The notes below the pieces were generated by a model. The model was not told where the DNA came from. It worked only from the letters and a program-made list of their open reading frames with translations, and did no database searches. From Bdellovibrionales bacterium (GTDB lineage Bacteria; Bdellovibrionota; Bdellovibrionia; Bdellovibrionales; UBA1609), in assembly GCA_050633065.1 (NCBI GenBank), contig JBOEFV010000027.1, positions 3,760-49,076 on the forward strand: 45,317 nt of DNA, written 5' to 3'. The position numbers and the translations under genes are program-made. Positions 1-45,317 of this stretch are shown here, in pieces (position 1 is the first letter of the stretch; every line of letters begins with the position of its first letter).

Positions 1-263
1 TCGATCGACTGATACAAAGCACACTTTTTAAATCTTTTGGAGCGAGAACAAACTTGCCTTATAAAGTGCCACGGTGCTGACGTCGTTTTTCGCAATCGCA
101 AAACGAGCTGCTTGTTTTGAGGAAAGAGCGAAAAGTACGTAGAGTCTAGAATTTCCAATACGGTCACTGCGCCACCACAACCCCGAAGATTTCAGCCCTA
201 GATTGCTGTTTAGAAGGTGCTGAGCGGCTACAATCAACCCGCAATTTGATGGGTTGAGGAACG

Positions 264-1139
264 ATGACACCGTCTAAAGGCCGTTTCATTCTGTTTGTAT
301 ATGCCGTCTTGTTTCCGGTATTGCTGGTCGTTCAGTCTCTACTTTGGAAGGATCATCCCTGGCTTTGGTTGCTCATGGGCTTGGGGCCGGGGGCGCATAG
401 CCTGCTTCAGCTAGGACTTATACAACACGAGTTAGGGCATCGGTACTACTTTAAGGGAGCCTACCTAAATCGCCTGGCCTACACGTTTCTTGCATTCTAT
501 TTGTGCTCCGATCCTCAATTCGATCGGATCGTTCACCCGACCCATCACAAGAACCTCCACACCTTCGAAGACCTCGAACTCTGGCCTCGGGGAAAACCTT
601 CGACAAAGTCTGCGGCCCGGCAACAATTGGTTCTTGAACTGATGTTCGGTAGGGCGGCTTGGGTGTTTGCGGCGCTCCCTGCCATTCGAGCCTCCAAAGA
701 ATATCGTTGGTGGAAAGAACTCGGCTTTCTCTTGAGTCTCCTTGGCTTTCATTTAATCTTGGCCCGCATCTGCGTTTCCTTGGGTGGTCCTTGGTACGCC
801 ATGTTCGCCACTATCTTTTTCAATCTTTGGGTGGCGTCGGTTCTCTCCCGCTATCTTCAGTTTATAGAGCATCTTGGGATTTTGGCTCCAGAGCTTCCGT
901 TGGCAGAGCGCAATCTTCTGTGTCGCAATGTGGGTCGAGATCACTGGATGGATCGGGTCTGGCACGTCATGACATCCTGTGACACAGAGAACCATCAGGA
1001 CCATCACACCCATCCGGAAGCACCGGTGCGGGTTCCATTTGGAGGCGCAAACAACACGGTGTTGCCCATCGTCTCTATTTGCGAGCTTCCTACTATTGTT
1101 CGAAGCTATTGGGATGATCCCTTCCGTGTGACCCAATAG
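264..1139 (+). CDS. Membrane fatty acid desaturase-family (di-iron) protein
   Basis: Three His boxes HELGH, HPTHH and HQDHHTHP with hydrophobic segments between them; GAGGA ribosome-binding site before the ATG. Confidence 0.85.
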   Translation: MTPSKGRFILFVYAVLFPVLLVVQSLLWKDHPWLWLLMGLGPGAHSLLQLGLIQHELGHRYYFKGAYLNRLAYTFLAFYLCSDPQFDRIVHPTHHKNLHTFEDLELWPRGKPSTKSAARQQLVLELMFGRAAWVFAALPAIRASKEYRWWKELGFLLSLLGFHLILARICVSLGGPWYAMFATIFFNLWVASVLSRYLQFIEHLGILAPELPLAERNLLCRNVGRDHWMDRVWHVMTSCDTENHQDHHTHPEAPVRVPFGGANNTVLPIVSICELPTIVRSYWDDPFRVTQ

Positions 1140-1239
1140 GACCCCCACTCGAATACACTGTGCGGAGAGCCTCAAGAAAATAGGGGCGCAACACTGGGGC
1201 GCTGCGGGACGTCTTACCTTAAGAACGGGAAATCATTTT

Positions 1240-2787
1240 ATGAAACCAAATCTTCTGTCCCCATCGATTTTGCTCGCGTCGTTTCTTATGGCCGCTTGGG
1301 GTGCCACCCTTGCCGCAGCTCCCGCCTTCTTTGCCTACCCCCAATCCAATGGCTCGGGCGGAACGAACTGGCTGCCGATGTACCCCCGCAAGGGAGGGGG
1401 AGAAATTGGGTTTCGCCAAGTCGGTCCGGCCATTGAGGCAGTCGATGAAGCCGGGGACGTTCTCTGGAGCAAAACCGTAGAGTCGGATTCCAAGAAAGTC
1501 TCGCTATCGGGCGGGATGGATCTGGATCAGGATGGCACCACCGATCTCGTTTTGATTTACCAAGAGCCCACGGGAGGATCGTGCGGGCCGGAGCTTTTGT
1601 ATCAGACCCAAATCGAGCTTCGCTCGGGAGAAACCGGACTGACCCTGTATGGGTCACAGGCTCAGGTCGATAAATGCTGGAGCTTCCCCACCCAAAGTTA
1701 TCCGACTCGCCAATGGACGAACCTCGCACCACTTTTCGGCAAGAAGGGTTTCTTGGCGCTTCAGCCCTATTACGCCACGCAGGGTTGGCTGTTTGATTTC
1801 TCGAAACGACCCCACACCCTCGGGGCCTATCTTTTTCCCTCGACTCAGCAATTCGACAACACCTATCCGGCGGCTCGAGTGGGCATAAAGGGGTGGAGCT
1901 TTCAGAAAGATGCCCACGTGGCCAATGGTCTTATCGTCGATCAGGGGGGCGAGTCTCGCCTGATCTTTTTCACCAGCAACCGAGTCGTAGATTACAAAAT
2001 GACGCCACTCGGGCCGAACCAACTGGTGCGCCAGCTTCGATATTATCCGGGTGGGCGAGGCGATTTATCGGGGCGAAACTATGGCCTGGTGGGGCAAGAT
2101 CCCCACCAACCCAATCTGGTCTATCTCATTGCGGGCTCCTCCGCGGCGACGGTGATGTCTGATCTTCAACAAGGTCGACGCGGCGCGACCGATGAGTGGG
2201 GGCAGATCGAGCGGCACATTACCCGTTATGACTGGGTCCGGGGCATTATCGAAGACCGCTTTTTCTCTAGCGCTCACGACAATAACTCCACCCATAAATG
2301 GCACAAGCGCATCGCCTACCCCGCCAATCCTTTTGTACGTCGTTCTCGGGGAACCCCGTCTCGATTGGCCTATAACGTCTATACCGCGGGCCTTTGGTCT
2401 TTACACATCAGTGACACGGGCGGCCTTCAAGATACCTACGCGTTGGCGGGGTTATTCCTTTGGGATATTCGCGACCTCGATGGCGACGGAATCGACGAGT
2501 GGATCGTTTCTCCCACTCCCCAGGGAGCCGCTTCCGCCACTCTAGAAGGCTATTTTCCAAAGAAAGAGACTCTCATTTACCGCTGGGACGAGGGGAAGAA
2601 AAACCTACAAACCGTCAGTCGTTTTCCCGGGCTGCCGAAGCTGCTCCCCCGATTTCGCTCTCCCGGGACATCCAATTCTTCGGGGCTTGCCTATCCGGTG
2701 AGCCTGGGACCTAGCGGCGGTTTGCTGCTGACCACACCTTCGGGTGCGGTCACCACCCACAACTGGAAAGCCACCCCAGAAGAGTAA
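1240..2787 (+). CDS. Secreted hypothetical protein with FG-GAP/VCBS-like calcium-binding motifs
   Basis: 515 aa ORF; N-terminal signal peptide; motifs DLDQDGTTDL and DLDGDGIDEW; beta-rich composition. Confidence 0.65.
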   Translation: MKPNLLSPSILLASFLMAAWGATLAAAPAFFAYPQSNGSGGTNWLPMYPRKGGGEIGFRQVGPAIEAVDEAGDVLWSKTVESDSKKVSLSGGMDLDQDGTTDLVLIYQEPTGGSCGPELLYQTQIELRSGETGLTLYGSQAQVDKCWSFPTQSYPTRQWTNLAPLFGKKGFLALQPYYATQGWLFDFSKRPHTLGAYLFPSTQQFDNTYPAARVGIKGWSFQKDAHVANGLIVDQGGESRLIFFTSNRVVDYKMTPLGPNQLVRQLRYYPGGRGDLSGRNYGLVGQDPHQPNLVYLIAGSSAATVMSDLQQGRRGATDEWGQIERHITRYDWVRGIIEDRFFSSAHDNNSTHKWHKRIAYPANPFVRRSRGTPSRLAYNVYTAGLWSLHISDTGGLQDTYALAGLFLWDIRDLDGDGIDEWIVSPTPQGAASATLEGYFPKKETLIYRWDEGKKNLQTVSRFPGLPKLLPRFRSPGTSNSSGLAYPVSLGPSGGLLLTTPSGAVTTHNWKATPEE

Positions 2788-2788
2788 T

Positions 2789-3637
2789 ATGCAGGCTGTG
2801 CCTGTCTCTTCCTCTCCGATTCGTCTTACCTCGCTTCAGTCAAGGGTGCACCACCCGGTGCACCGGGCCCTCGCATTGGCTTTAGAGCACCGGATTGGCG
2901 AGAGGGTCGAGCCCGTCCTGGAAGGCGACTGGCGGGTTGTCCGGGAGCAGCTTTTTGAGGGACACATTCAGCTGGGCACGCTTTGCAGCCCCTATTATCT
3001 AGCCGAACAAGAAAACGAGCACCCGCGGTTGGTCTGTTTGGCCGGGCTTGCGTCGGAGTCCTTTGAAAGCCTTGGAAAACCCCTCTATTGCTCGAAGCTG
3101 ATTGTGCTCGACTCCAGTTCTTTTCAGACCGTGGAAAGCCTCCGAGGCGCCCGAGTGGGCTATAACGAGCCTCATTCTTTATCGGGGCATCATTCGCTCC
3201 GTATTTTCTTTCAAGAACGCGGCACTCCTCACGATTTTTTCGGATCGGTTTTCAAGACAGGGGGACACCGTGCCTCTCTGCGGGCTTTAAGGGCTAAGAA
3301 GGTCGATGTGGTTGCCCTCGATTCGACGGTGGAGGACTATTTTCTGCGGTTCGATCCGAAACCCTTGGAAGAGCTTCGGACCCTGGCGACCATCGGGCCG
3401 TTTCCGCATCCTCCTTTGGTGGGCCACCGCTCGTTAGGAGAGGAGCGGCTCGCTCAAATTCGGTTGGCATTGCTTTCCTTGTGTGAAGACCAGGGGCTGA
3501 CCGAGCAGCTCAGACGATTTGGTTTCCACGGACTTTTGCCCTACCAGCCCGAGGATATGCAAGCCCTCGCAGAGCGGTTGAAAGGGTCCTCGAATGTGCG
3601 CCTAGCGCCAGAGCACCATTCTTTGGTGGGAATCTGA
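2789..3637 (+). CDS. PhnD/phosphonate-binding-protein-like protein, no signal peptide
   Basis: Motifs PLYCSKLIV, LRGARVGYNEPHSLSGH, TGGHRASL, DVVALDS, GPFPHPPLV typical of the PhnD-like family. Start placed at ATG 2789, one base after the upstream stop; the ORF track opens at 2744. Confidence 0.8.
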   Translation: MQAVPVSSSPIRLTSLQSRVHHPVHRALALALEHRIGERVEPVLEGDWRVVREQLFEGHIQLGTLCSPYYLAEQENEHPRLVCLAGLASESFESLGKPLYCSKLIVLDSSSFQTVESLRGARVGYNEPHSLSGHHSLRIFFQERGTPHDFFGSVFKTGGHRASLRALRAKKVDVVALDSTVEDYFLRFDPKPLEELRTLATIGPFPHPPLVGHRSLGEERLAQIRLALLSLCEDQGLTEQLRRFGFHGLLPYQPEDMQALAERLKGSSNVRLAPEHHSLVGI

Positions 3638-3694
3638 GGTACTCTAGGAGGCCTTCCGAGAGACCTCTTGGAAGAGACCACTGAGGACTGCTCG

Positions 3695-4570
3695 ATGATC
3701 GCTTCATCTCGTGCCCTTCTAGGCACCACCCTGGCTGTTTTTTGCCTAACATCTGCGGCGTTTGCCGAGGGATCCCATGCAGGACACTCCCACGGACCCG
3801 GCGACGGCCATGATCACGGTCATGACCACGGATCTCACAGCGTAGATCCACTGCAAGATATCTTAGCCAATGCACCCAAGCGCGAACTCACAGCGGAAGA
3901 AAAAATGATGCAAGCAGAACAAGAAATGATGGCGACCTATTTGATTGGCTATCAAGTCGGTCAGCAGCTCAAAGAGAACCTTCAGCATGTAAAGTTCGAA
4001 GACTTTGTAACCGGTCTTAGAGATGCGGCGGAAGGCAAAAAGCCTGCGGTCGACGCCGAAGAAGGCGCCAAAGCGATGGCAGTCTTTCATGAAATCATGA
4101 AAGAGCGTGCCGAAGAGATGGCGAAAGCTGCCTCTGCTGCCAACCTTAAAATCGGCGAAGCTTTCTACAAAGAGCAAGACGCACGCAAAGAAACCAAGAA
4201 AACCGAAAGCGGATTGCTCTACGAGGTCTTGACTGAGGGCAAAAAAGACGGCAAAAAACCCGGTCCCACCGACAAGGTTACGGTGAACTATGAGGGAACC
4301 CTCATCGACGGCACGGTCTTCGATAGCTCGTATGCCCGAGGAAAACCCACAAGCTTCCCTTTGAACCGAGTGATTTCCGGTTGGACCGAAGGCCTTCAGC
4401 TAATGAAGCCGGGTGCGACCTACCGATTTGTGATCCCACCGGCTTTGGCCTATGGCAAGCGAGGTGCCGGTGCGGATATCGGACCCGACGCCACTTTGAT
4501 CTTCAAAGTCGAATTGATCTCGATTGATGGCCCCGAAAAGCCACGAGCCGGAAGCTTCAGCGGAAAATAA
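3695..4570 (+). CDS. fkpA: FKBP-type peptidyl-prolyl isomerase (FkpA/Mip type) with signal peptide and His-rich N-terminus
   Basis: TESGLLYEVL, VTVNYEGTLIDGTVFDSSY, VISGWTEGLQLM, IPPALAYG; helical dimerisation domain (YLIGYQVG); GAGGA at 3683-3687 favours ATG 3695. Confidence 0.93.
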   Translation: MIASSRALLGTTLAVFCLTSAAFAEGSHAGHSHGPGDGHDHGHDHGSHSVDPLQDILANAPKRELTAEEKMMQAEQEMMATYLIGYQVGQQLKENLQHVKFEDFVTGLRDAAEGKKPAVDAEEGAKAMAVFHEIMKERAEEMAKAASAANLKIGEAFYKEQDARKETKKTESGLLYEVLTEGKKDGKKPGPTDKVTVNYEGTLIDGTVFDSSYARGKPTSFPLNRVISGWTEGLQLMKPGATYRFVIPPALAYGKRGAGADIGPDATLIFKVELISIDGPEKPRAGSFSGK

Positions 4571-4597
4571 TCTTAAAAAGAAGACTTCGAATATCTT

Positions 4598-4629
4598 AAA
4601 AACAAGGTCCATAGGGGCCTTGTTTTTTT
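4598..4629 (+). terminator. Rho-independent terminator after fkpA
   Basis: AAAAACAAGGTCC-ATAG-GGGCCTTGTTTTT stem-loop followed by a T run. Confidence 0.75.
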
Positions 4630-4736
4630 GTGTTCCGCTCTCCGAGGCGCTCTGTTTGCGTTCTTTTAGAGAACAAACATACCCATGAGGTCGTCTCTCG
4701 CGGTACGTTCCGCACCTAACGAAAGGGCGTTTTTCC

Positions 4737-7364
4737 ATGCGCCATCCATGGCTGGTCTCTTCAATTCTGGGTCTCGTTGCCTCCGCCGCACTTTTCGCTG
4801 GTGGGGAAGCCCAAGGCAATCTTCTCAAAGAAGCGGCAATGGCTCGCTCCAAGAAGATTTCGAAAATTCACTACGATCTCAATCTCGACTTTGATCTCGG
4901 TGCCAAGCGCAAAGAGGAATACACCGGTAAGGTGATCGTCAGTTTTCACCTGACGGGAGACCCAAGCGGGCTCTTTCTCGATTTCAACGGCAAGCTTTCT
5001 TCAGGAAAGCCGGTGCGAAGCCTGGCAGTCAACGGCAAAACCGTTTCCAAAATCCGCCACGAAGCAGGCCAATTGCACCTCCCGGCAAAATTGCTCCAAA
5101 AAGGCCCCAACACTGTGAAGGTGGAATACACCTGTAACTACGACAACGACGGGGCGGGCCTTCACAAGATCGAAGACCCTGCAGACGGGCGCACCTATCT
5201 TTACACCCATTTTGAGCCTTTCGATGCCAACCGCATGTTCCCGTGTTTCGATCAGCCCGATTTGAAAGCGCGCTATACGCTCGAAGTCGATGCTCGTGAC
5301 GACTGGACGGTCGTGTCGGGCGGTGCCCTTGAGGCCAAGAAGCCTGGCAACGTCTTTCGTTTTCGGCAGACAGAAACCTACAGCCCGTACATCTTTGCTT
5401 TGGTCGCCGGTCCGTTTCGGGTTTGGGAAGACAAGAAAGCTCGCATCCCCAGTCACCTTTTGGTCACAGAGTCGATGGCAAAATACGCCGACCCCGAAGA
5501 GATCTTCGAAGTCACTCGCCAAGGTTTTGATTTCTTCGAGAAATATTTCGAAGTGGACTATCCCTTCGGAAAGTACGATCAGATCTTTGTTCCCCAGTTC
5601 AACTGGGGTGCGATGGAAAATGTCGGTTGCGTGATTTTCAACGACCGAATGATCTTCCGCAAGAAAGCGACCGAGCTAGACCGAGAACGCCGCGCCAACA
5701 CCATCCTCCACGAAATGGCACACATGTGGTTCGGCGATATCGTGACCATGAAATGGTGGAACGACCTGTGGCTCAACGAAAGTTTTGCGACGTATATGGC
5801 CCACCTTGGGTTGACCAAAGCCACCCGCTTTAAAGGGGCCTGGGAAACCTTTGCGAGTCGAATTAAAGGCTGGGCATATTGGCAAGATCAGTTGCCAACC
5901 ACCCACCCCATCGAAACAGCAGTACCCGACACGAAGACTACGTTCACCAACTTCGACGGCATCACCTACGGCAAGGGAGCCTCTGTATTGAAACAGCTCG
6001 CCTTCTTTGTCGGAGAAGACGCCTTCCAAAAGGGTGTGGCCAACTATCTGAAAAAGCATCAATTCGGAAATGCCACCCGAGCTGATTTCATTCGCTCGAT
6101 CGGCAAAGCAGCCAACGAAGATCTCACCGAGTGGACCAAGCTGTGGCTGCAATCTTCCGGAACCAATACGATTACTCCTAAGATCAAGACTCGAGACGGC
6201 AAAATTAAGTCGTTTGTCCTTGAACAGTCGAAAGGCAACGGAGCCTCTGTGTTTCGACCGCATCGTCTCAAGGTCGGGCTTTATGATCGCAAAGGCAAAA
6301 AGCTGGTTCTGCGAGAGGCCAAGACCGTTCGGGTCGAGGGAAAATACACGCGGGTGAAAGCCTATGAAGGCAAAGCCGCCCCGGACTTCGTATTTGCAAA
6401 CTACGGAGATCACGCATTCGCCAAGACCTTCTTAGATCCGATAAGTCTTGAGTACGCCAAAAAGGAACTCGAAAGCCTTCCTGACTCGATGCTTCGAGCG
6501 GCTGTTTGGCAAACAGCTTGGTTCATGGTCCGAGACCTTGCCACTTTGCCAACCGAATACCTAGATCTCTTTCTTGCGAAGGCCTCTACAGAGAAAGATC
6601 CCAAGGTACTTTCCGGCATTCTTGGCAATGTGAGAACCGCTTTGAATCGGTATCTTCCCACTCGAAAGAAATACGCCTATTCGGACAAGGTTCGAAAATT
6701 GGCTTGGTCCCAAGCACGGAAAGTAAAGGCTGGTTCTGATCTTCAGAAAGCGTGGTTCGATATGGGAGCCGCTCTCACCAGCAATAAAGTGCACGCTCGG
6801 TACGTTTCGAACTTGCTTACCGGCAAGGCCAAAATTAAAGGCGTGACCTTGGATCAACCGACTCGCTGGAACCTGCTGGCCCGACTGTGTTCTGTGAACT
6901 ATCGCGGCTCCCAGAAAATGCTGGACGAGGAAAAGCAACGGGACAAAAGCCAAAAAGGTGCCGCAGCCGCATTTCGAGCAGAAGCTTCGTTTCCGGATAA
7001 GGCTCATAAAGAAGCCGCCTGGAAACGTTTCGTAGGCGATACGAAGACTCCGCTGGATCACTTAAGAGAAGGCATGCGAGGCTTCTGGTGGCCCCACCAA
7101 AGTCGATTGCTGAAGCCTTATGCGAAGCGATTTTACGGTGCCCTCGAAGGGATCGCCTCCAAGCGAGGCGGCTACTACGTCGAAGCCTTCGTGGAGAATC
7201 TGTTTCCGAGTGTGATTATCACCAAGGCCAACCAAAAAGCGGCTGCCGCTTTGATTCGGGCAAACGATCCGGCGCTTTCGAGTGTGCTTCGTTCTGTAAA
7301 AGAGTCCAATTCAGAATTAGAACGAGCGCTTGCGATTCGAGCTTCGTTTAAGAAAAAGAACTAG
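4737..7364 (+). CDS. pepN: Aminopeptidase N (M1 family), with signal peptide, copy 1
   Basis: GAMEN, HEMAH...WWNDLWLNESFA zinc motif, NFDGITYGKGAS, FPCFDQPDLKA; hydrophobic N-terminus. Confidence 0.96.
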   Translation: MRHPWLVSSILGLVASAALFAGGEAQGNLLKEAAMARSKKISKIHYDLNLDFDLGAKRKEEYTGKVIVSFHLTGDPSGLFLDFNGKLSSGKPVRSLAVNGKTVSKIRHEAGQLHLPAKLLQKGPNTVKVEYTCNYDNDGAGLHKIEDPADGRTYLYTHFEPFDANRMFPCFDQPDLKARYTLEVDARDDWTVVSGGALEAKKPGNVFRFRQTETYSPYIFALVAGPFRVWEDKKARIPSHLLVTESMAKYADPEEIFEVTRQGFDFFEKYFEVDYPFGKYDQIFVPQFNWGAMENVGCVIFNDRMIFRKKATELDRERRANTILHEMAHMWFGDIVTMKWWNDLWLNESFATYMAHLGLTKATRFKGAWETFASRIKGWAYWQDQLPTTHPIETAVPDTKTTFTNFDGITYGKGASVLKQLAFFVGEDAFQKGVANYLKKHQFGNATRADFIRSIGKAANEDLTEWTKLWLQSSGTNTITPKIKTRDGKIKSFVLEQSKGNGASVFRPHRLKVGLYDRKGKKLVLREAKTVRVEGKYTRVKAYEGKAAPDFVFANYGDHAFAKTFLDPISLEYAKKELESLPDSMLRAAVWQTAWFMVRDLATLPTEYLDLFLAKASTEKDPKVLSGILGNVRTALNRYLPTRKKYAYSDKVRKLAWSQARKVKAGSDLQKAWFDMGAALTSNKVHARYVSNLLTGKAKIKGVTLDQPTRWNLLARLCSVNYRGSQKMLDEEKQRDKSQKGAAAAFRAEASFPDKAHKEAAWKRFVGDTKTPLDHLREGMRGFWWPHQSRLLKPYAKRFYGALEGIASKRGGYYVEAFVENLFPSVIITKANQKAAAALIRANDPALSSVLRSVKESNSELERALAIRASFKKKN

Positions 7365-7374
7365 GGGATAGTAG

Positions 7375-10005
7375 ATGTTTTTATCTCAAAAACGGGGTCT
7401 TAAGACCCCTTGGCTTGCGGCCGGAATCCTATTCGGCTTAGCGAATTTAAGCCTTGCGGGCTCGAACTTGAGTCACGAATTGGCTTTGTCTCGAAGCGCC
7501 GTGGTTTCGGACGTTCGGTACAAACTGGGATTGACTCTTCGAGCCAAAAAACCGGATTACACCGGGACCAATGCAATCTATTTTCGACTGAAGAAGGTTC
7601 CGAAAAAACTCCATCTCGATTTTCAGGGTGAAGAGATTCGAAGCCTGAAGGTGAACGGTAAGTCCGTAGCCGGTGCGAAAATCGAAGAGGGAAAAGTTTG
7701 GCTGCCGGTTGCCCACCTGAAAGCGGGAAAGAACCACGTCGAGCTTGCGTTTCGAAACGACTATGACACGGACGGATCGGGTCTTCACAAGATTAAAGAC
7801 TCGGCGGACGGCAAAGAATATGTGTACACCGACTTTGAGCCCTACGACGCCAATCGGATGTTTCCGAGTTTCGATCAGCCCGACCTAAAGGCCTCCTACA
7901 GGCTCACCGTGAAGGCACCGCCGACTTGGAAAGTCGTCGGAAACGGACGAGAGTACGCCACAGTCGGCGACGGCGATTTGGTACGCCACGAGTTTACTCG
8001 TACTGAAAAATTCTCGACCTACATCGCGGCGATGTGTGCCGGACCCTTTGCGGTCTGGACCGATACCCGGGCTCGCATCCCGAGTCGCATTTTCGCGGTG
8101 CAGTCGATGGCCGAACACGTTGATTCGAACAGGATCTTCAAAATCACTCGCCAAGGATTTGATTTCTTCGAAGAATACTTCGATATCAAATACCCGTTTC
8201 ATAAGTATGATCAGATCTTTCTTCCTCAGTTCAACTCGGGGGCAATGGAAAATGTAGGAGCCGTGACCTTTAACGGAAATTACATTTATCGGCATAAAGC
8301 CACCCGAGCCGAGCTGCAGGGACGTTCCAATACCATCCTTCACGAGATGGCTCACATGTGGTTTGGCGATATCGTAACCATGGAATGGTGGAACGACCTT
8401 TGGTTAAACGAGAGCTTCGCCACCTACATGGCGAACTTGGCTCTTGTGGAAGCGACCGAGTACACCGAGTCTTGGCGCCTTTTCACTAAGGGCACTAAAA
8501 CTTGGGCCTACTGGCAAGATCAGCTTCCAACGACCCACCCGATTGAGACCTTGGTTCCCGATACAGATACGACGTTTACCAACTTTGATGGCATCACCTA
8601 CGGAAAAGGAGCCTCCTCTTTAAAGCAACTCGTGTTCTTAATTGGAGAAGAGAACTTTAAACTAGGCCTGGCTGAGTACTTTAAAACTTATGCTACAAAA
8701 AATACAAAACGAGAAGACTTTATTAAAACTCTTCAAAACCACACAAGTGAAAATTTAAAAACCTGGACCAATCAGTGGCTTCAAACAAAAGGCCTTAACA
8801 CAATAACAACAAAATTTACATGCATTGATAACAAGCTAAAAGATATTTCGTTTCTTCAAGGCTACACTAGCGGAGATAAAATTCTTAGGACTCATAAGGT
8901 AGAGTTCGCTATGTGGCTTGAGGACTCCTCCTTAAAGCCTGAAGAAGTTTTTACTTTAAGAATTAGTGGAGAAGAAACTAATTGGACTCCTTTAAAAGAG
9001 GTAGCTTGCCCAAAAGCAGTTTTTCCTAACTGGAATGACCATGGCTATATCAAGGTTTCTTTAGATGAGGCCTCTTCAGGCTTCTTACTAAAAAATATTC
9101 ATAGATTTGAATCAAACCTCTTTAAGTCACAGCTTTGGACAATCTTAAACAGCAAACTTAAATTTGGAGAGATCGCTCCTGAAGATGTCATCGCCTTACT
9201 AAAAACGGAAATCCCTAAAGAGAACAATTCTGATGTTTTAAACTCTATTCTAAAACTCCTCTACCCTGACCACCCTATATTTGAACTCTACACTGATAAA
9301 AAGAGAGCTGTAAAAGAGCGAAAAAGCTTTGCAAAAACTTTAAAGTCTCGCATTCTAGAAACAACAGATACGGATTTAAAGAAAATTCTTTTTAGAAAAT
9401 GGGTTTACAGCTCTTATGAAGATAATCCTTTTTCAATATATAAATGCTTAACTAAGTGCTCTTTTGATCAAGGCTTTGTAATTGATCTTGATACGAAATG
9501 GTTTATTGCAAATAAATTATCAGCAGTAAGATTTAAAAAGAATTCTTATGTTAAAGAGCTTTCAAAAAAAGATCCTTCAAGACGTGGGGTTTTAAACAAG
9601 CTTGCCTCAAAAGTAAGTTATGCAAAAAATAAAGAGCCTTGGCTCTCTAAAGCCCTAGATGAAACCTCAGGACTGTCTCTTAAAGAACGCATTACTATTT
9701 TAAAGAATATTGTTCCCTTTACGCAAAGAGAAAAGTACTTCACTTTTAAGCAAAATAGCTTTTTTGAAAAAATAGACCAGATTTCTCTCCTTCCTCTTAG
9801 AGTACAAAGAGCTTTTGCTGAAAATTTCGCGCCCTTGTTCTGCGGAGAATTTTCTAACAATATTCCTATTACAGAAGAGCAAGTAAATGGGGCCCCCTGG
9901 AACTATGGTGTTCAAAAACAACTGCTAAAAAAGTTAGATATTGAAAAAAGGTGTTTAAAAATTAAAGGCGCCTCTAATTTAATAAAAAAGAAAGGTTCAA
10001 ATTAA
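7375..10005 (+). CDS. pepN: Aminopeptidase N (M1 family), copy 2; hybrid ORF with GC-rich 5' half and AT-rich 3' half
   Basis: Same M1 motifs as copy 1; abrupt change in base composition and codon usage at about 8580-8640 with the frame kept open. Confidence 0.9.
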   Translation: MFLSQKRGLKTPWLAAGILFGLANLSLAGSNLSHELALSRSAVVSDVRYKLGLTLRAKKPDYTGTNAIYFRLKKVPKKLHLDFQGEEIRSLKVNGKSVAGAKIEEGKVWLPVAHLKAGKNHVELAFRNDYDTDGSGLHKIKDSADGKEYVYTDFEPYDANRMFPSFDQPDLKASYRLTVKAPPTWKVVGNGREYATVGDGDLVRHEFTRTEKFSTYIAAMCAGPFAVWTDTRARIPSRIFAVQSMAEHVDSNRIFKITRQGFDFFEEYFDIKYPFHKYDQIFLPQFNSGAMENVGAVTFNGNYIYRHKATRAELQGRSNTILHEMAHMWFGDIVTMEWWNDLWLNESFATYMANLALVEATEYTESWRLFTKGTKTWAYWQDQLPTTHPIETLVPDTDTTFTNFDGITYGKGASSLKQLVFLIGEENFKLGLAEYFKTYATKNTKREDFIKTLQNHTSENLKTWTNQWLQTKGLNTITTKFTCIDNKLKDISFLQGYTSGDKILRTHKVEFAMWLEDSSLKPEEVFTLRISGEETNWTPLKEVACPKAVFPNWNDHGYIKVSLDEASSGFLLKNIHRFESNLFKSQLWTILNSKLKFGEIAPEDVIALLKTEIPKENNSDVLNSILKLLYPDHPIFELYTDKKRAVKERKSFAKTLKSRILETTDTDLKKILFRKWVYSSYEDNPFSIYKCLTKCSFDQGFVIDLDTKWFIANKLSAVRFKKNSYVKELSKKDPSRRGVLNKLASKVSYAKNKEPWLSKALDETSGLSLKERITILKNIVPFTQREKYFTFKQNSFFEKIDQISLLPLRVQRAFAENFAPLFCGEFSNNIPITEEQVNGAPWNYGVQKQLLKKLDIEKRCLKIKGASNLIKKKGSN
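8580..8640. other. Compositional junction between a GC-rich and an AT-rich segment
   Basis: Hand-counted GC per 60-nt line: 8461 = 30/60, 8521 = 32/60, 8581 = 26/60, 8641 = 21/60, 8701 = 15/60; the sequence stays AT-rich to the window end. Confidence 0.92.
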
Positions 10006-10640
10006 TGGAAAAACTAATTATTTTTGATTGCGATGGAGTTTTAGTTGATAGCGAATCTATTACAAACCAAGTTCTAGTTGATTATGTAAATGAATTTGGT
10101 GTGGGCATCACTTTAGAGAGAGCTTTAGAACTGTTTCAAGGAGGCACCATTGCCGACTGGATTCACTATGTGAAAGTTGAGCATGATATTGAACTTCCAC
10201 AGGAGTTTGTTTCAAACTTTAGGCACAAAATGAAGGTCGCTTTTGAAAAAGAGCTTGAACCTGTTTCTGGAGTAGAAAAGCTTATAGAGTCTTTAAACTG
10301 TAAGATTTGTATTGCCTCAAACGGCCCTATGGAAAAAATGGAAACCACTTTAAGGGTCACTAAACTTAATAGGTACTTTGGCGAGAACATCTATTCTGCT
10401 TACCAAATTAACAAATTTAAACCAGATCCATCTCTGTTTTTACATGCCGCTAAAGAAATGGGGATTGAACCTCAGCACTGCACCGTAATTGAGGATAGCC
10501 CTAGAGGAGCTCAAGCTGCTGTAGCCGCAGGCATGACCGTTTATGGCTATGATGTTTATGGAAAAACCCAGGCTTTAATCGATAATGGAGCCCTCCTCTT
10601 TACCAAAATGACGGATTTAATAGATAGAATAGGAGTATGA
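10005..10640 (+). CDS. HAD-superfamily hydrolase (subfamily IA)
   Basis: IIFDCDGVLVDS, ASN, KPDP, VIEDS motifs; TAATG overlap with the pepN stop. Confidence 0.93.
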   Translation: MEKLIIFDCDGVLVDSESITNQVLVDYVNEFGVGITLERALELFQGGTIADWIHYVKVEHDIELPQEFVSNFRHKMKVAFEKELEPVSGVEKLIESLNCKICIASNGPMEKMETTLRVTKLNRYFGENIYSAYQINKFKPDPSLFLHAAKEMGIEPQHCTVIEDSPRGAQAAVAAGMTVYGYDVYGKTQALIDNGALLFTKMTDLIDRIGV

Positions 10641-11947
10641 TTTTAAAGCCCTTTTTCTTCTCTATTTTATTACTCACTGTGAGCTCTATAAGTGGCGCTG
10701 CTACAGTTAAAAAGAAAGTTAAAAAAGGACCCGATTTTGATTTTGGTTTAAACTTAACGAATGAACATTTTGTAGAACTTGATAGTCAAAACACTTATGA
10801 CGCTGAACTCTACTTTAAGTATCGCCATAAGTTTAACAAACACCTTGGTCTTATCCTCTCTCCACATATTGATCTAAACAGGTATAAAAACTCAAAAGAT
10901 AGATCATACCTTCTAAGAACTGAAAACTCCGGGCTTTATGCAAACTACAATAAATTTTCTTTAACAGCTGGGTTTTTATCTCACTCTTTTGGCTTGTCTC
11001 AGCTCTTTAGCCCTTTAAATTTTGTAGATACAGCCTCATACTGGTCCCCTTTCAACGCTCAAAAAATTTCAAGTCCTACACTTAGGTTCACCTATAAGAC
11101 AAAGGCTGTCAGGCTCTTTACTTCCTATATGCCAAAAAGATTTGAAAATCTTTACCCTGGAAACAACACTCCGTTTATCCCTACTAAAATACCCGGAAAT
11201 TTAAAGTCCGAGGGGGACACTTATCTTTTTCCTGAAACGGCTAATTACAGTATCGAAGACAGTGAAACCATTGATGATGCTCTAAGTGGAAACTTCGTAG
11301 GTGGTATAAGACTTAAGCTTGATCCTTTTTTAACACAGCTTCTATACTACAGAGGAGTCGATACAGACCCTTCTGTAGATTTAAATCTTAACCTAACAGC
11401 CCTTGACCTCACCCCAGGACAAAGAGTTTTTCAAATTGATAATCCTATTGGAGTGATTCCTATATATCAGAAAGTTGAAAGACTTGGTTTAAGCGTAAGG
11501 TACACACTTCCTTTTAAATGGCGCCTCCTTTATGAAGGAAACATTTCTAAAGGTGATGAGAATGTAAGACAAGGCTATAGAGAAAGCCAGACACATACTG
11601 CAGGGCTTGAATGGGGTGTTCCTATTGGCAACACTCTCCTCCTTGGTGTCCTTCAGGCTTATAAATCTAAAAACAGCAGTGACTCTTCTCTTGGCCTAGT
11701 CTCCCCTTTTAGAGAAGCTTATCTCTTTGGAGCTAATTGGAAGTATAAAAAATATGATTTAAGTGGTGGTTATTTTGTAAGTAAATCTTTAAAGTTTTCT
11801 TTATACAATTTTAAAGTTGGTTATAAGATCAATAAAAACTTTAAGTTTAACTTATCTGGAAATATTCTTGAAGGTGAGCTCATAGAGCTTCTTAGTGGAC
11901 TTCTTGATAGGGATACTGTTTCAGCCCAAATACAATACAATTACTAA
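10637..11947 (+). CDS. Putative outer-membrane beta-barrel protein
   Basis: Signal peptide, alternating amphipathic strands, C-terminal VSAQIQYNY resembling a BAM beta-signal; ATGA overlap with the HAD gene. Confidence 0.65.
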   Translation: MILKPFFFSILLLTVSSISGAATVKKKVKKGPDFDFGLNLTNEHFVELDSQNTYDAELYFKYRHKFNKHLGLILSPHIDLNRYKNSKDRSYLLRTENSGLYANYNKFSLTAGFLSHSFGLSQLFSPLNFVDTASYWSPFNAQKISSPTLRFTYKTKAVRLFTSYMPKRFENLYPGNNTPFIPTKIPGNLKSEGDTYLFPETANYSIEDSETIDDALSGNFVGGIRLKLDPFLTQLLYYRGVDTDPSVDLNLNLTALDLTPGQRVFQIDNPIGVIPIYQKVERLGLSVRYTLPFKWRLLYEGNISKGDENVRQGYRESQTHTAGLEWGVPIGNTLLLGVLQAYKSKNSSDSSLGLVSPFREAYLFGANWKYKKYDLSGGYFVSKSLKFSLYNFKVGYKINKNFKFNLSGNILEGELIELLSGLLDRDTVSAQIQYNY

Positions 11948-11959
11948 TTATTTTGTTAT

Positions 11960-13456
11960 TTACTTTACTGCTTTCACACTTGCTAAAGATCTTGTCTCTT
12001 CTTTTTCTTTAAGCTCAACATTTAAAAAGAATGCTTTTTGAGTTTCTTTCATAGAAACAGCTTGAATATAATCTGAAATTCCAAGGTCTTTCCATGTATA
12101 GTTAAACTCCATTCCCTTAAAAGCATTCTCAACTCTTGGCATAATCATGCTCATCCAAGGCTTTCCCATAGGCTTAGATTTTCTCCACTTAGTCATTAAA
12201 GGACTCCATGAACGCTTAGCACTCACATCAGGATTTTTAACAACAAAAGAAAAACCTTCATTATTTAAATCTAAGTCTATCGAACCTTTTAAACCTCCAT
12301 AGAAATTCATATATGGATACTCAGTTCCCCTACTATTTAAAAAACTCATTTCTATATCGTGACGACCATTAAGATTGTAAGAGAATCCACTTCCCCTTGT
12401 CTTTACAAGATGAACCTTTGTATCAGTTATTGCTATATCTGTTTTAAAGTTTGAGTCTTTTCTAAAGTTTAAAAGGTCACTCCATACAAAAAACTGGATA
12501 AATCGACTGTTAAATAAAAAGTCTACCCCTGGAATATCGGCTCTATACATTTGAAAAGAAAGGCTGCTTTCCTTTATAATATCAGGAACTAGCTTAGAGA
12601 AAAACTCTTTAGGAAGAAGTATTCCCGCCTCATCAGTAAATGATTCAAAAGCTCCTTTTTCTAAAAGAAGTTTGTAGTCTTTCTTATTGTTTTCAGCTTT
12701 AACAGACCCTTTTACCTGTAAATAATTTTCAAAAAATTCAATATCTTCAACTATTAATGAAACCTCTGTTCCGAGAAGGTCAAATTTAAGATCATTCTCT
12801 TTAATTCTTTCCCAGTTTTCATTAAGGAATTCCTGTCCATAAGAAATAGCTTGTTCAAAAAGCAGCTCTTTTCCCTCAGCCGAATTTATCCATTCTTTAA
12901 TCTCATCTTTAAAAATTAGATCAACACCTTTTGGCCCTGTACAGCTTGAAAAGTCGATACTTATATCGCCGCCATCTAGATCAAAAACTCCTTTATCTTT
13001 ATTTAAATTTAACGTTTTCCCATCAAAGGCTATAGATGTGCTCATATGCCCTTTCCAGTTCTCTAATATAATTGGAAGACTTTCACATTTTATAATTGTT
13101 TTCACTCTTGCGCGAACACCAGATCTTTTAACAACTGTGATGTTTTCATAATAAAAGCCTTCTAAAAGAAGTGTTAATTTTTTAAAGTTAATTTCAGCCG
13201 ATGCTCTATCAAAACCATCTAACTCAAAGTTTATTAATGAATCTAGAGAAAGGCTCACTCTTCTTTTTTGAATCTCATCAAAAAAGCCACCTCCCCCAAA
13301 TTCAATTTCTTCATCTTCTACAGTAAAATCTCCTGAAAGCTCTTTTAAAAGAGTGTTAGTTTTATCAATCGATATAGAAACGCCAATTTCTGAAGAAAGG
13401 GCCCCGAATGTATTGACTGAGAAAGCTAAAAATAAAAGAAATAAAAGTTTTTGCAT
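11960..13456 (-). CDS. Secreted hypothetical protein, possibly TULIP/BPI-like fold
   Basis: 498 aa, signal peptide, long beta strands alternating with long helices, one Cys pair; the fold is an inference. Confidence 0.55.
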   Translation of the reverse strand: MQKLLFLLFLAFSVNTFGALSSEIGVSISIDKTNTLLKELSGDFTVEDEEIEFGGGGFFDEIQKRRVSLSLDSLINFELDGFDRASAEINFKKLTLLLEGFYYENITVVKRSGVRARVKTIIKCESLPIILENWKGHMSTSIAFDGKTLNLNKDKGVFDLDGGDISIDFSSCTGPKGVDLIFKDEIKEWINSAEGKELLFEQAISYGQEFLNENWERIKENDLKFDLLGTEVSLIVEDIEFFENYLQVKGSVKAENNKKDYKLLLEKGAFESFTDEAGILLPKEFFSKLVPDIIKESSLSFQMYRADIPGVDFLFNSRFIQFFVWSDLLNFRKDSNFKTDIAITDTKVHLVKTRGSGFSYNLNGRHDIEMSFLNSRGTEYPYMNFYGGLKGSIDLDLNNEGFSFVVKNPDVSAKRSWSPLMTKWRKSKPMGKPWMSMIMPRVENAFKGMEFNYTWKDLGISDYIQAVSMKETQKAFFLNVELKEKEETRSLASVKAVK

Positions 13457-13734
13457 GAAGAGCCTATCGTAAGCTCTCTTTATGGATTCAAGTCCCAGAC
13501 CAAGGTTTGTATGACAAACCCTTCGACCCCATTAAAATAGGCAAAAAGGCCTTATTCTTTGAGAAGATTGTTTATCTTTTTTACAGATTGATAAGGAATC
13601 TAGATTTTAAGAAATGGCTAGCTTGTCCCTGAGAAAACCTCTCATTTCCCTCAAAACCTTGAACGCTTTTTTGCATAGCTTTAGTATTTAAATTCTAAAT
13701 GATAACAAACTGAAAACAGAAATGGAGATCACCT

Positions 13735-14133
13735 ATGAAATCTACTAGAAGAGACCTTCTTAAAAAGGCCGCTTTAGGCGGTACAGCACTAGCAGCAGTA
13801 AACTTAACAGCCGCTTGTTCTAAGAAAGAAACAACATCTAGCGATGCTTCAGCTCCTGCTGAAAAAGAAGCTACTACAGCTACACCTTATGTAGAAACCA
13901 GCAACACAACGGCTCAAGCACTTGGTTATACTGAAGATGCTGCCAGTCTTGAAGAGGGTGCTAGACCTGATAAAGGTGCAACAAAAGGTGCTGATCAAAC
14001 ATGTGTAAACTGCCAGTTTTATACAGCTGACAGCTCTACTGATGGAGTTGGTGGTAAATGTAGCCTATTCCCAGGAAAGCTTGTTAAAGGTGCTGGCTGG
14101 TGCCGCAGCTGGAGCTTAAAAGCTCAAGTATAA
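13735..14133 (+). CDS. High-potential iron-sulfur protein (HiPIP), Tat-exported lipoprotein
   Basis: Tat motif STRRDLLK, lipobox LTAAC, AQALGY motif, four Cys in CVNCQFY...CSLFPGKLV...GWC; GGAG RBS. Confidence 0.92.
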   Translation: MKSTRRDLLKKAALGGTALAAVNLTAACSKKETTSSDASAPAEKEATTATPYVETSNTTAQALGYTEDAASLEEGARPDKGATKGADQTCVNCQFYTADSSTDGVGGKCSLFPGKLVKGAGWCRSWSLKAQV

Positions 14134-14213
14134 GGCTTTAAAGCTTAATTATTCCACATTTACCTATATAAACTACCCATACCAATCTAGACCCGATAGG
14201 ATTCCGGGTTGGT

Positions 14214-14897
14214 ATGGATCTAAAAAAGCTTATTAAATCTTTTCTTTTTTCAAAGCATTTCCTAGTAGTTTTTCTACTTATATTCACACAACTTATCATC
14301 ATTAGCCTTCTACAAATTTTTGTTAAAATGAACGCTTACAATGACAGTGACCAGCTTAGGTTTGCATTGATGACTTTCATGGTCTCTCTTCTTTTTGGAG
14401 GGTTTATAAAGATTTATTCGTTTTTCCATTTCGGAGCTATATTAAACCTTCATAAAGAGACGTCTTTAATGACGTTTGCAGCACTACATTTTAGTGATTG
14501 GATTGTTACTGAAGTCAGAGCCCAAGTTCGAGTTTTGCTAAGGTTATTCCTTCTTATAATTCCAGGGGTTATTGAGGCTGTGAGATTAAGCTTCGCACTT
14601 CCAAGTGTTTTCCTTAATCCAAACATGAAAGACCCTCACTATGACCCTATTGAGGATTCAAGAGATAAACTCCCTTTAAAAAGTCCCTTTTTGATCCCTT
14701 TATTCTTCTTTACCATGGCTTTACCAATCATTCTTTTTGTAGCTACAAACTCTGAGCGAGTTTTATTTGAAACTCCAACAAACATAATACTTGGAGTTAT
14801 GGCTTCAGCGATTCAAGCTACAGGTGTTGTTATTAGCTTTGCATACGTCTTAAATCTTTATTCTAATATTTTTACAACTGATCAAGAAACACTATAA
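14214..14897 (+). CDS. Hypothetical multi-pass membrane protein
   Basis: 227 aa with several hydrophobic segments; LFLLIIPG motif common in integral membrane proteins. Confidence 0.7.
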   Translation: MDLKKLIKSFLFSKHFLVVFLLIFTQLIIISLLQIFVKMNAYNDSDQLRFALMTFMVSLLFGGFIKIYSFFHFGAILNLHKETSLMTFAALHFSDWIVTEVRAQVRVLLRLFLLIIPGVIEAVRLSFALPSVFLNPNMKDPHYDPIEDSRDKLPLKSPFLIPLFFFTMALPIILFVATNSERVLFETPTNIILGVMASAIQATGVVISFAYVLNLYSNIFTTDQETL

Positions 14898-14929
14898 AAC
14901 CAAAACTCAAAACATTAAGGAGAGACATA

Positions 14930-15979
14930 ATGGGAGCTTTTTTAACTAGACATGATATTGCTGATAGACCTGAGGGGCTTACGTTTGATGACGTACTTGT
15001 TGTGCCTTGTAAATCTGAAGTAAAATCAAGAAAAGATCCTGATCTTAGTTCTCAAATCACAAAAAAAATCACACGTGAGACACCTATCATCAGTTCTAAT
15101 ATGGACACTGTTACTGAAGGTGATATGGCAAAAGCCATGTCTGATCTTGGAGGGGTTGGTATTCTTCATAGATTTATAGATGTTGAACAACAGATTCAAG
15201 AACTTGAACTAGTTAAAAAATCAAAATCACCTTTACTTGCAGCAAGTGTTGGTATTGGAGATAAAGGTAAAGAAAGGGCAAAAGCTTTATTTGATGCCGG
15301 TGTTGAACTTATCACAATTGATATTGCTCACGGGCACAGCTCAACTATGATGGATTTAACTTCTTGGATTAAAAAAGAATTTCCTAGTCTTGAAGTTATT
15401 GCAGGAAATGTTGCAACGCCTGAAGCTGTTAAAGACCTTGCAAACGCTGGAGCTGACGCCATTAAAGTCGGAATTGGCCCTGGTTCTATGTGCACCACTA
15501 GAATCATAACAGGTTGTGGTCTGCCACAACTCACTGCTATTGCTATGTGTAAGCTTGAAGCTGAAAAGCACAATGTTCCTATTATTGCAGATGGAGGAAT
15601 CAAAACTTCAGGTGATATCTTTAAAGCATTTTGTGCTGGAGCAGATTCTGTAATGCTTGGATCTTTACTTGCCGGAACTTTAGAAAGTCCTGGTGAAGTT
15701 CGTCATGGTAAAAAACTTTATCGAGGTATGGCTTCTCGCTCAGCTCAAGATTCTTGGAGAGGCGGGGTTGCTAAAGGAATGGCTCCTGAGGGTGAGTCTC
15801 ATATGATTAACATCAAAGGTCATGTTGAGAGTGTTGTTATGGAGCTTACAGGAGGAGTAAGATCTGGAATGAGTTATATTAATGCTATCCAATTCTCAGA
15901 TATTAAAGACAACGCAAGATTTATTAAAATGAGTACTTCAGGAATTAGAGAATCTGTTGCGCACGGGCTTTCTCTTTAA
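14930..15979 (+). CDS. IMP dehydrogenase/GMP reductase family protein lacking CBS domains
   Basis: LTFDDVL, SNMDTVT, DIAHGHS, AGNVAT, KVGIGPGSMCTTR, IIADGGI, YRGMAS; AAGGAG RBS. Confidence 0.93.
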   Translation: MGAFLTRHDIADRPEGLTFDDVLVVPCKSEVKSRKDPDLSSQITKKITRETPIISSNMDTVTEGDMAKAMSDLGGVGILHRFIDVEQQIQELELVKKSKSPLLAASVGIGDKGKERAKALFDAGVELITIDIAHGHSSTMMDLTSWIKKEFPSLEVIAGNVATPEAVKDLANAGADAIKVGIGPGSMCTTRIITGCGLPQLTAIAMCKLEAEKHNVPIIADGGIKTSGDIFKAFCAGADSVMLGSLLAGTLESPGEVRHGKKLYRGMASRSAQDSWRGGVAKGMAPEGESHMINIKGHVESVVMELTGGVRSGMSYINAIQFSDIKDNARFIKMSTSGIRESVAHGLSL

Positions 15980-15981
15980 TT

Positions 15982-16782
15982 ATGAGTGAAGAAAAATACA
16001 TTGGAGTTTTCGACTCTGGAGTGGGGGGGCTGAGTGTTCTCACCAAACTCCTTGTTGATTTTCCTAACGAGTCTTTTGTTTATCTTGGAGACACAGCAAG
16101 GCTTCCTTACGGAGCAAAATCAAAAGAAACTATTAAAAAATATGTTGAAAGAAATATTAATTTCTTAACCTCTAACTACCCTATTAAAGCTGTTGTGGTT
16201 GCATGTAACTCAGCATCTAGTGTTTTACATGATTTAGATCTTCCCGTTAAAACCATAGGAGTGATTGAGGCTGGAGCTGATGCAGCTCTTTCAAAAACAA
16301 AAACAAACCATATTGGCCTTTGGGCAACAAGAGCCACTGTTTCATCAAATGAATATGAAAAAGAACTCTTAAATCTTGATGATGAAGCCAAGTTAACTTC
16401 TATCAGCTGCCCGACGCTCGTTACTTTAGTGGAAGAAGCCGGAGCAGATCACCCTCTGTTAGAAGCCGCTTTTGACCACTATATTGATAAAATAAAAGAC
16501 GACTCTGAAATTGATACTCTAATCTTAGGCTGCACTCACTTTCCTTTTTTTAAAGAAAGGCTTGCTACATACCTTAAGACCAAAGGGCTTCATATGGAGC
16601 TTGCTGACGCCTCAGAAGAGATTTCTATACAACTAAAGGATATGCTCTCAGGCTCACTATCTTTAAAGAAAAACTTAGAGGATAAAGTACTTGTTACAGA
16701 TGAAGCCCCTCATTTTAAAGACTTTATCTCTAGTGTTTTGCCTAAAAAATACTCTTTTTCTTTTTTAAAAGTAGATTTGTAA
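15982..16782 (+). CDS. murI: Glutamate racemase
   Basis: IGVFDSGVGGLSV, DTARLPYG, VACNSAS, LGCTHFP. Confidence 0.96.
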   Translation: MSEEKYIGVFDSGVGGLSVLTKLLVDFPNESFVYLGDTARLPYGAKSKETIKKYVERNINFLTSNYPIKAVVVACNSASSVLHDLDLPVKTIGVIEAGADAALSKTKTNHIGLWATRATVSSNEYEKELLNLDDEAKLTSISCPTLVTLVEEAGADHPLLEAAFDHYIDKIKDDSEIDTLILGCTHFPFFKERLATYLKTKGLHMELADASEEISIQLKDMLSGSLSLKKNLEDKVLVTDEAPHFKDFISSVLPKKYSFSFLKVDL

Positions 16783-16886
16783 AATCGCGACATACAGCAC
16801 CACCTATTTATACCCAGACTTGTTTTAAAGACTTAATTTCTGTAAAAATTATGGTTCAACAACATATATAACAAGGAGACTCAATT

Positions 16887-17417
16887 ATGTTAGGAGTAGG
16901 AAAAAAATTCCCTCAATTCAACCTTACAGCAACTGTAGACACTAACTTAGACAAAGCTTTCACTACGCTTTCAAATGATTCTTATAAAGGAAAATGGATG
17001 TGCATGTTCTTTTACCCAAAAGATTTCACATTTGTATGCCCTACTGAATTAGTTGGCTTTAACAACCTTTATGGTGAGTTTAAAGAAAGAAACTGCGAGC
17101 TTTACGGTGCAAGTATTGATTCTGAATTTGTTCACATGGCTTGGAGAACTCACAACGAAGACCTTAAAGGTTTAGATTATCCTTTAATTGCAGATATTAA
17201 ACGTGAGCTTTCTGAAGATCTTGGAATCTTAGATGAAAAAGAAGGTGTTACTTACAGAGCTACATATATTGTAGATCCTGAAGGTGTAGTAAGATACGCT
17301 GCTGTAAACGACCTTGCTGTTGGCAGAAACCCTGAAGAAGTTTTAAGAACTTTAGATGCTCTACAAACTGGCGGACTTTGCCCAGTGAACTGGAACAAAG
17401 GTGAAGCTACTCTTTAA
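16887..17417 (+). CDS. ahpC: 2-Cys peroxiredoxin
   Basis: FFYPKDFTFVCPTE and C-terminal LCPVNW; AAGGAG RBS. Confidence 0.95.
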   Translation: MLGVGKKFPQFNLTATVDTNLDKAFTTLSNDSYKGKWMCMFFYPKDFTFVCPTELVGFNNLYGEFKERNCELYGASIDSEFVHMAWRTHNEDLKGLDYPLIADIKRELSEDLGILDEKEGVTYRATYIVDPEGVVRYAAVNDLAVGRNPEEVLRTLDALQTGGLCPVNWNKGEATL

Positions 17418-17441
17418 TTTTTAAAATTAGTTTATATTATT

Positions 17442-17475
17442 AAAAGCCTCGTTTATTCTTGCGAGGCTTTTTTTT
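17442..17475 (+). terminator. Rho-independent terminator after ahpC
   Basis: AAAAGCCTCG / CGAGGCTTTT inverted repeat with a T8 tail. Confidence 0.85.
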
Positions 17476-17637
17476 ATTCTGTTAGAAAAAGTAAATCGTT
17501 TAAAGCTGCTGATGAGTAAAATGATTCTAAAACACCTGCAGATCTATTGTACGAAGGCCTTGATCTCATGAACTCAACAGCCTTGTTAAGCCTTCTTAAC
17601 GACACTGACTGACTAACCCCTAAGGCTCTTACTTTAG

Positions 17638-17668
17638 AAAAGGGCTTATGTCTAAACAAAGCCCTTTT
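17638..17668 (-). terminator. Terminator hairpin after the spondin gene
   Basis: AAAAGGGCTT-N11-AAGCCCTTTT inverted repeat just after the stop codon. Confidence 0.65.
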
Positions 17669-17674
17669 ACGTCA

Positions 17675-18412
17675 CTATTTTATTTTTTGAAGAACTACTT
17701 TAGCAAAAGGCTTATCAAAACCTCTCCCTTTAAGCTTTTCAATGGGAGTAGGATTTCTAGTAGCGCTATTGTTGATAGAAAAATTTCCTCCTCTATCACC
17801 ATCTTCAGTCCCTGCATTGTATGCATAAAGATCAATTTCACCTGTAGATTCTAAGAACTTCTCACCGTCATGAAGCTCTAAAGAGTCTAGTCCCACAATC
17901 CAATCAGGACTTGGAGCAATCATTGTTACAAATGAAATTAAAGGGAAACCAAAATTCACTTCAACATCTATTGTTTGAACAAGCTGTTTAGGAACATCCT
18001 GATTTTTTGTGTTAAGAGAACTTAAAACATTTCCTCTTCTTTTATCTTCTGCTATCTCTACATTTAGGTCTGTCGGATTACCCACTTCAGCAACTCTTTC
18101 TAAGCCTTTACCGGTAAGCTCACCAATTGGAAAAAGTACGTGGTTCTCGTTATGAACAGTCAGCACTATTGGTGAGAAGTGAGCTCCTTCTGGACGGCCT
18201 AGGTGGTCATCTTTCTCCCACAAAGATGTAAAGGTAAGCCTGTATGTAGCTTTTTTAACAATACTCTCTTTAACCGGATCATCACTTGGCCCTTCTTGCC
18301 CCGTGTTCTCCTTCATTTCAACGCTAGCCATCTCTTCAAGACTTTTAGCCTCATTCTCTGAACATCCCGTAAACAGAACCAAATACCCTAATACAACTAC
18401 TAATCCTTTCAT
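17675..18412 (-). CDS. Spondin_N domain lipoprotein
   Basis: Lipobox FTGC; ATYRLTFTSLW, AHFSP, GLERVAEVG, MIAPSPDWIVG, YNAGTEDG are Spondin_N hallmarks; GGAGGAG RBS. Confidence 0.88.
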   Translation of the reverse strand: MKGLVVVLGYLVLFTGCSENEAKSLEEMASVEMKENTGQEGPSDDPVKESIVKKATYRLTFTSLWEKDDHLGRPEGAHFSPIVLTVHNENHVLFPIGELTGKGLERVAEVGNPTDLNVEIAEDKRRGNVLSSLNTKNQDVPKQLVQTIDVEVNFGFPLISFVTMIAPSPDWIVGLDSLELHDGEKFLESTGEIDLYAYNAGTEDGDRGGNFSINNSATRNPTPIEKLKGRGFDKPFAKVVLQKIK

Positions 18413-18479
18413 AACACTCCTCCTATATAAGTACTTTACGGCTAATTAAAAATAATAAAAAGACTAAAATATATATACT

Positions 18480-18500
18480 TATATCTATTTTAGCGATATA
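18480..18500. promoter_or_regulatory. Putative LysR-type binding site (T-N11-A in a dyad)
   Basis: TATATC-N9-GATATA between the divergent spondin and LysR genes; T18484 and A18496 are separated by 11 nt. Confidence 0.55.
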
Positions 18501-18507
18501 TTAGGCT

Positions 18508-19380
18508 ATGCTTATAGATCACCTTGAAAAAATTAAACACTTCTTAGGGGTTGTCCGCTATGGCTCTATTAGAAAATACTCTTTAAAAGAGAATATTTCA
18601 CAATCAGCTGTATCTAAGTCTATGCAAATTTTAGAAGGCTCTCTTGATACATCTTTATTTATTAGAAAAAGAACAGGCATTGAGCTCACACAAGCAGGAA
18701 CAGAGCTTTTAAAGTTTGGGGAAAGCTTAAACCTAATGATCACTAAAACGGAAGAAAGTCTTTACATTAAAAGCTCTCTAGTTTTAGGCGGAGATTTAAA
18801 AATAGGAAGCTACCACAGTATTTCAATATACTTTATGCCAAGACTCTTAAAGTTCATTAAAGAAAATCAATCAAAACTAAAAATAAACCTTACCAGCGGT
18901 TTAAGTAAAGATCTCATTTCAAATGTAGAATCTGAGGATTTAGATCTGTGTATTTCTGTTAACCCTAAAACAACAAGAACTTTAGAACATATACCTTTAT
19001 ATGAAGACTATTACTCTTTTTATCAACACGTTAACTTAGATGACACAAAAGACATCTACACATATATAGAAGCCCGAGACGCTAAAAATATAACCGTTGA
19101 TAAGCACATCACCTCTTTAAAAAAAATATATAACATTGTTTCTTGCGGTGATTTTGAAACAGCTAAGGCTATGGCTAAAGAAAAATTAGGCCTTGCTCTT
19201 TTACCTAACTGGGTTGCATTCCCTCTTGTTGAAAACGGTATAATTCAAAAGGTAAAACTCAAATCGCTGCCTCTAAATTTTGGAAAACATCATATAGGGC
19301 TTTCTTATAAAAAGAAAAACTCCGGCAACCCTGCAATCAAATGGGTTTCTGAACAAACTAAACTTATGCTTGGAGTATAA
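18508..19380 (+). CDS. LysR-family transcriptional regulator
   Basis: N-terminal HTH (GSIRK...ISQSAVSKSMQILEGSLDTSLFIR...LTQAG); 290 aa with a substrate-binding domain. Confidence 0.93.
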   Translation: MLIDHLEKIKHFLGVVRYGSIRKYSLKENISQSAVSKSMQILEGSLDTSLFIRKRTGIELTQAGTELLKFGESLNLMITKTEESLYIKSSLVLGGDLKIGSYHSISIYFMPRLLKFIKENQSKLKINLTSGLSKDLISNVESEDLDLCISVNPKTTRTLEHIPLYEDYYSFYQHVNLDDTKDIYTYIEARDAKNITVDKHITSLKKIYNIVSCGDFETAKAMAKEKLGLALLPNWVAFPLVENGIIQKVKLKSLPLNFGKHHIGLSYKKKNSGNPAIKWVSEQTKLMLGV

Positions 19381-19407
19381 AAAAACCTCCCTTAAAAGGA
19401 GGTTTTT
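19381..19407. terminator. Bidirectional terminator between the LysR gene and actF
   Basis: AAAAACCTCC-N7-GGAGGTTTTT. Confidence 0.85.
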
Positions 19408-19433
19408 AAAAGTCACTTTATTGTAGTTTAGAA

Positions 19434-20630
19434 TTAATATACAACAGAGTGAGATGCAGACTCAGTTACTCTTGGATCGCCAACTGGAACCAAGTTGTTC
19501 TTACTTAAGAATCTAAACATAGAAAATAAGAAGATACCCATAAACCCACAAAGAACAGAAATGTCTAAGATTGAAAACTTAGCATGATGCTCATCAAAGT
19601 TAGGATAAATTAACCAGAAAAGATCTAAGAACTGTGTTCCAATAAGAACAACACAAATCGTACCTAAGTACTTAGGAGTTCTTTTAGCCCATCGTGGAAG
19701 AAGAAGTAAGAATGGGATGATAAACTTAATAAACATCATAACTAAAGATACCATTCCCCACTCACCTACTGACCTATGCATAAAGAACATTGTTTCTTCC
19801 GGCATGTTTGCATACCAAATTAACATGTACTGAGAGTAAGCGATATAAGCCCAGAACATTGTAAAGCCTAGTAAAAATTTACCTAAATCATGTAAATGAT
19901 CGTTTGTAACCATTCCGTTAAAAAGACCTTTTTTATTCAGGAACAAAATCAACAAAATTGATGCTGAAAGAAAAGCCTGCATAGACCCACCAAACATATA
20001 AACACCAAATATAGTTGAAAACCAATGCGGCTCTAGACTCATTAAAAAATCCACACTAAACACAGAGTAACTTAGCGCAAAGAACACTAAAAATCCTATA
20101 CTATAAGGAACCGTTCTAGTTATTAAGCTGTCATCTTTAGTTAAATCCTGCTTTAAAGAATTTCCTACAATCACTTTTGAAAATAAAAACCATCCAATAA
20201 AGATAATCACTGTTCTAATAATAAAAAATGTTTGGTTTAGGTATGGAGCTTTATGCTGAAGTAAAGCATCATGTGCAACAATCTCAGGGTTAAGCCATTT
20301 ATATAAATGCTCAGCCCCTACAAACATCCCAATCATTAATATGAAAGCGTATGGTATAAAAGCCGTTAAAGCTTCAAATACTCTTCTGATGTTCACAGAC
20401 CATCTAGCACTTGTAAGATGTTGTATCGCTAAAAAGAAAAGGCTCATTAAAGACATACTTGTGAAGAAGAAAAATCCCATTAAGTAAGCCTGCCAAGTTC
20501 TCTCAGCATTAATATTTAGACCAAAGATAAAACCTATAAGTCCGATAAAGATTAAAACTGCGCAAATTCCTTTATATTTATTTGTAAATAAAAAGGGAGA
20601 CGGCTCTTTAAAAACTACTTCTTTATGCAT
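19434..20630 (-). CDS. actF: Alternative complex III membrane subunit ActF
   Basis: About 10 hydrophobic helices; DFLMSLEPHWFSTIFG, HLHDLGKF, SQYMLIWYANMPEE; last gene of the act cluster. Confidence 0.9.
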   Translation of the reverse strand: MHKEVVFKEPSPFLFTNKYKGICAVLIFIGLIGFIFGLNINAERTWQAYLMGFFFFTSMSLMSLFFLAIQHLTSARWSVNIRRVFEALTAFIPYAFILMIGMFVGAEHLYKWLNPEIVAHDALLQHKAPYLNQTFFIIRTVIIFIGWFLFSKVIVGNSLKQDLTKDDSLITRTVPYSIGFLVFFALSYSVFSVDFLMSLEPHWFSTIFGVYMFGGSMQAFLSASILLILFLNKKGLFNGMVTNDHLHDLGKFLLGFTMFWAYIAYSQYMLIWYANMPEETMFFMHRSVGEWGMVSLVMMFIKFIIPFLLLLPRWAKRTPKYLGTICVVLIGTQFLDLFWLIYPNFDEHHAKFSILDISVLCGFMGIFLFSMFRFLSKNNLVPVGDPRVTESASHSVVY

Positions 20631-21193
20631 TAGTTACCACCTTTTTGTAAGTGTCTTACATATTCAACTACAGCCCATCTGTCTTTATCAGATGTAATTT
20701 GACTAGAATAACTCCCCATTAAACCCCAACCATTTGTAATCACGTTATAAAGTCTTCCGTCTGTATAACCCACAAATGTTGCCTCTTTTAAACTTGGAGG
20801 TCTTTTAGGCATTTTACCTGCTATAGGACCGTCACCGCTTCCAGTTTTACCATGACAAATACCGCAATAGATTTCGTACTTTTCACGTCCAACGCTTTCA
20901 AAGTAAATCAGCTCATCTGTTGTAAGGCTCGCTTTTGGACTTTTTAATTTATCTGCAGATTCTATATCAAACTTACCATATGGATATGGTTTAAAACCTC
21001 TTGGGATAGCTCCTTTAGGAGGAACTCTCATAAGCATTTTACCATCAGGGGTTCCTTCTTGAGCTCTAATTTGAGGCCCTTCCATCATATCCTGAATAAG
21101 TTCAATATTCGTTTGGTTCTCACCGCCCTGACAGGCAAGTAAAAACAAAGACAACGTAAATACTAATACTTTTCTAAAATTCACAAACAACAT
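20630..21193 (-). CDS. actE: Alternative complex III monoheme cytochrome c lipoprotein ActE
   Basis: Single CGICH, lipobox LLAC, DMM and MRVPPKGAIPRG motifs. Start placed at ATG 21193, just after the actD stop; the ORF track opens at 21232. Confidence 0.9.
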   Translation of the reverse strand: MLFVNFRKVLVFTLSLFLLACQGGENQTNIELIQDMMEGPQIRAQEGTPDGKMLMRVPPKGAIPRGFKPYPYGKFDIESADKLKSPKASLTTDELIYFESVGREKYEIYCGICHGKTGSGDGPIAGKMPKRPPSLKEATFVGYTDGRLYNVITNGWGLMGSYSSQITSDKDRWAVVEYVRHLQKGGN

Positions 21194-21194
21194 A

Positions 21195-21713
21195 TTAATA
21201 CTCCGCCACTTCATGAACAGCCTCAGCTCCAAGCTCTTTCATCCAAGCTTGCACATCTGAAGATTTATAATTTTTATCTTTCTCTGAAATAAACAATCCA
21301 AATTTGTGTGAAGTAAGATCTAAATCAACAACTGGAGGATCTACCTTTGGTAAACCTAAAGCTGCAAAAATCATTACTTTAACTGAAGCTAGTGCTGCAA
21401 AAAGAATTGTTAATTCAAAAACTATTGGAATAAATGCAGGAAGAGACCACATAGGTTTTCCACCAACATTAATTGGCCAACTCACTGCTGAAGTCCACCA
21501 AGTAAACCACAAACCAAAAATACAGCCTGTAGCACCCGCTGCAAGAGCAACCCATGGAATCCATGATCTTTTAACACCTACAGCATCTTCCATACCATGA
21601 ATTGGGTAAGGAGTGATTGCATCAAAGTCTATAAAACCTTTAAGTCTTGTCTTTTCAGCCGCTTCTAAAATTGTGTGCTCGTCTGTGAACACGCCCATAA
21701 CACCACCGCTCAT
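21195..21713 (-). CDS. actD: Alternative complex III subunit ActD (DUF3341)
   Basis: DAITPYPIHGM, WPINVGGKP, PAFIPIVFELTILFA. Confidence 0.92.
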   Translation of the reverse strand: MSGGVMGVFTDEHTILEAAEKTRLKGFIDFDAITPYPIHGMEDAVGVKRSWIPWVALAAGATGCIFGLWFTWWTSAVSWPINVGGKPMWSLPAFIPIVFELTILFAALASVKVMIFAALGLPKVDPPVVDLDLTSHKFGLFISEKDKNYKSSDVQAWMKELGAEAVHEVAEY

Positions 21714-21714
21714 T

Positions 21715-23079
21715 TTAGTGTCCTCCTTCTTTTCCAGTGTCTAAAACAGGTTTTACCTCTGCTATAGATACAGCTGGAATTGCTTGGATATAAAGTAAGA
21801 ATAACGTAAAGAACATTCCAAAACTTCCTACCAATGCTCCAAAGTCATAGAAAGTCATATCAAATAGACCCCAGTTAGCAGGTAAGAAATCTCTGTGTAA
21901 TGAAGTCACCGTGATAACGTATCTCTCAAACCACATTCCGATGTTTACAAAAATTGAAACAACAAACATCACTGGAATACATCTTCTCATTTTTTTGATC
22001 CAGAAAATTTGAGGAATCAAAACGTTACAAGAAACCATAGTCCAATAAGACCACCAATATGGCCCGAATGCTCTATTGATAAATGCATAGCCTTCGTAGT
22101 TAGAACCTGAGTACCAAGCAATAAAAAATTCAGAAGCGTAAGCATAACCAACAAGCATACCTGTAGTCATAATAATCTTATTCATAAGCTCCATATGATC
22201 TAAAGTGATGTAATCTTTAAACACGGGAACTGCTATTCTTATAAGAGTCATTAAAGTCACAACCATTGCAAAACCAGAGAATACCGCTCCAGCAACAAAG
22301 TATGGTGGGAAGATTGTTGTATGCCACCCTGGTAACTGAGCTACCGCAAAGTCAAATGATACAATCGAGTGAACAGATAAAACTAGAGGAGTTGATAATG
22401 CTGCAAGAATTAAATACACCATTTCATAATGTGACCAATCTCTTGTAGCTCCTCTCCAACCTAAAGAAAGCGCGCCAAAGATTTTGTTTGAAATTTTCTT
22501 TCCATCTTTCTTTGCTCTATCTCTTAATGTTGCAAAATCGGGAACCATACCAACATACCAGAAAACTACAGATACTGTTGCATAAGTTGATATTGCAAAA
22601 ACATCCCATAAAAGAGGAGATCTAAAGTTAACCCATAAAGGCCCTCTTTGGTTTGGATAAGGAAAAAGCCAGAAAGCAAGCCAAGGTCTACCTGTATGTA
22701 GAATTGGGAAAATACCTGCAGTTGCTACAGCAAAAACAGTCATAGCCTCTGCAGACCTTGCAATCGAAGTTCTCCACTTCTGACGAAAAAGATAAAGTAC
22801 AGCCGAAATCAATGTTCCTGCGTGACCAATACCAACCCAAAATACGAAAGTAACAATATCAGTACCCCAACCAACTGGATGGTTAACACCCATCAGTCCC
22901 ATACCATAAGAAATGATCATAGCTAAACAACAGATGTAAAAAATCATCAGTGTCTTTGCACTACCAAACATCATAAGCCATTTAAGACCTGGAGTTCTTT
23001 CAACTAAAGATGAGATATCATCTGAAACATTCTTAGCACTTTTATCACCGGAAATTAGCGGTTTTTCTTTTAAACTCAT
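21715..23079 (-). CDS. actC: Alternative complex III quinol-oxidising subunit ActC (NrfD family)
   Basis: [63 protein letters not shown]. Confidence 0.95.
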
Positions 23080-26000
23080 TAGTGCGCCCCTCCTTCAGTA
23101 TGTGACTCTTTTGCATGAGGTTTCTTCTCTCCGTGAGAATCTTTTTCCTCACCATGACCACCACCGTGGTGACCAGCTGAAATAGCCTCATCAGTATTCC
23201 AAACTCTAGTCATGTATCTTACAGAAGGAACATTGTTGATCTCTTCAAGAAGCTGGTAAGTTCTTTCTTTTTCAAACTTCTTACTTACGGCAGACTCTTT
23301 GTCATTCATGTCACCAAAAACAATTGCTTTTGTAGGACAAGTCAGTTCACAAGCTGGCTTGATGTCGCCATCTTTTAAACGTCTCTTCTCTAAAACAGCT
23401 TTTGATTTCCCTTCCTGAATCTTATGAATACAGAAAGTACATTTCTCCATTACACCTCTTGAACGAACTGTAACCTCTGGATTTAATGCCATGTTAAGAG
23501 GAGCTTCTACTTTAGAGTAGTTAAACCAATTAAATCTTCTAACTTTATAAGGACAGTTGTTTGCACAATACCTAGTACCAACACATCTGTTATAAGACAT
23601 GTCGTTTGTCCCTTCACTTGAATGAACCGTCGCTAAAACTGGGCAAACAGTTTCGCAAGGGGCATTATCACAGTGCTGGCACATTACTGGTTGAAAAACT
23701 ACACGAGGAGCCTTTGGGTCTCCAGAGTAGTATCTATCAATTCTAATCCAGTGCATTTCTCTACCGTTGATCACATGCTTTTTACCAACAACAGGGATGT
23801 TGTTTTCAGACTGACAAGCAATCACACAAGCTGAACAGCCTGTACACTTTGATAAATCTACAGACATTCCCCATTTATGACCTGTGTACTTATGTTTAGA
23901 CCATAACGAAAAGATTTTATGTCTATGAATCCCTGCAGCTTCATCTTTTTTAAACTCATCATACGAAGCCTCTGTCACAATTTGACGAGACTCCATTGCA
24001 TGATGACCCTGAGGGTTTGCAAGTTCCATTTTCTTAGATGTTTTCTTAACTGTTGCAGTCAATGCTGATGTTAAACCATTTGTAATAAATGGATATGCGT
24101 TTTGTCCAACATCTTCACAAACTTTACCAGCACCTTTTCTACCGTAACCAACTGCAAGACCTAAAGTCTCAGCATCTTGTCCCGGTTGAATGTTTACTGG
24201 AATCTCGATTGTGTAACCATCTTTTGAAAGCTCCACAATATCACCTTGTGATAATTTGTGGTGTTCAGCATAGTCCATAGAAACTGATAAGTAGTTGTCC
24301 CAAACAATTTTTGAAACTGAATCTGGAAGCTCTTGTAACCAACTCACATTTGCAAGTTTTCCGTCTCCCATTGATGTTTTTTTGTAAATGACTAGCTCTT
24401 CACCTTTAGACTCTTTAAATCTAGCAGCAAATGAACCTGAAAAAATTCTAGAAGGTTTTACTGAATTTTTAAACTCAGAAAGGTCCCAAACACCTTTTTG
24501 CAAAAGCTCTACCCAAAAAGTGTTAAAGTCAGCAAACCCAGATTTTGACTTATTAGCGTTGTATCTAGACTCCCATGTAGCTTTAACCACATCATACCAA
24601 GTTTCAGATTTTCCTGACCACTTAAGTAAAGACTGCTCAAAAGCACGTGTCTTATAAAGTGGAGAAATTGTTGGCTGCCCTATTGAATATACATTCTTAA
24701 AGCTTTCAAACTCATTCCATTTTTCCATTGAATGGTCATCTGGAAGAACCCAATGAGAAACAGAACCTGTTTCATCATTCTTATCACCTGTGTAAACTAC
24801 TGTAGAAACTTTGCTTAATGCAGCTCTAAGCTTTGCTTGATCGCCGTATGTGTAAGCTGGGTTTGAATCATGAATAATTAATGTTTTAACTACTCCTGAG
24901 TTCATCTTTTTAATTAATGTTTCAATTGAGCTTTCATTTCCTCTATAAGAAGCATATGGAGCTTGAGAGTAATCAATAGTCTCACCGTCATTTCCTAAAG
25001 ATGAGTTGATGTAATGAACTGCTTTTTGAATTTCGATGTAATCTGCAGATTTTGATTGCACACCAAAACCCATAACAATAGATTTGCCTTTATTCTTTTT
25101 AAGTTCGTGAGCAGCGTGTTTCGCCTGCTCTAAAGCACCCTCTGAAAGTTTTTTGATCCCCGCATAACGAGAAGCTGCACTTGCATAAGAACTTGTTCCA
25201 CCTAAGTTTGAAATCACAGCACATAAAAATGATAAGTATTCTGAAGGCTTTAGCATAACTCTTTGGTCAGCATTTGTTCCTGTTAGACTTAAAAGTGACT
25301 CTACTTGAGTTAACTTCACAGGAACTTCTTTAAGCTCTACATCACGTCTAATACCCCACTCTTTTTGAAGTTGAAGTGAACCATAGTCTGTAGCTAAAAA
25401 GTCAGTACCTACTGAAAGAACATAGTTTGCGTTTAAAAGTCTATACCTTGGAAGCTCTTTAACCTCCCCACCTAAAACAGAGAATGACTTCTTAAATGCT
25501 TCATAGCCCATTGGAGACCACTCAAAGTATTCCCCACTATTTGCTGAAGTGAAGGAACTAATTAGTTTTCTTGAAGATTCTGATGGATTTGAACCTGAAA
25601 GAACATAAACTCCACCATTTTTAAATTTTTTAGCAAGCTCTGTATCAACTTTTTCCCAGTCCGTGTTGATCACATCTTTGTTGGTTCTTTTAGGGTTTAA
25701 TAAATTTTGAACAGGTCCTGTAAGTCTATCTGGATCATATAAGCTTAAGATATGAGCCTGACCACGAACTGTTAAAGCCTCACCAATTCCTGGGAAAAAT
25801 TCATTACCCTCAACTTTAATTGGACGTCCCTCACGAGTTCTAACCACTAAACCGTATACATCTCCACCCTCTTGATATGTTGAAGCGTATAAGTTTGAAA
25901 CACCTGGAACCAGTCCATCTGGTCTCTTTACATAAGGTACAATCTTTTGAATTGGTCTACGAACACATCCAAAAGAAGTTAAGGCCATACTTGCGCCCAT

Positions 26001-26162
26001 AAGCTTTAAGAAGTCTCTTCTTGCCCATCCTGATTGAGCACCATCATCTAGAGGTGATGCTTTAAATTCTCTTTCTGCTAGCTCATTAAATTGTGGATCT
26101 TGTCTCCACTGATCTAGACTTAACCAATGCTTGTTTTTTATTTCTTTATTAGATTCGCTCAT
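23079..26162 (-). CDS. actB: Alternative complex III subunit ActB (molybdopterin-oxidoreductase-like domain fused to an Fe-S domain)
   Basis: Tat motif RRDFLKLMG followed by a lipobox-like SFGC; [11 protein letters not shown]; [42 protein letters not shown]. Confidence 0.95.
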
Positions 26163-26185
26163 TTGCTAATATCCTTCTGATAATC

Positions 26186-26770
26186 TTAGTAATGACAAGT
26201 TGAACAGTTAATTGGAGCTTGATTATGACCAGACTCTTTAAACTTCTTAATTTCTTCATCAGATAGACTTTCGTCTCCTGCGCCTCTGTGACAATTCACA
26301 CACCAACCCATAGAAAGGTCTTTGTATTGGTAAACCACTTCCATTTCTTCAACTGGACCGTGACAAGTCTGGCAAGATTTACCCGCGGCAACGTGTCTTG
26401 AGTGATTGAATTTTACGTGATCTGGGAGCAAGTGAACATTGTTCCAAGCAACAGGCTCGTTATTTGCGTATTTTTCGCCAAGAGTCTGAACCCACTTCTT
26501 ATCTGTTCCCACAGACAAGTGACAGTTCATACAAATATTTAAACTTGGAACCGCGGAGTTTCTAGAGACTCCTGGGTTTGTATGGCAATACTTACAATCT
26601 ATTCCATATTGACCAGCATGAAGCTTATGTGAAAATGGAATAGGCTGATCTGGTTTATAACCAACATTGTAACCTATACTTAATTTATTGTTTGTAAGTA
26701 GGTATACATAACTGCACAGTCCTATAACAAACGCCAACCCGACAACACCACCAACGACTTTTTTTACCAT
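26186..26770 (-). CDS. actA: Alternative complex III pentaheme cytochrome c ActA
   Basis: Five heme motifs (CKYCH, CMNCH, CQTCH, CVNCH, CSTCH), N-terminal transmembrane helix, QPIPFSHKLH. Confidence 0.95.
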   Translation of the reverse strand: MVKKVVGGVVGLAFVIGLCSYVYLLTNNKLSIGYNVGYKPDQPIPFSHKLHAGQYGIDCKYCHTNPGVSRNSAVPSLNICMNCHLSVGTDKKWVQTLGEKYANNEPVAWNNVHLLPDHVKFNHSRHVAAGKSCQTCHGPVEEMEVVYQYKDLSMGWCVNCHRGAGDESLSDEEIKKFKESGHNQAPINCSTCHY

Positions 26771-26853
26771 AGCTCTTTCTCTTTACTTAAAAACTAGTTA
26801 AATAAAATTTAATTTTAGTATCCATAAATAAAACTTTATCAATGAACTTTCAA

Positions 26854-28467
26854 CTACGAATTTTTAGATTCTTTTTTCATTTTCATAAATAAGCCTACAA
26901 ATAAAACATAAATAATATGCAACAGAACAAAGACAGAGACATACTCCACCCCACCAGAGCCAAAGCCGTATGAGTGAAGACCAGCACCTAACCAAAAGTT
27001 CACACCATACCAAGCCATGATCACAAGGCTAAAAGCGATTATAGATCCGGCAGCAAGCCCAAAAGACTTAACCATTCCAACTAATCTTGCGTGTAAAAGA
27101 GCTAAATAACCCATCAAAGCAATAAACGCCCAAGTTTCTTTTGGGTCCCATCCCCAGAATCTCCCCCAAGAATAATCAGCCCAAACTCCACCTAAAACAG
27201 TTCCAACAGCAAGAAGTAAGATTCCAATTTGTAGACTTCTGTAAATTGAAGTTGTTATCTCAGAAATTTCTTTTCGATATTTATTCTCGTTTAGATGGTA
27301 AAATAAAGAAAAATCTCCTAAAATAAAGGCAAGAAAAAATGCTGAGTATGAAATTGTAATCGTTAAAACATGAGTCAAAAGCCAAAAGTTAGAACGTAAA
27401 ACGGCTTCTAAAGGCTGAATGCTTGGATCCAAAATCACTGGAGCTAAGTCTGACATGATCAAACAAAAAAGCGCTACAACGCATGAACCTACATAAGGCA
27501 TTAAACTTTTGTTCCACTTTCCAACTACATAACCAAAAACAATTGTTCCAAAGGGAACCCAAAGCACTGTCTCATACATATTAGAAACAGGAGCTCTACC
27601 GCTTATGTAAACTCTTATTAAAAACCCTGCCAAATGAAGGAAGAAGCCAAAGAATAAAAAAGAGTTGAAAGCTAAAACAAAATACTTTTTCTTCCAGAGC
27701 CAAAAACAAAAAATAAAAATCAACGCTAAAAGATAAGATATCCACGCATATCTAAATGGATGAAATGAATTATAAAAAACTTCAGCTTTTACTTTTGTGA
27801 AAAGGTGACTCTTATCACCTTTATAAGATTCTAAAGAAAACTTTGAATATTCATCAGCACTTTTATCAACTTTTTTAATTAATTCAATGTTAGATTCTTC
27901 TCCTAAAGAAATTGAAACATCCTTAAGCACTTGAGCAAACTTTTCTTGATGCTCTTTTGAAAACTCATTTATAGAAAGCCATCTATCAGTTCCTTCAACA
28001 GGAGCCACTCTTAAAATATCCCCTGATTGAAACTGACTAAGCCTTGAAAGCTGCCCCTGAAGCCTTGATAAAGCCTGATCAAAAGCATTTAGCTTCACTT
28101 CTTTTTTGATTTTAACATTTAAATTTTGAAGAAGGCTTTCTAGAGCTAAATTTTGAGCTAGTTGTTTTTGGCTGAAGTAATCTTTTGTGATCTCAAGGTT
28201 TAGTGCTGTTTTTAGTTTTCTACTCTTTAACTGAATAAACTCAGTCTCTGACCAAACCTGAGGGGCTAGAAGCCATGTTAAAACTAATGTGGCAGGATCT
28301 TTTCCCTTATACTTGGTTTTTCCGTATATAAGCCTTACACTTTCTCCAGCCAAGGTGTCTAAAGGCTTAAGCCTTCCTCCGTTTTGAACAGGGAGCTCTT
28401 TTAAAGTTACACCAAATGAAAAGCTTGAAAGCATTGTTAGAATTAAAAATAAAATTGTATTTTTCAT
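26854..28467 (-). CDS. ccsA: System II cytochrome c biogenesis protein CcsA/ResC with a periplasmic N-terminal extension
   Basis: WWD domain WADYSWGRFWGWDPKETW, APVSNMYE, WLLTHV, GLHSY. Confidence 0.93.
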   Translation of the reverse strand: MKNTILFLILTMLSSFSFGVTLKELPVQNGGRLKPLDTLAGESVRLIYGKTKYKGKDPATLVLTWLLAPQVWSETEFIQLKSRKLKTALNLEITKDYFSQKQLAQNLALESLLQNLNVKIKKEVKLNAFDQALSRLQGQLSRLSQFQSGDILRVAPVEGTDRWLSINEFSKEHQEKFAQVLKDVSISLGEESNIELIKKVDKSADEYSKFSLESYKGDKSHLFTKVKAEVFYNSFHPFRYAWISYLLALIFIFCFWLWKKKYFVLAFNSFLFFGFFLHLAGFLIRVYISGRAPVSNMYETVLWVPFGTIVFGYVVGKWNKSLMPYVGSCVVALFCLIMSDLAPVILDPSIQPLEAVLRSNFWLLTHVLTITISYSAFFLAFILGDFSLFYHLNENKYRKEISEITTSIYRSLQIGILLLAVGTVLGGVWADYSWGRFWGWDPKETWAFIALMGYLALLHARLVGMVKSFGLAAGSIIAFSLVIMAWYGVNFWLGAGLHSYGFGSGGVEYVSVFVLLHIIYVLFVGLFMKMKKESKNS

Positions 28468-28493
28468 AAACTGCAGCCTTTTCTTTTTAACGC

Positions 28494-29849
28494 CTATTTA
28501 ACAAATCGCCACTTATGGCCACGTTTTTTAAACCAAAATAAAAATATTGTTCCAAGAGCTATTAAAAAACAGCCAAAATATTTAACAAATCTACCGGGGT
28601 CTTTATTCACAGATAGTATTGAGTGTGTAGGTTTCCCCATTTCATCTTCTTGAAATGAGCTTTGATAGAATGTCAGTCCTTTTTTTTTCATAGGCTCATT
28701 CATTGAGATCAGTACATCTTCACCCCCTGCAGAGACCACACTCTCATAGTTTGCAGCCTTCATAGAGCCTTGATACCTTGCAACCTTAAAGTCTTTAAGT
28801 CTTATATTAAAACCAATGTCCACTCTCTTTTTTGCATAACTTAAAACATATACTCTATCTTTTAGAAAAACCTTTAAAGGCTGGTTTACTCCTAACCAGT
28901 AGTCTTTTCCTTTAAAACTCACATTTAAAGCCTCTGTACTTAAAGCATGAGGGAAATCCAACTTTTCAAAATAAGTCCCTCTATATGCATGAGGTTTGTA
29001 ACTAAGAACTCTTAGTTTAAAATCCATCCAGCCAGTGTCTAGAATCTCACCGACCTTTATATTTCCCTCTTTTTTTCCAGCCCTGTTAAATAAAATATAT
29101 GAAAGAGTGCTTCCTGAGGGGTAGAATACAATCTCATTTGACCCTTTATAGTCTTTCGGTTTTGTAAGGTGCAGACTAACTTTTGCAGGCCCTAAGCTTT
29201 TCTCATTCTCTTTAAAAATTTTATTAGCCAAAAGCCAACCCGTTTCTTTTGCTCTTGATCCTTCAATAAAATACCTAACTGCAGGACCGTCTTCAGTGTT
29301 CTTTGAAGTTAAAATTTGATCTTTAGCTTCTGCAAAAATATAGTAATCTTTAATTAAAACTTTTTCCTCTGCTCCTACTGAGTACTCAGCTTTAATCTCC
29401 TTTGGATCATTCTTAAAATAATCAACATCTTGATTAAAGAGTGTTGTAAACTTATTGCCATCAAACGAGCTGTAAACAGAAAATTCTTTTTGAGCTACTT
29501 GAACATATCTGTTTTGCCCACCAAGAGGAAAAACCATCACACCATCAACTCCGTGAAAGTACGTAAGTAGCGAACCTATTTGAACAAGGATAATTCCCAC
29601 ATGAGCTAATAAAAAAGGAATATGCCTTTCTTTCCATGGAAGCCTATCAATCATTACCGCAATCAAAGTGACCGCAAGCATAACTTGAATCCCCACCATC
29701 CAAAAAGACTGGTAAACTACTTGTTTTGCATACTCTGCATTATAAAGGGACTCATAAAATGTCCCCACAGCTGAAATAACTCCTAAGGCTAAGAGTATAA
29801 ATACAGCCAACTTCAAAGACGCTAAAAATTTTAATGATTTCGGTAGCAC
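28494..29849 (-). CDS. resB: System II cytochrome c biogenesis protein ResB/CcsB
   Basis: LASLKLAV...AVGT, conserved HVG, ISMNEP, FYQSSF, NKDPG; adjacent to ccsA; GTG start. Confidence 0.85.
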   Translation of the reverse strand: MLPKSLKFLASLKLAVFILLALGVISAVGTFYESLYNAEYAKQVVYQSFWMVGIQVMLAVTLIAVMIDRLPWKERHIPFLLAHVGIILVQIGSLLTYFHGVDGVMVFPLGGQNRYVQVAQKEFSVYSSFDGNKFTTLFNQDVDYFKNDPKEIKAEYSVGAEEKVLIKDYYIFAEAKDQILTSKNTEDGPAVRYFIEGSRAKETGWLLANKIFKENEKSLGPAKVSLHLTKPKDYKGSNEIVFYPSGSTLSYILFNRAGKKEGNIKVGEILDTGWMDFKLRVLSYKPHAYRGTYFEKLDFPHALSTEALNVSFKGKDYWLGVNQPLKVFLKDRVYVLSYAKKRVDIGFNIRLKDFKVARYQGSMKAANYESVVSAGGEDVLISMNEPMKKKGLTFYQSSFQEDEMGKPTHSILSVNKDPGRFVKYFGCFLIALGTIFLFWFKKRGHKWRFVK

Positions 29850-29917
29850 AATGCTTGAGACTTTCTTGCACTTTTAGAAAAGGGTCAACTCTGTTTTAAA
29901 AAGGGTAATAAAAAGAA

Positions 29918-30652
29918 CTAGCCCATCCATTCAGCAATTATTCTCTTTTCATCCTCTGCTGATATGGATTTTTTAAACTTCACTCCTGAACGCCCTTTTA
30001 CTCTAGCTTCGCACTCAGGCCATGTTTTATCTATATTAAGCTTTCCATTAACTAAGCTTAAGTAAGAATAAGCCTTCTTCTTTTTATTAGAAGATTTCTC
30101 AGATTCTGCCTTTTTTACAGGCATTGATAAATCTTCAGGGATATCATGAATAGCAATTGGATAATCTAGTAACTTCCCATCAAAGAGCTCTATAAATTGT
30201 TTTTTAGAGTAAGCCACTCCAATTTCATCACAACGTTCATTTCCTGGAACACCCACATGACCTCTTACATATCCCCATGAAAGCTTTGAAATGGACTGTC
30301 TTTTAACCACAGCTCTATCTAATTCTAGCCACAAATCCTTATTAGAGACCTCTTTACCTGCTGCTGTTAGCCAGTTTTTCTTTCTCCATCCAAAAATCCA
30401 CTGAGTAGCCCCTTGAATCACATAAGTTGAGTCTGTAAGAACAAGGACATCTTCTTTTGAAGAAACCACTTCACAAAGACCTTTAATAACCGCCATCATC
30501 TCCATACGGTTGTTTGTAGTGTCTCTTCTCCCACCACCAAGTTCTTTCACCCTGCCGTCAGGGTAAACTATAACAGCCCCGTAACCTCCAGGCCCTGGGT
30601 TTCCTGAACAAGCTCCATCTGTGAATATAAGGATTTGATTGAATTTACTCAT
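29918..30652 (-). CDS. rnhA: Ribonuclease HI with a C-terminal hybrid-binding-like domain
   Basis: FTDGACSGNPGPGG, TTNNRME, TDSTYV, VRGHVGVPGNERCD; C-terminal TWPECEARVKG...KFKK. Confidence 0.94.
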   Translation of the reverse strand: MSKFNQILIFTDGACSGNPGPGGYGAVIVYPDGRVKELGGGRRDTTNNRMEMMAVIKGLCEVVSSKEDVLVLTDSTYVIQGATQWIFGWRKKNWLTAAGKEVSNKDLWLELDRAVVKRQSISKLSWGYVRGHVGVPGNERCDEIGVAYSKKQFIELFDGKLLDYPIAIHDIPEDLSMPVKKAESEKSSNKKKKAYSYLSLVNGKLNIDKTWPECEARVKGRSGVKFKKSISAEDEKRIIAEWMG

Positions 30653-30747
30653 TTCATGAGACTACCAGTGCTTTTTGAATTGGGGGACCGTTTTTTTAAA
30701 GTCTTATTTATGATTCAAAAAAATAGATGCTAAAGAGAACCCATTAA

Positions 30748-30761
30748 ACATAATATTATGT
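30748..30761. promoter_or_regulatory. Perfect 14-bp palindrome, candidate operator between rnhA and rpsD
   Basis: ACATAATATTATGT, 14 bp upstream of a TTGACC -35-like hexamer at 30776. Confidence 0.4.
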
Positions 30762-30864
30762 AACGATTATCTTTCTTGACCCTCTGTCTCATCAATGGTT
30801 TAACCATTCATTCCGGTATTTTACCGGGATTTTTAAAACTTAATTCCATAAGGAAGGATACAAA

Positions 30865-31497
30865 ATGGCTACTAAAAAAAGAGTAACGCCACGTTTTAAG
30901 ACTCAACGTAGATTAGGTTCTGAACTACCAGGCTTGGGAAAAGCTGGAGCTCTAGAAAGAAAACCTTATCCACCAGGTGAGCACGGGGCAAAAAGAAGAA
31001 AATATTCAAACTACGCACTTCAACTAGAAGAAAAGCAGAAAGTTATGAAAAACTACTGCCTACGTGAAAAACAACTTAGACGTTTCATTAGAGACGCTAA
31101 AAGTGGTTCATCTTCTAACTGGGTAAATAAACTAGCTGGTCGTTTAGAGCTTCGTTTAGATAACGTTGTTTTTAGACTAGGTTTTGCTCCAAGTATCAGA
31201 GCTGCAAAACAATTGATTTCACATGGTCACATCGTTTTAAACGGTAAGAAACATGATGTTAGTTCTGCTGTATTAAAAGTTGGTGATGAAGTTTCTATTA
31301 GAGCTAAATCTTTAGAGCACCAAGTTTATCTACACGCGAAAGACAACCCAAGAATGGAAGTTCCTGCTCACTTAACAAAAGAGACTAAGGAAAATGCTGA
31401 AGTTGGTAAGGTTGTTAGTGTACCAGGAATCGAAGCAATTCCATTCCCATTCCAATCAGGTTTATTCACAGAGTACTACTCTTTAAGAAAAGCATAA
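30865..31497 (+). CDS. rpsD: 30S ribosomal protein S4, stand-alone, no zinc-finger cysteines
   Basis: YPPGEHG, SNYALQLEEKQK, LELRLDNVVFRLGFA, QLISHGHI, EYYS; AAGGA RBS. Confidence 0.96.
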   Translation: MATKKRVTPRFKTQRRLGSELPGLGKAGALERKPYPPGEHGAKRRKYSNYALQLEEKQKVMKNYCLREKQLRRFIRDAKSGSSSNWVNKLAGRLELRLDNVVFRLGFAPSIRAAKQLISHGHIVLNGKKHDVSSAVLKVGDEVSIRAKSLEHQVYLHAKDNPRMEVPAHLTKETKENAEVGKVVSVPGIEAIPFPFQSGLFTEYYSLRKA

Positions 31498-31517
31498 TAA
31501 AAGCTTTCCTTGAGTAT

Positions 31518-31549
31518 AAAAAAAGAGAACCATTTGGTTCTCTTTTTTT
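31518..31549. terminator. Bidirectional Rho-independent terminator
   Basis: AAAAAAAGAGAACC-ATTT-GGTTCTCTTTTTTT. Confidence 0.9.
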
Positions 31550-31575
31550 GCTTAACGTTAAAAAAATAATTTGAA

Positions 31576-32073
31576 TTAGTACGCAATTACTTCACATAAG
31601 AATTTTTCCTCAAACCAAGTTCCATCGCCATCATCACCCTTAAAGACAGTGTAATCTTCTTCATTGTCAGTGATAACTTCAAGACTTGAAATGCCATCAA
31701 CTGTGCCCTCTTCTTCTGGGTAACCATCGTTATACTCTGTTTCGAAGTTTTTTCTCCACACTTGAGTTAGAGTTCCTGTTGCATCATCAACGTCCCAAAC
31801 ATCTTCTTCATCATAACTAAATGCAAACATGCATGATTCAAACTCACCTACATAACAAGGAGTGTATGTACGGTTAAAAAAAGTATCTTCTGTAATCAAC
31901 GCAGTTGAACTCTCTCCCTCTACTTTAAACTCTAAACTGAACCCTACATCTTCAACAAAAAAACCTTGTGCGTGGTCTGCACTTGGTTGCCAAACACATC
32001 TAAACTTAGCCCCCTCTTCTGCAAATGATAAACTTGTAAACATCATAAAAAATATAGCTATAAACGACTTCAT
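31576..32073 (-). CDS. Secreted acidic hypothetical protein
   Basis: Signal peptide ending SLSFA, four Cys, very Asp/Glu-rich; GGAGAGG RBS. Confidence 0.75.
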   Translation of the reverse strand: MKSFIAIFFMMFTSLSFAEEGAKFRCVWQPSADHAQGFFVEDVGFSLEFKVEGESSTALITEDTFFNRTYTPCYVGEFESCMFAFSYDEEDVWDVDDATGTLTQVWRKNFETEYNDGYPEEEGTVDGISSLEVITDNEEDYTVFKGDDGDGTWFEEKFLCEVIAY

Positions 32074-32162
32074 AAACCCTCTCCTTGGACTATATTTACC
32101 ACTTTACATTGTGAAAATTTAGTCTTCATATGCCAGAAATGTAAGGATTACAGTTTAAATAA

Positions 32163-33365
32163 CTAAAAGCGAGAGGTTTCTTTTAATGCTGAAACTGGAG
32201 TTACCTTTGAAAGGTAGAAAACTGGAATAAGGCTGCTTAAGAAAGCTACGAAAATACAAAAGAATAAAACCCAACCCACAGTGTAAAGGCTAAAGTCAGC
32301 AGGCAGATATTGATCCTGATAAATTGGAGGCAGCACCTTGATAGGGAACAAATCTAGTAAAATTGAAACAACAACACCTGCAGTTCCACCAACAAGAATT
32401 CCACAAATTGATATTCCTGCACCTATACCGCCAAACAAGAGCCTTATTCTAAGTTTTGAAAAGCCCATGGAAAGTAAAATACCGATGTCTTTTTGCTTTT
32501 GAACAACAATAAGAATTAAAAGCGTCATGATTGAAAAACTTGTAGTGAGAAGAGCTAAACCTAGTAAGAATGTCATTGCCAATTTTTCTAACTTTAAAGC
32601 TAGAAAAAGAGCTGAATTTCGGCTTTTCCAGGTTTCAACTTTGTACCCTTTTTTCTCTAACTTTGCCTTATATACGTTTACGTTCTGAGGATTATCTATA
32701 TACACCTCATGTCCACCTAAAAGACTTAAAGACTCTCCTTTAAACAAACCCTTATAATTGTAGATTAAAAGTCTACTCTCTCTATCTCCACTCTCTGAGT
32801 TTAATACACCAGCAACCCTAACTGATTTTGAGTCTGAAAAGTCTAAATCAAGCTGCCCTTTTATAATAGCCTCAGGCTTATAAAGTTCAATTGTATCACC
32901 CACTACAATTTTAAGCTCAAAGGCTAAGTCTGAACCAATAAAAATACTTTCTCCAGTAGAAAAATTTTCAAGATCAAAGGCTAAAGGGTTTTCATCAAAA
33001 TCATAAAAAGATTTTTTAGTTTTTAAAGACTCCTGTGTAATTCCTACTGCTTCAGCACCATTAAAGAGCCCTTCAGCTGTTTTGATAAGAACATCTTGAA
33101 CTTCAAAAACGTTACTATGACTAATACCCTCTAGTGATTTTATTTCTTCTTTAAAAGCTTCATCCGTATTTTCAACTACAAAGTGAGGCTCATGTTTTAA
33201 AAGTCTTTCTTCTGTCGCCTGGTTTAGACCAGACATTACAGACAAAACCACAATTAAAGAAAATGTGCCTAGAATAATTCCAGATAAACTAATCCATGCC
33301 ATTTTTTTAATATGTGAGTTTGCTCGTTTAGAAAAAAGGTAAGCCTTAAGAAAATTAAAAATCAT
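32163..33365 (-). CDS. LolC/E-family lipoprotein-releasing ABC transporter permease
   Basis: LIVVLSVMSGL, TWKSRNSALFLALKLEK, QKQKDIGILLSMG, four-TM MacB/FtsX layout. Confidence 0.88.
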   Translation of the reverse strand: MIFNFLKAYLFSKRANSHIKKMAWISLSGIILGTFSLIVVLSVMSGLNQATEERLLKHEPHFVVENTDEAFKEEIKSLEGISHSNVFEVQDVLIKTAEGLFNGAEAVGITQESLKTKKSFYDFDENPLAFDLENFSTGESIFIGSDLAFELKIVVGDTIELYKPEAIIKGQLDLDFSDSKSVRVAGVLNSESGDRESRLLIYNYKGLFKGESLSLLGGHEVYIDNPQNVNVYKAKLEKKGYKVETWKSRNSALFLALKLEKLAMTFLLGLALLTTSFSIMTLLILIVVQKQKDIGILLSMGFSKLRIRLLFGGIGAGISICGILVGGTAGVVVSILLDLFPIKVLPPIYQDQYLPADFSLYTVGWVLFFCIFVAFLSSLIPVFYLSKVTPVSALKETSRF

Positions 33366-33368
33366 TGT

Positions 33369-33749
33369 CTATAAAGCTACAATAACTTCCACTTCAACAT
33401 TAACACCTTTAGGAAGCTCGCTTACTGCAACACAAGATCTTGCAGGCCTGCCTTCATCAAAGTACTTTCCATAAACTTCATTGAACTCTCCAAACTTAGA
33501 CATATCAGTAAGAAAAACCATTGTTTTAACAACATTTGAAAGGTTTAAATTTGTATCTTCAAGAAAGTTTTTAATGTTAGAAAGAACTAATTCAGCCTGC
33601 TCAGAAACACTGCCTTTTAATACCTCACCATTTGCAGGATTTATAGGGATCATTCCTGAACAATACATCATTCCATTAATTTGAATAGCTTGTGAGTAAG
33701 GACCTACTGGCTCTGGTGCTTTGCTACTGTAAATAATTTTTTTATCCAT
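33369..33749 (-). CDS. ridA: RidA-family reactive intermediate deaminase
   Basis: APEPVGPYSQA, SGMIP, FNEVYGKYF, PARSCVAVSELPKGVNVEVE. Confidence 0.93.
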   Translation of the reverse strand: MDKKIIYSSKAPEPVGPYSQAIQINGMMYCSGMIPINPANGEVLKGSVSEQAELVLSNIKNFLEDTNLNLSNVVKTMVFLTDMSKFGEFNEVYGKYFDEGRPARSCVAVSELPKGVNVEVEVIVAL

Positions 33750-33844
33750 GGTTTATCTCCTCAATATAGTTTAAATAGAACAAATGCATTGTAACTCTAT
33801 CAATACCCACATCAAGCAGCTATATGTTAAATATTATTAAAAAG

Positions 33845-33860
33845 TGGCACAAGACGTGCA
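33845..33860 (+). promoter_or_regulatory. Putative sigma-54 (-24/-12) promoter
   Basis: TGGCACAAGACGTGCA: GG and GC separated by exactly 10 nt, close to the TGGCAC-N5-TTGC consensus. Confidence 0.6.
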
Positions 33861-33871
33861 ATTTAAACCCT

Positions 33872-34936
33872 GTGAAACGTATCCTTACCTTACTCCTGCT
33901 CTTAGGGCTCTCTATCTGCTATTCAAAAGCCTATTCTGCGCCCTCATGTTCGAAGTTTTTACATAAGCCTTCTTATGCTTATTCAGACTCTATACAGCAT
34001 AAAATTGGTCAATTGATTCAAGAAGCAATTCCTGAATACCGTATGGCCAGATCAGACTTTGGAGAATCACATACTCTATACGCTGATATTAGAATTGGTC
34101 TTTTTAAAAAAGCTCGGTTAGAGGTAGCTATCTTGTCTGATAAAAGAGCTGATATTACCATCACCCCAGCTAATCAAAATCACATAGAGCATGCTCAAAA
34201 AAAGATGGAAGTTGTATATAGTAAGCTTATCAAAGATTTTGAGAGCAAACAGATCACAGACTCTCTTTTGAGACCTGAGAGAGTAAGTCACCCTCAAACA
34301 GGCGAGACAATGATTTATATGTCTTTAACAAGACTTAACCAAGCTAGAGTAGATGTGCTCACAGACTTAATAAGGAGGTCATTAAACTTAAAACCTCTAC
34401 CCAAAAAGAAATACTGGGAATTTGAAAGTGATCTCCTTAAAGGGGATATATACCACATCCCAGCAAGGCTTAAAGACCACCAGGTACCTGAAGCCATAAG
34501 CTCTTCAAGAAACCATTTGGTCCCTGCCTATGCAAGGCCCTCAAACCTCCCTTACCATGTTAAACATTTCTTTGATACAACATCTGGCTTTAAAATGATT
34601 TTAAATAGAAACCAGTGGATTGTTGAAGGCTTATATGAATCAAAGCACACAACACCCAAAACCTTAATGCTGTTAATCACTCCTGATGGAAAAGTTACTG
34701 TGCTTGATTCAACACCTTATAAAACAGCTAAACCAATTGACTATGCTGATAATCTACATTCATGGATAAAAGATAAAGCCTATGACAGGATTTTTGGAAA
34801 AGATTCTGATGTCACTTTAGACATCCATCAGCTTCCTGCATTTTTAAATGAACTGTCTTCTTCAGGGTTCACTCTTATAAAACCTACACTAAACCAAAAT
34901 GTTTTTCCTTTTCATAAAGACAGCTCAAATAATTAA
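33872..34936 (+). CDS. Secreted hypothetical protein
   Basis: The ORF track opens at 33824, but GTG 33872 gives a clean signal peptide (MKRILTLLLLLGLSICYSKAYSA); no family recognised. Confidence 0.7.
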   Translation: MKRILTLLLLLGLSICYSKAYSAPSCSKFLHKPSYAYSDSIQHKIGQLIQEAIPEYRMARSDFGESHTLYADIRIGLFKKARLEVAILSDKRADITITPANQNHIEHAQKKMEVVYSKLIKDFESKQITDSLLRPERVSHPQTGETMIYMSLTRLNQARVDVLTDLIRRSLNLKPLPKKKYWEFESDLLKGDIYHIPARLKDHQVPEAISSSRNHLVPAYARPSNLPYHVKHFFDTTSGFKMILNRNQWIVEGLYESKHTTPKTLMLLITPDGKVTVLDSTPYKTAKPIDYADNLHSWIKDKAYDRIFGKDSDVTLDIHQLPAFLNELSSSGFTLIKPTLNQNVFPFHKDSSNN

Positions 34937-35120
34937 ACTTAAAAAGCTCACTGTCTCTTTTTCAAACCCAAATGCAAAGGAGGTATAAGTAAATTTTATG
35001 GATTTGATTTTTCATAAAATTTTTACAATCACTCTTTAAATATTACACCCTCCTTCTCGATCCTCTCTCTATAGGCTAAAAAAGGGTTACGAAACGCCAA
35101 ATGCCATAAGGGGGCCTAAC

Positions 35121-35534
35121 ATGCTAAAAAAAACAATCTTAACTACTCTTTTAAGTCTAGCTTTTACTGTATCTGCAGGGGCAAGCGAGGACAGCGCTTT
35201 AAAGATTCAGGCTTTAGATGCCTCAGGCATAAGTTATTCTGATGTATCTATGGTGTCAGCTGATTGGGCTAAAGGGAACACGGAACATGCCAAGATGGTT
35301 ATGAGCTATTATCACCCTGACGTAGCTAAAACTTTATTAGAAGCTGTTCCAGAGCTTCAAGAAAATAAGCGAGTTCTTATAAGTTTATCAATAGGTTTAA
35401 TGCTTCTTGTTGAACAAAGTGATGTAGATATACAAAAAACACTTCTTAACATCTCGACTCACCAAGATTTATTTAAAAAACCCTCTTTATCTATAAAAGA
35501 GGTTTCAATAGCCTTAACTAGTATCGCCGCTTAA
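35121..35534 (+). CDS. Small secreted hypothetical protein
   Basis: Signal peptide MLKKTILTTLLSLAFTVSAGA; helical mature part; AGGGGG RBS-like element. Confidence 0.7.
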   Translation: MLKKTILTTLLSLAFTVSAGASEDSALKIQALDASGISYSDVSMVSADWAKGNTEHAKMVMSYYHPDVAKTLLEAVPELQENKRVLISLSIGLMLLVEQSDVDIQKTLLNISTHQDLFKKPSLSIKEVSIALTSIAA

Positions 35535-35560
35535 GCTTTATAAAAACCAGACTTTAAAAC

Positions 35561-35591
35561 AAAAAAGGAACCTCTAAGGTTCCTTTTTTTT
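35561..35591. terminator. Bidirectional Rho-independent terminator
   Basis: AAAAAAGGAACCT-CTA-AGGTTCCTTTTTT. Confidence 0.9.
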
Positions 35592-35616
35592 ATGCTCACC
35601 TCGTTAAAAGTAAATA

Positions 35617-37769
35617 CTAGTAAAATGTTTTTCCTGATTGAGCCAGCTCTATTAGTGACTTAGCCGGTTTAAATCTTTTTCCATACTTAGACTCATATAC
35701 TTCAAGCTGTGAAACTATTTCTTTTAAACCTATCTTATCAGCATACTTTAGTAGACCACCTCTAAATGGAGGGAAGCCAGTACCCATAATCATTGCAAGA
35801 TCAACTTCATCAGCTTTTTGTACAATCTTATCTTCTAATAATGCACGACTCGCCTCGTTCACCATCGTAAACATACCACGCTTGATGCACTCATCTTCAG
35901 ATAAAGGATTTCTTCTGCTGTCTAACCCAAACTCTTTATAAACACTTGGATCAAACTCTAATTGCTTACCTCTACTATCATACTTATAAAAACCTAATTG
36001 ATTCTTTTTACCTAATCTTTTTGATTCAGCAAATTTTTCAACCAACTTTGAAGTTTCAATTCTGTCTGGAAACGCCGCTTGAAAAATTCTTAAAACCTTC
36101 ACACAAACATCAAGACCAACTTCATCCATTAATCTGTATGGACCCATAGGCATGCCAAATGTATGCGTGTACATTCTATCAACTTTTTCTACATCCATTC
36201 CATCATCTAAAAGAAATAAAGCTTCAGCTAACCATGGAAGTAAAAGTCTATTTACTAAAAAGCCTGGACCATCATTTACAACAACCGGGAATTTACCCAT
36301 GTCTTTTGCTAATTTAAACGTAGTTGCAACCACCTCATCACTAGTGTCATTTCCTCTAATAATCTCCACTAAAGGCATTTTATCAACCGGATTAAAAAAG
36401 TGCATCCCTACAAACTGCTTTGGATTTGGATGAGCTTCAGCCATTTCGTTAACTGATAGCGAAGAAGTGTTTGTTGCCATTATTGCGTCAGGTTTCATAT
36501 GTTTAACAGTTTCAGCAATCACTGCTTTTTTAATGTCCATATTCTCAACAATAGCTTCGACTACTAAGTCAGTTCTTCCAAAGCCTGCGTAATCTAAACC
36601 ACCACTTAGACGGTTCATCTTTTGAGCAAAATCAAACTTTGTCATACGTCGTCTTTTAACTTTTTTATTCCAAATAGCAGCTGCAGCTTTAAAACCTATA
36701 GCTAAAGCCTCTAAAGAAATGTCCTTCATTCTAACTGTAACACCTTTATCAGCCGCTAGTTGAGCAATACCACCACCCATAGTACCAGCACCAAGTACAG
36801 ACATATGTTTTACTTTACTGGGTTTAACATCAGATCCTGGAACCCCTGTGGCTTTTTAATATCTTCAGTCATAAAGAAGAGACCAATTAGGTTTTTACTA
36901 ATGTCTGTAGTTGCAACTTTTAAAAACCCATCAGCTTCTCTCTTTAAAGATTTTGTTCTATCAGATGAACCATATGTTTCTTTAACTACTTGAAGAGCCT
37001 CTAAAGGAGCTGGGTAATGACCTTTAGTAAGCTTCATTACATTCTTCTTTGCTCCTGAGTAGATCATTCCTCTTAAAACTGGAGCATGCATAAGCTTTGC
37101 AGCCATACCTTTTCCAGAAAAAGTTTTTCTTCTTTTCTTAGCACCTTTTTTAATAAGCCCTAAAGCAAACTCTTCAGCCTTACTCTCAAAAATTTCAACA
37201 GGGTATGTTTTATCCACTAAGCCTATTTTTAGTGCTTTTTTTGCTGGAACAAGTTTTCCTGCTAAAATAATACCTAAAGACTCTACTAAACCAATAACTC
37301 TTGGAAGTCTCACACATCCACCAAACCCAGGTAAAATACCGAGCTTTGTTTCTGGTAAGCCGATTTTTGTAGATCTATCGTCTGAAGCAATTCTGTAATC
37401 ACAAGCTAGGGCAAACTCACACCCACCACCTGCACAAGCTCCACTAATTGCTGCAACCACTGGGATCTTTAGATCTTCAAAATCATTCATGATCCCTTGG
37501 CCTGCTTGTACAGCCTTTAAAAATTCTTCTTCTGTATTGATTCTTTTAATTTCGTTTATGTCAGCTCCAGCAATATATATTTTTGGCTTTTTTGAAATCA
37601 CAACCAAAACTTTAATGTCACCATTTGCCTTAATTTCTTCTAACACTTCTTTAAATCTAATCAAAACTGGCTCTGAAAATTTATTAACCTTCTCACCTTG
37701 AAGGTCTAACTCCAACCAACCAATTTGTTTATCTACTCTTAAAGCTACACTTTTTTTCATATCAGACAT
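35617..37769 (-). pseudogene. fadJ: Fatty acid oxidation multifunctional enzyme alpha subunit (FadJ/FadB type), split by an apparent 1-nt frameshift at about 36853-36857; may be a sequencing error
   Basis: 36810-37769 is the enoyl-CoA hydratase domain (IAGADI, GGGCEFALACD, GLPETKLGILPGFGG); 35617-36804 is the 3-hydroxyacyl-CoA dehydrogenase (VLGAGTMGGGIA, TNTSSL, GMHFFNP). One extra A joins them through a plausible linker. Confidence 0.85.
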
Positions 37770-37818
37770 TTTTTAACTCTTCTCTTAATTGTTAATATTT
37801 ATGTTCCTACTTTAATTT

Positions 37819-39171
37819 TTAATTCATTCTCTCAATGACCATGGCTCCACCTTGACCACCACCGATACAAAGTGTTGCAAGTCCAAACTCAACATCACGT
37901 CTTTGCATCTCTTTCATTAGAGTTAAAACTAAACGTGTTCCAGTTGTTCCAACAGGATGCCCCAAAGCAATAGCTCCACCGTTTACGTTAAGAATGTCAT
38001 CCCTAACTTCTCCAACAGCCTCACTTAAACCAAGCTTTTCTTGAGCAAAAGTCTTACTGGCAAAAGCTTTCTGACAAGCCATAACTTGAGCAGCAAAAGC
38101 CTCATTAAGCTCAACTAAACCCATGTCTTTCATTGAAAGACCCGCTCTTTTTAAGGCTAGTGGTGTTGAGTAAACAGGACCAAGCCCCATTCTTTTTGGC
38201 TCAAGCCCTGCAAAACCATAACCTCTAATTTTAGCAATTGGCTTATAACCTTCAGCAAGTGCTTTTTCTTTTGTCATCAAAAGAACCGCCGCTGCTCCAT
38301 CTGTAATAGGGCATGCATTTGCAACAGTAACTGAACCATTTTTTCTATCAAAGAACGGCTTCATTTTTCCAAGTTTCTCTAAAGACTGCCCTTTTCTTGG
38401 GCCGACATCTTCTGAAATAATTTTATCAAAGTTTTTCCCTGTATAAACAGGAGTGATCTCTTGAGCTAAGATTCCATTTTCCTGTGCCGCAACAGCTTTA
38501 TCATGGCTGTTCTTAGCAAAAACATCTTGAGCTTCACGACTTAAACCAAATTCCTTAGCTAGGACTTCTGCAGTTTGCCCCATATTAATACCTTCAAAAG
38601 GGTCTGTAAGACCTTCCATAATTGCAATACGAGGCTTAAACTTTGAGGGTTTAAGTGGTGATGTTGTGGCAAATTCTTTTACTTGATTGATATTAGCGCC
38701 CAGTAAACCAAGAAGTCCTTTAATTTTTGCAATAGGAGTTCTCGCTCTAGATAGATTCTCTAAACGTCTAAGGTGCTCATGATTCCAAATTAATGGGCTT
38801 TGAGACATATTCTCTGTCCCACCTGAAATGATACAGTCCATAGTGCCTGACATGATTTTATCATAGCCTGTTGAAATACTCTCTAAAGCTGATGCACAGT
38901 TTCTGTGCACAGTTGCTGCCGATACTGAAAGCGGCAGCCCTGACCCTAGAGCAACAACTCTTGCAATATTTACTGCATCTGATGGGCTCCCAGTGTTTCC
39001 CATTAAAACTTCTTCAACAAGGTTAACATCTAGATTTGTTTTGTTGATTAATTCTGTGACAGCCGTTCTCCCCAAATCGCTTGCATGTACGTTTTTTAGT
39101 GCTGTTCCAGCTTTTGCAAATGGAGTCCTAATACCTTCTACAATAACAACTTCTCTATTAGACATATTCAC
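37819..39171 (-). CDS. fadI: Acetyl-CoA C-acyltransferase (thiolase), FadI type
   Basis: RTPFAKAGT, VHRNCASALES, NEAFAAQ, NGGAIALGHPVGTTG, LCIGGGQG; upstream of fadJ. Confidence 0.92.
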   Translation of the reverse strand: MNMSNREVVIVEGIRTPFAKAGTALKNVHASDLGRTAVTELINKTNLDVNLVEEVLMGNTGSPSDAVNIARVVALGSGLPLSVSAATVHRNCASALESISTGYDKIMSGTMDCIISGGTENMSQSPLIWNHEHLRRLENLSRARTPIAKIKGLLGLLGANINQVKEFATTSPLKPSKFKPRIAIMEGLTDPFEGINMGQTAEVLAKEFGLSREAQDVFAKNSHDKAVAAQENGILAQEITPVYTGKNFDKIISEDVGPRKGQSLEKLGKMKPFFDRKNGSVTVANACPITDGAAAVLLMTKEKALAEGYKPIAKIRGYGFAGLEPKRMGLGPVYSTPLALKRAGLSMKDMGLVELNEAFAAQVMACQKAFASKTFAQEKLGLSEAVGEVRDDILNVNGGAIALGHPVGTTGTRLVLTLMKEMQRRDVEFGLATLCIGGGQGGAMVIERMN

Positions 39172-39230
39172 CTTCTTTATTTAGTATTTACAGGGGTATA
39201 TCATCTGCCTCACCCCTCTTTTTGTCAAAA

Positions 39231-39248
39231 TGTGTCCTGATTGACACA
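39231..39248. promoter_or_regulatory. Palindrome TGTGTC-N6-GACACA, candidate operator between divergent fadI and maeB
   Basis: Perfect 6-6-6 dyad next to TTGACA hexamers on both strands (39241 on +, about 39223-39228 on -). Confidence 0.45.
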
Positions 39249-39349
39249 CAGACTTTTGGGCTCGACACTGACGTGAAAAGAAACTAGTTAAATCTTCTTA
39301 ATTGAAATCTAAGTACTGCATTTTATATGCGCACATTAAAGGATTAAAT

Positions 39350-41641
39350 ATGGATAAAATTGAACGCGACTCCTTAAAGTATCACTCAAGCGGAACACCT
39401 GGAAAAGTAGAAGTAAACTCATCAAAAGATGTCAGCAGCGACTACGCCCTATCTCTTGCCTACTCTCCAGGAGTGGCAGCTCCTTGTAAAGAAATCGCTA
39501 AAGATCCTCTTAAGGCATTTGAGTACACTTCACGTGGTAACTTAGTTGGAGTAATTACAAACGGAACCGCCGTTCTTGGACTAGGTGACATCGGCCCTTT
39601 AGCAGGAAAACCCGTAATGGAGGGAAAAGGTGTTTTATTTAAGAAGTTTGCAAATATTAACGTTTTTGATATCGAAGTGGATACAAAAGACACTGAAGTT
39701 TTTATTCAAACTGTAAAAGCTCTTGAACCAACTTTTGGTGGAATTAACCTTGAAGATATCGCAGCCCCTCAGTGTTTTGAAATTGAAGACCGCCTAAAGA
39801 AGGAAACCTCAATTCCTGTTTTTCATGACGACCAGCATGGAACAGCTATTATTTCAGCTGCCGCCTTAATAAACGCTTGTGAATTAACTAACAGAAAAAT
39901 GAAAGACCTTAAAGTTGTCTTTAATGGTGCAGGAGCAGCAGCAATGGCTTGTGCAAAACTCATCATTGATATGGGTGTAAATCCTGAAAATCTTCTTATG
40001 TGTGACTCTAAAGGAGTTATTAGAAAAGAGCGCACAGACTTAAACAAATACAAAGTTCCATTTGCACAAGACACTAAGCTAAAAACCCTAGGGGAAGCAC
40101 TTAAAGGTGCTGATGCTTTTATAGGTGTGAGTGTTGGAGGTTGTGTAACAGAAGACATGGTTAAAAATATGGCCGCTCAGCCAATTATTTTTGCTATGGC
40201 AAACCCTGAGCCTGAAATTAGGCCAGAGCTAGCTTTAAAAGTTTGTCCTGATGCTATTATGGCTACAGGAAGAAGTGATTACCCTAACCAAGTAAATAAC
40301 GTATTAGGTTTTCCATATATTTTTAGAGGAGCTTTAGACGTTAGAGCTACTGACATTACTGAAAATATGAAACAAGCTGCTGCATATGCAATTGCTGAGC
40401 TTGCTAGAGAATCAGTTCCTGATGAAGTTTCTGAAGCATACGATGGACAAAACTTCCACTTTGGACCTAACTACATCATTCCAAAACCTTTTGATCCTCG
40501 TGTTCTTTTAAGAGTGGCTCCTGCTGTTGCAAAAGCTGCGATGGATGATGGTGTTGCACTTAACCCTTTAAAAAGCATGAAAGCATATGTTGAAGAACTA
40601 GAGACTTTCCTGGGCGCAAAGCAAAGTTTTATCAGGCCAATCATAAACAGAGTAACAGCTACGAACAGAAAATCTAAGAAGAAACCTAAAATCATTTTCC
40701 CTGAAGCTCGAAGCAGAAAAGTTTTAAAAGCTTGTCAGATTATTATGGAAGAAGGTTTTGCACACCCAGTTCTTGTTGGATCTAAAGAAGACATTCTTAG
40801 AATGGCTGAAGAAAACGAGCTTCCAAAACTTAAAAACGTTGAAGTTATTGATCCTCGTACAGCTAAGAACACCAAACCTCTTGGAAAAGACCTTTATAAA
40901 CTTAGAGCAAGAAAAGGCCTTCTAGAATCAGAAGCTGATCAGTTAATTGAAGATCCATACTACTACGGAGCTATGCTCTTACAAGAAGGCCTTGTTGACG
41001 GACTGGTTTCTGGAGCTGCCACAACTTACTCTCACTCTGTAAGATCAATTTTAGAAGTTGTCGGACCTCAAAAAGACAAAGTTGTTTCTGGTCTAAATAT
41101 TTTTTTAAAAGATGGAAAGTACCTCTTCTTAACTGACACCACGATGAACATAAACCCTTCTGCTGAAGAGCTTGCACAGATTGCAATTGGTGCAGCAGAA
41201 ATTGCAGCTTCATACAAACAAAAGCCTTCTGTAGCGTTCTTATCTTATACAAACTATCGAGGACATGGCCCCTCTCCATCAAAGATGAAAGAAGCCACAA
41301 ACTTAGTAAAAATGCAGGCTCCTTTTTTAAATGTTGATGGTGAGATGCAAGCAGACACCGCTGTTAATAAAGAGATTATGGACAGACTATTTTCTTTTAC
41401 TGATTTAAAGAAAGAAGCAAATCTTCTTGTCTTTCCAAACCTAGATGCTGCAAACATCACTTATAAGCTTTTACAACAGTTGTCTGATGGTGAAATGATT
41501 GGACCTATATTAGTTGGGGCAAATAAGCCTGCTAACGTGGTTCAGCGCACTGGTGGAGTTAATGATATTGTTAACGCTGCAGCTCTTGTTGCTTTAGAGG
41601 TTCAAGAAAGACAGCTGAGAACTGAGGCAAATGCTGAATAA
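39350..41641 (+). CDS. maeB: NADP-dependent malic enzyme fused to a phosphotransacetylase-like domain
   Basis: [46 protein letters not shown]; C-terminal [20 protein letters not shown]; AAGGA RBS favours ATG 39350. Confidence 0.96.
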
Positions 41642-42899
41642 ATCTGGTCACGACCTGTCCCTAGACTCGGTTAAGGCCATTGCTGTTGGATTTGGAGAGA
41701 AGTCCAACAAAATTGAGTCTATAAAGACTGATTTAGCAGAACTTGAAGAACTCATATATACTCTAGGGTGGGACTTAGTTGGATCCACCTTTCAAAGAGT
41801 AGAACAAATGAAACCAAGAACTCTTCTTGGCGCAGGAAAGCTTGAAGAGCTAAAGAGTCTTATTGAAGAAACTGGAGCAACAGCAATTGTTATTGACCAC
41901 CAGCTTTCAGGGGTACAGCTAAGAAACCTCACAAAAGAACTCGACGTCATTGTTGCCGATAGAAACCAAGTTATTATTGATATCTTTGCCAAGCGCGCAC
42001 AAACAAAGGAAGGAAAACTTCAAGTTGAACTTGCAAGACTCTTAGACGAACTTCCTAGAATGATTGGCGGCTGGCATGGCAGTTTATCAAGACTTGGCGG
42101 TGGTATTGGAACAAGAGGGCCCGGTGAGTCAGCTCTAGAGCATGACAGAAGAACCATTAGAGAGCGCATCAGCACTGTAAGAAAAAGGCTTGAAGAGGTA
42201 AAAAAACATCGTAATCAGACTAAAAAGACTAGAACAGGAACTTTAAAACTTGCACTCGTGGGCTACACAAACGCAGGAAAATCCTCTTTACTTGAAGTGC
42301 TCTCCGGGCAGTCTACTTATGTAGAAGATCAGTTGTTTGCAACCTTAGACCCTTTAACAAAAAAAGTTTTTATTAAGGATATGGGAGAGATTGTTGTAAC
42401 TGATACTGTTGGATTTATTAAAAAAATTCCTACACATTTAATAGAGGCTTTTAAAGCAACCCTAGAGCAGTCTGAAGATGCAGACATACTACTTCACGTA
42501 ATAGACTGCTCTGACCCAAACCATGAAGAAAGGGCTGCTTTTGTTGAAGACCTCATCTCTTCATTTGATTGGGGAGACAAAGAGATACTTAGTGTTTATA
42601 ATAAAATCGATCTCCTCAAACCAGAGAAAAGACAGATGTTTAAAAGACAAAACCCTTTTGCTTTAATCAGTACTTACACAGGCGAGGGCATCTCTCAACT
42701 CAAACACAAGATAAAAGATTTAAGACCCAGTAATCTCATTCAAACTCAAGTATTCATCCCAAACACAGAGTCTTTACTTTCTGAGCGTCTCAAAACTGTA
42801 TGCCAAATAGAACGAGCTGAGACTTCAAGCGTTGGTACCGTTTTTTACGTCTTAATTCAGGAAAAATATTTAAAAGACTGGAAAGATTATATACAATAG
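41631..42899 (+). CDS. hflX: Ribosome-associated GTPase HflX
   Basis: IFAKRAQTKEGKLQVELA, GTRGPGES, VGYTNAGKSS, LFATLDP, DTVGF, NKID. Confidence 0.96.
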   Translation: MLNKSGHDLSLDSVKAIAVGFGEKSNKIESIKTDLAELEELIYTLGWDLVGSTFQRVEQMKPRTLLGAGKLEELKSLIEETGATAIVIDHQLSGVQLRNLTKELDVIVADRNQVIIDIFAKRAQTKEGKLQVELARLLDELPRMIGGWHGSLSRLGGGIGTRGPGESALEHDRRTIRERISTVRKRLEEVKKHRNQTKKTRTGTLKLALVGYTNAGKSSLLEVLSGQSTYVEDQLFATLDPLTKKVFIKDMGEIVVTDTVGFIKKIPTHLIEAFKATLEQSEDADILLHVIDCSDPNHEERAAFVEDLISSFDWGDKEILSVYNKIDLLKPEKRQMFKRQNPFALISTYTGEGISQLKHKIKDLRPSNLIQTQVFIPNTESLLSERLKTVCQIERAETSSVGTVFYVLIQEKYLKDWKDYIQ

Positions 42900-42948
42900 T
42901 AGAGTAAGTATAACTGAGGTTTATTTATTTTAACGAAAGGGTTTCCTA

Positions 42949-43428
42949 ATGAAAGCTTTACTTTTTGCTCTATTGCTATTTCCATCGTTAGCATTTTCTT
43001 GGTCTTTAGATTCTGGAAACTTAAATGGAGATGACTGGGATTCTTCTTTAATGAAAGGCAAAGCCTACATTCTTTTTTATGTAAGCCCAAAGAAGAAGGA
43101 CTTAAACAACGACGCCTCTGATAAACTTAAAGAGCAAAAATTTGATGGTGATGTTTTCGGTTCAGTTGCTGTCATTGATTTAAAAAGCTCTTGGATTCCA
43201 AACAGTCTGATCACAAGGGCTATTAAAAAGAAACAAGCCAAATATCCCAGAACAATTTATTTAAAAGACAAGAAACGTTTTTTACATGAATCTTTAGACT
43301 TTAAGCCCTCTGGAAATGACATCTTTGCTTTTGATAAAGAAGGTAAGGAAATTTTTAGACAGGCCGGGAAGTTAAGCGAAGAAGACACTCAAAGACTTAT
43401 TGATCTTTTAAGGGAATCAATCAAGTAA
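42949..43428 (+). CDS. YtfJ-like periplasmic thioredoxin-fold protein
   Basis: Signal peptide; WDSSLMKGK..ILFYV, AVIDLKSSWIP, KYPRT motifs recalled for the YtfJ family. Confidence 0.65.
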   Translation: MKALLFALLLFPSLAFSWSLDSGNLNGDDWDSSLMKGKAYILFYVSPKKKDLNNDASDKLKEQKFDGDVFGSVAVIDLKSSWIPNSLITRAIKKKQAKYPRTIYLKDKKRFLHESLDFKPSGNDIFAFDKEGKEIFRQAGKLSEEDTQRLIDLLRESIK

Positions 43429-43635
43429 CTTAAATCTTGACCTTTTAACTCCATCAACAACAACCTCTTCTAAAAACATCTGAAGAGGTCTCACCCAGTG
43501 CTTACCAAGGTCATTTTCATATAGACACTCATAAAGAACCAAGTCTTCTAAAGACTCACTATGTTTAACGATATTTAAAACTCTGTACCGCTTTCCTTTG
43601 TAATGCTCATAAACACGATTCAATTTTAAACCCAC
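43417..43635 (-). CDS. DUF1653 domain protein
   Basis: YEHYKGKRY, HSESLEDLVLYECLY, WVRPLQMFLE, RF; AAGGAG RBS favours GTG 43635. Confidence 0.88.
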   Translation of the reverse strand: MGLKLNRVYEHYKGKRYRVLNIVKHSESLEDLVLYECLYENDLGKHWVRPLQMFLEEVVVDGVKRSRFKLLD

Positions 43636-43716
43636 ACTATACTCCTTAAACAAAAAAAGCCCCCTTAAATAAGGAGACTCTCATTTAAAGCTTACCTTTA
43701 TTGGCAAGCTTTACAA

Positions 43717-45317
43717 TTAAAGGCTTAAACTTCCTAATACAGTCATACTATCAATTTTCCAACCATCTCTTGTTTGACTACTGTCAGAAGTGATTCTGAA
43801 CCTAACTTGAAATGACTCAGCTCCTGAGACCACATCCGAAATGTTTATAACTGGAGACTCTACACCTGTGCTTTTTCCGTTAAACTTAGCAACTTCTACC
43901 CAAGTCTTAGAATCGACAGAAACCTCAACATAGCCAAAATCATACTTTGTTTCTAAGTCATACTCAGTTTGAAGTCTTAAGAAAGACTTTTCTGTAGTCA
44001 CCTCAATTGGAGCAAGTGTTAAAGAAGAGTTCTCTTTATTACCGTACTGACCATCTGGAGAATCAGAGAACACACTAGATCCATCTTCTGAAACTTCAAG
44101 CCCCCAAGTTCCTGTAACCTCAACACCGTCTAAAGAGTCAGCATTATTTTCAGATAAGATCTCAACTCTTAATGTTGAATATCCAACTGAATCAGAAAGC
44201 TCACTAACGTTTCCGATGTCATCAGAAGCTCTAACCGCCACATAACCTGTAGAATTTAGATCTAGGTTTTCTAAAAAAAATGTAGCAACTCCATCTTCTA
44301 TAGAGACATCACTTGAAGTAATAAGCTTAGCACCTGCCCAGTTGTCATCAGTTATAGGCTCATTAGAAACTTTAACTTCATACTCACTAGCAGCTCCTTC
44401 AAAACCATCATCACCACTAATGTTAAAGTTGATCTCAACAGAAGACATAAGGCTTTCAACAACCTCTAGTCCATCAATTTTAGCAGGTGCTGTATTATCA
44501 TCTTGTAAAGAGTAAACCGCATTTGCTCTTTTTCCTGAAATTAACTTTGTTGATAACGCGTCTACAGCATCTCCTGTGAAAACAACTCTTCTTCTGATTC
44601 TATCCATTGAATCATTTGGAAACTGTGACTTAATAAATGCCACAAGGCCTGTTATATGAGGTGCCGCCATCGACGTTCCACTCATGTTCTGGTATCCACC
44701 ACCCGGTTTAGTTGATAAAATATCAACTCCAGGAGCAGCTACATGAACCTTAGCTTTTCCATAGTTTGAAAAACTAGCAAGTCTATCGAGTGAATCTACA
44801 GCTGCAACAGATATGATGTTCTCAAGCTCATAGTTTGCTGGATAAAAAGATCCAGTATCGTTATTTGCCGAAGAGTTTCCTGCCGCAGCTACAAATAGGA
44901 TCTGAGCATCATTTGCTTCAGAAATTGCAGCTTTAATAGTATCTGAAGGAGATCCTCCACCCCAAGAATTGTTTGTCACATCAACACCAATTAGTGTTGA
45001 GTACTCAATAGCCTCAGTAATAGCTTCTGTAGTTGTACGACCAGCATCACTGAAGATTTTTAAGCCTACTAATGAAACTTTCCAGTTTACCCCAACAACA
45101 CCTATACCGTTGTTACCTACTGCTCCAATTGAACCAGCACAATGAGTACCGTGGCCATGACCACGCATTGGATCGTTGTCACCATTGATAAAGTCCCAAC
45201 CTCTATGATCATCAACATATCCATTTTCATCATCATCAAGTCCATTTGTAGCCTTATCGTTTCCTTCGGCATCAAGACCTGTTTCACCAGGGTTTGCCCA
45301 GTAGTTATCTTTTAAAT
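43717..45317 (-). CDS. S8 subtilisin-like serine protease with C-terminal beta-sandwich domains; 5' end outside the window
   Basis: HGTHCAG, AAAGN, SGTSMAAP; the frame stays open upstream of 45168 (LKDNYWANPGE...GWDF) to the window edge. Confidence 0.94.
   Translation of the reverse strand, partial: LKDNYWANPGETGLDAEGNDKATNGLDDDENGYVDDHRGWDFINGDNDPMRGHGHGTHCAGSIGAVGNNGIGVVGVNWKVSLVGLKIFSDAGRTTTEAITEAIEYSTLIGVDVTNNSWGGGSPSDTIKAAISEANDAQILFVAAAGNSSANNDTGSFYPANYELENIISVAAVDSLDRLASFSNYGKAKVHVAAPGVDILSTKPGGGYQNMSGTSMAAPHITGLVAFIKSQFPNDSMDRIRRRVVFTGDAVDALSTKLISGKRANAVYSLQDDNTAPAKIDGLEVVESLMSSVEINFNISGDDGFEGAASEYEVKVSNEPITDDNWAGAKLITSSDVSIEDGVATFFLENLDLNSTGYVAVRASDDIGNVSELSDSVGYSTLRVEILSENNADSLDGVEVTGTWGLEVSEDGSSVFSDSPDGQYGNKENSSLTLAPIEVTTEKSFLRLQTEYDLETKYDFGYVEVSVDSKTWVEVAKFNGKSTGVESPVINISDVVSGAESFQVRFRITSDSSQTRDGWKIDSMTVLGSLSL

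Follow-up and report, generated by a model that had tools for sequence, protein, structure and literature searches.

To understand whether a single aminopeptidase gene can join the DNA of two very different bacteria, we analysed a window of 45,317 nucleotides from contig C27 of a Bdellovibrio-like draft genome, in which one open reading frame of the M1 aminopeptidase N family (PepN) is GC-rich in its 5' half and AT-rich in its 3' half. Two answers can be given: a mosaic enzyme made by recombination in a living cell, or two genes of two organisms joined in an assembly. The features on which the argument turns are listed here, with positions counted from the first base of the window unless a contig is named.

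Window 1..8580, continuing leftwards to the end of C27 (12.36 kb in total): GC-rich foreign block, delimited by GC, tetranucleotide use and CpG; its genes inside the window, by Pfam, are an M56-like peptidase, a PhnD-like binding protein, an FKBP isomerase, pepN1 and the 5' part of pepN2
The 3.76 kb to the left of the window: a CusB/HlyD-type protein and an outer-membrane efflux protein
4737..7364, plus strand: pepN1, an intact, GC-rich M1 aminopeptidase N of 875 amino acids (PF17900, PF01433 and PF11838), attributed to the foreign organism
7375..10005, plus strand: hybrid open reading frame of 876 amino acids, open throughout
7375..8580, plus strand: 5' part of the hybrid, residues 1-402, putative pepN2 of a foreign GC-rich organism (identity and N-domain tree)
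8581..8616, plus strand: crossover interval, 36 nt encoding NFDGITYGKGAS (junction alignment)
8617..10005, plus strand: 3' part of the hybrid, residues 415-876, probable native pepN of the AT-rich genome (identity and tree)
10005..10640, plus strand: native HAD-family hydrolase gene, its start overlapping the pepN stop
C94:2-679, minus strand: AT-rich M1 N-terminus, running off the end of contig C94

An earlier note on this DNA had placed a fall in GC near 8580-8640, and the fall is real. In 120-nt windows, GC was 0.517 at 8500-8619, 0.433 at 8560-8679, 0.317 at 8620-8739 and 0.308 at 8680-8799, that is, a drop from about 0.52 to about 0.32 over some 100 nt (8560-8740) with no gradual change seen. 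The accompanying claim, that codon usage and CG-dinucleotide frequency change at the same point, was borne out as well: GC3 in the hybrid frame is 0.60 before and 0.29 after the maximum-likelihood change point, with codons 409-436 (8600-8683) as the best positions for the change, and the observed/expected ratio of CpG is 1.06 in the GC-rich block versus 0.44 in the remainder of C27. On the scale of 1-kb windows, GC lies at 0.50-0.58 over 1-8000 and at 0.33-0.41 from 9001 to the end of the window, and GC is 0.515 in the whole block (C27:1-12360) but 0.364 in C27 outside it. At one point, the contig changes abruptly in base composition, codon use and oligonucleotide signature.

The host draft genome comprises 2.32 Mb in 99 contigs with 38% GC (completeness of the bin 96.9%, contamination 1.35%), and holds no other long GC-rich stretch. 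Across the whole assembly (8941 windows of 1 kb) mean GC was 0.379 with an sd of 0.024, and windows with GC >0.47 fell in four places: the block, two short contigs (C97 and C86) and a single borderline position on C7. By this threshold the block extends over C27:1251-12500, GC being already 0.44-0.50 from base 1. The tetranucleotide profiles of the two sides, a comparison that the earlier note had proposed, made the block the most deviant among 148 chunks of 12 kb, its correlation being 0.36 where the genome averages 0.98 (z 11.5). Another chunk with deviant tetranucleotide use, C1:24001-36000, was considered as a second foreign block and rejected, since its GC is normal and it is made up of two giant open reading frames. 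Judged in whole-genome context, the foreign side of C27 is the GC-rich one. This corrects the earlier reading: the odd stretch measures 12.36 kb and extends to the end of the contig, and the AT-rich side is the ordinary one.

The block sits at the terminus of C27. Two of its open reading frames gave no Pfam match, and one of these, of 515 amino acids, may be a beta-propeller protein according to a Protein Atlas lead, the leads coming from many phyla and pointing to no taxon. The earlier remark that no mobility gene was in view agrees with the Pfam matches of the block, which include no integrase or transposase family; no tRNA was found in 1-20000 and no flanking repeats around the block, whose far border lies beyond the contig end. 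A mobility or integration signature, as expected of a real mosaic gene or a genomic island, was thus not found in these searches.

The two halves of the hybrid were then compared separately with their relatives. Residues 1-405 are 70-71% identical to the protein P0003 (71% by BLASTP, 70% by local alignment) and the N half is 66% identical to P0004 by both methods, while identity to 12 relatives of the AT-rich clade is only 45-52%; over residues 1-214, the same 12 relatives give a flat 36-45%. Residues 416-876 behave in the opposite way, with 67% identity to P0121, 43-57% to 11 further proteins (45-57% by local alignment), 55-57% to the same-genus orthologues and only 26-28% to the GC-type clade. 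The C halves of P0003 and P0004 are 26-27% identical to that of the hybrid, although these two proteins share 60% identity with each other over their full length. Separate trees of the halves, also proposed in the earlier note, clustered the N part with P0003 and P0004, in the GC-type clade, and placed the C half as sister to P0121 (SH-aLRT 99).

The same discordance is seen within single comparisons. In the same-genus genomes G003 and G001, identity is 55-56% to the C half but only 46% to the N half, normally the better conserved. Among natural pairs (n=464), subtracting C-half from N-domain identity gives values between -6 and +22 points, and the hybrid falls outside this range in 21 of 31 comparisons. 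The two sides thus differ in phylogenetic affinity: P0003 and P0004 are the relatives of the N half, P0121 and the same-genus orthologues those of the C half. On these alignments and trees we assign the halves to different M1 clades. In pepN1, by contrast with the hybrid, both halves lie in the GC-type clade. The 5' half of the hybrid had been said to resemble this neighbouring gene closely, which proved too strong: pepN1 is a paralogue with 55-58% amino acid identity in the N half and 27% in the C half. A scan of species-representative genomes with the N half was swamped by the HEMAHMWF motif; its best match had 55% identity (a Planctomycetia MAG), and the scan yielded neither a close relative nor a taxon for the source of the GC-rich DNA.

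As the earlier note had stated, the frame stays open across the switch, giving one frame of 876 amino acids, and the switch lies on a conserved M1 motif. The last residues specific to the GC clade (TTFT) end at 8580 and the first residue specific to the AT clade (the second S of GASS) starts at 8617, which puts the apparent join somewhere within 8581..8616. All 12 residues encoded there are common to the hybrid and to four of the six other rows of the junction alignment, with both lineages represented. The DNA of this motif is well conserved across lineages, with, for example, 20 identical nucleotides in G022; outside the 36-nt stretch the DNA is only about 60-70% alike. The junction is seamless, with no N at or near it, the closest N on C27 being 36.7 kb away. 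Downstream, the coupling of the 3' half to the AT-rich HAD gene was found as described before, the stop of pepN and the start of the HAD gene overlapping in TAATG (10003-10007).

Taken as a protein, the hybrid is unremarkable. Like pepN1, it carries PF17900, PF01433 and PF11838, and it has the three-domain architecture and zinc-binding motifs of M1 aminopeptidase N; GAMEN and HEMAH-X18-E can be read in the translations, and we take them to be the M1 aminopeptidase motifs known by these names. Both source genes would be ordinary full three-domain members of the family, and nothing odd remains once each half is assigned to its own gene.

A native counterpart of the displaced 5' part is present elsewhere in the assembly, at C94:2-679. 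This fragment shares 74% identity with P0121, 58-60% with the orthologues of G003 and G001 and 34% with the hybrid, and it is sister to P0121 (SH-aLRT 99), the same place in the tree as the C half of the hybrid. Over 31 proteins, the identity profile of the fragment follows that of the hybrid C half (Spearman 0.91), whereas the hybrid's own N domain gives -0.44 against its C half; when the fragment is paired with the hybrid C half, none of the 31 comparisons leaves the natural range. C94 is 5.7 kb long and has native tetranucleotide composition (r 0.96). Searches with tblastn and blastn revealed no second copy of its three tested genes (at least 263 amino acids each) or of its DNA elsewhere in the assembly. 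In each of the three same-genus genomes that carry such a pepN, this type is present in one copy; the genome analysed here (G000), by contrast, would hold pepN1, the hybrid and the C94 fragment.

No contig of the assembly contained the middle of the native pepN, about 0.6 kb. K-mers common to the end of C94 and the GC-rich pepN genes are at most 14 nt long, so that no visible graph branch with the GC-rich organism accounts for the break of C94, whose terminal 150 nt share stretches of at most 14-15 nt with the rest of the assembly. Neither on C94 nor in the window did any gene next to pepN have a match in 19.5-kb stretches around pepN in the three same-genus genomes that carry it; synteny therefore neither links C94 to the window nor opposes the link.

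A further GC-rich contig bears on the origin of the block. C97 is 1.9 kb long with a GC of 0.535 and a CpG observed/expected ratio of 1.05, and its tetranucleotide use correlates at 0.82 with the block and at 0.20 with the genome. It bears a second sdhA/sdhB pair, whose identity to the genome's native copy on C36 is 52-61%. Rfam searches of C97, C86 and C96 gave no RNA family, so that their raised GC does not come from rRNA. A block-like contig that duplicates the housekeeping genes sdhAB is best explained by the presence of an organism like the source of the block in the sample itself.

Independent copies of the junction were sought in other data. In a collection of 5.8 billion proteins the hybrid forms a cluster of one member from one contig, a weak point, as the parents are unsampled there too. 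When metagenomes were scanned for relatives of the C half, 71 matches to the pattern were obtained, of which none proved to be a relative, and a degenerate pattern of the GC-type peptide immediately to the left of the junction matched nothing. Short protein fragments provided a single match, at 64% identity, and none from the same population. Intact parent genes were not found elsewhere, the nearest relatives being 71% and 67% identical. The junction thus did not recur in these searches, which says little, as the parent genes were also unseen.

From composition, the separate ancestries of the two halves and the stranded 5' end of the native gene, we conclude that C27 is very probably an interspecies chimeric contig and the hybrid aminopeptidase an assembly artefact rather than biology. 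All the indirect tests run favour this reading, which is strongly supported, short of proof. The earlier note had itself favoured an assembly chimera, formed through a conserved sequence common to both sides, and the discordant clades, the terminal and unique block, the orphan 5' end on C94 and the sdhAB duplicate on C97 all point the same way. The sample would have held two organisms, A, the AT-rich Bdellovibrio-like bacterium of the bin (38% GC), and B, a GC-rich one (about 52% GC) carrying a tandem pair of pepN genes. The pepN genes of A and B would both encode NFDGITYGKGAS with near-identical DNA, and we infer that the assembler made the join through a shared k-mer, its graph crossing from pepN2 of B to pepN of A; a crossing at a stretch common to both genes keeps the reading frame automatically. 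The binner would then have placed the entire contig in the bin of A. The real pepN of A would be split, its first ~226 codons ending C94 and its last ~460 codons forming 8617-10005 of the window, with the conserved catalytic core between them, some 190-200 codons or about 0.6 kb, absent from the assembly, and the 876-amino-acid protein would be present in no cell.

A real event would require that A took at least 12 kb from B, with recombination inside the conserved pepN motif producing the in-frame mosaic and the 5' remnant on C94 lying beyond the insert. The open frame, the apparently intact M1 domains of both halves, with the three Pfam domains all present, and the seamless join are what such an event would leave, and the sequence beyond the C94 fragment and before the first base of C27 lies outside the data, so that C94 could continue into GC-rich DNA. 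However, the possible identity spans only ~36 nt in surroundings about 60-70% alike, the composition changes within roughly 100 nt, no integrase or transposase family, tRNA or flanking repeat marks an island, and C97 duplicates sdhAB with block-like composition; the single-member cluster counts on the same side, as a weak point. We therefore regard a real event as very unlikely. The same low probability attaches to its biological corollary, that a Bdellovibrio-like predator integrated at least 12 kb from a much GC-richer bacterium through a ~36-nt motif and so gained a functional mosaic M1 aminopeptidase with no mobility gene; if true, this would be a micro-homology-anchored capture of foreign, perhaps prey, DNA.

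Instead, C27 could be correct and C94 the intruder, from a second related strain or species, which would make its pepN 5' end uninformative on this genome. C94 is indeed short and ends inside a gene; nevertheless, a second strain would be expected to yield a second copy of its genes or DNA, its composition is native, its nearest relative and identity ranking match those of the hybrid C half, and the discordant ancestry of the hybrid halves would stay unexplained. We consider this extremely improbable. That the join arose in a later step (scaffolding, gap filling, contig extension or assembly merging) and not in primary graph traversal is unlikely: the many short N runs in the assembly indicate some post-processing, but none lies at or near the junction. 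Such an error would be a variant of the artefact explanation, and the practical conclusion would not change.

Natural mosaic genes do arise by homologous recombination, for example those for penicillin-binding proteins in Streptococcus and Neisseria; homology-facilitated illegitimate recombination belongs to the same comparison. Such genes form where close relatives share long, nearly identical stretches, and many isolates carry one and the same mosaic. The hybrid is likewise in frame with segments of different ancestry; unlike them, its sides differ by 15 GC points, share ~36 nt of possible identity, and the mosaic has been seen once.

A second comparison is with interspecies chimeric contigs in MAGs. 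In bioRxiv 10.64898/2026.10.15.759294, such contigs likewise combine foreign and native DNA joined at a conserved region, occur in bins of good marker-based quality and add genes alien to the organism. Junctions are called in that work from read alignments against known references, whereas the call for C27 rests on composition, half phylogeny and an orphan native gene end; such an orphan end can expose a chimeric join in the absence of reads.

The value of this finding is practical only, the artefact being something to remove, and C27 should be split at about 8600 of the window, its GC-rich stretch and C97 taken out of the genome, and the record of the 876-amino-acid protein marked as an artefact. 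A species-representative genome carries ~12.4 kb, and at least one contig of 1.9 kb, of DNA apparently from another organism, and a protein of 876 amino acids that probably does not exist is stored in a searched protein collection. Given the support for a chimera, the earlier warning against gene-neighbourhood arguments across 8600 stands: operon, neighbourhood or horizontal-transfer arguments across this point would be wrong, and the Bdellovibrio-like organism should not be assumed to own the efflux, FKBP and tandem pepN genes.

Across the window, in 1-kb steps, GC content lies between 0.50 and 0.58 over positions 1-8000 and between 0.33 and 0.41 from 9001 to the end. In 120-nt windows it falls from 0.517 (8500-8619) through 0.433 (8560-8679) to 0.317 (8620-8739). 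This step is a real feature of the sequence, and it is crossed by one open ORF of 876 aa (P0001), the hybrid. Within this ORF third-position GC drops from 0.60 left of the step to 0.29 beyond it, with the best change points at codons 409-436. CpG observed/expected is 1.06 in the GC-rich part of the contig against 0.44 in its remainder, and the stop codon of the ORF overlaps the ATG of the HAD hydrolase gene (TAATG). The GC drop near 8600, the change in codon usage and CpG, the uninterrupted frame and the coupling to the HAD gene, all described in the earlier note, were thus confirmed. The features of the window are the following:

4737-7364: intact GC-rich pepN (pepN1)
7375-10005: hybrid ORF, its GC-rich 5' part being pepN2
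8581-8616: stretch in which the hybrid changes lineage
10637-11947: ORF without Pfam match, near the HiPIP gene
11960-13456, minus strand: ORF without Pfam match, near the HiPIP gene
13735-14133: gene for a HiPIP-domain (high-potential iron-sulfur) protein of 132 aa, on the AT-rich, native side
14214-14897: ORF without Pfam match, near the HiPIP gene

It is the AT-rich side that belongs to the native genome. The assembly (G000) comprises 99 contigs and 2.32 Mb, nearly all contigs having 0.33-0.40 GC (mean 0.379, SD 0.024, 8941 windows of 1 kb). With a cut-off of >0.47 in 1-kb windows, GC-rich DNA was found at four places: C27:1251-12500 on the contig that holds the window at 3760-49076, contigs C97 (1.9 kb) and C86 (1.3 kb), and one marginal spot on C7. 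Since C27 has a GC of 0.44-0.59 from base 1 to approximately 12,360 and falls thereafter, the GC-rich DNA is a 12.36-kb block forming one contig end. When tetranucleotide profiles were compared, as the earlier note had proposed, the block was the most deviant of 148 12-kb chunks, with r 0.36 to the genome mean, where the others average 0.98 (z 11.5). Only one other chunk, second in rank, deviates; its GC is normal, and it is taken up by a pair of neighbouring giant minus-strand ORFs of C1 (C1:23000-36732; minimum lengths 2796 aa and 1780 aa, both running to the stretch ends); no tandem DNA repeats were found in this region.

The two halves of the hybrid have different relatives. In sliding windows along the alignment, pepN1 is closest as far as residue 390 or so, with 54-73% in the catalytic region, and the same-genus orthologues are not favoured, while from about residue 420 identity is 47-70% to those of the same-genus genomes G003 and G001, against 8-43% to pepN1. 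Among 31 genomes (G000 and 30 relatives), the C half reaches 55-56% with G003/G001, 45% with G002, also of the genus, and 24-32% with other genera; the N half has 46-49% with G001/G002/G003, equalled by other families (G007, 50%; G022, 49%). A search of a collection of 5.8 billion proteins gave P0003 (71%) and P0004 (66%), which are 60% identical to each other over full length, as nearest to residues 1-405; their C halves share only 26-27% with that of the hybrid. For residues 416-876 the nearest was P0121 (67%), followed by 11 others at 43-57% in the search and 45-57% in our own alignment, and to these 12 proteins residues 1-214 of the hybrid show a flat 36-45%. Separate trees, another check that the note had put forward, place the C half beside P0121 (SH-aLRT 99) within a 13-row clade (100), and the N domain with P0003 (82) in the other clade (86); in the alignment columns from which the two trees were built, the pepN of the same-family genome G007 equals P0110. 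Across 464 natural protein pairs, N-domain minus C-half identity spans -6 to +22 points, a range outside which the hybrid falls in 21 of 31 comparisons.

A third M1 N-terminus was detected by tblastn of the halves against the genome, running off the end of C94, a 5.7-kb contig of 0.333 GC (C94:2-541, minus strand; longest alignment 2-670, open frame 2-679). The frame begins with a start codon and a signal-like N-terminus and breaks off, at the equivalent of hybrid residue 214, only because the contig ends. The fragment shares 74% identity with the N-terminus of P0121, 58-60% with the G003/G001 orthologues (P0123, P0124) and 44.5-47% with that of G002 (P0132), against 31-37% with the GC-type clade and 34% with the hybrid. 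The N-domain tree makes it the sister of P0121 (SH-aLRT 99), the position that the hybrid C half takes in the C-half tree. Measured against 31 proteins, the identities of the fragment correlate with those of the C half (Spearman 0.91), whereas the hybrid's own N domain gives -0.44, and when fragment and C half are paired none of the 31 comparisons leaves the natural range. C94 is very unlikely to be a redundant piece of a second strain, since its composition is native (r 0.96) and neither tblastn of three of its genes (at least 263 aa) nor blastn of its DNA found a second copy elsewhere in the assembly. G001, G002 and G003 each carry one native-type pepN, plus a distant M1 paralogue resembling that on C22. 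Read most simply, a single native pepN has its two ends in the C94 fragment and in window 8617-10005; some 190-200 codons of its conserved catalytic core would have been left unassembled, and no trace of these codons was found in the assembly. In the real chromosome, C94 in reverse complement probably adjoins window 8617 on the left, apart from a gap of about 0.6 kb. The genes beside pepN, on C94 as well as in the window, had no match in the 19.5-kb stretches around pepN of the three same-genus genomes that possess it. Upstream of the pepN 5' end, C94 carries genes for an RNase-like protein (beta-CASP/metallo-beta-lactamase) and for an AAA_28 protein.

The alignment shows residues characteristic of the GC-type clade up to window 8580 (…DTDTTFT); those of the AT-type clade set in at 8617 with the second S of GASS, after which comes LKQLVFLIGEENFKLGL. 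The 36 nt in between encode NFDGITYGKGAS, whose 12 residues are all common to the hybrid and four of the six other alignment rows, from both lineages (G003 ends in A; G001 has A for the first G and also ends in A); the switch does lie on a conserved M1 motif, as had been noticed. The DNA is strongly conserved as well, with 20 consecutive nt common to G022 and the hybrid and only a few third-position differences in G001 and G002. A k-mer common to both genomes is therefore plausible here, and we infer that the assembler joined them through it; between the C94 end and the GC-rich pepN genes of the block, none longer than 14 nt was found.

Contig C97 (1-1913; GC 0.535, CpG observed/expected 1.05) carries the end of sdhA and the whole of sdhB, 52% and 61% identical to the genome's own copy on C36. 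Its tetranucleotide r is 0.82 to the block and 0.20 to the genome, and none of 30 random 1.9-kb native pieces was closer to the block than to the genome. C97 is probably a contaminant that stems from the GC-rich organism behind the block or from one like it. A duplicated housekeeping operon with block composition is best explained by such an organism being present in the sample and leaking into the bin, which is all that a chimera requires. Two further contigs are unusual. C86 (1-1080; GC 0.48, CpG observed/expected 1.29) resembles neither genome nor block, and the end of its open frame encodes a Peptidase_S74 domain (chaperone of endosialidase) like those of phage tail fibres; it is possibly phage or another contaminant. 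C96 (1-1772, 1.8 kb; GC 0.456) is intermediate (r 0.30 to block, 0.52 to genome) and carries fragments of a beta-lactamase-family protein and a Trp-halogenase-like FAD protein.

Taken with these data, the chimeric assembly favoured by the earlier note is supported by the discordant halves, the native 5' end on C94 and the block composition of C97, and we regard the 876-aa hybrid as very probably an assembly artefact. Were the insertion real, the C94 fragment would run on into GC-rich DNA and the enzyme would be a mosaic anchored on micro-homology; this seems to us very improbable, as it needs recombination anchored on about 36 nt, the two DNAs being some 60-70% alike elsewhere, without any mobility gene, and leaves C97 unexplained. 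The block encodes a CusB/HlyD-type and an outer-membrane efflux protein, an M56-like peptidase, a PhnD-like binding protein, an FKBP isomerase, pepN1 and two ORFs without Pfam match; no integrase or transposase family is among its Pfam hits, which bears out the remark that no mobility gene was in view. Window 1-20000 holds no tRNA, and no repeats flank the block, the direct repeats found being the paralogous pepN genes (71-85% identical). Two metagenome scans returned no relatives of the C half or of the GC-type peptide left of the junction, and no short fragments of the same population were found in the protein collection.

An artefact of this kind has precedent: a preprint (bioRxiv 10.64898/2026.10.15.759294) describes interspecies chimeric contigs as frequent in bins accepted by marker-based quality control, names repeats and conserved regions as the cause, and reports that, in CAMI data, 69.4% of the near-complete MAGs made with MEGAHIT and 20.5% of those made with metaSPAdes contain at least one such contig. 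The good ratings of G000 (96.9% complete, 1.35% contaminated) fit that description. The error has already reached a downstream resource: the searched protein collection lists the hybrid as a cluster of one member from one contig.

In relatives of the GC-rich source, proteins related to pepN2 and pepN1 occur in pairs: P0004 and P0008 each come from 95,313-base contigs and P0006 and P0007 from 72,585-base contigs, each pair apparently sharing one contig; the tandem pepN1-pepN2 therefore looks native to that lineage, which suggests that a tandem M1 aminopeptidase pair is a conserved arrangement there. The Bdellovibrionales genome should be curated by cutting C27 within window 8581-8616 and removing the GC-rich block together with C97.
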